This document shows, in pieces, positions 1 to 58,183 of a DNA stretch of 58,183 nucleotides (within the stretch, counting starts at the first letter, position 1; every line of letters starts with the position of its first letter). Source of the stretch: a virus. The notes beneath the pieces are model-generated. The model saw nothing but the letters and a program-made list of their open reading frames with translations, was not told the DNA's origin and searched no databases. The translations under genes and the position numbers were made by a program. The DNA lies in IMG/VR virus record IMGVR_UViG_3300034069_000553, positions 1 through 58,183 of that record. One strand, written 5' to 3'.

Positions 1-28
1 AGCAGCCGGCGGCTGGCGGCGGCGCGGC
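1..28. repeat. terminal direct repeat, copy 1 (circular-assembly overlap or short terminal redundancy)
   Basis: nt 1-28 agcagccggcggctggcggcggcgcggc are identical to 58156-58183. Confidence 0.95.
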
Positions 29-3000
29 GGCGGACTTCGCCGCGCGCACGGCGCAGGTGGAGAGCGGCGGGAACGCGGCGGCGCGCAACTCGCAGTCGTC
101 GGCGGCTGGCGCGCATCAGTTCGTCAGCAAGACGTGGCTGGGGCTGATGCGTAAGCACCGCGCCAAACAGACGGCGGGAATGAGCGACGAGCAAGTGCTG
201 GCGCTCCGCGACAATCCGATCGTGTCGGCGCAGATGGCCGGCATCTACGCACAGGAGAATGCGCGCGCGCTGACCAAGCGCGGCCACAAGGCCGACAACG
301 GCACGCTGTACCTGTCGCACTTCTTGGGCTCGGGCGGCGCCAACGCAGTGCTGGACGCCAACCCGAACACGCCCGTCGAGCAAATCCTTGAGCCAGGCCA
401 GATCGCGGCGAACAAGTCGGTGCTGGCGGGCAAGACGGCCGGGCAGGTGATTGCTTGGGCATACGGGAAAATGAATACGCAGCCCGGTGCCGCGCCGTCT
501 TCGCGCCCCGTTCCGGAAGATGCTTCGGAGATCGAAACGCCCGAGCGGAAGGATCGCGAGACGGTCAGCGAGTTCATGTCGCGCGTGCTCGGCGACGAGA
601 ACGAGGACGGCACCGGGCTTGAACAAGCGGACGATTCCGGCGATGATGCTGGTTCCGGCGCTGCACCGTCTGTAACCCCGGAGTCGGCGGCCAGCAGCGT
701 GGCGCCGGCTCCTTCGCCACCAGCCGCACCAGCGCCGCGCGCACCAACCGGCGATCTGTACGAGCAAGCCCGCGCCCTTGTCACCGAAGCTGGCAAGGGT
801 TCGCCCTCCTACATCGGCCGCAAGCTGGGTATCCCGCAGTCCGAAGCAACCGCATTGCTCGATCGTATGGCGAACAATGGCGTGGTGCAGCCCCGCGACG
901 GGGCCGGCTCCTATCCTTTGGTGTCTTCTGCCGCTGCCGCCCCGGCGCAGGCAGAAACGGGCAAGCGCATTACCGGCTTGCGCTCGTTTGTCCATGGCTC
1001 TCCACGCGAGGACCTGACGCTTGCCGACATTACCACCGACCCGCGCGATACCAAGCAGGGATCAGGAAAGAAGAGCAAGTTCGGCGGCTTCTACGTCAGC
1101 GACACGAAGGACATCGCGCACGCCGAGGGCTATGCGGGTATGGGCCAAGGCGGCAAGGGCGCGGTCTATGACGTAAACCTGAAGCCGGATGCCGTGGTCG
1201 AAGAGATCGGCGGCGACATCACCCGGTTCAGCGCCGACCGCATCGCCGGGTTCCGCGCGCGCGGCGTCGATGTGGTGCGCGGCCGCGATCCCCGCGGCCG
1301 TACCGAAACAGTGGTCATCAACAAGGAAGCAATCGAGAGCCTTGCTCGCCGTGCTGGTGATCCCGTCGCCACCGCCGCGCCGAAAGCTCCGGTACAGGAT
1401 CGCAGCGTTGCGATCGTCATGGACCCGACCGCCGGCACCACGACGACCGTGCCTGTCGGGGTACAAGAGCGCGATCAGCTGGCGGCACCCACAGGCAATC
1501 TTCGCGAGCGCGCCGAGCGCGTAGGGCTGACTCGGACTCCGGTGGAAAGCACCGATGCGTTTGTTGGACGGGTGGAGGCGGCCGAAGCAACGGCCCAGGC
1601 AACGGCCACCGTCGAGGACATGCCATCCGGCAAGTCGATCATCATCAAGGGCGCGACCGACGCGCAGCTCGCCGCGGTCAAGGCCGCGATTCCAAAGGCG
1701 CAGCCCCTGACGCCGAAGAGCGGCGGTGTGGTCTATAGCAAGAAGTACGAGGCAGAAGTGCGCGCTGCACTTGCCAGCGATATCGACCCGCCCAAGGCGG
1801 AGAAGCCTGTCGAGCAGCGCCGCGCCGATATGCGTGTCAGCGACGAGCTGCCCGGCGGCATGAAGGTGGAAGACGCGGCGCGGGTTGCGCGCGAGCGGGA
1901 TAAGGCGCCGCGCCAAGTGGCAGAGGCGGAGCCAGAAGAGCAAAAGCCTGAGACGGTGACAGAACCTGTCACCCCTCCCTCCGCTGACGACAAGCCTGAG
2001 TCCCCAAAGGACGGCAAAGCCAAGGGGTACGGTGCCGGTAACAAGTTCTTCAGCGCCGATGCGGCCGAGCGCGCTCGCGCCACGCTGCGCGAGAAGATGC
2101 GGAACCTCAACAGCGGGTTCGACCCTGAGACGGCCGCCGCCGGTCTGACGCTGATGGGGTTCCACATCGAGGCGGGCGCGCGATCGTTCATCGCCGCAGC
2201 CAAGGCGGTGTCGGCTGATCTCGGCGTGTCTCCGTCACAGCTCAAGGGTTCGTTGCGCTCGTGGTATTCCAGCGCGCAGGCGTGGTTCGAGGACAACAGC
2301 GTAAGCACTGACGGCATGGATGACGCCATGACTGTTCGGGCACTCTTGGGCAGCATTCAGGATTGGGGTAGTAGCGTCACTACGGATGGCGCGCAGGAGA
2401 CGGATGATGGACTTCAAGGGACCGTATCTGGAAGCGATGCGCGATCAGGCGCCCGCGATGTTCAATCGGCTGAACCGAACGGGAGCGCTGGACAAGTTCG
2501 TGCAGGATCGGAGCGTGGAAGCGCACGAGCTGTACGAGAAGCTGACGAAAGGCGAGGCGCGGACGCAGAGCGGAGTGGTGATCGACCCGCAAGCCCGGCA
2601 GAACGCGGAGGAACAGGTGCGAGCCGTGATGCTGGACTTCCCGAGCCCGCTAACGGACGGCCAGCAACCAGCCGGGTAGCGGTGACAAACTACGTCATCG
2701 AGCCCGGCGCGCTGGCTGAATCGCGCGGGCCGAAGGCGAAGGCGCGCGACAACATTGCCGCGATCGAGACTGCGAAGCGCTTGGCCGCCGAGGGCCGGCC
2801 GGCGATCGGCGAAGAGCAGGCGGTGCTGGCGCGCTATGTCGGCTGGGGCGGTCTGAAGAACGTGTTTCCCGATGGGCAGGGAACGTTCGGCAAGGGGTTC
2901 GAGGACATTGGCCGCCAGCTCAAGGAGCTGCTGACCGCAGAAGAATACGACACGGCGCGCCGGTCGATCCAATATGCGCATTACACGAGCGAGGATATCG

Positions 3001-6000
3001 TCCGTGCCATGTGGAGCGGCGCGCAGGCGCTGGGCTTCAAGGGCGGCACCGTCTTTGAGCCTGGCATGGGCACCGGGAACTTCGTCGGCATGATGCCACG
3101 GGAGTTGGGCGCTGCCACGCGCTACAGCGGAATTGAGATGGACGGCATCACCGCTTCCATCGCCCGCGCGCTGTATCCGCAGAGCGGGGTGCAGCTGGCG
3201 GACTACACTCGCTACGATGCGCCGCGCGATGCGTTCGACCTTGTGATCGGCAACCCGCCGTTCTCCGAAACGGTGGTCAAGGCGGACGCGGCCTACAAGG
3301 CGCAGGGGTTCGTGCTGCACGATTACTTCTTTGCCAAGAGCCTCGACAGCGTAAAGCCCGGCGGCCTGCTGATGTTCGTCACCAGCGCCGGCACCATGAA
3401 CAAGCTGAACACCAAGGCGCGCGAGTATCTGGCCGACCGTGCCGATCTCGTGGGTGCTATTCGCCTGCCAGGCGACGCCTTCGAGGAAAACGCAGGCACG
3501 AGCGTGACGACCGATATCGTGGTTCTGCGCAAGCGGGCGGCGGGCGAGGCGCGTGGCGATGCCTCGTGGACCGAGACGACGGCGATGGACCTACGGAACC
3601 GTGACGGTGGCACCAGCACCGGCAATGTCAGCCGCTACTTCGCCGACAACCCGGAGCAGGTGCTCGGCGAACAGGGCATGTTCGACACCCTTGTTGCGGG
3701 CGAACGCTATGCCGTGCGCCGCGATCGTGGCGACAACCAGCCTTTCGCCGAGAAGCTGGCCGCGGCGATGGATCGGATCACCACCCGCACGATCGCCGAC
3801 ACCGCGCCCACGGCGCAAGCTCCCGCCGATCTCGACTTCAGCAGCGACGAGAAGAAGAGCGGCACGTTCTATCTCGGGGCAGACGGCACGCTGTTCCAGC
3901 AGCAAGGAAGTGTCGGGCGCCCGGTTGCCGGCCGGGCCAAGGGCGAGAAGGGCGGCATTGCCGCGGGCGATCAGGAGAAGATCAAGCAACTCGTTCCGAT
4001 CCGGGATTCCTTGCGCGCTATCTACCGCGCCGACCTTTCGCAGAACACAAAGGCGGCGGACGAAGCACGCGCCGAACTGAACGCCGCATACGATGCGTTC
4101 GTGAAGAAGCATGGCCCAATCAACAAGGGCGTGTTCACGCGGCGGAAGCCGTCTCGCGTTCAGATCGAGAGCGCACGGCGCAAGGCGCGGGAGGAAGCGC
4201 GCGCGCGCGGCTTCGAGTGGAGCGACGGCACTTTCGACGCTGAGCGCATGTTCGATGAAGGCGCGACCGTCGCCCAAGTCGCGGCATCGCGTGAGGCCGC
4301 GCGCGAGGAATATGCGCGCCGCGGCGATGCTTGGAGCGATGGCACCTTCGATCCCACCGATGTGCCCGACACGATCATCGAGAAGCGTCCCAACATCGAC
4401 GCCTTCATGGACGACCCGGAGTCCTACCGGCTGCGCTCCATCGAGCACTACAACGATGCGACCGGCGAGGCGGCCAAGGGGCCGGTGTTCACGCAGAACG
4501 TGGTTTCGCGCAAGGCGGCGCCCACCATCAAGAACGCGGTTGATGCGCTTTACCATTCGCTGAACCTGACGGGGCGTGTGGACATCGACATGATTGCGCG
4601 CGCCGCCGGGATCAGTCCGTCCGACGCCATTGACCAGCTTGCGGGCCAGATTTTCCAGACGCCTGAAGGAGGATGGGAGCCGGCCGCAAAGTACCTGTCG
4701 GGTAACGTGCGCCAGAAGCTGCTGGCGGCAGAGCAGGCCGCAGACCGTGACCCGGCGTTCCGCGGCAACGTGGACGCGCTGCGCGCAGCCATCCCCCGCG
4801 ATCTTGGCAAGACGGACGTGCGCGCCACGCTGGGCATGAACTGGATTGACGCCAGCTATGTGCAGAAGTTCGGCACCGAGGCGCTGGGGCTCGCCAACAT
4901 GGCGGTGGCCTATCAGCCGGTGCTCGCCACTTGGATCGTCACCGGCGATAGCTACTCGGCGGCTTCCCGTTCGACTTGGGGTACCGATCGCCGCTCTGCG
5001 GTGGAACTGGTGGACGACGCGCTGAACGGCAAGAGCCCGAAAATCTACGACACGTTCCGCAACGCCGATGGCGGCACTTCGTCGGTGCTCAACCAAGAAG
5101 CGACGCAGGCCGCAACGGACAAGCTGCTCGCGATCAAGGAGAAGTTCCGCGAGTGGATTTGGTCGGACGATGCGCGCGCCACGAAACTGCTGCGCCGATA
5201 CAACGACAGTTTCAACAACCTGGTCGCGCCGGAATATGACGGCTCTTACCTGACCACACCGGGCATCTATGCCGGTTGGAGCTGGCGCCCGCACCAGACG
5301 GCGGTGATCGCGCGGATCATTCAAGAGGGCAACACCTACATGGCTCACGCCGTTGGCGCGGGCAAAACCTCCGCGATGATCGGCGCGGGCATGGAGATGA
5401 AGCGGCTGGGGCTGGTCAACAAGCCAATGTACGTGGTGCCGAACCACATGCTCGCGCAGTTCACCAAGGAGTTCTACGAGCAGTATCCCACCGCGCGCAT
5501 CATGGTGGCCGACGACGATCGCAACTTCGTGACCGATCGCCGCAAGCAGTTCATCTCGGACATGGCGTTGGCCGATCTCGATGCGGTCATCATCAAGCAC
5601 TCCGCATTCGGCCTGCTGCCGCTCTCGCACGAGTTTCAGGAGAAGATGCTGTCGGAGCATCTCAATGAGCTGCGTGACACGCTGGCGGCCATCAAGGCGG
5701 ACAAGGGCGGGGACAACCGCATCACCCGCCGCCGCGTAGAGCAGCAGATCGAGCAGGCCGAACAGCGCTACCTCGCCGCGACGGACAGCAAGCGGAAGGA
5801 CCAGACCTTCACGTTCGAGGAAACCGGCGTCGATTTCCTGTTCGTTGACGAGGCTCACCTGTTCCGCAAACTGGACTTCGCCACCGGACGCGGCGACGTG
5901 AAGGGCATCGATCCGCAAGGCTCCATGCGCTCGATGGACCTGTTCCTGAAGACGCGCCTCCTTGAGCAGCGCCGGCCAGGCCGCAGCCATGTGCTCGCGT

Positions 6001-9000
6001 CGGGTACCGCCATCACGAACACAATGGCCGAGCTGTATTCGATCAGCCGCTACCTCCAGCCAGAGACGCTGGCCGAGCGCGGCATTGACCGTTTTGACGC
6101 TTGGGCAAGCGGCTTCGGCGACACCATTACCGATCTCGAACCGACTGCCGGCGGCACTTACAAGCCGGTGACCCGGTTCAGCCAGTTCGTGAACGTGCCA
6201 GAGTTGTCGGCGATGGTGCGCCAGATCATGGACGTGGTGACGCCCGAGCAGCTCGAACAGTATGTCGTGCGCCCGGCCGTGCGTAACCACATGGTCGTCG
6301 TGCCGGAATCCTCCGGTCAGGCTGCTTACCGCGCCGAACTTCAGGCGCGCATGACAGCAATCGAGAACCGCAAGGGCAAGCCCAACAAGGGTGACGATAT
6401 CATGCTGTCCGTCATCAACGACGGGCGCAACGCGGCGATCGACATGCGGCTCGTGGACCCCTCGCACGAGGAAGAGCACACGAAGCTGATGGAGGCGATC
6501 GAGAACGTGCATCGCGTCTGGGGGGAAACCAAGCGTCACCCGTTCTACGAAATCGAAAAGGGAGCGGACGGCGCGCGCGGGCGCTACCGGGACGAGCCTG
6601 CCTTCTATGCGCCGGCGGCGCAGATGGTGTTCGCCAGCCGCGGCGTGGGCGCGGATCGCAAGTTCAACGTCCATCGGTTCATCAAGGACGAGCTGGTCAA
6701 GCGAGGGGTTCCCGCCGATCAGATCGTGATCTTCAACGCGCTCAAGAACGACGTGGCAAAGCAGCGCGTGTTCAACGACATGAAGGAGGGCAAGGTCCGC
6801 ATCCTGCTGGGCTCGGTGGACAAGATGGGCACCGGCGTGAACGCGCAGCGGCTGCTGGTGGCCAACCACAACATGGACCCGGAATGGCTCCCCTCGTCGG
6901 ACGAGCAGCGTAATGGCCGCATCATCCGCCAGGGCAACATGAACAAGTCGGTCGATATCTACAATTATTCGACCAAGGGCACATACGACTCCGCGATGTG
7001 GGGCATGATGGGTCGCAAGGCGAAGTTCATCGAGGGGTTCTTCCGGGGCGATCCCACGCTGCGCGACATGGAAGACTTGGGCGAAGCGTCGAAGTACGAG
7101 CAGGCCAAGGCGCTGACCACGCGCGACCCGCGCATTCTTGTGCTGACCGAGGCCAAGCAGGAACTGGAAAAGGAACTGCGCCGACAGAGCGCCTACGAAA
7201 GCGAGATCGCAACTGCGCGCGCGGAAGCGGCCAACTCCGAGCTCTGGGCCAACCGCTTGGAGCAGAGCATCGCACACGAGAAGGCGGACGTTGCGCAGGG
7301 GCAGGATATTTCCGGCGATGCGTTCCGCGCAAAGGTTGGCGACGAAGAGTTCACCGAGCGCGCCCTTTTCCAAAAGGCGCTGGACACGGCCATGGAGCCG
7401 GCCGAGCGCGAGGGGGTCGAGGTTGTCGGCGAGATCGGCGGTTTCGAGCTGGCACGCTCCACGTTCCCGGTCACCGACTTCGAGGAAGGGCGCAAGCGCG
7501 TCACCATGAAGTCGGAACTGGTGCTCCTGCTGAACGGCGACAGCCAGGCGGGGGAGCGGCGATACAAGAAAATCGCGAAGACAAGTGCAGCGGCCAGCGC
7601 GGCCGACTTCATCCGCAAGCTGGATTCGGTGGTCGCCGACACGCAGCAGCGCATCGATCAGCAACGTCAGCGTGCGGCCGAGTTCGCCGAGCGCGGCGCC
7701 ACGACCGCGGCGTACAAGGGCGAGGCTCGCATTGCCGAACTAGAGCAGCAGGTCGCCAGCATCGAAAAGGAACTGCGCGACGAAACGGCAGCGGCCGAAG
7801 CGTCGAAGCAAGGTGCAGCACAGCAGAAGTCGGAAGAGGGCGACAAGCCCAAATATTCGCTGATGAGCACGGACGAGCCGGCCTACCGCAGTGGCGACGG
7901 CAATCCCGGCGACTATGACGCCGGCAATCTTGCAGCTGATCGCGCCAACTTGGTGGACCGGCTGAAAGCGCTGGGGATCAGCGACAAGGTAACACTGCGC
8001 GTCGTTGAGCTGATCCAGAACGAGCCGCGCTATGCCGGGCAATACTGGCGCCGGGTAATCACCATCGCTACGCAGTCGATGGCAGAGGACACGGCGTTCA
8101 CCCTCGATCACGAGGCGGTTCATGCGATGAAGGAACTGGGCCTGTTCCGTGATGCGGAGTGGACCGCGCTGAAGAAGGATGCTTTGGCGGACACGGCCAT
8201 GATGGACAACATTCGCCGTCGCTATGCCAACATGGGTCTGAGCGAAGAAGACCTGATCGAAGAGGCTGTCGCCGATCGCTTCGCCCGCTGGCGTCAAGGT
8301 CGTGAGGAATCGGGCTTCGCGCGGGCGGCGTTCCAGCGCATCATGGACTTGCTCTCGGCTCTGCGCCGCCTGTTCAGCAAGGGGCCGACCGGCGGCGGCA
8401 CGTTCCGCGCAATGGAGAGCGGCAAAATCGGGTCGCGCTCCGATCTCGACAACAATGCCGGGCCGCGATTTGCGGTCACCGATTCACAGCAAAGTGCGGA
8501 TTTCAAGGCTTGGTTTGGTGACAGTAAAGTGACCGATGCGAACGGCAATCCTTTAGTGGTGTATCATGGGACGAATGCCGACGTGGCGATTTTTGGTAAC
8601 GTTGGCGGCAATTTTCCCGGCCAATCGCAAGGGTTTTATTTCTCCGACAGCCCGCGCCGCGCCGGCATGTATGCTGACCGAGACAATGCCATGGAGCGAT
8701 GGAATCCGGCTTCCAGATACGCCAAGCCGGTGGTCAGCGGGGCGAACATCACCCCCGTATATCTTTCGATCCAGAACCCGCGGGCGATTGTTGGCGAGTG
8801 GGCATCAGCGGAAGCATTCGCTGATGCCAATGGCGGAGAAGTGGTGCGCAAGGCGCGCGAGGATGGGCACGATGGAGTGATCGTCACCAACACCGCGTAC
8901 GATGATCCTATGCACGTCTATGTTGCCTTCAATCCTGCGCAGGTAAAATCTGCAATTGGCAATTCTGGGACGTTCGACAGCCGCAACCCTGACATTCGTT

Positions 9001-11717
9001 ATAGCATTCCGAACCCGGCCAGCGGCACCGGGCCAAACCCCGGCGTCGTGGATCGCCTGACCGCTGGCATCGGCCGCTTGATGGGCAACGGCACCGCAAT
9101 TAGCGAACGCGTGGATGCTTGGCGCACCGATCTTCAGGACAGGATGCTGCCCCTCCTGCGCACGCAACAGCGTGTCGAGCTGCAATCTGGCGTGCCGCTG
9201 CCCGAGACGATGAACCCATATCTTGCCGAAGAGCTGATGAGCGGCAAGGTCGGCGCGCGGCTGGAGCGCTTGCACGAAGAATTGGTGCGTCCCATGTTCG
9301 ACGCCATCAAGGCCGAAGGGCTGACCGTCGAAGAGGTAGAATCCTACCTGTACGCGCGCCACGCGCCCGAGCGAAACGAGCGCATCTCCGAGATCAACCC
9401 TGCGTTCGAGCCTGGTTCCGGCTCGGGCATGACAGATGCCGAGGCGCAGGCGATCATGGATGCGGTGGACGCCGAGGGCAAGCGCGCCCAGCTGGACCGC
9501 GTAGCGCGCCATGTCGATGACCTGCTGAAGTTCGCGGTGGAAACCCGCTTGGACTCGGGGCTTATGTCGCAGACCGAGGCAGATGCGTGGGCACTGACCT
9601 ACCAGCACTACGTCCCGCTGCGCGGCAAGGCAGAATTGGACCCGGAAACCGAAGCAGGAGCTGAGCGGCCGCGTCGTGGAAGCGGGATCAACATCCGCGG
9701 CAAGGAATCTCGCACCGCCTTCGGGCGTGCCAGCAAGGCGTCCGATATCCTCGCCTACTCCTTGCTCCAAGCAGAGGAGGCGATCATTCGCGCCGGCACG
9801 AACGACGTGGGGCGCGCCTTCTACGAGATGGCGAAGGCCAATCCCGACGAGGATTTCTGGAAGATCAACAAGGTCACCAGCAAGCCGGTGATCGACAAGA
9901 ACACCGGGATGGTCACCTATGCGATGAACCGGCGCATGGCGGCCGAGGACGAGCCGTACACGGTCAGCCTGAAGATCGACGGCAAGGAACGCCGTGTCAC
10001 CATGAGCAAGACGAACCCGGCCGCAGTGCGGCTGGCGGAGGCTATGCGCAATATGAACGCGACGCACATCGACGGTTTCACGCTGATGCTGTCGAAGCTC
10101 AACCGCTGGCTGTCGGCAACGAACACCACGTTCAATCCCGAGTTCGTCATCACCAACGCCTTTCGTGATATCCAAACGGCGGTGGGAAATCTTCAGGGTT
10201 TCGACGTGCGTGGCCTCACGCGCGGCACGCTGAAGGATTATCGCAAGGCCATGGCTGCATCGGTCAAGGGGTCGTTCGGCAAGGGCTCGGGCGAGTGGGG
10301 CCGGTGGTACGATGAGTTCGTCAGTGAGGGCGGACGGGTGTTCTTCAACAACGTCGAAGACTTGGCCGCCATCCGTCGCCGGATCGAACGCGACTTCCGC
10401 GAAACGACCAATGCAGGCGCGGCGCTTAAGGCGGTGTTGACGCTTGGGCGCTACGTCGATCAGCTCAACACCGGCGTCGAGAATGCTATCCGCCTATCGG
10501 CGTTCAAAAACGCCCGCGAGCGCGGCATGTCGCCGGCCAAGGCGGCCAGCCTTGCCAAGAACCTGACCGTCAACTTCAACCGGCGCGGCAACAAGGCCAC
10601 GCTGATGAACGCGCTGTACCTGTTCTACAACGCCAGCGTGCAGGGCACGGCGCGGCTCTTCCAAGCGCTGGGATCGAAGGGTGGGCGCCGCGTGGCCTAT
10701 GCTGCGGTCGCCCTGGGCGCGTTGCTCGAACTGCTGAACGCCATGCTGTCCGACGACGATGATGACGGCGAGAGCTTCTACGAGAAGATCAGCGACTTCG
10801 AGAAAGAGCGCAACCTGATCCTGATGGTGCCAGGCGGGCGCGGCGAATACATCAAGCTTCCCCTGCCCTACGGCTACAACGTGTTCTATGCGATCGGCCG
10901 CGCGCCGGTGGAGATCGCGCGCACCGGCAAATTCGGCAAGGGCGCGGCCTCGCTGGTGAGCACGATGTTCGATGCGTTCAATCCGGTTGGTGGCACCAAC
11001 TCGCTGCTGAACATGATCTCGCCCACGATCGCCGATCCGCTCGTGGACCTGACACGCAACCGCGATTTCGCCGATCGCCCGATCATGCCCGACGAAAAGG
11101 CATTCGGTCCCAAGACGCCCGACAACCAGCGCTATTGGGGATCGGTCAGCCCGGCATGGCGCATAGTCGCCAGTGGATTGAACAGCGCGAGCGGCGGGGA
11201 TTCCGTCACGCCCGGAGCAATCGACGTGTCGCCCGAGACAATGGAGTACCTGTTCGGTGTGGCGACGGGCGCCGCCGGCAGCTTCTATTCGTCCAAGGTG
11301 ATCGGCACGCCTATGAAGATCATCGGCGGCGATCCAGTCGAAGTTGACGACTTTATGTTGGCCCGCAAGCTCGTTGGCAAAAAGCCGGCTTGGTACGACA
11401 AGGGCGCCTATTTTGATCGGGTCGCCGAGGTGGAGCAAGCCGCCGACTATGCCAAAAAGTATGGTCAGGGCGACGGCGACAAGCAGGCGGACTTCGAGGC
11501 CGCCAACGAGCGCGTGCTGTCGCTGGTGCAGCCGGCCAAGCAGGCGCGCAAGCAGATGACTGCCATCAAGAAGGATCGCCGAGAGATGGATGCCAGGCAC
11601 GAACGCGGCGAGATGACGCGCGCCGAATATCGTGACGAGCGCGCAGAGATAGATGCGCGAGAAAAGGATGTGGTCACCGACTTCAACAGCCAATGGAATG
11701 CGACGCTGAAGGACTAG
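1..11717 (+). CDS. 3' 11.7 kb of the giant multidomain 'polyvalent' virion/ejection protein (whole ORF 13,230 nt, 4,409 codons across the junction)
   Basis: Same frame as 56643..58183 after removing the 28-nt overlap (58,155 is divisible by 3). Many catalytic motifs lie in this frame. Caveat: frame anomaly at 2404-2679. Confidence 0.85.
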   Translation, partial: QPAAGGGAAADFAARTAQVESGGNAAARNSQSSAAGAHQFVSKTWLGLMRKHRAKQTAGMSDEQVLALRDNPIVSAQMAGIYAQENARALTKRGHKADNGTLYLSHFLGSGGANAVLDANPNTPVEQILEPGQIAANKSVLAGKTAGQVIAWAYGKMNTQPGAAPSSRPVPEDASEIETPERKDRETVSEFMSRVLGDENEDGTGLEQADDSGDDAGSGAAPSVTPESAASSVAPAPSPPAAPAPRAPTGDLYEQARALVTEAGKGSPSYIGRKLGIPQSEATALLDRMANNGVVQPRDGAGSYPLVSSAAAAPAQAETGKRITGLRSFVHGSPREDLTLADITTDPRDTKQGSGKKSKFGGFYVSDTKDIAHAEGYAGMGQGGKGAVYDVNLKPDAVVEEIGGDITRFSADRIAGFRARGVDVVRGRDPRGRTETVVINKEAIESLARRAGDPVATAAPKAPVQDRSVAIVMDPTAGTTTTVPVGVQERDQLAAPTGNLRERAERVGLTRTPVESTDAFVGRVEAAEATAQATATVEDMPSGKSIIIKGATDAQLAAVKAAIPKAQPLTPKSGGVVYSKKYEAEVRAALASDIDPPKAEKPVEQRRADMRVSDELPGGMKVEDAARVARERDKAPRQVAEAEPEEQKPETVTEPVTPPSADDKPESPKDGKAKGYGAGNKFFSADAAERARATLREKMRNLNSGFDPETAAAGLTLMGFHIEAGARSFIAAAKAVSADLGVSPSQLKGSLRSWYSSAQAWFEDNSVSTDGMDDAMTVRALLGSIQDWGSSVTTDGAQETDDGLQGTVSGSDARSGARDVQSAEPNGSAGQVRAGSERGSARAVREADERRGADAERSGDRPASPAERGGTGASRDAGLPEPANGRPATSRVAVTNYVIEPGALAESRGPKAKARDNIAAIETAKRLAAEGRPAIGEEQAVLARYVGWGGLKNVFPDGQGTFGKGFEDIGRQLKELLTAEEYDTARRSIQYAHYTSEDIVRAMWSGAQALGFKGGTVFEPGMGTGNFVGMMPRELGAATRYSGIEMDGITASIARALYPQSGVQLADYTRYDAPRDAFDLVIGNPPFSETVVKADAAYKAQGFVLHDYFFAKSLDSVKPGGLLMFVTSAGTMNKLNTKAREYLADRADLVGAIRLPGDAFEENAGTSVTTDIVVLRKRAAGEARGDASWTETTAMDLRNRDGGTSTGNVSRYFADNPEQVLGEQGMFDTLVAGERYAVRRDRGDNQPFAEKLAAAMDRITTRTIADTAPTAQAPADLDFSSDEKKSGTFYLGADGTLFQQQGSVGRPVAGRAKGEKGGIAAGDQEKIKQLVPIRDSLRAIYRADLSQNTKAADEARAELNAAYDAFVKKHGPINKGVFTRRKPSRVQIESARRKAREEARARGFEWSDGTFDAERMFDEGATVAQVAASREAAREEYARRGDAWSDGTFDPTDVPDTIIEKRPNIDAFMDDPESYRLRSIEHYNDATGEAAKGPVFTQNVVSRKAAPTIKNAVDALYHSLNLTGRVDIDMIARAAGISPSDAIDQLAGQIFQTPEGGWEPAAKYLSGNVRQKLLAAEQAADRDPAFRGNVDALRAAIPRDLGKTDVRATLGMNWIDASYVQKFGTEALGLANMAVAYQPVLATWIVTGDSYSAASRSTWGTDRRSAVELVDDALNGKSPKIYDTFRNADGGTSSVLNQEATQAATDKLLAIKEKFREWIWSDDARATKLLRRYNDSFNNLVAPEYDGSYLTTPGIYAGWSWRPHQTAVIARIIQEGNTYMAHAVGAGKTSAMIGAGMEMKRLGLVNKPMYVVPNHMLAQFTKEFYEQYPTARIMVADDDRNFVTDRRKQFISDMALADLDAVIIKHSAFGLLPLSHEFQEKMLSEHLNELRDTLAAIKADKGGDNRITRRRVEQQIEQAEQRYLAATDSKRKDQTFTFEETGVDFLFVDEAHLFRKLDFATGRGDVKGIDPQGSMRSMDLFLKTRLLEQRRPGRSHVLASGTAITNTMAELYSISRYLQPETLAERGIDRFDAWASGFGDTITDLEPTAGGTYKPVTRFSQFVNVPELSAMVRQIMDVVTPEQLEQYVVRPAVRNHMVVVPESSGQAAYRAELQARMTAIENRKGKPNKGDDIMLSVINDGRNAAIDMRLVDPSHEEEHTKLMEAIENVHRVWGETKRHPFYEIEKGADGARGRYRDEPAFYAPAAQMVFASRGVGADRKFNVHRFIKDELVKRGVPADQIVIFNALKNDVAKQRVFNDMKEGKVRILLGSVDKMGTGVNAQRLLVANHNMDPEWLPSSDEQRNGRIIRQGNMNKSVDIYNYSTKGTYDSAMWGMMGRKAKFIEGFFRGDPTLRDMEDLGEASKYEQAKALTTRDPRILVLTEAKQELEKELRRQSAYESEIATARAEAANSELWANRLEQSIAHEKADVAQGQDISGDAFRAKVGDEEFTERALFQKALDTAMEPAEREGVEVVGEIGGFELARSTFPVTDFEEGRKRVTMKSELVLLLNGDSQAGERRYKKIAKTSAAASAADFIRKLDSVVADTQQRIDQQRQRAAEFAERGATTAAYKGEARIAELEQQVASIEKELRDETAAAEASKQGAAQQKSEEGDKPKYSLMSTDEPAYRSGDGNPGDYDAGNLAADRANLVDRLKALGISDKVTLRVVELIQNEPRYAGQYWRRVITIATQSMAEDTAFTLDHEAVHAMKELGLFRDAEWTALKKDALADTAMMDNIRRRYANMGLSEEDLIEEAVADRFARWRQGREESGFARAAFQRIMDLLSALRRLFSKGPTGGGTFRAMESGKIGSRSDLDNNAGPRFAVTDSQQSADFKAWFGDSKVTDANGNPLVVYHGTNADVAIFGNVGGNFPGQSQGFYFSDSPRRAGMYADRDNAMERWNPASRYAKPVVSGANITPVYLSIQNPRAIVGEWASAEAFADANGGEVVRKAREDGHDGVIVTNTAYDDPMHVYVAFNPAQVKSAIGNSGTFDSRNPDIRYSIPNPASGTGPNPGVVDRLTAGIGRLMGNGTAISERVDAWRTDLQDRMLPLLRTQQRVELQSGVPLPETMNPYLAEELMSGKVGARLERLHEELVRPMFDAIKAEGLTVEEVESYLYARHAPERNERISEINPAFEPGSGSGMTDAEAQAIMDAVDAEGKRAQLDRVARHVDDLLKFAVETRLDSGLMSQTEADAWALTYQHYVPLRGKAELDPETEAGAERPRRGSGINIRGKESRTAFGRASKASDILAYSLLQAEEAIIRAGTNDVGRAFYEMAKANPDEDFWKINKVTSKPVIDKNTGMVTYAMNRRMAAEDEPYTVSLKIDGKERRVTMSKTNPAAVRLAEAMRNMNATHIDGFTLMLSKLNRWLSATNTTFNPEFVITNAFRDIQTAVGNLQGFDVRGLTRGTLKDYRKAMAASVKGSFGKGSGEWGRWYDEFVSEGGRVFFNNVEDLAAIRRRIERDFRETTNAGAALKAVLTLGRYVDQLNTGVENAIRLSAFKNARERGMSPAKAASLAKNLTVNFNRRGNKATLMNALYLFYNASVQGTARLFQALGSKGGRRVAYAAVALGALLELLNAMLSDDDDDGESFYEKISDFEKERNLILMVPGGRGEYIKLPLPYGYNVFYAIGRAPVEIARTGKFGKGAASLVSTMFDAFNPVGGTNSLLNMISPTIADPLVDLTRNRDFADRPIMPDEKAFGPKTPDNQRYWGSVSPAWRIVASGLNSASGGDSVTPGAIDVSPETMEYLFGVATGAAGSFYSSKVIGTPMKIIGGDPVEVDDFMLARKLVGKKPAWYDKGAYFDRVAEVEQAADYAKKYGQGDGDKQADFEAANERVLSLVQPAKQARKQMTAIKKDRREMDARHERGEMTRAEYRDERAEIDAREKDVVTDFNSQWNATLKD
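29..470 (+). other. lytic transglycosylase (SLT-like) domain of the giant ORF
   Basis: AQVESGGNAAARNSQSSAAGAHQFVSKTW and YLSHFLGSGGA: family-1 LT pattern with Glu-Ser catalytic dyad. Confidence 0.75.
753..923 (+). other. FtsK-gamma-like winged-helix domain
   Basis: KGSPSYIGRKLGIPQSEATALLDRMANNGVVQPRDGAGSYPLV resembles the FtsK gamma wHTH pattern. Confidence 0.5.
975..1345 (+). other. PARP-like (H-Y-E type) ADP-ribosyltransferase-like domain, copy 1
   Basis: FVHGS ... FGGFYVSDTKDIAHAEGYA ... VYDVNL ... TETVVINKEAI; same motif order as copy 2. Confidence 0.5.
2404..2679 (+). CDS. 91-aa ORF in frame +1 embedded in the giant ORF (possible separate cistron or overprinted gene)
   Basis: AGGAG (2395-2399) lies 4 nt before ATGATG. 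By hand count 74/91 codons end in G/C, versus about 37/93 for the overlapping frame 0. The peptide composition is normal (MMDFKGPYLEAMRDQAPAMFNRLNRTGALDKF...). The TAG stop is followed 2 nt later by a frame-0 GTG. Confidence 0.65.
   Translation: MMDFKGPYLEAMRDQAPAMFNRLNRTGALDKFVQDRSVEAHELYEKLTKGEARTQSGVVIDPQARQNAEEQVRAVMLDFPSPLTDGQQPAG
2682..3560 (+). other. N6-adenine DNA methyltransferase domain
   Basis: Motif I FEPGMGTGNF (3054-3083) and motif IV NPPF (3252-3263). Upstream ARYVGWGGL segment as recalled from DarB-type methylase-helicases. Confidence 0.85.
5270..7050 (+). other. SNF2/DEAD-like superfamily-2 helicase domain
   Basis: Walker A GAGKTS (5355-5372), DEAH (5847-5858), SGTAITN, GTGVNAQ, QRNGRIIRQG (about 6906-6935). 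Confidence 0.9.
7980..8300 (+). other. zincin-like metallopeptidase domain
   Basis: HEAVH at 8109-8123 in the context FTLDHEAVHAMKELG. Confidence 0.6.
8545..8960 (+). other. PARP-like ADP-ribosyltransferase-like domain, copy 2 (ART-PolyVal-like)
   Basis: VVYHGT (YHGT 8562-8573), GFYFSDSPRRAGMYA, VYLSIQNP, HDGVIV, VAFNPAQVKSAIGN, then DIRYS. Codons are conspicuously A/T-ending. Confidence 0.6.
9100..11150 (+). other. PLxRFG-like C-terminal region of polyvalent proteins
   Basis: HYVPLRGK (PLRG 9615-9626), long conserved-looking region, acidic run DDDDDGE and hydrophobic segments near 10680-10780. Confidence 0.5.
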
Positions 11718-12085
11718 ACCTCTCGCAGCTCAATGTCTGGGAACAGGTGGCGGAAGAGCTGGCGGCGCAGGACATAATCTCCTGTCTTGGTCGCCTCGCT
11801 CTTCACGTCCTCCACCACCCTCTGTCCAGCCTCGACATACCCGAAGTCGGGCTTGTACCCGGCGCGCCGGCCATTTTCGTGCATGAGTTGGCGGCCATCG
11901 GGCTTGAACCAATATTGCGGCTCGACCACCAAGTCGCAGATGACGCCGCCCCGCTGCAACAGGTACAACTCGTTGCAGCGATTGGCTTCCTTGCGGCTGG
12001 GGTGACTGTGACCGGCATTGCAAGCGGCGCTCTTGGCGGCATACTTGTGCCGCTTCTTGGGCAGCTTGACCGGGATGCTGGTCAC
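11714..12085 (-). CDS. DUF1064-like (PD-(D/E)XK-type) nuclease family protein
   Basis: KKRHKYAAKS..SRKEANRCNELYLLQRGGVICDL..YKPDFGYVE..VEDVKS. GTG start overlaps the upstream stop (GTGA). Its stop shares a CTAG with the stop of the giant ORF. Confidence 0.6.
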   Translation of the reverse strand: MTSIPVKLPKKRHKYAAKSAACNAGHSHPSRKEANRCNELYLLQRGGVICDLVVEPQYWFKPDGRQLMHENGRRAGYKPDFGYVEAGQRVVEDVKSEATKTGDYVLRRQLFRHLFPDIELREV

Positions 12086-12426
12086 AGAAGATTGCCGATC
12101 GCCGCAGCGGCGCGCTTGCGCTTCTTGATGCCGGCCGCGCGCATCGGCGCGTCGTATCGGTTGTGGCATCTCTGGCAAGCATGGAACATGCGCTCGATGC
12201 TCGTCTCTTCAAGCGGGACGCCATGCTCGTGCGCCAGCGTCAGCACCACCTTGCTGCCGGTGTCTGGGTGCGGCTCGCCATTCAGCGCTGTGCATCGGCC
12301 GCCCTCGTGCCTCTGCCCGCACTTGCCGTCACACTCGCAACGGTTTCCGCTTCTTTCACGCGCCAGTGTGACCATCGCCTTCCACGATTTTGGATAGCGC
12401 GCGCGGTTCTCAGGACGGATTGGCAT
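12082..12426 (-). CDS. HNH endonuclease
   Basis: SGNRCECDGKCGQRHEGGRC..VVLTLAHEHG..ACQRCHNRYD; the internal ATG (MPIRPENR) was chosen over the long track ORF. Confidence 0.75.
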   Translation of the reverse strand: MPIRPENRARYPKSWKAMVTLARERSGNRCECDGKCGQRHEGGRCTALNGEPHPDTGSKVVLTLAHEHGVPLEETSIERMFHACQRCHNRYDAPMRAAGIKKRKRAAAAIGNLL

Positions 12427-12568
12427 CGCTGATCCTTTTCGCCCATGCGGGAACTGGCTTGCCTTCCAATCGGCAACGCTCGCGAACCGCAGCGGCGGCC
12501 TTCTCCTGCCCCGCGTCCAGCCGGCGCTGCTCAATGTCGAGCGCGCGATCATCGCACCAGTATGCCAT
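12410..12568 (-). CDS. hypothetical small protein (52 aa)
   Basis: ATG-initiated ORF bridging two nuclease genes and overlapping both neighbours; below the track cutoff. Confidence 0.3.
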   Translation of the reverse strand: MAYWCDDRALDIEQRRLDAGQEKAAAAVRERCRLEGKPVPAWAKRISDANPS

Positions 12569-12956
12569 CGCAGGATTCCTTCCATAGCCTGTCCGCCACT
12601 GCGAGCAGGTTTATTCCATATTTCAGCCAGAACCCGCCATGCCCCAGTCCCTCGACCGAAACCGGGTCCGCAGCTTTGGGGTCGTGCACCTTCTGGTGGT
12701 GAATCGGACACAGCGGCACGATGCGCTGGTGTGATCGAGCGATCCGTCCGCCGGTAATGCGCGCGGTGACGTGGTGGATCGTCGCCGTGCGGCCGCACAC
12801 GAGGCACGGCAGGGCCGCCATCCGATCCATGTGGCGCTTCTCGTCGGCGGTGGGGGCGGCGCCAGCCTTCGGCTTAACTCGCACCTGCTGGACGCGCTCT
12901 GGTGCTTTCCGGCGTGGCTTCTCGCGCTTGGCGGCCAAGGCAGTGCGGCGAATCAT
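12549..12956 (-). CDS. HNH-like nuclease (DUF968/Ref-like pattern)
   Basis: LPCLVCGRTATIHHV...VPLCPIHHQKVH; ATGA overlap with the upstream gene. Confidence 0.5.
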   Translation of the reverse strand: MIRRTALAAKREKPRRKAPERVQQVRVKPKAGAAPTADEKRHMDRMAALPCLVCGRTATIHHVTARITGGRIARSHQRIVPLCPIHHQKVHDPKAADPVSVEGLGHGGFWLKYGINLLAVADRLWKESCDGILVR

Positions 12957-13225
12957 TGTCGGGCCTCTTCCTGATTATAGGCGGCCAGCACCTCGAAGAA
13001 CTGCTCTGGCGTCAGGTCGCCCTTGGCTTGGTTGCAGGTCAGGCACGCGGCCACGAGATTGGTGTTGCCGCGCAGGCCACCCAGCGATTTTGGCGCGAGG
13101 TGTTCGAGCGTGGCCGATCGCGGCTCCTTCGTGCCTGGCGGCGTCATGCGGCGACGGCAATAGTAGCAGAGGCCGTTCTGATGCTGGATCAGGTTGTCTC
13201 GCAGGTTTTGCAAGATCGGGCTCAC
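12953..13225 (-). CDS. HNH endonuclease
   Basis: CYYCRRRM...TLEHLAPKSLGG...NLVAACLTCNQAKG. Confidence 0.8.
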   Translation of the reverse strand: MSPILQNLRDNLIQHQNGLCYYCRRRMTPPGTKEPRSATLEHLAPKSLGGLRGNTNLVAACLTCNQAKGDLTPEQFFEVLAAYNQEEARQ

Positions 13226-13365
13226 CGCCTACGTTCCATCCTGATCGGATTTCGCCGCTGCCAAGCGCGCAACTTCTCCATCTCGCTGCGCTCTTCGGCA
13301 GTCTGATAGCGAGGCGCTACCCGCAGCAGTTCGGCGATGCGCTTATCGACGCGCATCCGCTGCAT
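13222..13365 (-). CDS. hypothetical small protein (47 aa)
   Basis: ATG 13365; its stop overlaps the next GTG start (GTGA). Confidence 0.35.
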   Translation of the reverse strand: MQRMRVDKRIAELLRVAPRYQTAEERSEMEKLRAWQRRNPIRMERRR

Positions 13366-13385
13366 CTCCGTGCCAATGTCGAGCG

Positions 13386-14030
13386 TCACGCGAGCGGCAG
13401 CAGCAAAGCCGCCCCTGCCTTCCGCGCCGCCAGCTCGGCACGCGCACCTTCCGGGTCAGGGTCTTGCTCGCACATCGATTCAAGCGCCGGCAGTCCGGTG
13501 GCGATGCTGTGTTCGACTTCCGCGCGCATGGCCCGGCGGCCTTCCGCATACCATTCGAGTGCATGCGGCTGGCCGATATCAAACAGACTGCCGCCGCGCC
13601 CATCATCAAAGCGGCTGTAACGTAGCGTTTGCCAGACCAGCGTGACGCCGGGATTGCGTGTAATCATCATGCCGGCTACCTGCGTGCCGTGCGGCATATC
13701 ATCGCCGTTCACCCGCTTCATCCGCGGCTTGGTCAGGAACGGGCAATGCAGCGCGGAGAAGCGCGCGCATTCCAAATGCGACGGTGGCTCTGAGCTGGTG
13801 CGGTTGATCGCGCACATCGGGCCGATGACGAACGCCTTGATGCGGCCAAGCGCGCCGCCGCACACCCAGCACAACCCCTTGCGGTGCGCCAGCATGATCT
13901 TGCGCCCTTCCGCAATCGGAAAATCGGGCTTGCCGTCGATCCATGCGACGAACCACGGCACCGGGAACCCGCGGTGATCCACGGGCAGACTCCGCATCCG
14001 CGAAGGCAGGTCTGGAAAACGGTTGCTCAT
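13386..14030 (-). CDS. conserved-looking Cys/His-rich phage protein, function unknown
   Basis: FPVPWFVAWIDGKPDF...LCWVCGG...EPPSHLECARFSALHCPF; start ATG 14030 in an ATGA overlap with the upstream gene. Confidence 0.7.
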   Translation of the reverse strand: MSNRFPDLPSRMRSLPVDHRGFPVPWFVAWIDGKPDFPIAEGRKIMLAHRKGLCWVCGGALGRIKAFVIGPMCAINRTSSEPPSHLECARFSALHCPFLTKPRMKRVNGDDMPHGTQVAGMMITRNPGVTLVWQTLRYSRFDDGRGGSLFDIGQPHALEWYAEGRRAMRAEVEHSIATGLPALESMCEQDPDPEGARAELAARKAGAALLLPLA

Positions 14031-14443
14031 AGCCGTGCAATCTCCTCTACTGCTGAAAACCAATCTTCGCGCGTGGACCCGTCCACGATCTTGAGCGCGA
14101 CGCCGATCATGGCCGAATACAGTTCCCTGAAAGCGAACTCGTCCATGTTGCTGAACGCCCAGCTTTTCGGTGCCAAGGCGACCTCCCCCGTGATGGGGTT
14201 GATGATCTCTTCGACGTACCCGGCGCCGATCGTCATCGCCTTGCGCAGCGCTTCCTTGCTGACATATTCGGTATGCGGGAACACCACGTCGAGCAGTATG
14301 AACGCCTTGCGGTGCAGCTTGCCGTTGCGCGGCTTCACCACCTCCGCGCGGAGCGTCTCCCCGATCTTCCAAGATGCGGGGAGGCTTTCGTGGTCAAGCG
14401 CGACGAACCCGGCGGGGGTGCGACGGACCCATATCGTCGCCAC
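14027..14443 (-). CDS. DUF1367-like phage protein
   Basis: KPRNGKLHRKAFILLDVVF...SNMDEFAFRELY; GTG start 1 nt after the ERF stop. Confidence 0.45.
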   Translation of the reverse strand: MATIWVRRTPAGFVALDHESLPASWKIGETLRAEVVKPRNGKLHRKAFILLDVVFPHTEYVSKEALRKAMTIGAGYVEEIINPITGEVALAPKSWAFSNMDEFAFRELYSAMIGVALKIVDGSTREDWFSAVEEIARL

Positions 14444-14444
14444 G

Positions 14445-15164
14445 TCAGAAGCCCGCGTTCGGGTTGACTGCGGTGCGGCGCTTGGTGAATGCCTCCATGA
14501 TGTGCTTGTGGATAAAGGCATCCACCTTCTTCACGCTGTTGATGAGGCGCTTGTTGTCGTCGCGCAGCAGGTCGATGGCATCGTCATCCTTGGCCTTTTC
14601 GACCTGCGCGATCAGGGTGCGTGCCCAATCGCCCCATCCGCCTTCAGGTTCCTCCACCCCTGTCACTGCCGGCCGATGATCGTCCTCCGATGGCCGGCGG
14701 TTGGAATAGAAAGACACCGAGCGATCCTCACCTTCGACGGTCGAGCCGGAATCGTCATCTTCTTCCGTCACGATCGCAAACGCAGCCGACAAGCTGTAGC
14801 GCTTGAAGTAGCTGATGATCGCGCCGATTTCCTGCGGCGTGCCGCTAACGTTCGGCATGGGCACGCCTGCGTCGAGCCATTGCCCGGAACTGTGCAGGAT
14901 GCGGGTAACCATCTGGCCGCCGGCCACGAACTGCACGAACCACAAGCCGTGCTCCGTCAGGATCGGCCGAAGGTGAGCAACGATGCTGTCGAGGGTCGCG
15001 TACTTGAACTTGTAGGAGGGAGGCTGGTAGCTTTCCCCGTTCTGCTTCTGCTTCTGCTTCGGCTTGACCGTCACCTCGCGGTTGCGCTCGACGCCGGTGA
15101 TCTCCGCCTGCGCGGCGGCCAAAGCACCGACCAACTGGTCGATGCTCCCACTGATCGCGTTCAC
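14445..15164 (-). CDS. erf: ERF-family single-strand annealing protein
   Basis: YKFKYATLDSIVAHLRPILTEHGLWFVQ...TRILHSSGQW...GAIISYFKRYSL. Confidence 0.75.
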   Translation of the reverse strand: MNAISGSIDQLVGALAAAQAEITGVERNREVTVKPKQKQKQNGESYQPPSYKFKYATLDSIVAHLRPILTEHGLWFVQFVAGGQMVTRILHSSGQWLDAGVPMPNVSGTPQEIGAIISYFKRYSLSAAFAIVTEEDDDSGSTVEGEDRSVSFYSNRRPSEDDHRPAVTGVEEPEGGWGDWARTLIAQVEKAKDDDAIDLLRDDNKRLINSVKKVDAFIHKHIMEAFTKRRTAVNPNAGF

Positions 15165-16549
15165 GCCGGCACCTGGCGGTCATTGATCTTGAACCCAGGA
15201 ATGTGCGCGGGCGGCTTCGGCCCGGCGCGAATATCCTTCACGGCCTGTTCCAGCATGAAAGCCTTGAGCGCGGCCGGCTGCACCTTGCGGTAGTGCTCGA
15301 TCGCCGCGGCGGGATCGATCAGCTCGGGCTCGTAGATCGTCTTCATGCCGATGGCCCGGCCGCCGCCGACCGGCTTGACCTGCGACTTGGCGCGTTCGGC
15401 CTGCTTCATCTCGGAGACCGCGCCCTTGGCGTCGTTCAGTAGCGCCTCTGCCTGCTCGCGCGCCGACAGATCGCCGCTGGTCGCTGCCGCCTGGGCCGCC
15501 TCGCGCGCTGCCTTCGCCACGCGCACAGCCTCCGCCGCCGCCTTGTCTGCCTCAGCCCGCAGTGCGTCATCCTTGGCCTTCAGGTACGGCGCGAGCGCGG
15601 CGTTGCACGCGGCGATGGCAAGGTCAGCCTTGCCGCGGTCTTTCTGGATCAGCGGATTGTAGCGCGCCTGCACCTCCGCCTTGCCATCATCGAACACCTT
15701 GGCTTCTACCTTGCGGAAGCGCTCTGCCTCGTTCGCCGCGTCGCGGATTTCGTTGCGGAGCGTGCCCACTTCCATCGCACGCAGCTCGTTGTCGATGCCT
15801 TCACCGTCGAGCAACCCCTTGGCCTGCTCGTACAACTTTTCGATCTTGATGCGGCTCTGCTCGTAGGGGGACAGTTCCGCCTCTTCCGGCGGCGGCATAT
15901 TGTCGCCGACCTGCACGCGGGGATTGTCGCTGACTGGATTTGCCCCAGATACGGGCTCGCGCTCGCTTTTCGGCAGCATGGGCGCCATGGTGTCGCGCAA
16001 CGCAAAATACAGCCGGCGCGCGGCGATCGTGTCGGGAAGCGCGCTGTGTGCGCCCTCGTGCTTCTTCCCGAAGATGATCTGCATCGCTTCCGTAAGATTG
16101 GGCTTCTTCAGCATCCCTGCTTTCTTCGCCGGAATCTTGCACACGTCCTTTGCGGCAAAGCAGGTGTCGAAATACGGAATTGGCGTTTCCCACTTGCGAC
16201 CGAGATGCCGCGCCGCCTGGATGCGCATCATCCGTTGATCGAATGTGACGTTGAACCCGGTCATCACGCTCGCACGCGCAACCCACGCCTCGAAGTCGGC
16301 CAGCATCTGCGCGGGCGGGATACCGCCGGCGGCCATCTCATCGGTGATGCCGTGGATGGCAATTGTGTCGGGCGGGATCGGGACGCCGATGTTGACGATC
16401 TGGTCATAAGTGTCGAGCACCTTGCCGTCCGCGTCGCACAGCTCCATCGCCAGCGAGACGACGTGCGGTTGATCCTTGTGGTCGCTGGGTTCATGCCAGA
16501 GCGGCAAGCCAGTTGTCTCCGTGTCGAATGCGAGAACAAGATTGGTCAT
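15161..16549 (-). CDS. DnaQ-like DEDDh 3'-5' exonuclease with a long coiled-coil C-terminal extension
   Basis: FDTETTGL, IAIHGITD, FNVTFD, EGAHSALPD in the first ~185 aa; Ala/Glu/Lys-rich helical tail. Confidence 0.8.
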   Translation of the reverse strand: MTNLVLAFDTETTGLPLWHEPSDHKDQPHVVSLAMELCDADGKVLDTYDQIVNIGVPIPPDTIAIHGITDEMAAGGIPPAQMLADFEAWVARASVMTGFNVTFDQRMMRIQAARHLGRKWETPIPYFDTCFAAKDVCKIPAKKAGMLKKPNLTEAMQIIFGKKHEGAHSALPDTIAARRLYFALRDTMAPMLPKSEREPVSGANPVSDNPRVQVGDNMPPPEEAELSPYEQSRIKIEKLYEQAKGLLDGEGIDNELRAMEVGTLRNEIRDAANEAERFRKVEAKVFDDGKAEVQARYNPLIQKDRGKADLAIAACNAALAPYLKAKDDALRAEADKAAAEAVRVAKAAREAAQAAATSGDLSAREQAEALLNDAKGAVSEMKQAERAKSQVKPVGGGRAIGMKTIYEPELIDPAAAIEHYRKVQPAALKAFMLEQAVKDIRAGPKPPAHIPGFKINDRQVPA

Positions 16550-16559
16550 TGTGTGCCTT

Positions 16560-16766
16560 TCAGGAAGCCGTCACCGGGAGGAATGGAAGCTGGTCCGCCA
16601 GCGCTCGCCCGGCCGCGGCGAGGCGGTACACTCGCCAAGATCGCGTTCGATAAACCCGGAACTCGATCTCGGCCAAGCCAGAGGTGATAAGCGGGACCAT
16701 GTGAAGCAGTGGGCCGGGTGAGCCCACCACTCCACAGTCGCGCAATTGTCGAATCGCGCCGTTCAC
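16560..16766 (-). CDS. hypothetical, possible small winged-helix protein
   Basis: GLAEIEF...RVYRLAAAGRAL pattern; operon context. Confidence 0.35.
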   Translation of the reverse strand: MNGAIRQLRDCGVVGSPGPLLHMVPLITSGLAEIEFRVYRTRSWRVYRLAAAGRALADQLPFLPVTAS

Positions 16767-16767
16767 G

Positions 16768-17076
16768 TCAGGCGTCGAGGACAGGCGGTTCCGGCTGTTC
16801 CGCCGCAGCGATCAGCGCCGTGCTGGTGCCGGCGATAATGAAATCAGCGGTCATCGCATCCGCGACGGCGCGTGCCTGCGCAGCCAGCTCTTCAGCCATG
16901 ATCGCGATTACCTTGTCGCTGGCTTCCTCAGAGAGGCGGATTTCGGTCTTCCCGTGCGCGCCGATGATCTCCACCGTGGCGACCAAGGGCTGATCTTCTA
17001 TTTTCTTTCCCAGACCGTAATAGGTCCCGTTGCCGTGATACCCTTCGCGGGTGACCAAGAGGCGTGCAAGAAACAT
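16768..17076 (-). CDS. hypothetical protein, first gene of the leftward operon
   Basis: ATG 17076 (MFLARLLV...) preceded by a GGCACAC box and a purine-rich SD. Confidence 0.6.
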   Translation of the reverse strand: MFLARLLVTREGYHGNGTYYGLGKKIEDQPLVATVEIIGAHGKTEIRLSEEASDKVIAIMAEELAAQARAVADAMTADFIIAGTSTALIAAAEQPEPPVLDA

Positions 17077-17096
17077 GGCAGTGTCCTTTCTTCGTT

Positions 17097-17103
17097 GTGT
17101 GCC
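17097..17103 (-). promoter_or_regulatory. GGCACAC leader box (instance on the minus strand)
   Basis: minus strand reads GGCACACAACGAAGAAAGGACACTGCC-ATG(17076). Confidence 0.4.
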
Positions 17104-17133
17104 GTGCAATCAGATGCGCCCCAAAATATCGCC

Positions 17134-17150
17134 TGTCAACACGCTTGACA
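17134..17150. promoter_or_regulatory. palindrome TGTCAA-N5-TTGACA: back-to-back -35 hexamers / operator candidate
   Basis: Perfect 6-bp arms in the 103-nt divergent intergenic region. Rightward TTGACA-N16-TATTGC ends 8 nt before ATG 17180. Confidence 0.5.
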
Positions 17151-17179
17151 CAAAAAGGCATGAGCGTATTGCTTGCGAT

Positions 17180-17359
17180 ATGGCATTCAAGAAACGGACC
17201 CCCCGGCACGACTGGCGCGCGCAGCTTACTGTCGAAGAGGCGCGCGAGGTGAAGCGCCTGGACAAGCAGATTGCGGTTGCCCGTGAAGCGATGGAGCGGC
17301 TGTCGCCAATTCGTAACCGCGCGATTCAGCGCTGTCGGTATCTCGAAGGCTCGAAATGA
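17180..17359 (+). CDS. hypothetical small basic protein (59 aa), first rightward gene
   Basis: MAFKKRTPRHDWRAQLTVEEAREVKRLDKQ...; near-leaderless relative to the predicted -10. Confidence 0.55.
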   Translation: MAFKKRTPRHDWRAQLTVEEAREVKRLDKQIAVAREAMERLSPIRNRAIQRCRYLEGSK

Positions 17360-18012
17360 CCGGCGGCAGTCAGAACCTTCGCATGTACCGCCGCGCTCGA
17401 CGCGATGGCATGAATCGCGTGGTGGCCGCCGAGTTGTCAGGTATCGCGCTTGGCGAGGCGAAGCTGATCGATGCCGACGATGCCAAGTTTCCGCCTTCAC
17501 CGGAGGCATATGAATTGCTGCGTGTCGAACCGCTGCAACCCGCCGAAGCATCGGCACATGAAGAGGAAAAGACCCCCATGCCCGAACAGGAAATCTTGAC
17601 CACCCACGCGGCGCAATCGCGCCGCGAAACCGAGCGCGCCATCGATGGCGGCCTCGTTCCCGGTCCGGCGATGACCGGCGGCCAGCTAATCGACCAGATC
17701 GGCGACGGCGAGCTGGGCGCGGAACTGCACGTCAAGGCGGTTGATCTCGCCGCGGCGATGAACGAGGTGGGCAACCGCACCGGCAACAAGGCCAAGGGTT
17801 CGCTCACGCTCAAGATCGACTTCGAGCGCGACGGCGACTCCTTCAAGGTCGCCTACGACATCAAGGCCAAGAAGCCCGAGGTGCCCAAGCCGCGCACGAC
17901 GATGTTCTGCGACGAGCACAATCGCTTCAGCCGCTTTCCCGCCGGGCAGGCGCAGTTTTTCGGGATGCAGCGTGCCGGCGAAGGGCCGGGCGGCATCCGT
18001 AGTGTCGGCTGA
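17356..18012 (+). CDS. hypothetical protein
   Basis: ATGA overlap with the upstream ORF; G/C-ending codon bias. Confidence 0.6.
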   Translation: MTGGSQNLRMYRRARRDGMNRVVAAELSGIALGEAKLIDADDAKFPPSPEAYELLRVEPLQPAEASAHEEEKTPMPEQEILTTHAAQSRRETERAIDGGLVPGPAMTGGQLIDQIGDGELGAELHVKAVDLAAAMNEVGNRTGNKAKGSLTLKIDFERDGDSFKVAYDIKAKKPEVPKPRTTMFCDEHNRFSRFPAGQAQFFGMQRAGEGPGGIRSVG

Positions 18013-18031
18013 TTGCCGATCAAGAACCCCC

Positions 18032-18050
18032 GCCGGGCGGGTCGCCCGGC
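18032..18050 (+). other. GC-rich hairpin (8-bp stem, 3-nt loop) just before a GCACAC box
   Basis: gccgggcg-ggt-cgcccggc, no T-tract. Confidence 0.5.
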
Positions 18051-18051
18051 A

Positions 18052-18057
18052 GCACAC
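18052..18057 (+). promoter_or_regulatory. GCACAC leader box
   Basis: aGCACACGAGAAGGAACGAAC-ATG(18072). Confidence 0.35.
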
Positions 18058-18071
18058 GAGAAGGAACGAAC

Positions 18072-19076
18072 ATGGACGATCAGAACGATTCGCCGGATAT
18101 CGGCGGTGAAGACGAAGCCGGCGGCGCGGTGGTGTTCGGCATGGGTGGTGCCGGCCTGGCGACGCTCGAAGGTGTCGGCGCAGCGCTGACCGCATCGGCC
18201 GAGTTCGGTGACCAGCGCGCGCGTCCGCTGGTCCTCAATGTCACCGACCCACTGACCGGCACCGAGGCGCTGGTGCAGATCACCCGGAACGGGATCACCG
18301 CGCTTCCCGCAAGCGTGTTCGAGGAATATCTGACCGAGCCCGGCCGCCGGCGCGGTTCCGCGACCATGCTCGACCTCAAGAGCTTTATCGATCACACCAA
18401 TCGCTTCAAGGACGGCGATTCGGTCATCTTCGCGAACAACGATCGCAAGACCCCCAGCTTGGCCGCGGTGCTCGACTACCATCGCGCCGGCGCCGACAGC
18501 GATCCGCGGTTCGGCACCCACCGGACGCTGCACTCCTTCCCGCTTTCCGACGAGTGGACGGCATGGATGGCGTTCAACCAGAAGCCGCTTTCCATGGTGC
18601 AGTTCGGTCACTTCCTGGAAGACCACATCATCGAGGTGTTGCCGCGCGAGTTCGTGCAGCTCGGCGAGGAATCGCAGCGCTTCGTGGACACGCTCGGCGG
18701 CATGGAGATGGTCGCCCAGCCGGGCCGGCTGATGGATATCGCCAACAACTTGCAGGTCAACGAGAAGTCGGTGATGCGCGAAGCGCAGAAGCTGCAATCT
18801 GGCGAAACGTCGATCGAGTTCCAGACCGAGCACCAGGACAGCAGCGGCAACAAGCTGGTGCTGCCGTCGATGTTCGTCATCGGCATCCCGGTGTTCAAGA
18901 ACGGTCAGCCGTATCAGATCATCGCGCGGTTCCGGTATCGCAAGGACGGCGCGAGCTTGGTGTTCTTCTACGAGCTGTGGCGCACCGACCGGGTGTTCGA
19001 CCATGCGTTCGATGAAGCGTTGGAGAGCGTTCGCGAGAACACCGGCTTGCCGGTCCTGATCGGATCGCCCGAGTAA
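18072..19076 (+). CDS. DUF2303 (YfdQ)-like protein
   Basis: LDYHRAGADSDPRFGTHRTLHSFPLSDEWTAWMAFNQKPLSMVQFGHFLED resembles my recollection of DUF2303. Confidence 0.45.
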   Translation: MDDQNDSPDIGGEDEAGGAVVFGMGGAGLATLEGVGAALTASAEFGDQRARPLVLNVTDPLTGTEALVQITRNGITALPASVFEEYLTEPGRRRGSATMLDLKSFIDHTNRFKDGDSVIFANNDRKTPSLAAVLDYHRAGADSDPRFGTHRTLHSFPLSDEWTAWMAFNQKPLSMVQFGHFLEDHIIEVLPREFVQLGEESQRFVDTLGGMEMVAQPGRLMDIANNLQVNEKSVMREAQKLQSGETSIEFQTEHQDSSGNKLVLPSMFVIGIPVFKNGQPYQIIARFRYRKDGASLVFFYELWRTDRVFDHAFDEALESVRENTGLPVLIGSPE

Positions 19077-19083
19077 CTAAAAA

Positions 19084-19118
19084 GGGGGCGGAGCCCGAAA
19101 GCTCCGCCCCCTTTCCTT
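19084..19118 (+). terminator. rho-independent terminator
   Basis: 11-bp perfect stem gggggcggagc/gctccgccccc, loop ccgaaa, followed by tttcctt and preceded by an A-run. Confidence 0.8.
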
Positions 19119-19125
19119 CCGCGTT

Positions 19126-19132
19126 GGCACAC
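19126..19132 (+). promoter_or_regulatory. GGCACAC leader box
   Basis: GGCACACTAGAAGAGGACACGTCAGG-ATG(19152). Confidence 0.4.
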
Positions 19133-19151
19133 TAGAAGAGGACACGTCAGG

Positions 19152-19505
19152 ATGCCCGAGGACGCATATACAGGCGCGAAGCGTCAGCGCCAAGCCCGCT
19201 CGTTTTGGTCGAGCGAAGAAGACGAGATCGCGTGCAAGCTGGCTGCCGAGGGCAAGGACGCCCGGCATATGTCCGAGCACTTGGGGCGAACCGAGCGCGC
19301 CATTCGCATTCGTCTCGTCTGCCTGCGCCGCGAAGGGCGGGTGTTGCATGGTGCCCGCGACGGATCGGGCGGGCCGCAGCACCTCCACCCTGACGATCCC
19401 GGCATTGCCGGGGCCGAAGAGCACGGGCGCTGGCGCCGCGCCGCAATGATCGCCGGTCGCCAGCACTTGGCTGCGGTGGCGCGGTCGGGTGGCGGATACC
19501 GCTGA
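19152..19505 (+). CDS. Myb/SANT-like HTH protein
   Basis: WSSEEDEIACKLAAEGKDARHMSEHLGRTERAIRIRL. Confidence 0.45.
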   Translation: MPEDAYTGAKRQRQARSFWSSEEDEIACKLAAEGKDARHMSEHLGRTERAIRIRLVCLRREGRVLHGARDGSGGPQHLHPDDPGIAGAEEHGRWRRAAMIAGRQHLAAVARSGGGYR

Positions 19506-20080
19506 TGGCGCGAGCGGGAGCCGCGACACACGATCGCGCCAAGAACGACCTGTACCGCACCAGCGATCCCAACGCCGTCAAGGCGCTGCTGCCGCACTTG
19601 GCGCCGGGCTCCCGGTTCTATGAGCCATGCGCCGGCCATGGCGATCTCGTGTTTCAGCTGATCGAGGCTGGGCACACCTGCGTCGGCGCGCTCGATATTG
19701 AGCCGCCAGAGCATGGCTTCTGGCTGTCCGGAATGGATAACCCCGCCGAGCATCCCATACAGCAGGGCGACGCGCGCGAGTTTTATGCGGCGAAGCACTG
19801 GAGCGCGATCGACCTGTTCATCACCAACCCGACGTGGACGCGGCCGGTGATGCACCAGATCATCATGCACCTGTATTGGCAGCGCCCGTTGTGGCTCTTG
19901 TTCGACGCAAGATGGGCACACACGGACCAAGCGCGGCCCTACATGCCGCTATGCCGCAAGATCGTCTCTGTCGGCCGCCTGCGCTGGTTCGAGGGCACGC
20001 CGCACAAGGATACCAACGACGCCGCCTGGCATCTGTTCGCGCCGGCCGGCTCCACCGAGTTTATAGGGAGGGCGGCATGA
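19505..20080 (+). CDS. small SAM-dependent methyltransferase, probably a DNA MTase with variant motif IV (NPTW)
   Basis: YEPCAGHGDL (motif I-like) and DLFITNPTW (motif IV-like). Confidence 0.55.
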   Translation: MARAGAATHDRAKNDLYRTSDPNAVKALLPHLAPGSRFYEPCAGHGDLVFQLIEAGHTCVGALDIEPPEHGFWLSGMDNPAEHPIQQGDAREFYAAKHWSAIDLFITNPTWTRPVMHQIIMHLYWQRPLWLLFDARWAHTDQARPYMPLCRKIVSVGRLRWFEGTPHKDTNDAAWHLFAPAGSTEFIGRAA

Positions 20081-21030
20081 AGCCTCGCCACAAGAAGGTT
20101 CAGTTCAATCCCGAAGCGTGGATGGGCGACACCGCGCGCATGTCGCGGCTCGTGCGATCGGTCTATTTCGACGTGTGCCTGTTCAACTGGCAGAAGGCAG
20201 AGGCGATGCCCGAGGCCGAGCTGATGATGACGCTGCAAGATATCGGGGCCGATGGTCCCGGCATTGTGTCGCTGCTGATCCAGACCGGGAAGATTGTCGT
20301 GTCGGATGACGGCGGGAGTCCCGCTTACTATGTCGCCGAGGCTCTTAATGAAGCGCTGCAAGCCGCAGACTTGTTCGAGCGCAAATCTGGCGGCGGCAAA
20401 AAAGGGGCGGCAAAAACTAATGCCGTCGAGAGTGACGAGACACTGGCGGCGGGAGAGACTTCCCCCCCCAAGGTTTCCCCCAATGATATATATTCTAACC
20501 CCCTTCCTACCCCCCCCGGTTTGGGAGCTAACGCTCCCTTGCCGATTTCCGACGAAATCGCCGACACGTCAGCAAATCTTGCGGCTGCTGAACCGGAGCA
20601 GGAAACCGAGCCGAACGCCGAGGAGGCTGCTCGGCTGGCAGCGGAGCGACTTCGCCGAAAAGCGGAGCGGCGGGAGAGGCGGGCAGCGGAGCGACTTCGC
20701 CGAAAAGCGGAGCGGCGGGAGAGGCGGGCAGCGGACACCACCGCGATCGTGACCGCGTGGAACGCCATGGCGGTCACTGCCAAGCTGGCTCGCATCGCCA
20801 AGCTGACCGACGAGCGGCGGAAGAAGATCGGTGCGCGGCTGGACGAGCAGACCGTCGAGGAAATCGTGGAGGCGATCAACCTTATCCCACAGCGGTCGTT
20901 CTGCATGGGCCAAAACCCGCGGGGCTGGAAAGCGGACATCGACTTCTTGCTGAGGCCGAACACCGTCACGAAGCTGCTGGAAGGCACGGCCTACACCAGC
21001 GGCGACGAAACCAGCTGGGGCGGCGCATGA
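20077..21030 (+). CDS. replication initiation/organizer protein with an N-terminal DUF1376-like domain
   Basis: FNPEAWMGDTARMSRLVRSVYFDVCLFNW. C-terminal RGWKADIDFLLRPNTVTKLLEGTAY. Contains the C-tract/AT element and a 45-bp tandem repeat. Confidence 0.6.
   Translation: MKPRHKKVQFNPEAWMGDTARMSRLVRSVYFDVCLFNWQKAEAMPEAELMMTLQDIGADGPGIVSLLIQTGKIVVSDDGGSPAYYVAEALNEALQAADLFERKSGGGKKGAAKTNAVESDETLAAGETSPPKVSPNDIYSNPLPTPPGLGANAPLPISDEIADTSANLAAAEPEQETEPNAEEAARLAAERLRRKAERRERRAAERLRRKAERRERRAADTTAIVTAWNAMAVTAKLARIAKLTDERRKKIGARLDEQTVEEIVEAINLIPQRSFCMGQNPRGWKADIDFLLRPNTVTKLLEGTAYTSGDETSWGGA
20462..20517 (+). repeat. C8-N7-C5-[17-nt A/T core]-C5-N6-C8 element (ori / G-quadruplex candidate)
   Basis: cccccccc aaggttt ccccc aatgatatatattctaa ccccc ttccta cccccccc, inside the replication gene. 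Confidence 0.7.
20641..20730 (+). repeat. perfect 45-bp tandem duplication (x2), in frame
   Basis: gcggagcgacttcgccgaaaagcggagcggcgggagaggcgggca twice; encodes AERLRRKAERRERRA twice. Confidence 0.95.
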
Positions 21031-21692
21031 CGGACACCCGATCCCTTGCCCTGCTGGTGCTCGACAACGAGTGGAAGGCGCGCGATCTTGCCACCCAAGT
21101 CGAAGCGGATGCCGTCACCACCGCGCTCGCTGAGCTGGCCCAGCCGCCGCGCTCCCTGCTGGTCGCCGACCCAGACCTGAAAGGCGAACAGTCGCAGAAG
21201 CTGCGCAAGTGGTTGAAGCCGATCGGCATGAAGAGCTGGCCCACCCTGTCGGGCGCCGCGAAATCGGAATGGCTCGACGCGATGGTGCTGGCGCTGTCGG
21301 ACCTCCCCGCCGGGTACGTCATCGCCGCAGCCCAAGAAGCAGTCCACCGCCCATATCGATTCCCGAGTGAACCGGAAGTGGTGATCCGAGAGATCGTCGC
21401 GCGTGAGATCGAGAAGCGGACTCTGGCCGTGCATCGGTTGCGGATGCTGCTGGCGGAGATCAAGCGCGCGAGCGCGCCGGCGCAACCGCAGCTTGAGGCG
21501 CTTCCGAAACGCTGGACGTTGCCCGAGGTGCAAGAGGCCAACGCTCGGTTCAAGAAAATCGGCGTTGCGATGCGATACGAGCTTTTGCCGGATGGCGACG
21601 TTCGCAATTATTCTACCAAGATACTTGACGAAGAAGACCTTCGAGAAGATATCGGTGCCGGCGCAAGCGTTGGCGCGGCAATCAAGGAATAA
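21027..21692 (+). CDS. hypothetical protein
   Basis: ATGA overlap with the replication gene; coding bias. Confidence 0.6.
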   Translation: MTDTRSLALLVLDNEWKARDLATQVEADAVTTALAELAQPPRSLLVADPDLKGEQSQKLRKWLKPIGMKSWPTLSGAAKSEWLDAMVLALSDLPAGYVIAAAQEAVHRPYRFPSEPEVVIREIVAREIEKRTLAVHRLRMLLAEIKRASAPAQPQLEALPKRWTLPEVQEANARFKKIGVAMRYELLPDGDVRNYSTKILDEEDLREDIGAGASVGAAIKE

Positions 21693-21697
21693 TAGGC

Positions 21698-22120
21698 ATG
21701 ACGGAAAATCCTGACCATCTTCTGAGCATGACCGTTGCTGTCGTCTGTGCGGCGTTGCCTGTCAGCCCCGTGGGCGTGAACATCCCGGAGTTGATCTCCA
21801 CGACGTATGCCGCCCTTGGAGCGGCCGGTCAGCCAGCTGCGGCTGAACCATCGCCGGAAAAGATGCCCCATACCGCTGCGGTGTCGGTCCGAAAATCGCT
21901 GGCCGACCCCAAGGTGATTCTCTCGATGATCGACGGGAAGCCGTACAAGGCGCTCAGGCGTCATCTTTCCGCGAATGGGCTGACCCCCGCCGAGTATCGC
22001 GAGCGCTACAACCTTCCGGCAGACTATCCGATGACGGCTCCGGTCTACAGCGCTGCCCGTTCGGAAATGGCGAAGGCATCCGGCTTGGGGAAAAAGCGGG
22101 GCGACGATGCGCAAGCGTGA
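21698..22120 (+). CDS. MucR/Ros-family DNA-binding protein lacking the zinc ligands
   Basis: AAVSVRKSLADPKVILSMIDGKPYKALRRHLSANGLTPAEYRERYNLPADYPMTAPVYSAARSEMAKASGLGKKR aligns along the Ros DNA-binding domain. Confidence 0.85.
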   Translation: MTENPDHLLSMTVAVVCAALPVSPVGVNIPELISTTYAALGAAGQPAAAEPSPEKMPHTAAVSVRKSLADPKVILSMIDGKPYKALRRHLSANGLTPAEYRERYNLPADYPMTAPVYSAARSEMAKASGLGKKRGDDAQA

Positions 22121-22286
22121 CTATCGCGGCAGGATCAGCCTGCCCCCGACGCTCGATTACGACTATGAGGCGGAGATGCGAAAGGCTCGTGATCGCAGCC
22201 AGCTGCGCGTCACCATCGCCTGTGCTGTGATCGCGCTTCTGATCGTGGTCGCGGTGAGCATTGGAGGGCTTCCCCATGGAGGATGA
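22107..22286 (+). CDS. small membrane protein (59 aa)
   Basis: ATG-initiated ORF with one TM helix (VTIACAVIALLIVVAVSIGG); overlaps both neighbours. Confidence 0.4.
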   Translation: MRKRDYRGRISLPPTLDYDYEAEMRKARDRSQLRVTIACAVIALLIVVAVSIGGLPHGG

Positions 22287-22602
22287 ACGCGCGCCCGAAA
22301 CCAACGAGGAGTTGCAGCAGCGCATCAACTTTCTGGCGGATTCTGCCAGGGCCGGTATGTTCGCTGCTGGCGCCGACATGCTGGAACAGCTGACTGCGGC
22401 GGGGCACCGTGAGGCGCCCGCGATCATCATGCAGGCCGCCGCCATGATGGTTGCGGAGTTGCATGAACAGGTTGCGCACCAGCGCGGGGCGGACAAGAGC
22501 AAGGTCAAAGCTGCCATGCTGAGTGCGGTCGGCCTGTACTTCGATCGCTATTGCGCGATGAGCGTGCAGGATGCGCACCCCGATCAGGTCGCGACGCAGT
22601 GA
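22276..22602 (+). CDS. hypothetical helical protein
   Basis: MEDERAPETNEELQQRINFL...; coding bias. Confidence 0.55.
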   Translation: MEDERAPETNEELQQRINFLADSARAGMFAAGADMLEQLTAAGHREAPAIIMQAAAMMVAELHEQVAHQRGADKSKVKAAMLSAVGLYFDRYCAMSVQDAHPDQVATQ

Positions 22603-23207
22603 CGCTGGCCCGTCCATTCCCTCCTGAGCACCTCGCTTTCGAGGGTGTGGGCGGCTTCGTGCCTTCACCGGAGCTTCTTGCTTGGGCGCGGAGCACGTTC
22701 ATTGAGGACGGCGCGAGCTTACAAAACCCCGAGCATGAGCACCTTCAGCAAGCCAAGCTGGGATTCCTGTGGACGAACGAACCGAACGGCAGGCGCGGGC
22801 GCGTGATCTTGGGAACCTGCCAGCTGCTGCCCCCGACAGGCGACAAGTGGAGCATCGGCGCGCGTGTGCTTCAGCTGAGCGAGTGGTTCGTGGGGATGCC
22901 CGACTTTCTTATCACGATCTTCGCGCCGGCCGCCGTGGAGATGGACAACGCCAGTTTCATGGCACTGGTCGAGCACGAGCTGTATCATGCAAGTCAGAAG
23001 CGATCAGCGGAAGGCGAGCCGATGTTCAGCCGCGAGACTGGAGAACCGATTTGGGCGACGCGCGCCCACGACGTGGAGCAATTTGTCGGCGTTGTGCGGC
23101 GCTACGGCGCCCAAGCCGCGATGGTCGAGGATATGGTCGCAGCGGCAAACGCCGGCCCCGAGATCGCGCCAGCACGGATAGCTTTCGGGTGCGGGAACTG
23201 CCTGTGA
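22599..23207 (+). CDS. putative phage metallopeptidase
   Basis: ALVEHELYHAS (HExxH); GTGA overlap with the upstream gene. Confidence 0.55.
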   Translation: MTLARPFPPEHLAFEGVGGFVPSPELLAWARSTFIEDGASLQNPEHEHLQQAKLGFLWTNEPNGRRGRVILGTCQLLPPTGDKWSIGARVLQLSEWFVGMPDFLITIFAPAAVEMDNASFMALVEHELYHASQKRSAEGEPMFSRETGEPIWATRAHDVEQFVGVVRRYGAQAAMVEDMVAAANAGPEIAPARIAFGCGNCL

Positions 23208-23395
23208 AGGGGCAGTGGACTCCGTGGACAAGTGGCCCTCGTCCCGATCTTGGAGCCGCAAAGTGCTTGGTGCGCATCCGCTGCCGAACCCGAGAGGAAG
23301 CAGAGCGCACTCAAGAACCAACGACGCCCGCTCAATGGCCGCGCTGGCAGCATAACGGCGGGCCAGGCGACATTGTAGAAATCAAGGAGGTGTAG
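23204..23395 (+). CDS. hypothetical small protein
   Basis: GTGA-coupled; KGQWTPW...WQHNGGPGDIVEIKEV. Confidence 0.4.
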   Translation: MKGQWTPWTSGPRPDLGAAKCLVRIRCRTREEAERTQEPTTPAQWPRWQHNGGPGDIVEIKEV

Positions 23396-23929
23396 ATGGA
23401 TAACGACTTCAACGGAATGACGGGAAACGAGCAACCGTCAATTCCGCTTCGCTGTTTTGATATCAAGATCAAGACCAGCGCCGCGGTCGTGATGACCGAT
23501 GAGCTTCGCCAGACGATCGCAAACGCCGTGTGGCGGTGCTTGCCGGCAGCAGAAGACGGCGATGTCGAGATTATGGACATTCCTCCACCCCGGAGAACGG
23601 CAATGTCTGATGTGGTGGTAACGCAAGCGGACCGCGAGGCAGCGCTATCGCTGATCGGCGGTGTCTGGGATGACGCCGACCGTGTTGCGATCCGGGCCGG
23701 GCAGCGAGATACCTTATCCGTCATTCGCGCCTTCGCCCGTCACCGGATGGACGCCACGCGCGATCTGCTGGAGGCGCTGGAAGAAATCAGCGGCCTTGTC
23801 CTGCGGGCCTTCGACGGCGAGTTGGTCGCACCACACGCCCTTGATGCGATTGATGACGTGGCGAAGGCCCACCTCGCCAAGGCCCGCAGCACCACTCCCG
23901 ACACCCCCTCTCAGGGAGAGGGCCTGTGA
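23396..23929 (+). CDS. hypothetical protein
   Basis: SD aaggagg upstream of the ATG. Confidence 0.6.
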   Translation: MDNDFNGMTGNEQPSIPLRCFDIKIKTSAAVVMTDELRQTIANAVWRCLPAAEDGDVEIMDIPPPRRTAMSDVVVTQADREAALSLIGGVWDDADRVAIRAGQRDTLSVIRAFARHRMDATRDLLEALEEISGLVLRAFDGELVAPHALDAIDDVAKAHLAKARSTTPDTPSQGEGL

Positions 23930-24114
23930 TGTCCCCCAGCGTCGGTGAGCCCGGCTACCTGCCGTATTGCGGCGGCTGTTCGACCATGATGCGCATGCAC
24001 CGCGACGAGGCCAAGAAGGCGTTCGTTTGCCGCTCGTGTGGGTTGGAAACACGTCGGGTCAACGGCGAGGACATTTTCGACCGCACTGCCCCCTCTCAGG
24101 GTACAGGACAATGA
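23926..24114 (+). CDS. small zinc-ribbon protein
   Basis: CGGC...CRSC pairs. Confidence 0.5.
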   Translation: MMSPSVGEPGYLPYCGGCSTMMRMHRDEAKKAFVCRSCGLETRRVNGEDIFDRTAPSQGTGQ

Positions 24115-24554
24115 GCCGGGTGGACCTGATGGCGCTGGCGGAGCGCTGCGAACAGGCGGGCGGGCCGGATCGCGATTTAGATGCGCTGATCGCACCGCTT
24201 CAAGGCTTGCGGATTGTGGACGAGGGGCACCCGATCGGCCGCATGTGCTATGATGACATAGGCTGCGCGCTCATCATGCCCCGCTACACCGCCTCGCTCG
24301 ACGCCGCGATGATGCTGGTGCCGGAAGGGTGGCGTATTTGGACTGCTGACTTTTCGATTGAGGGTCAGTTCGTCTGGATGCTGTGCGGCCCCAAGCTGAC
24401 GTGGATCGTGGATGAAGACGGCAACCGGGAAGGCGGAAGCGATTGGTATCAATCCGGCGCTTCCAGAACGCCTGCGCTGGCCCTTGCCGCCGCTGCTCTC
24501 CGCGCCCACGCCCAGCATCCCTCCCCAGATACCGGGGGTGTCCACCATGGGTGA
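24111..24554 (+). CDS. hypothetical phage protein
   Basis: ATGA-coupled start (MSRVDLMALAERCEQ...). Confidence 0.55.
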   Translation: MSRVDLMALAERCEQAGGPDRDLDALIAPLQGLRIVDEGHPIGRMCYDDIGCALIMPRYTASLDAAMMLVPEGWRIWTADFSIEGQFVWMLCGPKLTWIVDEDGNREGGSDWYQSGASRTPALALAAAALRAHAQHPSPDTGGVHHG

Positions 24555-24981
24555 GCGGGTCATTCATCTTCGCAACGGGCGGGCATTGCGCTCGCCGCGG
24601 ACGCTCGGCGAAGGCTCGACGTGGTGCGGCAAGAAGCTGCTTGGCAAGCCGCTCGAGCATGAAGCCGTTGAGACTTTCAACAGTTACGGCAGCGACGTGC
24701 ATGTCACGATCGATCCTTCCGCCGGGTCGTGTCAGCGGTGCCGAGAAGCCTTCGACGCCGCCTACAAAGAAGCATTCCCCGAAGGCTTGAAGCCAATCGC
24801 CACGTTCCAGTTGGGCGATGAAGCCGACATGGCACGCGCCCGCAAGCTGCTCAGCCCTGACGCGCTACGCCAATTCTTCTCACCAGACGGCGGCGGGTTG
24901 TCAGCATTGCAACAGGCGATCCGCGACGACCACCGCGATACCGGGGGTGTCCAAGACGCTCCCCAGGAGCAATCCGCATGA
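24547..24981 (+). CDS. hypothetical protein
   Basis: ATG 24547 (MGERVIHL...). Confidence 0.55.
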   Translation: MGERVIHLRNGRALRSPRTLGEGSTWCGKKLLGKPLEHEAVETFNSYGSDVHVTIDPSAGSCQRCREAFDAAYKEAFPEGLKPIATFQLGDEADMARARKLLSPDALRQFFSPDGGGLSALQQAIRDDHRDTGGVQDAPQEQSA

Positions 24982-25346
24982 CTACTCATTCACCCGGCCC
25001 GTGGTCGCTTGATGGCAATGATCTGCGTGACGATGCGCAAATGATCCTGTCCGATGAGACCGGCTGTCCAATCGCTGAAGCGTATCTGCAAGCGCGTACT
25101 GGCGAATGTGAGGCGAATGCCCGCCACATCGCCGCTATCCCGGCCATGCGCGCGTTCATCGAACAGGCGCTGCCGCTCCTGCGCATCTATCTGGGCGGCG
25201 ACCTGAACGGCGGGTGCAAGTCTGATGCGGACGGCAAGCCCGATCGCGCCACACTGGACCCTGATTTTCTTCCGCTGGTGCTGGCCTGCGAGGCTGCAAT
25301 TGTCTCGGGTGAGCACGCCCTTGCCGTCGCGGATCATTCCGCATGA
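24978..25346 (+). CDS. hypothetical phage protein
   Basis: GPW...ANARHIAAIPAMRAF pattern common in small phage proteins. Confidence 0.55.
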   Translation: MTTHSPGPWSLDGNDLRDDAQMILSDETGCPIAEAYLQARTGECEANARHIAAIPAMRAFIEQALPLLRIYLGGDLNGGCKSDADGKPDRATLDPDFLPLVLACEAAIVSGEHALAVADHSA

Positions 25347-26113
25347 CCGGAGCACCCAACACCATGACGAATGAACTGAAGCCGTGTCCGTTTTGCGGAA
25401 AAGATTTGTATCGCCGTCCGCGCCAAATGAATGACTATGGACGCTGCGAGACGGAAGGCTGCTGGGCACACGAACGCAAAATCACCGTGCCAGTCGATGA
25501 CCACAGACAGGTCGCTGCCTGGAACACCCGCGTCCCTCCGTCCCCGTCTTCATCCCTAAGCGGGGAGGATGTGGAGGAACTCGATATCCAAGCGCTTGCA
25601 TCAGCCATCCATGACGCCCGTTACGATCAAGGACGTGACGCTTCCACGTGGTCGCCGTTCGATGCCGAGCCGCATTCTGGCAAGGTCTATTGCCTGCGCA
25701 TCGCCAATGCTGTGCTTCTGCACCTTCTCGCCGCCCTCCGATCCTCTCCCACAGAGGAAGCAGTAGCTGCGGAGCGGCTCCGTATCCGCGACGAGATTGT
25801 CAACACGCCGGAAACCGCTGATTTTATGGTCGGGGTGCCTTTGGAAGCGCTGCACCAGCGTGAGCGGTGGGGCGCTGCGCACGATGCCGGCAAGACCGCG
25901 CTCGATTGGTATTGGCTGCTGGGATATCTTGGTCAGAAGGCCGCGCGTGCCGCCGAAGCTGGCGATATAGACAAAGCCAAGCACCACACGATTAGCACCG
26001 CAGCCGCGCTCGCCAATTGGCACGCTGCGCTCTCTGGCGCTGACACCGCTATGCGCCCCGGCATTGACCCGGTTGAGCATGGCATCCGCACCCCACAAGA
26101 GCAGGAGGGCTGA
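25343..26113 (+). CDS. Lar-like restriction-alleviation zinc ribbon fused to a ~170-aa helical C-terminal domain
   Basis: LKPCPFCGKDL...CETEGCWAH...VAAWNTR at the N-terminus. Confidence 0.6.
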   Translation: MTGAPNTMTNELKPCPFCGKDLYRRPRQMNDYGRCETEGCWAHERKITVPVDDHRQVAAWNTRVPPSPSSSLSGEDVEELDIQALASAIHDARYDQGRDASTWSPFDAEPHSGKVYCLRIANAVLLHLLAALRSSPTEEAVAAERLRIRDEIVNTPETADFMVGVPLEALHQRERWGAAHDAGKTALDWYWLLGYLGQKAARAAEAGDIDKAKHHTISTAAALANWHAALSGADTAMRPGIDPVEHGIRTPQEQEG

Positions 26114-26117
26114 GACT

Positions 26118-26609
26118 GTGAGCGCAATCATCAGCGACTGCGGCGTGTATCGCTACCGACTTGAGCGGGAAGGACGCGGCACCGGGTCAACGGCTATCAT
26201 CATGGTCAATCCGTCAACGGCTGACGGGGAACAGGACGATGCCACCATTCGCAAGCTGCGCGGGTTTGCCGAGCGCCATCAATGGGGCAGGATCGTCGTC
26301 GGAAACCTGTTCGCCTTCCGAGCTACAGACGTGCGTGCGCTGGCGACTGCCGCAGACGCGATAGGTCCGCTCAACGATCATCATCTGAACATTGTGCTTC
26401 AACAGGCCGATCAGGTCGTGTTCGCCTGGGGGCCTGTCGCGAAGCAGCCGCGAGCGCTTCGTCAGCGCTGGCGGCATGTTGATCGAATGGCCCGCAGCCT
26501 TGCCCATGTCCCGCTGTGCATCGGGGCGCCAGCAAAAGACGGCCATCCCCGTCATCCCCTTATGCTTGCCTACGCCGAGCCAATCCAGCCTTGGAGCCTG
26601 CCCGCATGA
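26118..26609 (+). CDS. DUF1643-family protein
   Basis: CGVYRYRLER...IMVNPSTADGEQDDATIRK...VGNLFAFRATD...GHPRHPLML. Confidence 0.7.
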   Translation: MSAIISDCGVYRYRLEREGRGTGSTAIIMVNPSTADGEQDDATIRKLRGFAERHQWGRIVVGNLFAFRATDVRALATAADAIGPLNDHHLNIVLQQADQVVFAWGPVAKQPRALRQRWRHVDRMARSLAHVPLCIGAPAKDGHPRHPLMLAYAEPIQPWSLPA

Positions 26610-27574
26610 CCGACACCCCATCCCCCAGCCATGCTCTTTCCGATAAGCGGGAGGCCTTGTCCATGCGTCACGAATGCACCTGCGCATGTCACACCACGCC
26701 CGGCATGATGCACTTTAGGCCTTGCTGCCGCCCGCGTGATGCGATGACCGACTTAGGCGATCATTTGGGCCATGAGGCTGCCGCCCTCACCGATAGCACC
26801 CCTGCCGCCGATGCGGCAGACCGCGTGCACAAGCTTTTGGCAGATGATGCAGTCTGCAATAGCCGTGTCACTAGCGACACCGTGGACCGTATTGCAGCGA
26901 TGGTCGGCGCCCCTGCCGCTGCGCCGGGCGGCGGGTTGCTGGCGAAGGCGGCGGTTGCCGAATTGCAAGCGCTCGCCGCCCTTATCAAACGCCCGCCCTT
27001 GGATGACGTGCTTTTGGAGAAGCCGGTCGCGCTGCGAGCCGCTGCGGCGATCAGAGTGCTTCTCGCCACCCCCCAGCATCCCGACACCGATACCCCTGCG
27101 ATCCCGGAAGGAGCGTGGCGTTCGATCGACAGTGCGCCGACGGACGCGACGATTGTGGACGTGTGGGCTGGCGGTAAGCGATGGACGAATGCGTACTTCG
27201 GGCGGAAAGACCATTTTAGCCGCGCACCTTGGGGCGAGCCGGGTTGGCAAAACTGCGGTTCGATTGTGCCTGATTATTGGATGCCGCAACCGGCCGCGCC
27301 AGACGCATCAGACCAGCCCTCCGGTGAGAAGCCCGTACAGGCATCCGTGGCGATGGATGAGGCTGCGCGGGTTGCTTGGCATATGCCGACGAGCGCGCCT
27401 GAACTGACGGTGCCGGGATTGGCGCGCTGGATTGAAGCGGTGCGCAATGCCGCTTTCGCAGGCGGTGCTCGACATGACGCGATCAGCACCGCCGAAGCTA
27501 CGGCGCTCCTGCCGCACTTGCTCGCCTTTGCCACCGCTACCCAGCAGCCCGTAAAAGGGGGTGACGAGGCATGA
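26606..27574 (+). CDS. hypothetical protein, possible DUF551-like C-terminus
   Basis: ATGA-coupled; W-rich C-terminus ending YWMPQPAAP. Confidence 0.5.
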   Translation: MTDTPSPSHALSDKREALSMRHECTCACHTTPGMMHFRPCCRPRDAMTDLGDHLGHEAAALTDSTPAADAADRVHKLLADDAVCNSRVTSDTVDRIAAMVGAPAAAPGGGLLAKAAVAELQALAALIKRPPLDDVLLEKPVALRAAAAIRVLLATPQHPDTDTPAIPEGAWRSIDSAPTDATIVDVWAGGKRWTNAYFGRKDHFSRAPWGEPGWQNCGSIVPDYWMPQPAAPDASDQPSGEKPVQASVAMDEAARVAWHMPTSAPELTVPGLARWIEAVRNAAFAGGARHDAISTAEATALLPHLLAFATATQQPVKGGDEA

Positions 27575-27711
27575 ACATCTGGGAAGCTGCTACACAGGGA
27601 GGCTCTTTTGGCCTCGCTTTCGGCTTCGGGCATCGAATAGCGGAAGCAATCTGGCGTCGTATTCGTGCAGCCCTGTCCTCCCCTATGGATAGGGAGGGGG
27701 ACCATGACTGA
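27571..27711 (+). CDS. hypothetical small protein (46 aa)
   Basis: ATGA-coupled ORF below the track cutoff. Confidence 0.3.
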   Translation: MNIWEAATQGGSFGLAFGFGHRIAEAIWRRIRAALSSPMDREGDHD

Positions 27712-27970
27712 CGTAGCAGCAATTGCGGCCAAGCTGACGAAGGCGCAGCGCGCCATCGTTGGTGGGGATTGCCGCGATATCGGCAATCCGCCCGTCTGGT
27801 TCCTGGTATGGCCCGATCATTCGTCGCTGAGAGGCGCAAAGACGCTGGCCATTCTCACCCGGCTCGGTGTCGTTGAGCGCACCCGTTTCGGCCCGACTAG
27901 CCTCACCCCCATGGGCCTCACCGTCCGCGCCCATATCCTATCCGAAAGCACGAAGCATGAGCAAGATTGA
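27704..27970 (+). CDS. hypothetical, possible winged-helix protein
   Basis: ILTRLGVVERT...LTPMGLTVRAHI. Confidence 0.45.
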   Translation: MTDVAAIAAKLTKAQRAIVGGDCRDIGNPPVWFLVWPDHSSLRGAKTLAILTRLGVVERTRFGPTSLTPMGLTVRAHILSESTKHEQD

Positions 27971-28283
27971 CTGGTCCAAGGCAGGCACCCGCCTGAGGCG
28001 CACGATCCAAGACACCAGGGATGGCGGCACCAACCCAGATTGGAATCACATCGATAAGCGCTGGAAGCGTATTGAGGAATACGCCGGCGAAAGCCTCACC
28101 GCGGATCAAGTCTTCGCGAGAGCCCCCTGTGCGCACTGCCGAGCGGCAATCGCTGCTCCGTGCGTGGACGCCAACCAGCGCGTTATGGACGGAGCCCACA
28201 ACGAAAGGCGCATCGCGGCCGGCAATGCCATGGTCGCGGAAGGATGGTCGCTAGACAACCTGCAAAGACTGGCGCATGAGTAA
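27957..28283 (+). CDS. hypothetical protein
   Basis: ATG 27957 (MSKIDWSK...). Confidence 0.5.
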   Translation: MSKIDWSKAGTRLRRTIQDTRDGGTNPDWNHIDKRWKRIEEYAGESLTADQVFARAPCAHCRAAIAAPCVDANQRVMDGAHNERRIAAGNAMVAEGWSLDNLQRLAHE

Positions 28284-28287
28284 CGAC

Positions 28288-28294
28288 GGCACAC
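28288..28294 (+). promoter_or_regulatory. GGCACAC leader box
   Basis: GGCACACAAGGAGGACAT-ATG(28306). Confidence 0.4.
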
Positions 28295-28305
28295 AAGGAG
28301 GACAT

Positions 28306-28716
28306 ATGAAGATAGCACTTTTCTGCGCGGCGGCCGTTATCGGCGCCACAGCATGGGGGCAGTTGCGCGAATCCCACAAGCAGACCACCGGCATCTGTCA
28401 CGCCATCGACGGCGATACGATCCGCTGCGGCGATCAGCGCATTCGCCTCAACGGCATAGACGCCCCCGAAATGCCCGGCCATTGCCGCCGCGGCCGCGCT
28501 TGCGTGCCCGGCGACCCGATCGCCAGTCGCGATCACCTTGCCGTGCTGCTAAGCCACGGGCCGGCGCAGGTGGAGGCGTTGAAGACCGATCGCTATGGCC
28601 GCACCGTCGCCCAGGTCACGGTGGAGGGCATCGACCTGTCCTGCGCGCAGCTCGACCATGCATCGTACATTGCAAAATGGGACGAGGGAGGCCGCACTGC
28701 GGCGGCGTGCGAATGA
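28306..28716 (+). CDS. staphylococcal-nuclease (thermonuclease)-like nuclease with an N-terminal signal/anchor
   Basis: MKIALFCAAAVIGATAWG then IDGDTIRCGDQRIRLNGIDAPE...DRYGRTVAQV. Confidence 0.7.
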   Translation: MKIALFCAAAVIGATAWGQLRESHKQTTGICHAIDGDTIRCGDQRIRLNGIDAPEMPGHCRRGRACVPGDPIASRDHLAVLLSHGPAQVEALKTDRYGRTVAQVTVEGIDLSCAQLDHASYIAKWDEGGRTAAACE

Positions 28717-28970
28717 GCCGGTTGGACGACGCGCTGGCGCGCTTTGAAGCTTTGATTAATCCCGACACAATGCAGCTAAACACGGATAATTACATGACCA
28801 TCTCGGTGTCTCTCAGCCGTTTAAGGGAAGCGATGTGCCGCCAGCGCGAAGATCGCGTGAAGGCGCTCGAAGTCGCCGCCGAGCGCCTCGGTCCGCTAGT
28901 AAACGCAGATGCGGTGATCGCCGATGCCATTGCCTTCGCTCGCTATCTGGACCCGTTCAATGGCGAGTGA
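28713..28970 (+). CDS. hypothetical protein
   Basis: ATGA-coupled. Confidence 0.5.
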   Translation: MSRLDDALARFEALINPDTMQLNTDNYMTISVSLSRLREAMCRQREDRVKALEVAAERLGPLVNADAVIADAIAFARYLDPFNGE

Positions 28971-29175
28971 GGAAGAGTTCTTGGGACGCCCTATGGAGCC
29001 CGGCCCGGTCAAGCACAATCCTAACGCCATCCCAGCGCGGGCTCGACTCGTCAGGGAAGCGTTCATGGAGGTGGCCCGCGATGAGCTGGACCTTCGCGCC
29101 GTGGCTGGATTGGAAGTCGCGGCGGAACTGTGCAGCGACGACACGCTTGCCAGACTGGGAAGGCTGCTGAAATGA
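28960..29175 (+). CDS. hypothetical protein
   Basis: ATG 28960 (MASEEEFLG...). Confidence 0.45.
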   Translation: MASEEEFLGRPMEPGPVKHNPNAIPARARLVREAFMEVARDELDLRAVAGLEVAAELCSDDTLARLGRLLK

Positions 29176-29366
29176 GCGGGATGCCGGAAGGCTGGACGAC
29201 CGTTCTGTTCGCCGAGTGCCTGGACCGCTGCGCCAGCTTCGGCGACCCGGAGTGCTTGTCGGTTGAACCGGCCTGCAAGCCGTGCGCCGAATGCCTGACT
29301 GCGTGCAGGATCGACCCGCCACCGCCGCCACCTGACCCAGCGGCAGTTGTTCGGCCGCTTCTATGA
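29172..29366 (+). CDS. hypothetical Cys-rich small protein
   Basis: ATGA-coupled; multiple Cys. Confidence 0.45.
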   Translation: MSGMPEGWTTVLFAECLDRCASFGDPECLSVEPACKPCAECLTACRIDPPPPPPDPAAVVRPLL

Positions 29367-29686
29367 TCTGGCAGGTCATGCTCGATAGCGGTGCCACCCT
29401 GCCCTTCGGCTGGCCCGACCGCGAGCGCGCGCGTGCAGATCTGCGCCGCTACAATGCCAAGGCTCGCGCCAGCCAGGCGGCTATGGCGCGGGGTGACGAG
29501 CTGGTGGCCCTACGCCTCGCTGTCGCGATCGTCTCGTTCAAGCCGCGCAAGATGGATGTGAACTCCGGCAAGGCGAAAGGTGGCAGGGCGCGCGCCGCCA
29601 AGCTGTCGCCCGAGCGGCGCAGCGAGATCGCCAAGGAGGCGGCCAAAAGGCGATGGGCGCGACAAAGGGGCTTGCAAGAAGCGTGA
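29363..29686 (+). CDS. hypothetical protein with a basic C-terminal tail
   Basis: KGGRARAAKLSPERRSEIAKEAAKRRW. Confidence 0.5.
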   Translation: MIWQVMLDSGATLPFGWPDRERARADLRRYNAKARASQAAMARGDELVALRLAVAIVSFKPRKMDVNSGKAKGGRARAAKLSPERRSEIAKEAAKRRWARQRGLQEA

Positions 29687-29706
29687 GTCATGGTAGGAGT
29701 GGCGGC

Positions 29707-29713
29707 GGCACAC
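29707..29713 (+). promoter_or_regulatory. GGCACAC leader box
   Basis: GGCACACAAGGAGAATGAA-ATG(29726). Confidence 0.4.
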
Positions 29714-29725
29714 AAGGAGAATGAA

Positions 29726-30142
29726 ATGTCCGTCATTACAATGATTCCCGCGTTCCGCGCCACTGAGATCGAAGAAACCGGCGATGTGACAGTCTACTAC
29801 ACGGAGGGCGTGATCGGTTATTCGGTCACCATCGAGTGGGCGAATATCTTGCCCGATAGCGTGGACTTCATCGAGGCGGCCAAGGCGGAGCTGATCGATT
29901 TCGTCAGCGGCCATTCCGGCACGCTCGCCGATCAGATCGCGGTCGCCGGGTATCTGAGCGATGTCAGCAACCGTCGCATCCTCTCGCGCGAGGCCGCCGA
30001 GGACTTGGCGACGGCCATCGGCATCTGGAAGGACCGCACTGACGTGGAGGCAGATGTTCGGCGCCGGCTGGGCCTGCCGCTGCGCTCCTGCCAGCTTGGC
30101 TTGGCCCCAGTAATCCACGCCGATGGCGGTGTCTGGGCATAA
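29726..30142 (+). CDS. hypothetical protein
   Basis: strong SD aaggag upstream. Confidence 0.6.
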   Translation: MSVITMIPAFRATEIEETGDVTVYYTEGVIGYSVTIEWANILPDSVDFIEAAKAELIDFVSGHSGTLADQIAVAGYLSDVSNRRILSREAAEDLATAIGIWKDRTDVEADVRRRLGLPLRSCQLGLAPVIHADGGVWA

Positions 30143-30175
30143 GCGAGACCCTTGTTTCCATCGCAAGGCAACCGA

Positions 30176-30205
30176 GCCCTCCCCGCCAGACCCGGCGGGG
30201 AGGGC
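30176..30205 (+). terminator. GC-rich hairpin, possible terminator
   Basis: 12-bp stem gccctccccgcc/ggcggggagggc, loop agaccc, weak T-tract (ttcggct). Confidence 0.5.
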
Positions 30206-30225
30206 TTCGGCTATGTGAGATTGTG

Positions 30226-30261
30226 ACGTGACGGGGCTTGCGTTCGCTATCGCCGTCACGT
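30226..30261. promoter_or_regulatory. 9-bp inverted repeat ACGTGACGG-N18-CCGTCACGT (operator or RNA hairpin) overlapping a possible promoter
   Basis: Lies in a 151-nt intergenic gap. GTGACGG-N11-GCTATCGC loosely fits my recollection of the Caulobacter-type TTGACGS/GCTANAWC promoter. Confidence 0.4.
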
Positions 30262-30273
30262 AACATCGGTAGC

Positions 30274-30280
30274 GGCACAC
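30274..30280 (+). promoter_or_regulatory. GGCACAC leader box
   Basis: GGCACACAAGGAGATGAATC-ATG(30294). Confidence 0.4.
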
Positions 30281-30293
30281 AAGGAGATGAATC

Positions 30294-30644
30294 ATGCTCG
30301 ATCAGTTCCGAAAGACCCAGCTTCAGCGCACCGACACCGCCAACCTTCGGGCCGCTGTCGCTTGGGGCTCCATCAACGCCCGCGGCTCCGACGAAACCGA
30401 GTTCGCCACCGCGCATCTGTCCGAGCGCGAGAAGCTGATTGCCCGCGGCACCCAGCGCGATGCGCAGGCGCTGGACGCCGGCTACACCAGGCTCGTCTAT
30501 ATCGACGGCGGCTGCGAGGGTGGCGAGTTTCTCGTCCGCCATGATGCTGACCTCGACGGCCGCTTCAAGGCTTGGGGCATAGACTGGCAGGACTGGACCT
30601 GGGTGAACGGCTGCAACGTCCTGATCGAAGACGGTGCGGCATGA
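30294..30644 (+). CDS. hypothetical protein
   Basis: SD aaggag; coding bias. Confidence 0.6.
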   Translation: MLDQFRKTQLQRTDTANLRAAVAWGSINARGSDETEFATAHLSEREKLIARGTQRDAQALDAGYTRLVYIDGGCEGGEFLVRHDADLDGRFKAWGIDWQDWTWVNGCNVLIEDGAA

Positions 30645-30808
30645 GCGGCGATCTCATCAAGCGCGCAGCAGTCACCCGCCGCCGCGTGCGCGGTTACAAG
30701 CCATGCAGGCTTGTTACCAACCGCATGAACAAGCGCGGCCAGGTCCTTCTTCAGTTCGAGGATGGCAGTCGCCTCTGGATGGATGCCAGCAAGGTGGACC
30801 GAACGTAA
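30641..30808 (+). CDS. hypothetical small protein (55 aa)
   Basis: ATGA-coupled. Confidence 0.4.
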   Translation: MSGDLIKRAAVTRRRVRGYKPCRLVTNRMNKRGQVLLQFEDGSRLWMDASKVDRT

Positions 30809-30975
30809 TGGCCGCCACACCTGCCGAACGACAGAAGGCACATCGCCAGAGGCAAGCCGAGCGCTCTCTCCGCATGGAGGGGGCGCTTCGCGCTGTGCTG
30901 GAATCCCTCGACGGCAACAGCAAGCCGCTCGCGGTCAAGCTGCGCACCATTGTCCAGGAAGGGCTGAAGCCATGA
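30808..30975 (+). CDS. hypothetical small protein (55 aa)
   Basis: TAATG-coupled. Confidence 0.4.
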   Translation: MAATPAERQKAHRQRQAERSLRMEGALRAVLESLDGNSKPLAVKLRTIVQEGLKP

Positions 30976-31268
30976 CGATGATCGAGATGGTGGCGCGCGC
31001 GATCTGCGAAGCCGACTGTGGGCGTGTCACCGAGGACGAACTGGCGCGCTGCACCGAACTCGCTCGTGCTGCGCTGGAAGCCATGTGCGAGCCCACGCAC
31101 GAGATCATCAAAGCCATGGCTGAGAGCCGCGCACGCGACGACGAGGGGGAGTTCCCGCCCGTTTGTGACCTGATCGACTACAGCGGGGAGAACAAGCGCT
31201 ATACGGTCTTGAAGCAAGCGTGGCGTGATGGGATCGGCGCGGCACTGCTGACGCCAGGTAAGCAGTGA
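30972..31268 (+). CDS. hypothetical protein
   Basis: ATGA-coupled. Confidence 0.5.
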   Translation: MTMIEMVARAICEADCGRVTEDELARCTELARAALEAMCEPTHEIIKAMAESRARDDEGEFPPVCDLIDYSGENKRYTVLKQAWRDGIGAALLTPGKQ

Positions 31269-31471
31269 TGGAAGAGCCCGCCATGGCTACCCGCGTCGTC
31301 GCTGTCCGTCGCGAGGCGGGCATCCACAACCGCGTGGAGGCAAGGCTCGACACCGGCCTGGTCCTGTTCGTGACCGAAGACGAGGTGCACGACCACCACA
31401 GGCGGTTGCCGCCCGGCACCTTCGCGGCAAACCCGTGCCGCTTCATCGGGGCAATCTTGGGATTCCGATGA
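31265..31471 (+). CDS. hypothetical protein
   Basis: overlapping start/stop. Confidence 0.45.
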   Translation: MMEEPAMATRVVAVRREAGIHNRVEARLDTGLVLFVTEDEVHDHHRRLPPGTFAANPCRFIGAILGFR

Positions 31472-31557
31472 CGATCCGACCAACTAGCACTGGCGCACCT
31501 TTTCAGGCATGAGAGGCGCGTCATTCCTACCCATCACTCCCATTTGAGCGATTTCCA

Positions 31558-32064
31558 TTGGCCGAGTTCAGCGACGCAGAAAAGGCACTGATTGTGACCC
31601 GGCTGGCGCACTTCAAGCGCCCGACCGACGTGCTCGAAGAACTGCGCGAGATGGGAATCGAGAGCGACCTGAAGCACATCGGTGGATACGATCCCACGCG
31701 GGGATACTTCCGCGCTGGTGATCGGTGGCGCGTTCTCTTCGAGGAGGAGCGCGAGGCGTTCATGGCCGGGCTGCGCGATATCCCGATCGCCAATCAGCGC
31801 TATCGTCTCCAAGGGCTGCAAGAAACGCTTGACCATGCGATGCGCTCGAAGAACCGGGTGCTCTACAACCAGACGCTGCGCCAGGCGGCGGAGGAAGTCG
31901 GCGGCGCGCTGACGAACGAGCGACAGGTCAAGGTGACCAAGGGCGCGGAAGAACTGACGCCCGAAGAGCGCCGCGCCGAGCTGACCCGCGTTCTGCGCGA
32001 GGCAATCGCCAAGATCGCCGGCGACCCGGCCGGTGCGGCGCCAGCACCAGAAGGAATCCAGTGA
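31558..32064 (+). CDS. terS: terminase small subunit candidate (DUF2280-like)
   Basis: SDAEKALIVTRLAHFKRPTDVLEELRE..GYDPTRG..RWRVLFEEEREAFMAGLRDIPIANQRYRLQGLQ matches my recollection of DUF2280; TTG start. Confidence 0.6.
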   Translation: MAEFSDAEKALIVTRLAHFKRPTDVLEELREMGIESDLKHIGGYDPTRGYFRAGDRWRVLFEEEREAFMAGLRDIPIANQRYRLQGLQETLDHAMRSKNRVLYNQTLRQAAEEVGGALTNERQVKVTKGAEELTPEERRAELTRVLREAIAKIAGDPAGAAPAPEGIQ

Positions 32065-32288
32065 TGCGAGCAGAGATCATCGTCGCGATCGGCGCGGCCC
32101 TCTTCATGGCCGGTGTGATCCTGTATGTCGGCTCGTGCCTGTTCTTCGCGGTGATGTGGCTGCTCAGGTGCCGGTTCGATCCGTCGCCCCTCGCCTTGCC
32201 AGTGGTGCTGATGGTGGTAGCCGCGGTGGTGGTGTTCGCGGGCATGTGGCTCGACGCGGCCCGCAACAAGGTACGGCGCCGGGGCTGA
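32061..32288 (+). CDS. small membrane protein (2-3 TM)
   Basis: hydrophobic segments IIVAIGAALFMAGVILYVGSCLFFAVMWLL and LALPVVLMVVAAVVVFAGMW. Confidence 0.55.
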   Translation: MMRAEIIVAIGAALFMAGVILYVGSCLFFAVMWLLRCRFDPSPLALPVVLMVVAAVVVFAGMWLDAARNKVRRRG

Positions 32289-32296
32289 TCCCCGGC
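32278..32296 (+). other. 7-bp-stem hairpin just before a GGCACAC box
   Basis: gccgggg-ctgat-ccccggc. Confidence 0.5.
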
Positions 32297-32297
32297 A

Positions 32298-32304
32298 GGC
32301 ACAC
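32298..32304 (+). promoter_or_regulatory. GGCACAC leader box
   Basis: GGCACACAGGAGATCACC-ATG(32316). Confidence 0.4.
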
Positions 32305-32315
32305 AGGAGATCACC

Positions 32316-33119
32316 ATGGGCTATCACCCCGAAACGCTGGCGTTCAGCTTCCCGCCCTATCCACGCGGCGGCATGTCGCTCCGGAATCACAAGCGACCAT
32401 GGAGCCTCGGCCGCGCGCTGTACGCGCTGAAGCCATGGATTGGCTTCGACGTGTGGCACATCGACCCGGAGAAGTCGGGTACTGGCAATCGGCGCGACGA
32501 CAGCTGCGGCTGGTTTCCGCGCAATCCCGGCCCATACGAGGCCGCGGTGAAGCAGGCCCTCGAAGATCGTGACGTGATGCAGCACATCGTAAACACGATG
32601 GATATGCAGGTGTTCTGGCGCAGCGCGTATCTTGAAGAGTATCCGGTCGAGGCGCGTGGCTGGAGGCGCGTGACGCCATCGGATGCACTCGCACTCGTGC
32701 TGATGGTGGGCTGCCGGCTCGAACACCTGCGTTGGTGGGAAGCGTATCGAGGGGCAAGCTGGTGGCGCAAGCCGTTCATCCGCCGGCACGACATGCTTCA
32801 GGTGCTGACTGATCTCGCGCTGAACCCCGGCGACAACCTCGCGCCATCCAAGGATGGGGAGCCGGAATCCTTCGTCCGCCTCGTTGCCGGCGCGATGCAC
32901 CGGCACATCCGACCATGGTGGCGGCACCCGCGCTGGCACGCGCACCACTGGCAGGTGAACATCGATCTCGTCCGCAACCTGCGCCGCGCGCTGGTTGATC
33001 GCTGTGCGACCTGCAACCGCCGTCTGGGCTTCGGTTGCTGCCCCACCAACATCGGCGGCAAGCTACACCACAGCAACTGCGCGGGTTTCGGCGCTGCGGT
33101 GGCCAAGGAGATTGCGTGA
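32316..33119 (+). CDS. hypothetical Trp/His/Arg-rich protein
   Basis: HIRPWWRHPRWHAHHWQ, C-terminal CATCN...HHSNC. Confidence 0.6.
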   Translation: MGYHPETLAFSFPPYPRGGMSLRNHKRPWSLGRALYALKPWIGFDVWHIDPEKSGTGNRRDDSCGWFPRNPGPYEAAVKQALEDRDVMQHIVNTMDMQVFWRSAYLEEYPVEARGWRRVTPSDALALVLMVGCRLEHLRWWEAYRGASWWRKPFIRRHDMLQVLTDLALNPGDNLAPSKDGEPESFVRLVAGAMHRHIRPWWRHPRWHAHHWQVNIDLVRNLRRALVDRCATCNRRLGFGCCPTNIGGKLHHSNCAGFGAAVAKEIA

Positions 33120-33466
33120 TGTGGTGGCCCTTCCGCCGCAAGTCGAAGCCCAAGCCCCTGCCGCACATGGGGCCGGCATCCGTGGATTGGGTGCCAGGCG
33201 ATATTGCGGAATGTGTGTCCGATCGCTGGAATCCGAAAGCCGTCGCCATCGCAGGCGTGCTGCCGCCCAAGATCGGCGATCGGCTGATGGTCAGGCAGGT
33301 CCAATACGGCATAGACCTGACCGGATGCTATACCGGCTTCGGCCTCTGGTTCATCGGCCGGGGCGGCATCGGCTACGATGCGGGCAACTTCCGCAAGATC
33401 GTCCTGGCCGACACCGGCGCCGACCGGAAGGTGGCGCGCAGCCGACCGCTGGAGCCAGTCCAATGA
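33119..33466 (+). CDS. hypothetical protein
   Basis: TGATG-coupled. Confidence 0.5.
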   Translation: MWWPFRRKSKPKPLPHMGPASVDWVPGDIAECVSDRWNPKAVAIAGVLPPKIGDRLMVRQVQYGIDLTGCYTGFGLWFIGRGGIGYDAGNFRKIVLADTGADRKVARSRPLEPVQ

Positions 33467-33621
33467 GCGGCAGGGGCATGGAATCCCGACCGTACAAGGA
33501 GCGCGCCGGCCGCGACGTTGCAGCCAAAGCCGAGCGTACCACGCTGCCCGAAGCACCCTGCTTCAACTGCGGCGCGCGCGGCTGGTGCCGTCATCGCAAG
33601 CCCGAACATCAACCCTCCTGA
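33463..33621 (+). CDS. hypothetical small protein with a CCHC-like knuckle
   Basis: CFNCGARGWCRH. Confidence 0.4.
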   Translation: MSGRGMESRPYKERAGRDVAAKAERTTLPEAPCFNCGARGWCRHRKPEHQPS

Positions 33622-33635
33622 CCCCGGAGAACACC

Positions 33636-34784
33636 ATGAAGACCATCGACCGTGTGAAAGCCCTGATCGGCGACCAGATCAACGTGCCGGCCGACACCAT
33701 CGCCGACGACGCCCCGCTGGCTGGCATGGGCATGGACAGCCTCGACCGCGTGGAACTGGCGATTGCGGTGGAAGAGCACTTCCACGTCGTCGTGCCGGAC
33801 GATCACATCGAGAGCGTGGATCTGGGCACGCCCTGCGGCATGGCCGGCTATGTGGACAAGCTGCTGAGCGAGAAGGCGGCGGAGCCACTCGGCGTGCCCG
33901 CTGAAGGGTACATCATCCGTGATAACACCTTCGCGGGAAACACCATCTCGGACAACCACATGCAGATCATCGCCCCGGTTATCGCGGAGCAGCCCATCAC
34001 GCGCGAAGAGATGATCCGCCGCGGCGTGGACGCCGACGAGGGCACGGCCATGAGCGTCATCGCCAAGCTGGGCTGGCCGACCGCGGCGAACCCGCAGGGC
34101 ACCGATCCCACGCACATTCTGGTGCCGGTGCCCGAGAAAATCGACTATGCCGCCATGTCTCCCGGCGAGATGCACTCGGCACTGTCTGGTGGCGCAGAGC
34201 CAATCGGCGGCGACGGCATGAAGTGGGTCGAGGCGTTCATGCAGATGGCGTCCGTGGCGGGGCCACTCGGCCGGGCAATGCGCGCCTATCCCGATGGCGA
34301 TGCGCAGCGCGAACTTCAAGGGATCATGCTCGGCTGGTTCGCCAACGCCATCATGGCGGGATACGATCACGCGCGGAACAACCCCGAAGCCATCGACGGC
34401 TCGGCGCTCGACAGCATCGCCTTTACCAAGAAGCCGGTGCAGATCGAGGCGGTGGAGTTCATCGGCGTCAAGGTCGAGGACGGCACGGCGCGCGCCCACT
34501 TCAACCGACCTGACCTGCCGCAGTGGCTGCTGGATGCGTTCGCCGAGGCGGACGGCGATCCCGGCGCCGCGTGGCTGCGCCACGATGGCAGCGTCGCCGA
34601 CGCGCCCACCGCGCCGAACGTGTTGGTCATCGGTACGCTTGAAGGCGAGCACATCGCGTCGCCAGGTGATTGGATCATCCGCGGCGTGGCCGGCGAGATT
34701 TACCCTTGCAAGCCGACCATCTTCGCCGCGACCTATGACCCGGTGCCGGCCGACGACGGTGCCGCGGCGCACGAGCCGCTGTGA
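33636..34784 (+). CDS. acyl/peptidyl-carrier-protein domain fused to phage domains (382 aa)
   Basis: The N-terminal 80 aa align with ACP: IDRVKALIGDQINVPADTIADDAPLAGMGMDSLDRVELAIAVEEHFHVVVPDDHIE (Ser codon 33738-33740). Also WFANAIMAGYD and a C-terminal GDWIIRGVAGEIYPCKPTIFAATYD module. Confidence 0.75.
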   Translation: MKTIDRVKALIGDQINVPADTIADDAPLAGMGMDSLDRVELAIAVEEHFHVVVPDDHIESVDLGTPCGMAGYVDKLLSEKAAEPLGVPAEGYIIRDNTFAGNTISDNHMQIIAPVIAEQPITREEMIRRGVDADEGTAMSVIAKLGWPTAANPQGTDPTHILVPVPEKIDYAAMSPGEMHSALSGGAEPIGGDGMKWVEAFMQMASVAGPLGRAMRAYPDGDAQRELQGIMLGWFANAIMAGYDHARNNPEAIDGSALDSIAFTKKPVQIEAVEFIGVKVEDGTARAHFNRPDLPQWLLDAFAEADGDPGAAWLRHDGSVADAPTAPNVLVIGTLEGEHIASPGDWIIRGVAGEIYPCKPTIFAATYDPVPADDGAAAHEPL

Positions 34785-34987
34785 TGACGCTCTTCGCTGT
34801 GTGGGTGGCTGGCGCGCTGCTGTTCCTCGCGTGGGTCACCCTGAAGGTGTGGACCGAGGGCTGGGACCCGAAGTGGCAGGTGTGGTCGCAACTCGTGTTC
34901 GCTGCGCTATGGGCGCTGCTCTGGCCGCTGGTGATCGTGATCCTTATCTGGGCCGTTCTGGTGGCCTGCTTCGAGCGGCGATACTGA
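34781..34987 (+). CDS. small membrane protein (2 TM)
   Basis: LFAVWVAGALLFLAWV and VFAALWALLWPLVIVILIWAVLVA. Confidence 0.55.
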   Translation: MMTLFAVWVAGALLFLAWVTLKVWTEGWDPKWQVWSQLVFAALWALLWPLVIVILIWAVLVACFERRY

Positions 34988-35142
34988 TGAAGGACATTGA
35001 GGCCGCGCGCTTGATGCGAGAGATGGGCGAAGACGAGCGCGAGGAAGCTATCGCGCTCGCGCCCAACGTCATCGACGCTCGCGGCCTTTTCCCGGCCAGA
35101 CCGGATACCGAACGCGCGCCGGCGCCTCCCGGCAAGGAGTGA
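34987..35142 (+). CDS. hypothetical small protein (51 aa)
   Basis: TGATG-coupled. Confidence 0.35.
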   Translation: MKDIEAARLMREMGEDEREEAIALAPNVIDARGLFPARPDTERAPAPPGKE

Positions 35143-35146
35143 TCCC

Positions 35147-35422
35147 ATGACGACGACCGTAACCGTGAAGACCCATGGCAACCCGGCGCTGGTGCGCTTG
35201 GAAAACCGCATCGATCATTCTACGCCCGAGCAATCCACCTATGGGCACAACAGCACCCGCATCTTCATTCCCAAGGACAGCACCCGCGAGTTCGTGGTGA
35301 CCGACTTGCAGACCGTCAGCAGTGTCGAAGAACTGCGCGTTCAAGCGACTAGCTTGGAGGATGCCTATCCCGTGGTTGATCTAGTGGAAGAGGCGGGCAG
35401 CGGAAGCGCGCGCAACTTCTAA
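35147..35422 (+). CDS. hypothetical protein
   Basis: SD ggag upstream; coding bias. Confidence 0.55.
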   Translation: MTTTVTVKTHGNPALVRLENRIDHSTPEQSTYGHNSTRIFIPKDSTREFVVTDLQTVSSVEELRVQATSLEDAYPVVDLVEEAGSGSARNF

Positions 35423-35425
35423 CCC

Positions 35426-36259
35426 GTGCTCCACAACCCGCTCGCTGAACTGATAACGCTCGGGCAGGCGGCCAACCTCGGACCGGAGCAGTTGGCCGCC
35501 GCGCTTGATGACGATTCCATCCTCGCCATCTTGAAGGAACTGGACCGCGAACGCGAAGCCGAGCGGTTCGGCAAGTTCCGCAGCATCTTCCCCGACGAAA
35601 CCACCATGGTCGGGGATACGCTGTATTATGCCCGCGACCTGTACCCGAAGCACCTTGAGTTCTTCCGCGCCGGCAAGCTGTACCGCGAGCGGTGCGCGAT
35701 GGCGGCCAACCGCGTGGGCAAGACCTTCGGCATGGGCGGCTACGAGGTGGCCTGTCACCTGACCGGCCGCTACCCGGCGTGGTGGGAGGGCAAGCGCTTC
35801 CGTCATCCGATCCGCGCATGGGCCTGCGGCAAGACCAACGAGACGACGCGCGACATTGTGCAGAACGTGCTGCTGGGCGATATCGCCTACGACGGATCGC
35901 GCAAGGTGATGGACGGCTCGGGCATGATCCCGCGCGACGCGATCGACCGCGGCCAAGGTGGCACGACGTGGAAGCAGGGCGTTTCCGATCTCGTCGACAC
36001 GGTGCGTATCAAGCACGTCCAAGGTGGCTGGTCCAAGCTCGGGCTCAAGAGCTACCAGCAGGGACGCGGCAGCTTCGAGGGTGTGGCCCAGCACGTCATC
36101 TGGGATGACGAGGAGCCGCCGCTCGACGTGTGGAGCGAGCAGTTGATCCGCCTCGCCACCACCAAGGGCATCTTGCTGCTGACATTCACCCCGCTGGAAG
36201 GTATGAGCGAGGTTGTTCAGCAGTTCCTGCCGGCGGAGTACCGACCGGCGACCGCATAG
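35426..36259 (+). CDS. terL: terminase large subunit, ATPase half only
   Basis: Walker A AANRVGKT, Walker B VIWDDEEPP, coupling motif TFTPLEG; ends ...LPAEYRPATA-TAG. Confidence 0.85.
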   Translation: MLHNPLAELITLGQAANLGPEQLAAALDDDSILAILKELDREREAERFGKFRSIFPDETTMVGDTLYYARDLYPKHLEFFRAGKLYRERCAMAANRVGKTFGMGGYEVACHLTGRYPAWWEGKRFRHPIRAWACGKTNETTRDIVQNVLLGDIAYDGSRKVMDGSGMIPRDAIDRGQGGTTWKQGVSDLVDTVRIKHVQGGWSKLGLKSYQQGRGSFEGVAQHVIWDDEEPPLDVWSEQLIRLATTKGILLLTFTPLEGMSEVVQQFLPAEYRPATA

Positions 36260-36270
36260 AGGGGAATGAC

Positions 36271-36633
36271 ATGAGGTTGATCGCGAACGTTCTGGTCGCC
36301 GCCGCGCTGCTCGCCGCGCCGGGCGCCGCCGCCCAAGTGCAGCGCACCATGACCAACGACCGCTGCTCTGGCAGTATCGCGGTGGGCGGCACGTCACAGA
36401 TCGCGGCGAACGGCGACAACTCCCGCGTGTGGCTGGTGGTGCAGAACCCGATCAACGCCACCGAGCCCCTGTTCGTGGACTTCGGCCCGAACCATTTGGC
36501 ATCCTCGACGCTTTCCACGCAGCTCGCGCCTGGCGGATCGGTCAGCTTCTTCGGCGGCGTGGTGCCGATCCAGCAGGTGAACGTGAACGCCGCGACCAGC
36601 GGCCACACCTTCATCTGCGAAACCGGGAGGTAA
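36271..36633 (+). CDS. secreted protein (signal peptide), unknown function
   Basis: MRLIANVLVAAALLAAPGAAAQV...; SD agggga. Confidence 0.6.
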   Translation: MRLIANVLVAAALLAAPGAAAQVQRTMTNDRCSGSIAVGGTSQIAANGDNSRVWLVVQNPINATEPLFVDFGPNHLASSTLSTQLAPGGSVSFFGGVVPIQQVNVNAATSGHTFICETGR

Positions 36634-36636
36634 GCC

Positions 36637-37176
36637 ATGCGCCTGCTACTGTTCGCGCTTGCTGCGCTTACTGCGCTCGTCGCCGCGCCCGCCGCGGCTC
36701 AGGTCAGCAACCCGCCGGCCGTCCCCAACCTGCCCGATCCGGCCACCATCGCCACGAAGCAGAACGTGGCCGACGCGATCGTCCAATCCACTCCCGGCAC
36801 CTGTCCGATGCCCGAGCGCGATACCCTGTCCGGTTCGGCTGGCGTGGGTGATCGGTGTATGCCGCGCTCCGACAACTCGCGGCCGTCCGTCATTCAGGCC
36901 AAGACCACCATCACGGCAGCGGATTCCAGCTATTCGGTGACTTTCGACGTGCCGTTCCCCTCGACGCCAATTTACGCCGACGCGCGCGTGTACGGGGTGG
37001 ACCAGCCCTATATCTGCACCGTCAAGACGCTGACCACGACCGGCGCGACTGGACGTTGCTTTCAGCTCGTCGCCACAACGCTGCCGACCCTGACGACTTC
37101 CCTGCTGGGTCTTGTCGTCTCTCCCGTCGCCAGTGCTGCCGGCAATCTTTCCGTGCGCGTCGTTGCGCGTCAGTAG
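36637..37176 (+). CDS. secreted protein (signal peptide), unknown function
   Basis: MRLLLFALAALTALVAAPAAAQV..., signal similar to the previous ORF. Confidence 0.6.
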   Translation: MRLLLFALAALTALVAAPAAAQVSNPPAVPNLPDPATIATKQNVADAIVQSTPGTCPMPERDTLSGSAGVGDRCMPRSDNSRPSVIQAKTTITAADSSYSVTFDVPFPSTPIYADARVYGVDQPYICTVKTLTTTGATGRCFQLVATTLPTLTTSLLGLVVSPVASAAGNLSVRVVARQ

Positions 37177-37186
37177 GAGAATCGAC

Positions 37187-37429
37187 ATGGCATCCCTCCC
37201 CTTTGATCCGAACAACCCCGAGGTGCGCGTCGCCGGCTTGCCGGTGCTGCTGGGTGTCGATGGCGGCGGCTATTACGCCACTGCCACGTTCCAGAGCGTG
37301 TACGTCAACTCCTCCCCGCTGATCGTCTATCTCGATCCGCCGGTCGCGACCGTTGCCGAGGTGAGCCTTCCAGGTCTGCTGGTGGCATTGCTCGGCGCGC
37401 TGGCGAATGGCGCTATCATCCAAGCCTGA
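37187..37429 (+). CDS. hypothetical small protein with a hydrophobic C-terminus
   Basis: SD taggaga; LPGLLVALLGALANGAII. Confidence 0.5.
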   Translation: MASLPFDPNNPEVRVAGLPVLLGVDGGGYYATATFQSVYVNSSPLIVYLDPPVATVAEVSLPGLLVALLGALANGAIIQA

Positions 37430-37440
37430 AGGAACGCCTC

Positions 37441-39549
37441 ATGCCGACGATCCGCATTCCCACCAGCAATCCAAAGTTTGGCCGCTTCGTTCCTGTCGGC
37501 GTCAACGGCGCCGTGCGGCGTATCCCGGTGGGTGTGGACTTCGATGCGACGGATGCGGAGATGGGCGCGCTGGCCGCCGCCGGCGTGCCCACCAGCATTG
37601 GCTCGCTGCCGGCCGGCACGATCATGCTTCCCACCAGCCTTGGCTCGCGTATCCCGATCGGCCTGAACGGGGTCGTGTCCTATCTGCCGACAGGCATCCC
37701 CTTCGCCGCCACGCCCGAGCAGTTGGTGGCTCTTGATCGGAAGGGCATATCTTACTGGTCGGCGACAGTCGTGCCCGCGCAAACATTTCCTACCCCAGCG
37801 GATTTCCTGCTGGTCGGTAACCGCTTGGCCTATCCAGTCGAGACCACCCCAGCTGCGCAATTCGTGGGCGGCTTCATGACCTATCAGGCCCCACCGTGGG
37901 ATACAGTAGGCTGGCGCTTTGGTTTTGTCGGATTTGCCGGCCAGAACAATATCGGCGAAACCAATCTCGGCAACGACGTGCCCTACGAGGCGGCTCTTAT
38001 CGAGATCAACGACGTAAAGTATTATTTGCCGGCCACGCCGGGACAGGCGACTACTTCGCCAAACCCCTTCGTCGTCCCCAATGGCGGCTTCTACTGGACG
38101 GCAGATCACAACATTGTCGTTCCAGCGAACACGATCGTCCGTATTGGTTGGGCCGATGCCGCGCCGACTACCGCCACTATTAATCGAGTGACGGCAATCA
38201 CGCAGGTGGGGCCGGAACTTTTTGCTACGGCGTCCGGGCGCGGAGATTATAGCACTGGCGGATCAACATCCCGCTTGTCTCTTGTGGCGTCCAACACCAC
38301 GGCTGCATCGACGTCTCCCGGCTTGGGTCTTCTTGGCAACAAGTTTATTGGGGCTCCCGCTAAGGTTGTTGCCCGTCCGCTCACGATAGCAGACGCCGCA
38401 AAGGCAAAGGCATTTCTCGGCGTAGGTATGTCGATCGATTGGGGCGGCAATCACAAAAACGCTGTTTACGGTTCGGACGGCGTTCATTCGATGGCCTATG
38501 GCGGCTTTGGTTATGGCCTTGCCGACCCCACGAACGGGCGCATCCCTTTTGCGACTTTCGCGGTTCCCGGCACGCGGGCACTGGATATCACCAATAATCC
38601 CGGCGCAGCACCGGGCGTTGGTGCGTCCGGCTGGGCCAAGCGCGAGGCGTTCTTCGCGGCTGTCGGCTTCCCATGGACTCACGTAATCATGGGTGCGCCA
38701 ATCAACGACATTACGGCTTTCCCGAGCGCCACTGTGACCGCCAATCTCGATGCCGCACTGGCCGCGATCAAGGCTCGGGGTGGTCGCAAGACGATCCTCA
38801 CCCCGGCGCGCCCCCAAACCAACGCGGCCGAAGACCCTGGCGCAACGGCGAATGGATATCTCTACACTGGCGGAGACACGCACCAGACGCGCAGCGCGGA
38901 TAGCGTACATGTGGCGGTTGATGCGTACATCATGGCAAAGCCCGTCAATGTGGATTTCGTGCTCGACATTCGGCCGGCGCACGAAAGTTCGACCGGGAGC
39001 CGCAAGTATAAGCAGGGTCAATCCACCACGCTTGCGCAAGCCGCAGCCGGCCCGCCTGCCAACGTAGTCGGGTCGATCGCGGCTGGGTCTAACGTTCTGA
39101 CGGTGGAAAGCGTCGGGTCGGGCACGCTGGCGGTGGATCAGCGCGTCACGGTAGCGGGCCTGCCCACCAATACCTTCATCAACGCTCTAGGTACGGGGAC
39201 GGGTGGCACGGGAACCTATACCCTGTCCGCCAATGCCACGGCGGCGGTTTCGAGTGCGACCCTGACAGTGACCGGCGTTTATCGAATCACGGTTTCGGAC
39301 GGCTCGCGGATTGCGCCCGGTGATTTCATTGCCATCAATCCAAATATCTCCGCTTCTCTGTCCGAAGGCGCAATCGTTACCACGAAGGCGGGCAATGTCC
39401 TGACGCTGACGGGAGGGCTCACAAAGGCGCAGGCGAGCGGCGCGACCGTGACCGTTCAGTGGGTGGCAGACGGAACGCACCTTTCCACCGCGGGAGCAAA
39501 GGCCGAGGCTGCCATCGTGGACGCTGCAAAGCCGGCGATGACGGTTTAA
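37441..39549 (+). CDS. 702-aa protein with two N-terminal 'PVGVNG' modules and an SGNH/GDSL-like hydrolase domain (fibre/esterase candidate)
   Basis: Block I-like GVGMSIDWGG (Ser 38431-38433), block III-like MGAPINDI, block V-like WVADGTHLSTAG at the C-terminus. Confidence 0.55.
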   Translation: MPTIRIPTSNPKFGRFVPVGVNGAVRRIPVGVDFDATDAEMGALAAAGVPTSIGSLPAGTIMLPTSLGSRIPIGLNGVVSYLPTGIPFAATPEQLVALDRKGISYWSATVVPAQTFPTPADFLLVGNRLAYPVETTPAAQFVGGFMTYQAPPWDTVGWRFGFVGFAGQNNIGETNLGNDVPYEAALIEINDVKYYLPATPGQATTSPNPFVVPNGGFYWTADHNIVVPANTIVRIGWADAAPTTATINRVTAITQVGPELFATASGRGDYSTGGSTSRLSLVASNTTAASTSPGLGLLGNKFIGAPAKVVARPLTIADAAKAKAFLGVGMSIDWGGNHKNAVYGSDGVHSMAYGGFGYGLADPTNGRIPFATFAVPGTRALDITNNPGAAPGVGASGWAKREAFFAAVGFPWTHVIMGAPINDITAFPSATVTANLDAALAAIKARGGRKTILTPARPQTNAAEDPGATANGYLYTGGDTHQTRSADSVHVAVDAYIMAKPVNVDFVLDIRPAHESSTGSRKYKQGQSTTLAQAAAGPPANVVGSIAAGSNVLTVESVGSGTLAVDQRVTVAGLPTNTFINALGTGTGGTGTYTLSANATAAVSSATLTVTGVYRITVSDGSRIAPGDFIAINPNISASLSEGAIVTTKAGNVLTLTGGLTKAQASGATVTVQWVADGTHLSTAGAKAEAAIVDAAKPAMTV

Positions 39550-39553
39550 ATAA

Positions 39554-40300
39554 GTGGGAGAGATTACAGAATCCTCTTATCTTGTTACAGCCGGATGGGA
39601 TGACGTGCCTCATTTGGATGAGGACACGAAGCGTCAGCTGCTGGCACGCACCCCGCCGTATCTGCGCGACGCGCGCTCCAAGGGCACACCCTCGCTCGGC
39701 GCCGGCGCAATCTATCCGATTCCGGAAAGCGATATTACGGTGCCCACCGCGCCGATCCCACCGCACTGGAAGCGGTCGTATGCGATGGACGTGGGCTGGA
39801 ACCGCACGGCTGCGCTGTGGGGCGCAGAGGACCCGGAGACGGGAAACTGCACGCTCTACAGCGAATACTACAAGGGCCAGGCTGTGCCGTCCGTTCACGC
39901 CGATGCGATCCGCTCGCGCGGCAAGTGGATGAAGGGCGCAAGCGATCCCGCGGCGCGCGGCCGATCGCAGAAGGATGGCGAGCAGCTGTTCGCCACCTAT
40001 CAAGAGCTGGGGCTCGATCTCGTGGCCGCCGACAATGGCGTGGAGGCTGGCATCTACGACGTGTGGCAGATGCTGGAATCTGGGCGTCTGAAGGTGCAGC
40101 AGCACTTGGTCAACTGGTTCGCCGAATACAGGCTGTATCGTCGGGACGAGAAAGGTCACATCGTCAAGAAGAACGACCACTTGATGGACACGACGCGCTA
40201 TTGGGTGCGAACAGGCAGGAAGATCGCCACCTATCGTCCGGTCGATGCAATCGCCGGTGGAATGGGTGGCGGTGGCATCGCAGGGCGAATGGGGTACTGA
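39554..40300 (+). CDS. terL: terminase large subunit, nuclease half only
   Basis: GWDDVPHLDE, YAMDVGWNRTAALWG, DPAARGRSQKDG, GRLKV, KKNDHLMDTTRYW. GTG start 4 nt after the upstream stop. Confidence 0.85.
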   Translation: MGEITESSYLVTAGWDDVPHLDEDTKRQLLARTPPYLRDARSKGTPSLGAGAIYPIPESDITVPTAPIPPHWKRSYAMDVGWNRTAALWGAEDPETGNCTLYSEYYKGQAVPSVHADAIRSRGKWMKGASDPAARGRSQKDGEQLFATYQELGLDLVAADNGVEAGIYDVWQMLESGRLKVQQHLVNWFAEYRLYRRDEKGHIVKKNDHLMDTTRYWVRTGRKIATYRPVDAIAGGMGGGGIAGRMGY

Positions 40301-40301
40301 C

Positions 40302-42638
40302 ATGCTGATGAACAACGTTCCCTCGCTCGCCGCGATGGCCCAGGTGGATGTAATCGATAACGCCGTGGTGCCGCCGCCGCGGCCGACCCCCGATCCTGCC
40401 GCAACGGAAGAAAGCCTGCGCGGCATCGTGGACCGCCTTCAAAAGCTGGCTGATGAGCAGGTTCGCCAGAAAAGCACGGTGGAGCAGCGCTGGATCAAAG
40501 CCCTTCGCTCGTTCCACGGACATTACGATCCCACGATCGAAACCCAGCTCAAGGAGCAGAACAAGAGTCGGGCATTCGTCAAGATCACCCGCAAAAAGGC
40601 GAACAGCTGGAAGGGGCGTCTCGAATCCCTGATCTTCCCGACTGACGATCGCAACTATGGCATCCAGCCCACGCCGGTCCCGTCGCTGACCGCGGACGCC
40701 AAGCGCGCGGCGGAAGAGGCAGAGGCCGCCGTCGCGCAGGCGAACGAACAGCAGGCGCTGGCCGAGCAGCAATCGGCGCAGGGCGACGAGGCGGGGGCGG
40801 CCGTCGCGCAGACCGCAGCGCAGCGCACCGTGAAGAAAGCCACCGACGCCGCCGATCGCGCGAAGCAGCTGGATGCCCAGATCGCAGAGGCGAAGAAGCG
40901 TGGCGAGGCCATGCAAGCCGTGATGGACGATCAGCTGATCGAATGCAGCTACCCCGGAGAGGGGCGCGACGCGATCAGCGATTGGGTCATCTTGGGCAGC
41001 GGCATCGTCAAGGGGCCGTTGGCCGCGGACGTGGCGCGCGGGCAGTGGGTCAAGAAGGAAGACGGCTTCGTCTATGAGCGCTCGCCCGATCCGGCCCCAA
41101 TCTTCAAGCGCGTGGACCCTTGGAGCTATTTCCCGGAAATGGCCGCGCGCAAGAAGGGGGAGGAAGAGTTCGAGTTCGAGCGCCACCTGTGGACACGCAA
41201 GGATCTGCGCCGCAACGTGAAGGAGCGCGGCTTTGATGCCGACGCCACGCGCCGGCTTTTGGACAACGAGGTGCGCGACCGCTCCATCACCGACGCCGGC
41301 ATGAGCTATCTCGCCGAACTGCGTGCGATCGACGGCGCCACCGAGTTGCTAAAGGGTCGGTTTGTCGGCTGGGAGTACCATGGGCCGCTGGAATGCGACG
41401 AGCTGGTGACGATGCTCCATGCCGTGGGCGAGCACGATCTCGCTTTCGAGTATCAAGACAATCCCGATCCCTTGGCCGAGTTGCGGGTCATCGCCTATTT
41501 CTGTCAGGGTGAGTTGCTGAAGATCGCGCCGGAGTATCCCCTCGATAGTCAGGAATCGCTCTACAGCCTCGTCCCGTTCGAGCAGTCGGAGGGATCAATG
41601 TTCGGCTATGGCATCCCCGATATCATGGAGGACAGCCAAGCATCCATGAACGCCGGGTGGCGCATGGCGCTCGACAACGGCGGCTTATCCTCCGGGCCGC
41701 AAATCGTGGTGGACCGCGATGGTATTGAGCCGGCGAACGGCGTCTGGGAGATCACGCCGCGCAAGATATGGTGGCGCAAGAAGGGTGCCGCGCAGGTCAA
41801 TGACCTGTTCCAGGTAGAGGACATTCCCAACAAGGTCGCCGAACTGATGGCGATCGTGGAAACCTCGCGACGCTTCGCCGACGACGAAACCGCTCTGCCG
41901 GTGCAGTCGGAGGGCGAGATGACGGACAACCCGAACGTCACGGCCACTGCGTCCAACATCATGGCGCTGGGATTCAACGTCACCTTTCGCATGGCGGTGA
42001 AGGCGTGGGATGACGGGATGACTGTGCCGTCGATGCGCCGGCTGTACGACTGGAACATGCAGCACAACGACCGCGACGACATCAAGGGCGACATGAAGGT
42101 GGACGCCCGCGGCACGTCGGTACTCTTGATGCGGGAGATGGTCGGCCAAGTGCTCATGGCCGTGGTGCAGAACCACACCGCACACCCGGTGCTGGCCGCC
42201 ATGCTCAACCCCTACGACGCCTATCGCAAGTTCCTCCAATCCGTGAACGTTCAGCCCGACGAGATCATGGTGTCCAAGGAGGAATGGGAAAAGCGCATGA
42301 AGGCGCAGGCGGACGCGGCCGGCCAGCAGCAGAACCCACAGATGGTCACGGCGCAGATGCAGCTTCAGCGCGCGCAGCTGGAATCTCAAACTTCGCTGCA
42401 AATTGCCCAGATCAATCGCGACACCGAGCTGACCAAGCTCGCCGAGGCGCGCAACATGAAGCTGGACGATCTCAAGACCATGCTCAACATCAAGCAGATC
42501 GAAACCGGCAGCAAGGAGCGCATGTTCGCCGCCGAGCTGGGTGCCGAGCAGCAGAACGCCGACCAAGCGCGCGCAGATGGTCGTGAGCCGAGCGGATCGG
42601 GCGGGTTCATCTCGTCCGGCAGCGAGCCGCGCCCATGA
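40302..42638 (+). CDS. portal protein
   Basis: 778 aa, immediately after TerL-C and before the scaffold/capsid genes. Confidence 0.7.
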   Translation: MLMNNVPSLAAMAQVDVIDNAVVPPPRPTPDPAATEESLRGIVDRLQKLADEQVRQKSTVEQRWIKALRSFHGHYDPTIETQLKEQNKSRAFVKITRKKANSWKGRLESLIFPTDDRNYGIQPTPVPSLTADAKRAAEEAEAAVAQANEQQALAEQQSAQGDEAGAAVAQTAAQRTVKKATDAADRAKQLDAQIAEAKKRGEAMQAVMDDQLIECSYPGEGRDAISDWVILGSGIVKGPLAADVARGQWVKKEDGFVYERSPDPAPIFKRVDPWSYFPEMAARKKGEEEFEFERHLWTRKDLRRNVKERGFDADATRRLLDNEVRDRSITDAGMSYLAELRAIDGATELLKGRFVGWEYHGPLECDELVTMLHAVGEHDLAFEYQDNPDPLAELRVIAYFCQGELLKIAPEYPLDSQESLYSLVPFEQSEGSMFGYGIPDIMEDSQASMNAGWRMALDNGGLSSGPQIVVDRDGIEPANGVWEITPRKIWWRKKGAAQVNDLFQVEDIPNKVAELMAIVETSRRFADDETALPVQSEGEMTDNPNVTATASNIMALGFNVTFRMAVKAWDDGMTVPSMRRLYDWNMQHNDRDDIKGDMKVDARGTSVLLMREMVGQVLMAVVQNHTAHPVLAAMLNPYDAYRKFLQSVNVQPDEIMVSKEEWEKRMKAQADAAGQQQNPQMVTAQMQLQRAQLESQTSLQIAQINRDTELTKLAEARNMKLDDLKTMLNIKQIETGSKERMFAAELGAEQQNADQARADGREPSGSGGFISSGSEPRP

Positions 42639-42844
42639 GCATGGCACCCAACAGCCCGGAATGGATAGCGCTCCGTCAATGGAACGCTCAGCGCATCGCC
42701 ACATGGACAGCCGAGCTGACTGCGCTCGGGTGTCCTGACGACAGAGCGCACCAGCTTCGAGGCATGATCTTTGCTCTTTCCGAGCAGATCGAGCACGTAG
42801 AACCGTCTCCGACCCCTGAGATAATGGAGCCAAATTATGGTTGA
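42635..42844 (+). CDS. hypothetical small protein
   Basis: ATGA-coupled. Confidence 0.5.
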   Translation: MSMAPNSPEWIALRQWNAQRIATWTAELTALGCPDDRAHQLRGMIFALSEQIEHVEPSPTPEIMEPNYG

Positions 42845-43826
42845 CACACCCACTGGACCGGAACCGCAAAGCGAGGTAAACGATGAGGCAACGGAAGATT
42901 TCTCTTCCCACTTCGCGGAGTTCGCATCGGGCAATCCCGATCCCAATCCCGGCGACAGTGACGATGGGAATGACGACGACACGGCCGGTGGTGACGAGGG
43001 CGAAGAGCCCGGCGAAGCCAGCCCGCCAGCCGATGCCCCCGGCGACGAGCCCGCGGCAGGCGACCCGATCCCTGATCCTTGGGCAAATGCCTCTCCCGAA
43101 CTGATTGCCGCGCGTGACGCAATGCGAGCGGACTATGATCGAAGGGTGGCAGGAGCCAGCGGCCGGGCAAGCGGGCTTCAACGACAGCTGAACGAGCTTC
43201 AGGCCAAGGCCGGCAAAAGCCCGCCGCCGCAGGAAGCTGCCGAAGGGGAGAAGGCCCCGGAGGATATGTCGGAGGAGGAGTGGAAGGCGTTTACCGAGGA
43301 TTACCCGGAGATCGCCAAGTTCATTGCTCCGATGCGCCACAAGCTGTCGAACGTCGAGCGCACGGTGGTCCCGATCTCCGCGGCGCGCGCCGAAGAAGCC
43401 GTCAAGCAAGCCTTCGCTGTTCTGGAACAGGAGCACGCGGATTTCCGTCAGTTCGGCGATCCGACCATCCCCGGCTACGCGGCCGAGCTGGAAAAGATGC
43501 CTCCCGAGGCGCAACAGCTCAACGCCACGTTCCATGGCTGGCTCGGCGCTCAGCGGCCCGGAATCCAAGCGCTCTATTCCAGCGATGATGCCGCCGACGC
43601 GGCAACCGTGCTTCGCATGTTCAAGACCGAGCGTGCGGCAGCGATGAAGCAACCGGGTGAGGGCGCAGAGCCCAAGCCCACTGACACAACCGGCGCCAAG
43701 CGGGCGCGGCAGTTGGAAGGAGGGCGGCACGTCGGGTCAAAGCCTGGCAGTGCCGCAGCGGGAGCCCCCGACGATTTCGAGGGGGCGTTCGCTCACTTCT
43801 CGGCGAAGCAACAACGCCGGAAGTGA
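42837..43826 (+). CDS. scaffolding protein candidate
   Basis: acidic low-complexity N-terminus, helical Ala/Glu/Lys-rich body, positioned between portal and capsid. Confidence 0.6.
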   Translation: MVDTPTGPEPQSEVNDEATEDFSSHFAEFASGNPDPNPGDSDDGNDDDTAGGDEGEEPGEASPPADAPGDEPAAGDPIPDPWANASPELIAARDAMRADYDRRVAGASGRASGLQRQLNELQAKAGKSPPPQEAAEGEKAPEDMSEEEWKAFTEDYPEIAKFIAPMRHKLSNVERTVVPISAARAEEAVKQAFAVLEQEHADFRQFGDPTIPGYAAELEKMPPEAQQLNATFHGWLGAQRPGIQALYSSDDAADAATVLRMFKTERAAAMKQPGEGAEPKPTDTTGAKRARQLEGGRHVGSKPGSAAAGAPDDFEGAFAHFSAKQQRRK

Positions 43827-43876
43827 CTGCCCAAGACGGTCGTAGCCACGGAAGCGCTCCCGAATGGGGGATTACC

Positions 43877-44869
43877 ATGGCTACGACCAAGTATGGCGAT
43901 ATCGGGACGCGCACCGCTGCCTGGGCCGCCACCGAAATGCTCGCACACGCAGAACCCTTCCTCGTCCTGTCCAAGATGGGCATGATCCGGCCGATGCCGA
44001 AGAACAAGACGGATACCGTCAAGTTCCGTCGCATCATCCCGCTGGCGCCCGCCACCACGCCCGTTGTGGAAGGCGTCACGCCGACCGCGCAGAAGATGGG
44101 CTACGAGGACGTTACCGTCGTCCTGAAGCAGTACGGCCGCCCGATCGAGATCACCGACAAGGTGACCGACCTGTCGGAAGACCCGGTTCTCGCCGACGCC
44201 AGCCAGCAGGCCGGCGAGCAGGCGGGACGCACAATCGAGCAGATCGTCTATGGCGTGCTGCGCGCCGGCACCAACGTCGTGTACGCCAACGGCGCCGCGC
44301 GCGCCGCGGTCAACACGGCTATCACGCTGAACAAGCAGCGCGCGGTGACCCGCGTTCTTGCCGCCCAGAAGGCGCGCAAGATCAGCCGCATGGTCGCGGC
44401 CGGGCCGGGCTATGGCACCAGCGCGGTGGAAGCCGCCTACGTTGCGGTGGGCCACACCGATCTCGACAGCGACATTCGCAACATGGCCGGCTTCGTGCCG
44501 GTCGCGAAGTATGGCGCCAAGTCGATGATCTCCGAGCAGGAAGTCGGCACGGTCGAGCAGGTCCGCTACATCCTGACGCCCGATCTGGCACCGTTCGCCG
44601 ATGCGGGCGGCGCGGCCGGCACCACTGTGCTGTCCACCAGTGGTGCCCAGGCCGATGTGTATCCGGTCCTCTTCTTGGGGCAGGATTGCTTCGGCCAAGT
44701 GCCGCTCAAGGGCAGCGAGGCCATCACGCCCATGGTGGTGAACGCCAAGCCGACCGACAGCGACCCGATGGCGCAGCGCAACTACGTGTCGTGGAAGACG
44801 TGGTTCGCCGCGGTCATCCTCAACGATCTGTGGATGTGCCGCCTCGAAGTGGCCGTCTCCAAGCTGTAA
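43877..44869 (+). CDS. major capsid protein (resembles my recollection of the N4 gp56 family)
   Basis: 330 aa, strong SD, followed by a terminator hairpin, positioned after the scaffold. Confidence 0.75.
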   Translation: MATTKYGDIGTRTAAWAATEMLAHAEPFLVLSKMGMIRPMPKNKTDTVKFRRIIPLAPATTPVVEGVTPTAQKMGYEDVTVVLKQYGRPIEITDKVTDLSEDPVLADASQQAGEQAGRTIEQIVYGVLRAGTNVVYANGAARAAVNTAITLNKQRAVTRVLAAQKARKISRMVAAGPGYGTSAVEAAYVAVGHTDLDSDIRNMAGFVPVAKYGAKSMISEQEVGTVEQVRYILTPDLAPFADAGGAAGTTVLSTSGAQADVYPVLFLGQDCFGQVPLKGSEAITPMVVNAKPTDSDPMAQRNYVSWKTWFAAVILNDLWMCRLEVAVSKL

Positions 44870-44875
44870 TCCAGC

Positions 44876-44905
44876 GCGGGGGGCTCTGATGCCCCCCGGT
44901 CCTTT
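44876..44905 (+). terminator. rho-independent terminator candidate
   Basis: cggggggc-tctgat-gccccccg followed by gtcctttct. Confidence 0.6.
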
Positions 44906-44929
44906 CTCCCATAGAGGGATACAACGACC

Positions 44930-45256
44930 ATGATTCCGAGCATCACGATCTCGCAGGTTACGGGAACGGGCGCCGCCCTTTCCGTCGCCATTGGCTTCGT
45001 TCCCGATCGGATCGAGGCCCGCAACCGCACCACCGGCCGTACCGTCACGTGGTTTCGCGGCATGGGCGCGGGCACCGGCGACGCTTCCGGCAACGGCGTC
45101 ACGCCGGCGGCGGTGACGGCGGGGCAGGGCTTTTCGGCCATGAACAGCACCACGCTGGGCGATGGCTTCACCATCGGTGTCGACGCCATCAACACCGCAG
45201 GCCAAGTGATCGATTTCATCGCCAGCCGCAGCGGTCCCGGCGCCTCGAACACCTAA
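44930..45256 (+). CDS. virion protein candidate (decoration/minor capsid)
   Basis: flanked by hairpins in the structural block. Confidence 0.5.
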   Translation: MIPSITISQVTGTGAALSVAIGFVPDRIEARNRTTGRTVTWFRGMGAGTGDASGNGVTPAAVTAGQGFSAMNSTTLGDGFTIGVDAINTAGQVIDFIASRSGPGASNT

Positions 45257-45261
45257 GCGCG

Positions 45262-45292
45262 CGGGGAGGTTGATACCTCCCCGTTCCCTTTT
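45262..45292 (+). terminator. rho-independent terminator
   Basis: cggggaggt-tgat-acctccccg followed by ttccctttt. Confidence 0.7.
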
Positions 45293-45318
45293 CCACGCTC
45301 CATCCAAGGGAGAGAGCA

Positions 45319-46029
45319 ATGCCCGACGAAAATGAGCAGGCCGGCGAGAAGCTGACCACCATCGTTCTTGCAGCCGACGACAGCACCTCGCGCTTCGGCA
45401 ACACCGTCCCCGTGCCGGTCAACGGCAAGGTTTCGCACCTGACCGTGGGGGAACCAACCCCTGTGGGGGAGCACATTATGTCCGCCCTCGACGGCGCCGG
45501 CATCCGTTACACGGTGCAGGATTCGAGCGAGGATGCGACCGGGGCGTCGTCGGGAGGGGTCTTCGACGGCGCCCTGCCTGCCGACGATACGGCGCAGAAG
45601 AGTATCACTCCCCTGACCGATCGCAACACCCCCAACGGGACGGTGCAGAGCGACGTGCAGCAAGGCACCGCCGGCGACGAGCTGGAAACGCCCACCGAGC
45701 TGATCCCGACGCCGGCGCCCGAGGACTCCCAGCCGAATGCGGCGGGCGGCGTGACGCTCGCCAACGGCGTGAACAGCGCGGTTGGCACGAACGCCGATGC
45801 GGCCGAGCCGCAGGAAGTCGGCCAGGCCGAGGGCCAGAGCGAAGAAGCGGCCACCAAGGAGCCGAACGCGCTCGATGGTTCGATCCCCGATCTGGTCGAA
45901 TACATCAAAACCGAGAACGATCCGGCCGAGATCGATCGGCTGATCGCTGGCGAGAAGGCCGGCAAGTCGCGCATCGGCGCGCTGGACGCGCTGGAAGCTC
46001 GCAAGAGCGAGCTGGCTGCTGCCGAGTAA
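45319..46029 (+). CDS. structural protein candidate carrying a 'PVPVNG' module
   Basis: FGNTVPVPVNGKVSHLTVGEPTPVGEHIMSALDGAGI; acidic low-complexity middle. Confidence 0.5.
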   Translation: MPDENEQAGEKLTTIVLAADDSTSRFGNTVPVPVNGKVSHLTVGEPTPVGEHIMSALDGAGIRYTVQDSSEDATGASSGGVFDGALPADDTAQKSITPLTDRNTPNGTVQSDVQQGTAGDELETPTELIPTPAPEDSQPNAAGGVTLANGVNSAVGTNADAAEPQEVGQAEGQSEEAATKEPNALDGSIPDLVEYIKTENDPAEIDRLIAGEKAGKSRIGALDALEARKSELAAAE

Positions 46030-46036
46030 CCTGACC

Positions 46037-46059
46037 GGGCGGGGCGCGTTGCCCCGCCC
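46037..46059 (+). other. GC hairpin without a T-tract
   Basis: gggcggggc-gcgtt-gccccgccc. Confidence 0.5.
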
Positions 46060-46082
46060 CCAACCTGAAGGGGACCCCTCCC

Positions 46083-46676
46083 ATGAAGATTTCGCAACTC
46101 CCTCTCGCTGAAGCGACGCCCGCCCAAGTGCGCGCATACGCAACCGATTTTCTCCAGCTGGATATCGAGCACGGTTCCAGCGATGCGGCCGTCGAAGCGG
46201 CCGTGATGACCGCGCAGGGCTGGGCTGGCGATGGCACGGAGATGATCTTCGTCATGGAAGCTGCGGCTGCTGCGCCGTCGCAAGCCGGTGACCCGCCGCC
46301 TTTCGTGCCGGGCGCCACCGCGCCGCGGCCCGCCGCCCCGGTCGGCGCCATGGCGGGATCGCTGGGACACGATGACCCGCAGGTCACCATCAAGATCAAC
46401 AACGATGCCGGTCGCGGCTCCATTGGCGCGCGCGATGTTCCGGTGGGCGTGAACGGCCGCGTCTGGCAGCTGAAGCGGATGGTTCCCGTCAAGATTCCGT
46501 ATCGCGTGTTCTTGGCGTTGCAGGATGCGATCGAGGACGAGGTGACGCACGATCCCAGCAACAACGAGGAGCTGCACACCGATGTGCAGCGCGTGACCTA
46601 TCAGAGCATTTCCATGCCCAGCGCCGATGAGATCGCCGAGTGGCACGCGCGCGTGGACGCCACGGAGCTGGTTTGA
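46083..46676 (+). CDS. structural protein candidate carrying a 'PVGVNG' module
   Basis: ARDVPVGVNGRVWQLKRMVPVKIPYRVFLALQDA. Confidence 0.5.
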   Translation: MKISQLPLAEATPAQVRAYATDFLQLDIEHGSSDAAVEAAVMTAQGWAGDGTEMIFVMEAAAAAPSQAGDPPPFVPGATAPRPAAPVGAMAGSLGHDDPQVTIKINNDAGRGSIGARDVPVGVNGRVWQLKRMVPVKIPYRVFLALQDAIEDEVTHDPSNNEELHTDVQRVTYQSISMPSADEIAEWHARVDATELV

Positions 46677-46679
46677 ACC

Positions 46680-47393
46680 ATGGCCACGTTCCTTGAGCTT
46701 GTCCGCGACTTGGCCCGCGAAAGCGGGACGCTGGCTGGCGGGGTGCAAATCGGCACCCTGACCAACGTGACCGGGCGCGCGGATAAGCTCGCGGCGTGGG
46801 TGCGCAAGGCATGGATCAACATCCAGAACGAACGGCAGGATTGGCCGTGGATGCGGCGAGAGTTCCAGAGCAGCTTGGCGATCGGTGTGGCTCGTTACAC
46901 TGGCGCCGATTTGCGGCTGGTGCGCTTTTCTCGGTTTATCGGGGATCGCCCGTATGGCGCCGGCCGTCATTTCGCGACCTTCACGCTTTGGGACCCCGCC
47001 GAAGGGCAGGCTGACGAGGGGGCAATCCAAGAGATCGACTACGACCTGTGGCGCGTGCGCTACGGTCGCGGCGCGCAAGAGTTGAACCGCCCGACCGTCT
47101 GGGCGCGCTCGCACTTGCAGGAGCTATGCCTGGGCGCGATCCCCGATAAGGCGTATGCCATAACGGGCGAGTATCGCGTGCTGCCCCAAGTCCTCACCTC
47201 AAACGACGATGTGCCCGAGTTGCCGGTCGAGTACCACAACGCGATCCTGCTCGAAGCGCTCAAGCTGCTGGGAATCAGCGACGAAAGCCCGCAGACTGCC
47301 TCATCTGCAATCAGCGAGTATGTGCTGGCACGCCAGAACTTGAACCGCGACTATTTGCCCGAACTGACGATCGGCGGCGGTCCGCTGGCATGA
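46680..47393 (+). CDS. head-tail adaptor / tail tubular A-like virion protein (positional call)
   Basis: 237 aa upstream of a 527-aa and a 629-aa tail gene, a podovirus-like order. Confidence 0.4.
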   Translation: MATFLELVRDLARESGTLAGGVQIGTLTNVTGRADKLAAWVRKAWINIQNERQDWPWMRREFQSSLAIGVARYTGADLRLVRFSRFIGDRPYGAGRHFATFTLWDPAEGQADEGAIQEIDYDLWRVRYGRGAQELNRPTVWARSHLQELCLGAIPDKAYAITGEYRVLPQVLTSNDDVPELPVEYHNAILLEALKLLGISDESPQTASSAISEYVLARQNLNRDYLPELTIGGGPLA

Positions 47394-48973
47394 CGCAGCG
47401 CCCTTCGGCCTATGTCTTCCAAGGCGGGCTTGACGAGATCACGTCGCCGCTGATCGTTCCCAAGGGGCGGGTAATTGGCTGCAAGAACCACGAAAGCGTT
47501 TCCGGTGGGTACGCGCGCGTGGGTGGTTTCGAGCGCTTCGACGGGCGCATCTCGCCAACCACCGCTTTTCTTGCCTCCCCCGAGGACGGCGCGGTCGCCG
47601 CGCGCGAGGCGGCGCGTGCAGCGATCCATCAAGTTCCCGGTGCCGGCCCCGTGCGCGGCGTGGCGTGCTATAAGGGCGAGCGCTACGCATGGCGTGACAA
47701 TGCCGCAGGGACTGCCGGGGTGATGCATCGCGCCACTCCCGCTGGCTGGGTGCCGGTGCCATTGATGGCGGGGCAGTCATGGCCGGCCGGCGGCCGATAC
47801 CTGACCGAGAACCACAACTTCTACGGCGCCAGCGCGCGCAAGCGGATGTACGGCTGCAATGGAGTTGGACCTGGCTTCGAGTTCGACGGGACAGCGGTGA
47901 CATTCATTTCCACCGGGATGCCGGTGGATGCGCCGAACCGCATCGCGATCTACAAGCAGCAGCTTTTCTTTTCCTTTCCCGGTGGCAGCGTTCAGCATTC
48001 GCAAGTCGGTGAGCCGCTGATGTGGGAAGCGAAGCTGGGCGCAGGCGAGATCGGTGTCGGTTCCGATGTGACCGACATGATCGAAACAACGGACGCGCTG
48101 CATATCTTCACGATCGATGCCGTCAACACCTTGGTGGGAAACGATGAAGCAGACTTTGTTCTGCAACCGCTTGCCACTGAAGAAGGGCAGGGCGCCATCC
48201 CGTTCAGCACGCAGAAGGTAGGGGTTCCGATGTATCTCGACGTGGGCGGCTTGCGGTCCATCACGTCCACCAATGCCTATGGTAACTTCCGCCTGGGCGC
48301 GCTGACACCGCAGGTCCAGCCGACGCTCGGCGGCAAGCGTCGTAGCGGCATCGCGCCGGTTGCTTCGTGCGTGGTGAAGGGGAAGGATCAATACCGCCTG
48401 TTCTTCAACGATGGCACCGGCGTGAGCGTCTATTTCGGCCGCAAGTACCCCGAGCCTATGCTGTTTGACCTGCCCTTCGCCGTATCATGCCTGGCCGTAG
48501 AGCCGGCCGCCAGCGCGGGCGAGCGCGTCTTTGCCGGCGCGTCTGATGGCTTCGTGTACGAGTTGGACGCGGGCACGTCATACGATGGTGACGAGATCAT
48601 CGCATACTTGCAGCTGCCGTGGGACAACGAAGGCAGCTCGGACGTGCTGAAGCGTTGGCACAAGGCAACGATCGAGCTGGCCGCGGAGCCGAACACGCAG
48701 ATCGGAATGTTCGCCGAGTTCGACTATGGCGATGGCGAGCAGCGCACGTTGCCGCAGCAGGAGTTCACCGTCACTGGTGGCGGTGGGTTGTGGAATACCG
48801 TCTCGTGGGACGAGTTCTTCTGGTCTGCTCCCGCCGAGGGCAAGGCGGAATGCTATCTCGACGGGCAGGGGGAAAATATGTCATTGGTGATCGTCTCGCA
48901 GGGGACGGAGCAGTTCTCCTACGTGCTCAGTTCGCTGCGCAAGAAGATCACGGTCAGGGGGGCGAAGCGATGA
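47390..48973 (+). CDS. tail tubular B / nozzle-like virion protein (positional call)
   Basis: 527 aa, ATGA-coupled on both sides. Confidence 0.4.
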   Translation: MTQRPSAYVFQGGLDEITSPLIVPKGRVIGCKNHESVSGGYARVGGFERFDGRISPTTAFLASPEDGAVAAREAARAAIHQVPGAGPVRGVACYKGERYAWRDNAAGTAGVMHRATPAGWVPVPLMAGQSWPAGGRYLTENHNFYGASARKRMYGCNGVGPGFEFDGTAVTFISTGMPVDAPNRIAIYKQQLFFSFPGGSVQHSQVGEPLMWEAKLGAGEIGVGSDVTDMIETTDALHIFTIDAVNTLVGNDEADFVLQPLATEEGQGAIPFSTQKVGVPMYLDVGGLRSITSTNAYGNFRLGALTPQVQPTLGGKRRSGIAPVASCVVKGKDQYRLFFNDGTGVSVYFGRKYPEPMLFDLPFAVSCLAVEPAASAGERVFAGASDGFVYELDAGTSYDGDEIIAYLQLPWDNEGSSDVLKRWHKATIELAAEPNTQIGMFAEFDYGDGEQRTLPQQEFTVTGGGGLWNTVSWDEFFWSAPAEGKAECYLDGQGENMSLVIVSQGTEQFSYVLSSLRKKITVRGAKR

Positions 48974-50859
48974 GCAACAGCTATTTCGATCTGCCCAACG
49001 ACGGGGCAGTACGCCCTTTCAGCCGCGCGCGCGCCGAAGAGGTGCGAACCATCTTCGCCATGGTGCAGGACGGTTTCGACAAGCTTCCCGAGCCCGACCT
49101 GATCCAGCAGGGGCGCATTACCGATGTGACCGACACCGGTTCCACGAACGTGCTTTCCGGCGATTTGGCTTCGCCGCCTACGGAACTGGTAACGGGCATT
49201 GTTGTCACGATCACGCCAGCGGCTACGAACACCGGCTCGGCTACATTCAACCTCAACGGCTTGGGCGCGCGACCGCTGGTGAACACCGATGGCTCTGCTG
49301 TAATCGCGGGGCAGGTCGTGGCAGGCGTCGCGGTGCAGATTCGATATGAGGGCGCTGCGTGGCGTATCCTCACCGGCACTTACCCAGTGCCAGGCCCTAC
49401 CGGCCCCGCTAACAGCACCTATTCGGCGCGCACTAAGGTTGCCAGCGCGAACCCCGCCAATCTTTCGGCGATTCTTACACCGCTGGACATTGCTGGGGTA
49501 TTCACTTGGCAAACTGGTGACTTCTCGCTGCAAGTGGCGATCGACACTCACCAAGCGATCTATATCGCATCCATTCTGGTGCCGGTGACGCAGGGCTGCT
49601 GGGTGCGCCGGTTTTCTGGTGCTGCGCAGGCGGTGTGGGGCGGCTTTTCAGAGACTGCGAGCGCCGCATACAATAGCGAGGCTATCGGGCAGCTTCTGAG
49701 ACTGGCGCGGGTTGTGGAGCTTCCCGCCGGTTGGTTCCTGTGGAATGGCGTGCCGTTCGACGTGCCCGGCTCTACGATCTTCGGGCAGGGCATGAACCTG
49801 ACAGTTCTGGTCGCCAGCAACAGCGCGCATGTCTATCCGAACACCGGCACCGGCTACCGCATCCGTGATCTGGAACTGTTCACCACCGGCACAGGCGCGC
49901 TTGCGGGCATGGTGGGGTCGTATCACCAGGACGTGTCAGACTTTCGTATCGAGCGCGTGCGCTTTCGCGCGACGGCGGCGTGCACGACCAATGCGTTCAC
50001 GATCGTGGCGGATTTCTCGCCTGTCGGCTGGTCCGATATCCACCTGACGGACTGCGAATTTATCAATGCCGGCGGGATGGGTGTCGAGCTTCAAAGCCAC
50101 GGCAGCAATCCGAATCGCTATTCCTTTCAGCGCGTGTTTATCGAGCGTTGCAAAATCGAGAATCCCGGCCGCAATCCGGCCTTCAATGATCGTAGCATGT
50201 GCATTTCCGTAAGCGGGTTCAGCCGCGATGTGGTGGTGAAAAGCTGCACGCTGTCGGGTGCGGCAAACGTCGGCCTCGAAATGATCCACACGCAGTCCAT
50301 GTTGGTGGCGGACAACACCTTCGCCAGCATGACCGGCTCGCTCATAAGCGTCACGAATACGACGCAAGAGTCCGGGCACAAGATCGTCGGGTCAAGAATG
50401 ATCGGCGTTAGCGGGAACAAGGTGGAGTTCCACAGCCTCTATAACAGTCTTGTGGACGGCAACGACTTCTTTGTCGTAAACGCAGTAGAAACCAAGGGTT
50501 CCGGCAACGACATTCGCAACAACAGAATACTATCCTTGACTGGTAATGGTCTGGTGATTGAAGGCTTTGTGCCGCCGACCGGGCCTGTTACTCAGGGGCA
50601 GGTCAACAACGTTCAGGGGAACACCATATCGGCAGCTGGACCAATCGTTCTATTCTTGGGCGGGGCGGCAGCAAATCTGGTCACGAACAACACCTTGATA
50701 TGCACGACACCAGACGCATCGCCAGAAGACGCCAGCCGCTATTACAACGACACCAATCCGGGCGGCAAGAATCTGGCAATCGGCAACTGGCGTCGAGCAG
50801 GTGGCGCCACCCCCAAATACGAATATCCGGTCGCCCCGACCGCCACTCCCGCGACCTGA
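48970..50859 (+). CDS. tailspike/tail fibre with a right-handed beta-helix (depolymerase-type) domain
   Basis: N-terminal fibre-like TNTGSATFNLNGLGARPLVNTDGS; repeated beta-helix rungs (NNRILSLTGNGLVIEG etc.); ATGA start chosen over the long track ORF. Confidence 0.65.
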   Translation: MSNSYFDLPNDGAVRPFSRARAEEVRTIFAMVQDGFDKLPEPDLIQQGRITDVTDTGSTNVLSGDLASPPTELVTGIVVTITPAATNTGSATFNLNGLGARPLVNTDGSAVIAGQVVAGVAVQIRYEGAAWRILTGTYPVPGPTGPANSTYSARTKVASANPANLSAILTPLDIAGVFTWQTGDFSLQVAIDTHQAIYIASILVPVTQGCWVRRFSGAAQAVWGGFSETASAAYNSEAIGQLLRLARVVELPAGWFLWNGVPFDVPGSTIFGQGMNLTVLVASNSAHVYPNTGTGYRIRDLELFTTGTGALAGMVGSYHQDVSDFRIERVRFRATAACTTNAFTIVADFSPVGWSDIHLTDCEFINAGGMGVELQSHGSNPNRYSFQRVFIERCKIENPGRNPAFNDRSMCISVSGFSRDVVVKSCTLSGAANVGLEMIHTQSMLVADNTFASMTGSLISVTNTTQESGHKIVGSRMIGVSGNKVEFHSLYNSLVDGNDFFVVNAVETKGSGNDIRNNRILSLTGNGLVIEGFVPPTGPVTQGQVNNVQGNTISAAGPIVLFLGGAAANLVTNNTLICTTPDASPEDASRYYNDTNPGGKNLAIGNWRRAGGATPKYEYPVAPTATPAT

Positions 50860-50870
50860 AAGGCTCTCCG

Positions 50871-51068
50871 ATGCTCACCGACTATCAGAAGATGCGCGGC
50901 CTGGAAGTGGCAGAGCAGGGCGGCGACGTAGGGGCTGTCGCGCTTGCGCTGGCCCGCGCTGCCCCAAGCCCCGTGATGACGCAGCCGATCGACATGGGTA
51001 TGCAGATTGTGCGTCCGACCGCCGCAGATTTTATGGCCGATGCCCGCGCGTTGGTGGCGGCGCGATGA
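50871..51068 (+). CDS. hypothetical small protein
   Basis: ATG 50871. Confidence 0.45.
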   Translation: MLTDYQKMRGLEVAEQGGDVGAVALALARAAPSPVMTQPIDMGMQIVRPTAADFMADARALVAAR

Positions 51069-51574
51069 GCCCCGTCGTTGCTCGGGCGGCGGCTGACGCT
51101 GTGGTGAAAACCACTTCCGGAGAATCCATCTCTAATGGCATCTGGACCTTGGTGGGTCTGGCGGTGGCGGGCACCCTCACTGCCTTGGGCATCTGGCTCA
51201 AGAACCGCCCTGCTGGAAAACTAGCGGATGCAGAGGCACGCAAGGTTGAGTTGGATGGTGACGAGAAGCTGCGCAATGAAATGTGGCGCGACATCGAGAA
51301 GCTGAAGGCCAACAAAGAGGAAACCGGCCGCCGGCTGACGTTGGCAGAAACCAAGATTGCCGCCCAAGAGAGCCAGATTGGTCAGCTGCGGTTCTTGGTG
51401 GCGCTGGTGAACAGCGAGTTGGAGCGCGTTTCGCCTGGCAATGCCATTGCCAAGCAAGTTCGTCTCATCATGGACGACATGCAGACCCTCGCCAGCAACA
51501 GCCATACGCAGGACGTGGCCGAGATCGTGGATTCCGTGTCCAAGCTATGTGTCGTCAAAGGAGTAGGTGAATGA
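51065..51574 (+). CDS. membrane-anchored coiled-coil protein (lysis-associated?)
   Basis: TM IWTLVGLAVAGTLTALGIWL followed by a heptad-like helix. Confidence 0.45.
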   Translation: MSPVVARAAADAVVKTTSGESISNGIWTLVGLAVAGTLTALGIWLKNRPAGKLADAEARKVELDGDEKLRNEMWRDIEKLKANKEETGRRLTLAETKIAAQESQIGQLRFLVALVNSELERVSPGNAIAKQVRLIMDDMQTLASNSHTQDVAEIVDSVSKLCVVKGVGE

Positions 51575-52071
51575 CAGACCCCCGCTGGCTCAAGCTCGCG
51601 CGAACCGATCTCGGCATTCGGGAAACGCCCGGCGTTGCCAACAACCCGGTGCTGATGAAGCGCTTTTCGTCCATCACCAAAGCGCTCGGCATATTCTACA
51701 ACGCGGACAGCGTGCCGTGGTGCGGTGCGATGATGGCGTGGTGGATGACGCAGAGCCTGATCGCGCCGCCCGCAATCGCAGTGCGGGCGAAGAGCTGGGC
51801 AACGTGGGGCTCGAACCTCGCCGCCGACAAGCTGGCGCCGGGCGCCGTGCTGGTGTTCGAGCGCGAGGGCGGCGGGCATGTCGCGATGTACGTGGGCGAG
51901 GACAGCACGCACTATCATTGCCTGGGGGGCAATCAGGGCGACGCTATCTCAATCACGCGCATCGCCAAGAGCCGCTGCGTCGCGCGCCGCTGGCCCAAGG
52001 GCGAGCCTGTCATCGGCGGGTCGGTGAAGCTGACCGCGGCGGGAGCGTCGGTGTCGAGGGGCGAGGGGTAG
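51571..52071 (+). CDS. endolysin candidate (TIGR02594 / NlpC-P60-CHAP-like)
   Basis: GIRETPGVANNP...DSVPWCGAMMAW...GGHVAMYVGE...CLGGNQGDAISI. Confidence 0.7.
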   Translation: MTDPRWLKLARTDLGIRETPGVANNPVLMKRFSSITKALGIFYNADSVPWCGAMMAWWMTQSLIAPPAIAVRAKSWATWGSNLAADKLAPGAVLVFEREGGGHVAMYVGEDSTHYHCLGGNQGDAISITRIAKSRCVARRWPKGEPVIGGSVKLTAAGASVSRGEG

Positions 52072-52074
52072 AAT

Positions 52075-52431
52075 ATGAACCGCAGCCTTCAGCTCTCGGG
52101 CCTTTGGGCTCTTACCGGGCTTGCCTCGCTTTTGCTGGTCCTGATCGGTGTCGCGTTCGGTATCATGGGGTATCATATCGGGGAAGATGGCCGTGTGCCG
52201 GCAGCGGAGGCGTTTGGTCTGACGGCTTTGCTGCTGTCGTTTCGTGAGGTGATCGGCTCTATTCGAGCGCTGTACGATCATGAGGATCGGGCCAACCTGA
52301 CGGACAAACTGGCGGCATCCACGCCAAGCGCAGAGATCGTGGCGCCAGCATCTGCCGCTGACGCAGGCAGCGCCGCCGATGCGGTGGCTGGTGCCGCGCA
52401 GGGCGAAGCAGACAGGATCAACGACCAATGA
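52075..52431 (+). CDS. holin candidate (2 TM)
   Basis: two hydrophobic helices; positioned between endolysin and spanins. Confidence 0.5.
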   Translation: MNRSLQLSGLWALTGLASLLLVLIGVAFGIMGYHIGEDGRVPAAEAFGLTALLLSFREVIGSIRALYDHEDRANLTDKLAASTPSAEIVAPASAADAGSAADAVAGAAQGEADRINDQ

Positions 52432-52796
52432 ACCGCGCACGCATCATCGGCTTCGCTATCGCGTGCGCGGTAATGTTGGTCATCATGCTCGTGGTATCAC
52501 GCTGCATGGCCGAACCCGCCCGGCAGGAAGCTGCCGCCGCGAAGGTGGATGCCAGCCTATCCGACGCCCGCGCCGCATCTGGGCAGGACGCCGTGGGCGC
52601 TGTCGCTGCGGCGGGCGCGCGCGAGGCGGAAAGCGAACAGCTCACAAGGGAGAACGACAATGCGATCCATTCTGCGCTTGGGGCTGGTGCTCCGGTCAAT
52701 GCTGGCGTTGCCGATGCTGGCCGTCGCGGGCTGTGCCGCCGGGCCGCCTATCGTGACAGCGAGCAATGCAAGCGGCTGCTCAGCGCTCGTCCCTGA
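52428..52796 (+). CDS. i-spanin (Rz-like)
   Basis: N-terminal TM IIGFAIACAVMLVIMLVV and a periplasmic helical body. Confidence 0.65.
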   Translation: MNRARIIGFAIACAVMLVIMLVVSRCMAEPARQEAAAAKVDASLSDARAASGQDAVGAVAAAGAREAESEQLTRENDNAIHSALGAGAPVNAGVADAGRRGLCRRAAYRDSEQCKRLLSARP

Positions 52797-53004
52797 TGGC
52801 TGGCGGTTGCCTGTTCCCGGTGCCGATATGCCGGGAGCCGATACCGTGGGCGACTGGATTGCTTTCGGCGATGCGCAGACTGGACGCCTCGACGTTGCCA
52901 ACGGCCGGACTGCCGACGCCATCGCGATCGTTGAGCGGTGCGAGGCCCGAGATCGCGCCGCTGTCGTCGGGGTGACGCGCAAGAAGGTACTCGGCCTGTT
53001 CTAG
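52660..53004 (+). CDS. o-spanin lipoprotein (Rz1-like), overlapping the i-spanin out of frame
   Basis: lipobox LAVAGC after a signal sequence. Confidence 0.65.
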   Translation: MRSILRLGLVLRSMLALPMLAVAGCAAGPPIVTASNASGCSALVPDGWRLPVPGADMPGADTVGDWIAFGDAQTGRLDVANGRTADAIAIVERCEARDRAAVVGVTRKKVLGLF

Positions 53005-53047
53005 GGAGAGCATTTCGGCTAAAGCTGCGGAGGCAAGGGGTGAAGAC

Positions 53048-53656
53048 ATGGCGTTCGATGCGAATGGAAACTGGAAGCCGGAAGACGATTCCGTCGCTAC
53101 GCGCCTCAACGCGCTCACGACCAGCAACAGCCCTTACATCACCGCCGCACGAACGTCGGGGATGGCAACTGCCAACCGTCGCGGCTTGCTCAATTCGAGC
53201 ATGGCGGCCGGGGCATCGGAGGGCGCCGCGATTGCAGCGGCAGCGCCGATCGCCAGCCAAGACGCGCAGCAGCTTTCGCAGAAGAATCTAGCCTATCAGC
53301 AGGGCGGATATGACATGGACCGGCAAAAGATCGTGACGGCATCTGCTGATCGATCGGCTGCGCTCAGCGCCGCATTGACGGCAAACGGGCAGTATCTCGA
53401 TTCCTTCAATGGCCTCGCGGCAAACAAGGATATCCCGGCGGCAACGCGCGATGCGTACATCACGCATTTGCAGAATACCCGTTCGACCGGATTGGATATG
53501 ATCCAGCAGGTCTATGGCATCAACCTCGATTGGGCGGGGAAGCCCGGAGCAAGCACGGCGCCGGCGCCGGCCGCCGGTGGGTATGGTGTGGTGCCGACCG
53601 ACAAGAACGGTGTCCAAGGCGGCGGTGGCGGGTTCAACCCGTATCTCGTGCCATGA
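53048..53656 (+). CDS. hypothetical internal virion protein candidate
   Basis: position; Ala/Ser/Gly-rich. Confidence 0.45.
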   Translation: MAFDANGNWKPEDDSVATRLNALTTSNSPYITAARTSGMATANRRGLLNSSMAAGASEGAAIAAAAPIASQDAQQLSQKNLAYQQGGYDMDRQKIVTASADRSAALSAALTANGQYLDSFNGLAANKDIPAATRDAYITHLQNTRSTGLDMIQQVYGINLDWAGKPGASTAPAPAAGGYGVVPTDKNGVQGGGGGFNPYLVP

Positions 53657-54129
53657 TCCGCGCCGCGCGCTTTGCCGATATTCCACGGCTCACCGACTTG
53701 CTTTGCGAGATGCACGATCACTCCAAATATGCGGGGGTGGTGGAAGTCTCCCGCCCGGCGGCGCAGGGTCTATTGCAGAACGCCATTCGCCGGCACGACG
53801 GTGAACACGACGGCGGCGCGCTGGTGATGGTGGACGAGCAGGCGGGGGAGATCGAGGGGTTCATCGTCGGCGTGCTCAACCGGGTCTATCTGATCGGCGA
53901 CAAGCTCGCGGCCAATGACCTGTTCTTGCACACGACAGGTAAGGCTGGCGGGTTGTCGGCGCTGAAGCTGCTTGCCGCCTACGTCGCGTGGGCCGATCGC
54001 AATCCCAAGGTTCACGAGATCAAGCTGTCATGGACCGACACGATGCCAGGGGCAGAACGTATCGGCATGGTGTATGAGCGAATGGGCTTCGCGCGCTGCG
54101 GCGCGATCTACGAAAGGGGGCGCTCGTGA
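53653..54129 (+). CDS. GNAT-family N-acetyltransferase
   Basis: GNAT-like length and pattern (IEGFIVGVL...FLHTTGKAGG...YERMGF). Confidence 0.6.
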   Translation: MIRAARFADIPRLTDLLCEMHDHSKYAGVVEVSRPAAQGLLQNAIRRHDGEHDGGALVMVDEQAGEIEGFIVGVLNRVYLIGDKLAANDLFLHTTGKAGGLSALKLLAAYVAWADRNPKVHEIKLSWTDTMPGAERIGMVYERMGFARCGAIYERGRS

Positions 54130-54965
54130 GCGGCGTATTCAAGGCTGTCGGCAAGGCGTTCAAGGCTGTCGCCAAGGTGGTAAAGAAGGTTGCCGTCCCG
54201 GCGCTGGTGATCGGCGCCGTGGTGCTGACCGGTGGCGCGGCCATCGGCGCCCTGCCCGCTGTCGGTTCTGTTCTGGGAGGGTTGGGACTGTCAGCGGGGG
54301 TCACGGCAGCACTCACGACAGCTGTAACGTCGGCGGGAATCGGTGCCGCCGTGGGCGGCCTTGGCGCAGCTGCGACCGGCGGCAACATTCTCAAAGGCGC
54401 TACCACAGGCGGCGTTGCCGGCTTTGCGACCGGCGGCTTGCTGGCGGGTGCCGGCTTGGTGGGCGGAGCCGGCGGGGCCGCCACTGGCGGCGCGAGCGCG
54501 GCAACGGGTTCGGGTTCGTCTCTTCTCGGTCCGATCAGCTCGACGGTCGCGCAAGCGGGCGCCGTTCCAGGCATCACAGGCGCGGCGATCGGCGCTGCTC
54601 CGGTGGCCGCCGGTGCCGTCGCGCCGGCGGCGGCATCCGGCGCTGCGGCGGCGGGTGGGGGCGGGTTGCTGGGTGGCTTGGGCGGAACCGGAAAGGCGAT
54701 GATCTTGAGCCAACTGCTTCAGGGCGTTGGCGGCGGGATCAGCGCCCACGAGGACGCCAAGGCGCAGGCGAATATGGTCAAGGATCAGCGCGCCGCGGTC
54801 GCGGCCAACTATGGCGGCGGCGGGATGCTGGCAAGCGGCGGCTTTGTCAGCCAAGACCCGAGCCGGCCGACACCAACCGCGCGGTATGATCCGGTGACCT
54901 TCGGCGGGCGCTATGCCTTCAACAAGGAATCGGGCAAGATCGAGTTCATTCCGAACGCGGCATAA
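54126..54965 (+). CDS. Gly/Ala-rich multi-TM protein (ejection/internal virion candidate)
   Basis: long glycine-zipper-like hydrophobic repeats. Confidence 0.55.
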   Translation: MSGVFKAVGKAFKAVAKVVKKVAVPALVIGAVVLTGGAAIGALPAVGSVLGGLGLSAGVTAALTTAVTSAGIGAAVGGLGAAATGGNILKGATTGGVAGFATGGLLAGAGLVGGAGGAATGGASAATGSGSSLLGPISSTVAQAGAVPGITGAAIGAAPVAAGAVAPAAASGAAAAGGGGLLGGLGGTGKAMILSQLLQGVGGGISAHEDAKAQANMVKDQRAAVAANYGGGGMLASGGFVSQDPSRPTPTARYDPVTFGGRYAFNKESGKIEFIPNAA

Positions 54966-54977
54966 GGGCGCACGAAC

Positions 54978-55643
54978 ATGGCTGGACTGTTGAGCGGCGG
55001 CGGCGTCGCGGTGCCCACGCAGGGCACATCGAACGAACCGGGCGCCGTGCCCGATACCGGAGCGCCCCGCATCAACGGGCCGGCGGAAGAAGCTGGTGCC
55101 AGCCCGTCGCCCAATGAGGTGAGTGACCGGCTCGGCGACGAAGAAGGAATGGAGCAGGCTTCGCCCGAAGAGCAGGCGCAATACGACCAGTTCGTCACCA
55201 ACGGGATGCAGGTCATTTACGACGAGAAAGAGGGCGTTCGCGCTGACATTCTCGCCCGGCTCAAGGAATCCAGCGATCCGAAGGAGAACCTTGCCAACAC
55301 GACGGCATGGCTGGTGACGATGCTGGAAACCAGCGCCGAGAAGAACGGCGCCCAGATCGATGACGCGGTGGTGATGCACGCGGGCAAGGAACTGATGGAG
55401 CAGCTTGCCGACGTTTGCCAGGCGGCGAACATCCACGATTTCAGCGACAAGGATATGGAGGGGGCGTGGTATCGCGGCCTCGACCTGTACCGTGAGACAG
55501 CGACGCAAGATGGGCGCGTGAATCCCGATCAGCTCAAGGAACAGTTCGGCGAGATCGAGCGTGCCGACCAAGAGGGGCGGCTAAACCAACTGTTGCCCGG
55601 CTTTGATCGCGCGCAGGCCGCGACGCAGCAACAGGGGGAATAA
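54978..55643 (+). CDS. hypothetical acidic protein (internal virion candidate)
   Basis: position; coding bias. Confidence 0.5.
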   Translation: MAGLLSGGGVAVPTQGTSNEPGAVPDTGAPRINGPAEEAGASPSPNEVSDRLGDEEGMEQASPEEQAQYDQFVTNGMQVIYDEKEGVRADILARLKESSDPKENLANTTAWLVTMLETSAEKNGAQIDDAVVMHAGKELMEQLADVCQAANIHDFSDKDMEGAWYRGLDLYRETATQDGRVNPDQLKEQFGEIERADQEGRLNQLLPGFDRAQAATQQQGE

Positions 55644-55647
55644 GGCG

Positions 55648-56646
55648 ATGGGGCTTCTCGGCCGAATTGTAGGCGGCGCACTGTCGGGCGTAGGCGCCGG
55701 CATGGCGCAGGCAGCCGAGGCGCGGCGGCAGCAGTCGATGGAAATGCTGCGCCAGCAGTTTCAGACGGAGCGGGACGATCAAGCCTATTCTCGTACCGTA
55801 GAGCGGGATAACGCCAAGTTCGGTCAGCAGAAAGAGCTGAAGAACATTGATTACACCCAGGACGTGGGCAAGATCGCCATGACCGGGAAAGTGCAGCAGC
55901 AGCGCGACGCGACGCAACATGTTTACACCTTGGAGGAAATTGGTGCCAAGAGCGTGGCGGAGAAGGAGCAAATCCGCCTGCGCGAGCAGTTGGGCACCGC
56001 GCGCGATGCGGCATCTATCAAACTGCGAGACAGCTTGGAGACCGGCGATGTTCGCAGCGTCGTGCGAGGTAAGGATGGCCAGTATTACGGAGTCACCGAT
56101 CGCGGATTGATCGCTACCGGAGTGCAGGCCGATCCCACTTCCGCGGACAAGTCAAGCAATGGCGGCGGATCGCTGACGGAAAACGAACAGGCCAACGCCT
56201 TGGCGGAAGCGCGCGCCGACTGGCGAAGGAACGGGAAGCAGGGAGACGAGCCGCGCGCGTCCGATTTCATCGGCATGACGCACGCGGAGTTCGCCGCGCG
56301 GCGCGGCGGTGATGGCACCCCTTCGGAAAGCGCCCCCGGCCTGCTGGCAAATCCCAATCGCAAAGGCGTAACCGTGAAGGCACGCCTCCCCGCACCTGCT
56401 GCCTCAGCCGCTGCCGCACCAGCGGCCGATCCGGTGCCAAGCTACGACCCCAGCCGGGCAGCCGGACTCATGGGGAGCCTGGGCCCCCCCGATATGACGC
56501 GCGGCGTTGCGGCGGCGCAGCGGCAGGAGGCAGGCAATACGTACACATTGGCGGACCTTAAGCAGTTCGCTAAGAGCAAGGGCATGTCGATTGACGAGGC
56601 CCGCCGGTGGGCCTCGAAGCAGGGCATGAAGATGGGGACGCAATGA
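55648..56646 (+). CDS. hypothetical protein (internal virion candidate)
   Basis: ATG 55648; ATGA overlap with the start of the giant ORF. Confidence 0.55.
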   Translation: MGLLGRIVGGALSGVGAGMAQAAEARRQQSMEMLRQQFQTERDDQAYSRTVERDNAKFGQQKELKNIDYTQDVGKIAMTGKVQQQRDATQHVYTLEEIGAKSVAEKEQIRLREQLGTARDAASIKLRDSLETGDVRSVVRGKDGQYYGVTDRGLIATGVQADPTSADKSSNGGGSLTENEQANALAEARADWRRNGKQGDEPRASDFIGMTHAEFAARRGGDGTPSESAPGLLANPNRKGVTVKARLPAPAASAAAAPAADPVPSYDPSRAAGLMGSLGPPDMTRGVAAAQRQEAGNTYTLADLKQFAKSKGMSIDEARRWASKQGMKMGTQ

Positions 56647-58183
56647 GCAATCCGCTGCTGGACGCTTGGGACAAGAACGCCCCGGCTCGCCCTGTCACGG
56701 GCAACCCCCTGATCGATGCTTTTGACGATCAGCAGGACGCCAGCAGCGGGTTCGATACCGGCGCGTTTAAGGCCGATGGCGCTGAACGCCTTGATCGCGT
56801 TGTTCGCGACGGGCGGCGCAAGGAAGCGCCGGCCCCGCCGACCGTGCGCGATCGAGCAGGATGGGCCGCCCAAGGGATGGCCGATCTCGCGCAGTCGGCG
56901 ACGGGCGGCGCGATCAGCGGCGTGGGCTCCGCGTTGGCCGGCGTGGCTGACCTCAGCGAGGCGACGGCGCGAACGCTGGATCGCTTTGCCACTGCGGCAG
57001 GGGCGCCCAACCTTGTCGATTATCTGATGGCTCCGGCCAACTATCTCGGCATCAATGCGCGCACCAGTGCCGCTGGCAATGCAATCGAGAAGGTGGGGGA
57101 TGCCGCCGACGTTCCGGCGGATCGCCGCGGCAATCCCGCGAATATCGTGGCGAACGCGACCGGGCAGCTTGCCGGCCAGATCGTTCTCGGCTTGGCCGGT
57201 GGTGAAGCAATCATCGTGCCGTCGCTGCTGGGGCAGGGCGCCAACCAAGTCGCGGACACCGCGCGCGCAAAGGGCAAGGAAGGTACGGCGGGCGCGGATG
57301 CGGCCGTCATCGGCGGCGCGGCGATCACCGGGTTGCTGGAAAAGATGGGCCTCAACGCGGTGCTCGATCGCGTCCCCCCCAAGATCAAGAACCGGATCGT
57401 CGCCAAGATTGCTGATTACGCTGTGGCCGGCGGATACGAAGCAGCGGAAGAAGTCGCCGAACAGGTCTTGCAGAACTTGGCGGTCAAAGTGGGCATCGAC
57501 CCGAGCCAGCAGCTGGGCGAGGGCGTGACGGAATCCGCCATTGGCGGCGGCGGCGCGGGATTTATTGCGCGCGCCGTGCTGGGGAAGTTCGGCCATAGAC
57601 CTCGTGGGCGTGATGACAGCAGCATCCCCAACGACTTCGATCAGGGCGCGCCTATCGCGCCGACGGGACCCGATGCGCCGATCGGCCCGGATATGTCGCC
57701 AGCCTCCGAGCCGACGCCGACCGGAGATTTCCTGACCGGGGCCACCGGCGCGCCGCGCACATTCGCCACGCAGAAGCAGGCAGCTGTATGGATGACGGCC
57801 AACAAGCAGGCGCACCTGTGGGGCATTGACCCGCAGGATGACGGCACGTTCCGGCTCAAGCGCAATCCGCTCGCCGACGTGCCCGACGAGGCGGTTCTGA
57901 CACCCGAAGATCAGGCCAGCCCGATTCCGAACAGCGTGATTGCCGCCGGCCGCCGCGCCGCGGGTGCGGCGCTCGACCCGCAGGCGGCCGCCGCAAAGGC
58001 GGATGCGTTCATCGCCGACCCGCTGAACGCCGAAGCGCCTACCCCGGAAGAGGCGATTGCCGCGCTCGAAGCGCAGAAGGCGGCGCCGGTGGGCCAGCCG
58101 CGTGCGCCCGACCGCGGGGAGCGCGCCGTCGCGCGCGCGCCGGCGGGTCTGTTCGAGCAGCCGGCGGCTGGCGGCGGCGCGGC
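56643..58183 (+). CDS. 5' part (about 505 codons) of the giant polyvalent ORF; continues at nt 1 through the end repeat
   Basis: ATG 56643 overlaps the upstream stop (ATGA). I translated frame 0 by hand to the window end and found no stop. It is absent from the ORF track only because it lacks a stop. Gly/Ala-rich with hydrophobic stretches. Confidence 0.8.
   Translation, partial: MSNPLLDAWDKNAPARPVTGNPLIDAFDDQQDASSGFDTGAFKADGAERLDRVVRDGRRKEAPAPPTVRDRAGWAAQGMADLAQSATGGAISGVGSALAGVADLSEATARTLDRFATAAGAPNLVDYLMAPANYLGINARTSAAGNAIEKVGDAADVPADRRGNPANIVANATGQLAGQIVLGLAGGEAIIVPSLLGQGANQVADTARAKGKEGTAGADAAVIGGAAITGLLEKMGLNAVLDRVPPKIKNRIVAKIADYAVAGGYEAAEEVAEQVLQNLAVKVGIDPSQQLGEGVTESAIGGGGAGFIARAVLGKFGHRPRGRDDSSIPNDFDQGAPIAPTGPDAPIGPDMSPASEPTPTGDFLTGATGAPRTFATQKQAAVWMTANKQAHLWGIDPQDDGTFRLKRNPLADVPDEAVLTPEDQASPIPNSVIAAGRRAAGAALDPQAAAAKADAFIADPLNAEAPTPEEAIAALEAQKAAPVGQPRAPDRGERAVARAPAGLFEQPAAGGGA
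58156..58183. repeat. terminal direct repeat, copy 2
   Basis: identical to nt 1-28; unique genome length is 58,155 bp. Confidence 0.95.

Follow-up and report, generated by a model that had tools for sequence, protein, structure and literature searches.

The DNA considered here, a window of 58,183 nucleotides (IMG/VR virus record IMGVR_UViG_3300034069_000553), raises the question of whether a reading frame that runs across its two ends encodes one giant protein with several unrelated activities, and of what such a protein would do for the virus. The initial annotation, made from the sequence alone, read across the junction from position 56643 to position 11717 and described a stop-free frame of 4,409 codons with a series of catalytic and binding domains. 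The reality of the frame, the identity of its domains, its relatives and its probable role are taken up in turn below.

The circular join and the reading frame

The first 28 bases of the window are identical to bases 58156-58183, a GC-rich overlap, and these identical ends define the window as a circular or circularly permuted assembly with a true circle of 58,155 bp. Once the overlap is trimmed, a frame without stops extends from a stop at 56592 to the TAG at 11715-11717, and the stretch from the ATG at 56643 to that TAG holds exactly the 4,409 codons that had been claimed. The count is obtained because the overlap is trimmed; when the ends are joined untrimmed, the frame ending at the same TAG is broken by a stop at 58024. 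The coding sequence lies on the plus strand in two parts, with 56643-58155 encoding residues 1-504 plus the first base of codon 505, and 1-11717 supplying the last two bases of codon 505, residues 506-4409 and the TAG (bases 58156-58183 are the duplicate). The ATG overlaps the stop of the upstream open reading frame at 55603-56646 as ATGA. The gene makes up 23% of the genome, its GC contents at the three codon positions (0.65, 0.47 and 0.79) are coding-like, and its product has 4,409 residues, a mass of 475.5 kDa and a pI of 5.56.

A frame that depends on a join invites the suspicion of an artefact, either two genes brought together at the contig ends or a false circle closed through a GC-rich, low-complexity 28-mer. 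The overlap is indeed short (28 bp) and GC-rich, and the join is located within an open reading frame. However, the frame survives with exact trimming only, and three independent giant proteins align across residue 505: P0009 (aligned to residues 413-801, 47.5% identity), P0016 (residues 5-683) and P0001 (residues 468-662, 49% identity). Furthermore, the closest relative, P0005, is encoded by an uninterrupted gene; its 56.7-kb contig shares the gene order, and the start codon there again overlaps the upstream stop as ATGA. Because independent giant proteins span the join and the P0005 gene is uninterrupted, the join at residue 505 is, as judged from these alignments, real, and a joining artefact is extremely improbable.

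Two minor features of the same region can be recorded here. An antisense open reading frame of 1,357 codons (window 3591-7664, minus strand) did not pass the third-position GC filter and resembles the shadow frames typical of GC-rich DNA. A scan for terminator-like sites detected none at the stop codon of the giant gene, and its three weak sites did not exceed the shuffled expectation.

Domain architecture of the giant protein

The best characterized part of the protein is a methylase-helicase core. The N6-adenine DNA methyltransferase (residues ~1400-1720; 2685-3647, plus strand) matches M.TaqI at 7e-7 and the Pfam families Eco57I (1e-6; 29.4 bits against a cut-off of 25.3) and N6_Mtase (1e-4), with motif I present as FEPGMGTGNF (residue 1523, 3054-3083) and motif IV as NPPF (residue 1589, 3252-3263). 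The SF2/SNF2-type helicase (residues 2265-2880; 5280-7127, plus strand) is matched by the Pfam families ResIII, DEAD and Helicase_C and by a DrmD-like NCBIfam model; ResIII passes its cut-off on a tile of the protein (26.5 versus 22.5 bits) and Helicase_C falls just below its own (22.5 versus 23.5). Its Walker A motif is GAGKTS (residue 2290, 5355-5372), followed by DEAH (residue 2454, 5847-5858) and a motif VI of QRNGRIIRQG (residue 2807, 6906-6935). P1 DarB is collinear over both domains in three BLASTP blocks (2e-22, 2e-17 and 4e-11), bearing out the likeness to DarB that had been proposed. Judged by its motifs and matches, the methylase is a TaqI/EcoKI-type N6-adenine enzyme, and methylase motifs I and IV together with helicase motifs I, II and VI are intact.

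The linker between methylase and helicase contains a 38-residue tandem duplication, in which the sequence around WSDGTFD occurs twice (residues ~1890-1965; 4155-4382, plus strand). The duplication falls in residues 1879-1983, between two BLASTP blocks common with Bcep22 gp75, and the duplicated motif (RG-x-x-WSDGTFD) is absent from all 154 relatives compared. In front of the methylase, a conserved domain at residues ~1165-1300 (1980-2387, plus strand) precedes a low-complexity linker (residues ~1300-1400); the domain is common to all DarB-like phage proteins and may correspond to the LPD36-type module that Iyer et al. described (PMC5512222). Of 150 giant relatives, 22 share a small conserved domain at residues ~1033-1105 (1584-1802, plus strand), for which Pfam gives no match. 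The precomputed annotation of P0005 (positions 10001-22882 of its contig, L007) lists PF28553 WH_1, PF28554 DUF8437 and PF28555 Helicase_dom; these entries are newer than the Pfam copy searched, so that recent models may by now cover parts of the core.

Relatives of the helicase region also occur in bacterial sequences, namely Sphingopyxis flava (L008, 63% identity) and a groundwater gammaproteobacterial MAG (L009, 59%). These regions probably lie in prophages and hint at which hosts the lineage infects.

At the other end of the protein, a Gly/Ala-rich module (residues ~28-313; 56724-57581, plus strand) with a hydrophobic helix at residues 178-196 is conserved in about 15 relatives, always near the N-terminus, and has no family match in Pfam. 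It is followed by an SLT/GH23-like lytic transglycosylase (residues 514-703; 27-596, plus strand), which matches PHROG 4067 at 2.9e-30 and phiKZ gp144 (3bkh) at 3e-6. The motif VESGGN begins at residue 524 (57-74) and includes E525-S526, the catalytic Glu E-S motif, and AGAHQF begins at residue 540; in Pfam the region has no match to the SLT family and a sub-threshold match to PF06737 (19.9 bits against a cut-off of 27). Next comes a winged helix of the FtsK-gamma type (PF09397; residues 756-807; 753-908, plus strand), which scores 35.5-38.6 bits against a Pfam cut-off of 30.6 and matches FtsK gamma in the PDB at E 0.016; phmmer found no FtsK-gamma match among 150 zincin-bearing relatives. The possibility that the N-terminal 504 residues represent a fused copy of an upstream Bcep22 virion protein was considered and is not supported; neither tblastn of the upstream open reading frames against the Bcep22 locus nor a BLASTP comparison of the full-length protein with gp75 returned an N-terminal match.

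Between the winged helix and the methylase, the initial annotation had placed a PARP-like ADP-ribosyltransferase (ART) domain. The region, here called ART1 (residues 830-955; 975-1352, plus strand), proved to be a conserved module, with homologues at 45-53% identity in an IMG/VR contig, a metagenome contig, the giant proteins P0104 and P0147, and Klebsiella phage SopranoGao, but its membership in an ART family could not be demonstrated. The motifs VHGS (residue 835) and GGFYVSD (residue 866) are present, along with H836, Y869, D928 and E940; the candidate Asp, D928, is replaced by Gly in two homologues, and E940 is invariant. An hhalign comparison of a five-sequence ART1 profile with a 22-sequence profile of ART-PolyVal gave 88% probability and an E-value of 2.7e-6, in a register that pairs HGS with HGT, GGFY with GfF and GvDvV with G-DG; a two-sequence ART1 alignment compared with the single sequence of the second ART domain was not significant. 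ART1 itself scores 17 bits, below the ART-PolyVal (PF18760) cut-off of 31.2. When the homologues were searched alone, ART-PolyVal was the top Pfam match in three of four, at a sub-threshold E of 0.009-0.09, and one also matched the diphtheria toxin catalytic domain (Diphtheria_C), likewise sub-threshold at E 0.015. A word-indexed search with ART1 found nothing, and an AlphaFold model from the single sequence had a pLDDT of 36 and was unusable. Because the support consists of sub-threshold Pfam matches and profile-profile comparison, below every curated threshold, ART1 is called no more than ART-like, although by sequence conservation it is real as a module. It is found in 2 of 150 zincin-bearing relatives, and P0068 and P0009 have a ddrB-ParB domain in its place.

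Downstream of the helicase, the region that had been read as one long coiled coil (residues 2881-3125; 7128-7862, plus strand) is indeed helical, but it is composed of two coiled-coil-like stretches around a globular insert of about 100 residues rather than a single one. A crude heptad score flags residues 3081-3108 only, and the region is conserved with Bcep22 gp75 up to residue 3102.

The zincin-like metallopeptidase that follows (residues 3145-3320; 7920-8447, plus strand) contains HEAVH at residue 3208 (8109-8123) and the pair E3258/E3259. An exhaustive HMMER search with a limit of E <= 0.001 recovered 1,324 cluster representatives, almost all of which belong to proteins 1,500-5,500 residues long, and across 151 sequences H3208, E3209, H3212, W3225, E3258 and E3259 are 99-100% conserved. 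The exhaustive search was needed, and a word-indexed search with the same region returned nothing; tblastn of residues 2881-3331 against 50,697 phage records, a scan of IMG/VR with the zincin region, and a comparison of its profile with PDB sequences likewise gave no match. An AlphaFold model from 31 sequences has a mean pLDDT of 82, with the core above 90, and displays a helix, three strands, the HExxH helix and a later helix with the EE pair, which is the zincin core topology described in PMC5512222. Foldseek comparison of the model with the PDB gave nothing at E <= 0.001, and its top matches, at E >= 0.028, are mostly zincins (IrrE/PprI at 0.028, PPEP-3, abylysin, selecase and anthrax lethal factor). 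Among predicted viral structures (BFVD), six match at E <= 0.001, one of them an IrrE-like domain (1.8e-4), and Lethal factor, M48 and SprT entries appear lower in that listing. No match to the Pfam family MPTase-PolyVal was found, and the 31 members have no consistent Pfam family. The call of a zincin is accepted, with the zincin fold as probable, because the HExxH and EE residues are invariant, the model is confident and has zincin topology, and the fold match is to an IrrE-like domain; the family appears to lie outside the Pfam copy used.

Two weaker similarities fall within the limits of the same domain. Residues 3234-3282 (8187-8333) give a sub-threshold Pfam match to the T7 gp14 internal virion protein (E 0.004-0.013), and a similarity in fold to Syn5 gp14 (1.8e-3) is also located there.

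The second ART domain is confirmed by Pfam, where residues 3350-3496 (8535-8975, plus strand) match ART-PolyVal (PF18760) with 87.2 bits against a cut-off of 31.2 (2.3e-24). It carries YHGT (residue 3359) and GFYFSD (residue 3382), and H3360 and D3462, invariant in 22 sequences, match the H-Y-D site of the ARTs described in PMC5512222. The remainder of the protein is a conserved C-terminal module of about 890 residues (residues 3520-4409; 9045-11714, plus strand; PHROGs 14770, 616 and 10691), which includes a hydrophobic helix (residues 4069-4087; 10692-10748, plus strand) and an LPD38 domain (PF18857; residues 4098-4269; 10779-11294, plus strand; 133 bits against a cut-off of 27, 1.4e-38). 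Sixty relatives have the module, and in 56 of them it ends no more than 18 residues from the C-terminus. Many of its residues are invariant. It is present in Bcep22 gp75 (HMM 1e-146), where the motif reads NYVPLKG. By tblastn it is about 35% identical to the ends of a 2,793-residue Stx-phage protein, of Vibrio phage proteins and of the 3,912-residue protein of Ruegeria phage 45A6, and less so, at about 26%, to the Bcep22 group. Its profile matched nothing among PDB sequences.

A PLxRFG-like tail had been proposed for this end of the protein. The YVPLRG motif is there (residue 3708, 9609-9626), with Y3708 and P3710 invariant, L3711 conserved at 98% and G3713 at 93%, but it belongs to the LPD38-containing module; NCBIfam gave no match to a PLxRFG domain, and the tail of SopranoGao, with its FPLARFG motif, matches at E 0.005 on short pieces only. 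As far as sequence comparison goes, this end of the protein is an LPD38 module whose YVPL-G motif is invariant, and a PLxRFG domain could not be demonstrated.

The other assignments of the initial annotation fared well. All of its quoted motifs were found at the expected positions when coordinates were checked by translation; the FtsK-gamma-like winged helix and the second ART-like domain exceed Pfam cut-offs, the HExxH zincin was upheld by conservation and modelling, and profile searches agreed with its methyltransferase, helicase and transglycosylase calls, the last through PHROG with Pfam below threshold.

Relatives and the polyvalent class

Polyvalent proteins were defined as a class by Iyer, Burroughs, Anand, de Souza and Aravind in 2017 (PMC5512222). 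Their survey takes DarB as the archetype of the methylase-SNF2 dyad and ranks the zincin MPTase as the most frequent hub domain; it also lists H-Y-D ARTs, FtsK-type DNA binding, lysozyme or transglycosylase domains and LPD38. The giant protein resembles these proteins in combining unrelated enzymatic domains in one polypeptide within a phage late-gene context; at least seven assigned, biochemically unrelated domains are present, and the gene lies among late/virion genes. It differs in that its zincin lacks a Pfam MPTase-PolyVal match and its ART1 lies under the ART-PolyVal cut-off. Because of the LPD38 and ART-PolyVal hallmarks, a match of 1758 bits to the 'DarB-like antirestriction' PHROG (PHROG 10089), the collinearity with DarB and the blocks common with gp75, the protein very probably belongs to the polyvalent/DarB-like class, as had been suggested. 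Its architecture is one more permutation within a known combinatorial family and not a new class.

P1 DarB and the giant protein have the same core, in which an SF2/SNF2 helicase comes after an adenine methylase of the TaqI/EcoKI type; over this core the two are collinear, with 22-31% identity. However, DarB has 2,255 residues and consists of the core only, and the P1 transglycosylase (Sit), metallopeptidase (DdrB) and other Dar proteins are encoded by separate genes.

'DarB-like' giants are annotated in podophages of Burkholderia, Ralstonia, Erwinia, Serratia, Klebsiella, Agrobacterium and Pseudomonas, and identity to the Ralstonia and Burkholderia proteins is about 41%. Like Bcep22 gp75 and JC1 gp69, from the Lessievirus and Ralstonia podophage groups, the protein has more than 4,000 residues, is encoded by the last gene of the virion block, and has a transglycosylase near the N-terminus, an HExxH between helicase and tail, a methylase-helicase core 36-41% identical, and an LPD38 C-terminal module with YVPL[KR]G. 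The likeness to Bcep22 that had been proposed holds for three large BLASTP blocks shared with gp75 (residues 1156-1878, 1984-3102 and 3541-4271 of the giant protein) but not for the whole, since residues 1-1155 and 3103-3540 are unmatched. Gp75 has LPD3 and lacks ART-PolyVal and FtsK-gamma by Pfam and ART1 by the ART1 HMM; its HExxH region is at best marginally related to the zincin here (E 0.014), and its transglycosylase starts at residue 74 rather than 514.

The metagenomic giants are closer. P0005 (4,293 residues) is 71% identical over residues 1169-3339 and lies in the syntenic contig described above; BLASTP finds no match past residue 3339, so that counterparts of the second ART and the C-terminal module are undetected there. 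P0068 (4,846 residues) aligns to residues 1183-4407 in one segment at 49% identity. The 'PLxRFG protein' of Klebsiella phage SopranoGao (4,369 residues) shares an ART1-type domain (48% identity, HMM 3e-64) and a methylase-helicase core at 34%, but its tail carries a genuine FPLARFG motif, and no homology to the tail of the giant protein could be detected.

Gene context and a proposed role in ejection

Upstream of the giant gene, on the same strand, are genes for a portal-sized protein (PHROG 'head-tail adaptor'), a major head protein and tail proteins. Downstream, a convergent early/recombination module occupies window 12082-16549 on the minus strand, with an HNH endonuclease (12082-12807), an Erf-like annealing protein (14445-15164) and an exonuclease (15161-16549). 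This arrangement makes the giant gene the last of the plus-strand virion block, where the initial annotation had put it. A tape-measure identity, prompted by transglycosylase matches in Rhodobacter phage tape measures, was rejected because no gene of the block follows the giant gene and because some of the phages with which the head protein groups, Bacillus phage Page for example, are podoviruses. Within the tail block, a 527-residue open reading frame (47390-48973) has a C-terminal amidase-like region (PHROG 5107, 3.5e-14) and may, from that match, encode a second virion-associated wall hydrolase.

The virion genes at 33378-56646 have no similarity to Bcep22 (L001), whose remaining virion module is unrelated, and are 32-56% identical to the P0005 contig (L007); the nearest head proteins are those of Pseudoalteromonas phage vB_Pun_Y3 (47%) and Xanthomonas phage DES1. 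On this sequence evidence the genome is mosaic relative to the core of the giant gene. Bcep22-like phages are reported to have a serine tRNA, unlike the window, throughout which ARAGORN found no tRNA genes.

What, then, would the protein do? Building on the observed reading frame, domain identities, intact catalytic motifs, gene position and homologies, we favor, at a probability of about 0.65, a packaged and ejected multi-tool protein that would combine wall cutting, cis adenine methylation, ADP-ribosylation and zincin processing. Packaging, ejection, antirestriction, self-processing and the existence of ART targets would follow by analogy with P1 DarB, with T4 Alt-type logic and with the proteomics of a homologue. 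DarB is a component of the P1 head and protects DNA in cis (PMC5512222), and JC1 gp69, a homologue of 4,515 residues, was detected by mass spectrometry in CsCl-purified virions with 51 unique peptides (PMC9144972). Because the upstream virion genes are unlike those of Bcep22, the JC1/Bcep22 proteomics would transfer through the giant protein alone.

The sequence of events can be pictured as follows. The protein would be made late, packaged into the virion and released into the next host together with the DNA. During ejection, the N-terminal Gly-rich module and the transglycosylase would open the cell wall. The winged helix and the methylase-SNF2 helicase dyad might then ride the incoming DNA and methylate its adenines in cis, driven by the translocase as proposed for P1 DarB, and so blunt restriction, by Type I systems in the case of DarB-like dyads. 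The zincin may cut the polyprotein into working pieces, a self-processing idea put forward in PMC5512222, or may attack host proteins. ART-PolyVal, and probably also the divergent ART1, would ADP-ribosylate host targets, and the invariant C-terminal module would serve particle incorporation, the ejection apparatus or both. This last role is a guess, because the module has no solved or annotated relative.

The same layout can be turned around, so that the protein serves primarily as an essential ejection (internal core) protein, a single-polypeptide counterpart of T7 gp14/15/16 or P22 gp7/16/20, whose end modules build a trans-envelope conduit and whose enzymatic middle is dispensable cargo. 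This proposal overlaps with the packaged multi-tool protein and reverses what is primary. It would account for an N-terminal module and transglycosylase of the kind seen in T7 gp16-type proteins, for the hydrophobic helices near both ends, and for a C-terminal module that stays at or near the end of 56 of 60 relatives while the middle varies; the Stx-phage protein of 2,793 residues, encoded at the end of the tail block and annotated only as LPD5 domain-containing, ends in the same module. Elsewhere in the window, no open reading frame could be recognized as encoding an ejection protein, and the weak T7_gp14 match and the Syn5 gp14 fold match in the zincin point the same way. However, the protein has no homology to any solved ejection protein, the T7_gp14 matches are sub-threshold, and many upstream open reading frames without assignment could encode the true ejection proteins. 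An essential conduit is thus a possible but less probable primary role.

An altogether different proposal is that the protein is not packaged and acts late in the infected cell, for instance by methylating progeny DNA before packaging. Intact methylase and helicase motifs would suit such an enzyme as well, and packaging is not proven by the sequence. However, a purely cytoplasmic late enzyme would have little use for a wall-cutting domain and ART effectors, and with the gene in the virion block and a homologue in JC1 virions, this proposal is very unlikely.

A bolder generalization can be offered as speculation, and we consider it rather doubtful as a whole. The giants would be a modular delivery platform, in which the N-terminal module, the transglycosylase and the ~890-residue C-terminal module form a single-polypeptide ejection chassis, and the middle is a swappable effector array, with ART1 in the ddrB-ParB slot, that is freed by the zincin; ART1 would then be a new ART clade with a host target. 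The new points themselves are modest, namely a divergent ART clade, cassette swapping at the ART1 position and a layout of conserved end modules with a variable middle.

The case contributes a domain map of high clarity for one polyvalent protein, in a lineage whose virion genes are unrelated to those of the Bcep22 group, and it provides evidence that both the C-terminal module and the methylase-helicase core move from one phage lineage to another. Family models and biochemical tests could be developed for two modules that are poorly covered in catalogues, namely ART1 and the HExxH family, which has more than 1,300 cluster representatives. For the phage itself, the giant protein probably decides the survival of incoming DNA against host defences, and therefore bears on host range.

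Follow-up and report, generated by a model that had tools for sequence, protein, structure and literature searches.

Group I introns, supported by RNA evidence, interrupt terL in the Jug phages (PMC12880540), short recoding gaps occur in terL of Streptomyces phages (PMC10732093), and the "fractured genes" described by Dassa et al. 2009 (PMC2677866), which carry split inteins and include the T4-like gp17 terminase locus, are inferred by those authors to give spliced products identical to the unbroken proteins. In Xanthomonas phage DES1, a GIY-YIG ORF lies inside terL, and the break comes after about 118 aa. PMC2677866 also presents nrdA of Aeromonas phage Aeh1 as split by mobE, a free-standing homing endonuclease, and the packaging motor of HCMV (pUL56/pUL89) separates ATPase and nuclease functions (PMC6897398). 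Here we analyze a viral genome of 58,183 nt (IMG/VR record IMGVR_UViG_3300034069_000553; the whole stretch is called the window below) in which two ORFs, terL-N and terL-C, quite probably encode a functional two-polypeptide TerL whose chains assemble non-covalently. We found no description of such a two-gene arrangement in the searchable literature.

Organization of the split terL locus

The same 28 nt stand at both ends of the window, which is thus a complete circular assembly; this genome holds a full structural module and no second terL. No promoter-like or + strand terminator-like sites were found between about 31.7 and 44.9 kb. The portal gene (phrog_332/phrog_1216) overlaps the end of terL-C, and its true start may lie further downstream than the annotated one. 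In relatives L003, L004, and L007, the product encoded next after TerL-C is 46-71% identical to that of this gene, and the gene at the portal position in relative L029 matches PF23899 (SU10_portal). The gene initially annotated as TerS-like does lie where it was placed (Table 1), and we identify it as a DUF2280 ORF of phrog_546, a family listed in PHROGs as function unknown. Its spacing to terL-N is the same in relatives, and its position is kept in L029 and L093-L096.

Table 1. Features of the split terL locus in the window
Feature	Position	Strand	Remarks
DUF2280 ORF, 168 aa	31558..32064	+	Pfam DUF2280, 4.3e-16; 3.4 kb upstream of terL-N
terL-N, 277 aa	35426..36259	+	stand-alone, assigned as ASCE ATPase core; GTG start, TAG stop at 36257-36259
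Walker A, AANRVGKT	about 35702-35725	+	in terL-N
Walker B with catalytic Glu, VIWDDEE	about 36095-36115	+	in terL-N
Coupling motif, TFTP	about 36182-36193	+	in terL-N
Upstream junction	36257..36273	+	TerL-N stop TAG, GAGGGG (Shine-Dalgarno-like), ATG of cargo gene 1
Cargo gene 1, 120 aa	36271..36633	+	GC3 about 0.9; 51% identical to first cargo gene of L003
Cargo gene 2, 179 aa	36637..37176	+	Shine-Dalgarno GGGAGG
Cargo gene 3, 80 aa from ATG	37187..37429	+	Shine-Dalgarno AGGAG; ORF open from 37112
Cargo gene 4, 702 aa	37441..39549	+	GC3 lower than neighbours; tail-fibre-like candidate
Downstream junction	39547..39556	+	cargo gene 4 stop TAA, 4 nt, TerL-C GTG
terL-C, 248 aa	39554..40300	+	GTG start; Terminase_6C 1.7e-8 at residues 84-216
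TerL-C residues ~1-47		+	assigned as last ASCE beta-strand (LVTAGWDD), lid subdomain, and linker
TerL-C residues ~48-233		+	assigned as RNase H-like nuclease, catalytic D79, D131, D208/D212; C-terminal tail after
Portal gene	40245..42638	+	directly 3' of terL-C; phrog_332/phrog_1216

The initial annotation read the first ORF as the ATPase half of a TerL and the second as a separate nuclease half, and profile searches agree with both readings. TerL-N, which starts 3 nt past the stop of an upstream 91-aa ORF, matches phrog_31467 (7.7e-79) and Pfam Terminase_6N (1.6e-10), the latter only over profile positions 2-153 of 215, and contains the AANRVGKT, VIWDDEEPP, and TFTPLEG motifs. TerL-C has the Terminase_6C match given in Table 1 together with AMDVGWNRTA, DPAARGRSQKDG, and KKNDHLMDTTRY. 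In both halves the core motif residues are invariant across the aligned relatives. All 120 listed closest homologues of TerL-N are stand-alone proteins of 250-298 aa (clusters 58-100% identical), as are all 120 listed for TerL-C (231-253 aa, clusters 60-100% identical), and stand-alone N-halves of relatives still host inteins at the P-loop.

Position of the break

Set against intact homologues of 478-480 aa, the two halves (277 and 248 aa) meet in one variable loop, without gap or duplication, and are exactly complementary parts of one TerL. The break had been placed in the inter-domain linker, which the profile alignments contradict. In intact homologues the Terminase_6N profile is covered from 1 to 212; here positions 2-153 fall on TerL-N and positions 165-212 on TerL-C residues 11-58. 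By sequence comparison, the break falls within the Pfam ATPase domain (at about 153-165 of the 215 profile positions) rather than in the linker to the nuclease, and precedes the equivalent of the D6E linker (D6E residues 230-241) by ~38 residues. The alignment of D6E TerL with TerL-C begins at D6E residue 192, and that of the P22 nuclease structure 4DKW begins at TerL-C residue 48. We accordingly assign the ASCE core to TerL-N, and the last strand, lid subdomain, and nuclease to TerL-C, with the lid resting on a D6E profile alignment (E=9e-9 overall, but with less support toward its N-terminal end) and on a Pfam match of low significance (E=0.078).

In the AlphaFold2 model of TerL-C, residues 50-233 have block-mean pLDDT values mostly of 85-96, and Foldseek gives 4DKW as the best match (target-normalised TM 0.84). 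Residues 1-47 are highly conserved yet modelled without confidence when alone, which is what packing against TerL-N would lead one to expect.

That the nuclease domain folds confidently by itself could also suit two separate enzymes, namely a phi29-like packaging ATPase and a free-standing headful/cos nuclease recruited for cutting only, with no stable complex between them. ATPase-only motors of this kind exist in phi29 and asccphi28 (PMC8216284), and the trees of the N and C halves disagree, as they would if the modules were exchangeable (both are neighbour-joining trees only, from which the count of independent fissions is uncertain). We nevertheless consider separate enzymes unlikely: the last ASCE strand and the lid, which couple ATP hydrolysis to movement according to the D6E paper, sit on TerL-C and would leave TerL-N alone without those parts, and the conserved head of TerL-C is the very segment that does not model confidently in isolation.

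Insert genes and junctions

The 3.3-kb insert was described as filled by four same-strand ORFs with their own Shine-Dalgarno sequences, and so it proved: a GC3 frame plot supports their coding status, and Shine-Dalgarno-like sequences (GAGGGG, GGGAGG, AGGAG, and GAAGGA) precede the ORFs at 36271-36633, 36637-37176, 37187-37429, and 37441-39549, respectively. Cargo genes 1 and 2 have predicted N-terminal signal peptides (MRLIANVLVAAALLAAPGAAAQ, read by eye, and MRLLLFALAALTALVAAPAAAQ, respectively); the similarity of cargo gene 2 to the second cargo gene of L003 is not significant. The product of cargo gene 4 is probably a receptor-binding or tail-fibre-like protein. Over residues 3-105 it shares 49% identity with the first part of the L003 fibre-region ORF, and this N-terminal stretch of ~100 aa resembles a shared anchor; residues 540-613 match phrog_21413, which occurs together with a tail-fibre PHROG in the cargo protein of L046. 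Only five homologues were found in the protein database. In another phage, the gene for homologue P0243 is flanked by those for internal virion proteins and for lysozyme/holin. The AlphaFold2 model of the cargo gene 4 protein is poor. None of the four insert ORFs matches a Pfam family, recombinases and homing endonucleases included, and their PHROG matches comprise two families only, both of unknown function; cargo genes 2 and 3 have no PHROG match.

The initial annotation noted that the TerL-C GTG lies 4 nt past the stop of the 702-aa ORF and might be expressed by coupling. Since no Shine-Dalgarno sequence can be read before this GTG, its proximity to the stop suggests that TerL-C translation is coupled by termination and re-initiation; relatives show the same pattern, with the TerL-C start overlapping or directly adjoining the stop of the preceding gene, whichever gene that is. 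The first TerL-C codons are indeed A/T-ending, as had been noticed (GC3 0.25 versus 0.78 in the gene body), but they are no insertion scar: lowered GC3 at the TerL-C head is general in split loci, whereas the corresponding codons of intact genes do not show it (p=2e-5), a pattern that fits a genuine translation start.

Rejoining of the halves into a single-chain TerL by a group I/II intron, by split-intein trans-splicing, or by ribosomal frameshifting or bypassing has precedent, each being a documented terL interruption in other phages. At this locus we regard it as very unlikely. Rfam searches of 35000-40800 returned no intron or other RNA family at E<=1, no tRNAs were found, and no Hint or intein domain lies at the break; only ~8 and ~10 non-conserved residues flank it, whereas split-intein halves need 88-105 and 33-54 aa (PMC2677866). 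The insert is coding throughout, and relatives have inserts of 0 to 6.8 kb whose contents are unrelated. Repeat searches found no meaningful flanking repeats, and the initial reading of an insert devoid of inteins, introns, recombinases, homing endonucleases, and such repeats thus withstood Pfam, Rfam, and repeat searches.

Relatives and selection

Two-gene terL is common to many related phages and prophages of Proteobacteria, with variable tail-fibre or accessory genes in the gap. The same break recurs in relatives from IMG/VR, bacterial genomes, and metagenomes. Among the best 150 representatives (50% clustering), 68 are N-half-only and 55 full length, and 40 of the 78 loci with both halves, comprising prophages of Alpha-, Beta- and Gammaproteobacteria as well as viral contigs, are split at the same loop. 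Cargo in relatives consists mostly of tail fibre, tail spike, or virion proteins, and one identical TerL-N protein was found with two different cargo sets. In eight cargo-free loci the stop and start overlap as ATGA, and these junctions have no slippery heptamer in common, which also speaks against frameshifting. Loci with cargo and loci without it have the same conserved TerL-C N-terminus (MPEIxxSxYLVxAGWDD). Given these two features, the fission is older than the cargo, and the earlier suggestion that insertion of the cassette split terL must be abandoned; comparison of related genomes, which had been recommended, shows the cassette present or absent with the break unchanged.

In a metagenomic contig one might suspect an artefact of assembly or sequencing (a chimeric contig, for instance, or a frameshift error), and odd tandem repeats of terL copies do occur in relatives L057 and L066. 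Such an origin is extremely improbable, as the same architecture is present in isolate genomes (including complete chromosomes), metagenome-assembled genomes, and IMG/VR, ENA, and Logan assemblies, and eight independent ATGA junctions carry conserved start peptides.

Judging from dN/dS, both halves are under purifying selection: values were 0.08-0.49 over both halves (0.08-0.40 for TerL-N) and about 0.14 for the closest pair, with dS near saturation in most pairs. This bears on whether the window could be a packaging-defective element, either a decaying prophage or a satellite using a helper terminase. Integrated prophages make up many members, and within a 50,697-record phage collection TerL-N identity to the window stays at or below 60% for every cultured phage, so the split clade rests on prophages and metagenomic contigs. 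Selection on both halves across deep divergence, together with invariant catalytic motifs, nonetheless makes a defective element highly improbable, as do the hundreds of clusters that show the arrangement, among them many contigs of ~58-62 kb recurring in different samples, and the completeness of the window genome. The initial annotation had left the choice between a two-polypeptide TerL and packaging deficiency; the former is strongly favoured, because the split is conserved across lineages and under purifying selection in a complete genome lacking another terL.

Proposed mechanism and comparison with known systems

We propose that one late polycistronic mRNA, which would also span the portal and capsid genes, is translated into both halves, with initiation of TerL-C apparently coupled to termination of whichever gene lies upstream. 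TerL-N would supply the ASCE core with Walker A, Walker B with its catalytic Glu, and the coupling motif; TerL-C would supply the last beta-strand of that core, the lid subdomain, a short linker, the RNase H-like nuclease, and the C-terminal tail. Non-covalent fold complementation of the two chains may then rebuild a complete ATPase domain, and the complex may act as an ordinary TerL on the portal. The fission is old and heritable, its simplest form being two ORFs overlapping by ATGA, and the new junction between two strongly conserved coding arms became a landing site for variable genes, represented in the window by those for a pair of small proteins that look secreted, by one small ORF, and by the gene for the 702-aa fibre-like protein.

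Friedrich and colleagues reportedly found in 2007 that the split Aeh1 reductase was assembled and active. As with Aeh1 nrdA, an essential phage enzyme would here be made as two separately translated chains with foreign DNA between their genes and a need for non-covalent assembly. Unlike nrdA, split in one phage, split terL spans a large clade and occurs even without any insert; the window has no homing endonuclease between the halves, and inserts of its type are variable multi-gene cargo (tail fibres, morons). The fractured T4-like gp17 likewise places a terminase gene in two ORFs at one locus with a gene in between, but its halves carry split-intein parts, whereas the window's break has no intein module and inteins in its relatives sit at the P-loop inside the N-half rather than at the fission site. 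In the Jug phages (PMC12880540) and DES1, too, terL is annotated as several ORFs; those genes are RNA-spliced or presumed so and break at other points, while the window lacks any ribozyme signature and carries coding cargo as its insert.

The window's TerL shares its ATPase and nuclease motifs and its nuclease fold with single-chain TerLs (P22 gp2 with nuclease domain 4DKW; D6E, 5OE8; T4 gp17), and, as for canonical Terminase_6N/6C-type TerLs, the portal comes next in the gene neighbourhood. Unlike in those, its chain is interrupted after the ASCE core, ahead of the last strand and the lid, so that two chains would be needed for the ATPase domain. In phi29 and asccphi28 (PMC8216284) and in HCMV, ATP-driven translocation and DNA cutting are likewise not united on one chain; those systems are not homologous TerL fissions at the core/lid boundary, whereas the two chains encoded in the window correspond to one ordinary TerL.

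Organization of the terL locus

Because the window opens and closes with the same 28 nt, it represents a complete genome of about 58,155 bp assembled as a circle. As the initial annotation had described, an ORF for the ATPase half of a large terminase (TerL-N) and one for the nuclease half (TerL-C) flank four further ORFs, here called cargo. ORFs, Pfam and PHROG matches, Shine-Dalgarno sequences and GC3 agree with this layout, and each cargo ORF has a Shine-Dalgarno-like sequence and a coding GC3 signal. The PHROG matched by TerL-N is a 261-position family labeled "unknown function". A tblastn search found no second terL in the window, in line with the same annotation.

Features of the terL locus and of neighboring regions of the window
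Feature	Position	Strand	Description
Terminal repeat	1-28 and 58156-58183		identical 28 nt
Giant ORF, 3,886 aa	57-11717	+	"polyvalent protein" hallmarks
DUF2280 ORF	31558-32064		candidate small terminase
PP-binding protein	33378-34784	+	acyl-carrier-protein-like domain
Start of terL-N	35420-35428		GTG 3 nt past stop of upstream 91-aa ORF
TerL-N, 277 aa	35426-36259	+	Terminase_6N 1.6e-10; phrog_31467 7.7e-79
Cargo gene 1	36271-36633	+	cargo genes 1-4 fill 3,294 nt between the halves
Cargo gene 2	36637-37176	+	
Cargo gene 3	37187-37429	+	
Cargo gene 4, 702 aa	37441-39549	+	
TerL-C, 248 aa, GTG start	39554-40300	+	Terminase_6C 1.7e-8; half-size "terminase large subunit" PHROGs
ORF running off window end	56607-58183		may be related to giant ORF

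TerL-C begins with a GTG 4 nt past the stop codon of the 702-aa ORF; neither this start nor that of terL-N is preceded by a Shine-Dalgarno sequence. Since both starts abut upstream stops, both terL halves appear to be translated by coupling. Promoter-like and plus-strand terminator-like sites are lacking between about 31.7 and 44.9 kb, in keeping with a single late transcript; strong terminator-like hairpins first appear after the capsid gene.

Several neighboring genes were also recorded. The giant ORF carries LPD38, ART-PolyVal ADP-ribosyltransferase, N6 DNA methylase/Eco57I, helicase C and FtsK-gamma domains, and the ORF at the window end may be related to it across the circular junction. 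The PP-binding protein lies at most one small ORF upstream of terL-N, and directly upstream of it in the closest relatives (loci L093 8012-9001, L094 7753-8742 and L095 7711-8997). The DUF2280 ORF, a candidate small terminase, is found 3-4 kb upstream of terL-N both here and in relatives L029 and L093-L096; small variable ORFs fill the interval, among them Tad2-like and Acb3-like anti-defence genes in relatives.

Complementarity of the halves and position of the break

Alignment with two intact homologues, EBPR podovirus 1 gp39 (480 aa) and an Acinetobacter baumannii plasmid TerL (478 aa), bore out the proposal that the halves are complementary parts of one TerL. TerL-N ends a few residues past a conserved VVQQFLP, TerL-C starts about ten residues ahead of a conserved (V/I)TAGWDDVPHLDE, and the break falls in a loop whose length varies among intact proteins. 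This loop is not the inter-domain linker, where the break had first been placed, but lies inside the ATPase domain. The Terminase_6N profile (215 positions) is covered from 1 to 212 in intact proteins; in the window it is divided, with positions 2-153 on TerL-N and 165-212 on TerL-C residues 11-58. The alignment with the crystal structure of the P22 TerL nuclease domain (4DKW; 8.7e-17 by sequence) begins only at TerL-C residue 48, and residue 192 of the single-chain D6E TerL aligns with the TerL-C start in a profile search. In D6E, the linker between ATPase and nuclease spans residues 230-241, and Y213, M216 and R224 belong to the lid subdomain (PMC5727402). Together, these alignments place the predicted ASCE core on TerL-N and the last ASCE strand, lid, linker and nuclease on TerL-C.

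The Walker A (AANRVGKT), Walker B (VIWDDEE) and coupling (TFTP) motifs are all on TerL-N, and 14 relatives show no change in the core residues of these motifs; the nuclease acidic residues D79, D131, D208 and D212 of TerL-C are likewise invariant in relatives. When TerL-C was modeled alone with AlphaFold2, residues 50-233 were confident (block-mean pLDDT mostly 85-96), and the model matched 4DKW with a Foldseek target-normalised TM of 0.84; residues 1-47 were poorly defined, yet they are highly conserved. The model fits the strand, lid and nuclease assignment. ATPase (core plus lid) and nuclease are thus encoded not on one polypeptide but by two ORFs 3,294 nt apart. That the halves act as an independent ATPase and an independent nuclease is improbable, because the lid sits on TerL-C.

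Search for elements that could rejoin the halves

As a second explanation, splicing or recoding could bring the halves back together; we regard this as very unlikely, as the searches revealed no intron, intein or slippery site. Rfam gave no match at E<=1 in 35000-40800 and none at the gathering threshold across the whole window, and therefore no ribozyme core; Pfam and PHROG found no intron-encoded homing endonuclease, maturase or reverse transcriptase in the insert. Neither half contains an intein domain, and the break is flanked by just about 8 and 10 non-conserved residues, where split-intein parts require 88-105 and 33-54 aa (PMC2677866). Free-standing homing endonucleases are absent from the window and from the scanned cargo proteins of relatives. 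The gap, 3.3 kb of coding sequence, is unlike the short non-coding gap with a slippery site expected of frameshifting or bypassing. Rejoining by recombinase-mediated excision or through flanking repeats was rejected, as the locus contains neither a recombinase nor repeats beyond chance; there are no tRNAs there either. The earlier reading that the locus lacks introns, inteins, recombinases, homing endonucleases and flanking repeats therefore held in the Rfam, Pfam and repeat comparisons.

Distribution and age of the split

The oddity noted at this locus is real, but it is not a one-off disruption, since the split is widespread and more general than was first held. Among the matches listed, all 120 of the closest TerL-N clusters are stand-alone proteins of 250-298 aa (58-100% identity), and all 120 of the closest TerL-C clusters are 231-253 aa long (60-100% identity). 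The best 150 matches in a 50%-identity clustered library include 68 N-half-only and 55 full-length proteins, and 20 of the 68 have an insertion of about 280-340 aa at the P-loop. In relatives (proteins P0246 and P0249, and L060 8909-10501), stand-alone TerL-N has P-loop inteins carrying LAGLIDADG endonucleases and still ends at the same fission point, a pattern shown by twenty of the best 150 matches.

The loci come from three sources: IMG/VR, bacterial genomes (one for each species) and metagenome assemblies. Both halves were present at 78, and 40 of these are split at the same loop; comparison for the cassette showed that the split is kept while the distance between halves ranges from 0 to 6.8 kb. 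Recorded hosts are Alpha-, Beta- and Gammaproteobacteria, including Roseovarius, Aminobacter, Azospirillum, Sphingopyxis, Sphingobium, Fulvimarina, Herminiimonas, Comamonas, Acidovorax, Thiolinea and Neptunomonas. An artefact is extremely unlikely, as the split recurs across many independent assemblies.

At eight cargo-free loci, the TerL-N stop and TerL-C start overlap as ATGA; at other junctions the overlap is 8 nt or a 3-nt spacer is present, and the cargo-free ATGA junctions have no slippery heptamer in common. The TerL-C head peptide, MPEI(S/T)xSxY(L/M)VxAGWDD in the window's clade and MSKxxxxAGW in other clades, is the same whether cargo is present or absent. This indicates that the fission is older than the cargo, which would have joined the junction later, and argues against the initial view that insertion of a cassette split terL.

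In rough neighbor-joining trees of the 78 loci, split loci occur in several clades, intermixed with intact ones, and the N-half and C-half trees disagree. This incongruence suggests repeated fission or fusion together with module exchange near the break, in split and intact genes alike. Acinetobacter and Cupriavidus N-halves, for example, are 51-63% identical to that of the window and their C-halves just 33-40%. The C-halves include two types, one about 55-78% and the other about 33-40% identical to that of the window, which pair with similar N-halves.

Some loci have unusual arrangements. Tandem terL-N/terL-C copies about 3.9-4.4 kb apart are present in L057 10001-19242 (Reyranella) and L066 10001-15197 (Enhydrobacter), and could be a true duplication or an assembly artefact. 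Those of L057 are 98.6% identical and follow a cargo-free junction, and the locus is counted as having no cargo. At L013 6608-9562, TerL-C is on the strand opposite a frameshifted TerL-N, which could reflect inversion, decay or misassembly.

Cargo genes at the junction

No Pfam family was found on any of the four cargo ORFs, and their only PHROG matches are to two "unknown function" families. Genes 1 and 2 have signal-peptide-like starts, read from the sequence, and gene 1 shares 51% identity with the first cargo gene of relative L003. The first approximately 100 residues of the 702-aa protein are 49% identical to a fibre-region ORF of L003, and a small domain, phrog_21413, is common to this protein and an L046 cargo protein with a tail-fibre PHROG match. 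A homologue, P0243, is flanked in another phage by internal virion proteins and lysozyme/holin, the usual place of a fibre; the conventional downstream position in the window also holds tail genes. The 702-aa protein has only five homologues in a database of about 5.8 billion sequences and a GC3 below that of its neighbors, which fits recent acquisition of its gene. AlphaFold2 modeling with the five homologues gave a mean pLDDT of 39.9, and a profile search against PDB gave nothing meaningful. Motifs read by eye (e.g., DGTH near the C terminus) hinted at an SGNH esterase, but Pfam gave no match; BLASTP similarity to the GDSL-lipase cargo protein of L095 is N-terminal and weak.

Cargo in other relatives is varied. 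That of L029 (579 aa) has a strong tail-fibre/tail-spike match (phrog_7121, 8.8e-44), that of L006 (134 aa) is a virion structural protein, and others include a beta-helix protein (L038), a GDSL-lipase "tail protein" (L095) and Ig-like proteins; in Acidovorax prophages, cargo includes reverse-strand helix-turn-helix genes. An identical TerL-N, P0003, is accompanied by genes of 326 and 187 aa in L093 (9001-12201) and by one 327-aa gene in L094 (8742-11394), which suggests that a cargo gene was gained or lost very recently.

Signs of function and a probable two-chain terminase

Values of dN/dS were 0.08-0.40 for TerL-N and 0.14-0.49 for TerL-C, with dS near saturation in most pairs; the closest pair gave 0.136 and 0.139. 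The A/T-ending codons at the TerL-C head had been taken for an insertion junction. Across the 40 split loci, however, GC3 of the 12 head codons is 0.106 below the gene body, whereas in the 38 intact loci it is 0.039 above it (Mann-Whitney p=2e-5, phylogeny not corrected for), with the window at the extreme (0.25 vs 0.78). An insertion scar was rejected, and the low GC3 is best read as a true initiation region. Both halves look functional from their sequences, and a defective element, against which selection and spread speak, is highly unlikely.

We therefore think it probable that this is a functional two-chain TerL whose junction serves as a cargo slot between conserved arms. The ASCE core chain and the strand-lid-nuclease chain would be made separately from one operon, with TerL-C translated through coupling to the preceding gene, and the two would assemble by fold complementation. 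From their conservation we infer that this assembly is non-covalent, and activity of the two-chain TerL is likewise presumed. We more tentatively propose that the fission point has become a site specialised in the exchange of host-range genes, with the deeply conserved terL halves as homology arms, and that a motor with core and lid on separate chains still packages DNA. If so, related phages could swap tail-fibre/depolymerase cassettes and morons by recombination while the late operon is otherwise undisturbed, and covalent core-lid continuity would not be required for force generation. The two-chain form might possibly alter recognition by TerL-binding host sensors such as Avs3, whose structure (PDB 8DGC) is among the Foldseek matches of the TerL-C model.

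TerL is the hallmark gene of tailed phages, and few viral motors have been studied as much; current motor models rest on the lid moving relative to the ASCE core inside one chain. A widespread natural TerL cut at the core/lid boundary would be a ready system for testing which covalent connections the motor needs. Because the N-halves fall in an "unknown function" PHROG and the C-halves are mostly named "hypothetical protein", this clade will be mis-handled when TerL is used to detect phages, estimate completeness or build phylogenies. Tail-fibre and accessory genes also concentrate at the junction, a hot spot not remarked on before, which bears on host-range evolution and offers a natural insertion site for engineering.

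Comparison with known interruptions

Group I introns and inteins interrupt terL in Jug phages (PMC12880540), and a split-intein "fractured" terminase has been described in a paper that also mentions the endonuclease-split nrdA of phage Aeh1 (PMC2677866). Recoding gaps in terL of Streptomyces phages are short, at 7-10 nt (PMC10732093), in contrast to the 3.3-kb coding gap of the window. In the cultured Xanthomonas phage DES1 (L097 1875-4208), terL consists of 118 aa, a 165-aa GIY-YIG ORF and 398 aa; it is broken by that ORF at a different, early position, whereas the window break has no mobile element. In StenR_269, a relative of DES1, the 524-aa TerL is uninterrupted. Literature searches for divided terminases, with subscription journals largely outside their reach, returned only intron, intein and recoding cases. 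None of the terL interruptions above joins an ASCE-core/lid break, no mobile element at that break and variable multi-gene cargo across a large clade. In the full texts searched, mostly outside subscription journals, we found no earlier description of a TerL that is naturally encoded by two genes and has a cargo slot, but one may exist. The nearest concept to a two-gene TerL is Aeh1 nrdA, whose endonuclease-split halves reportedly assemble non-covalently. Aeh1 nrdA/mobE, however, has a free-standing homing endonuclease between its halves, whereas the window has none and cargo-free relatives exist.
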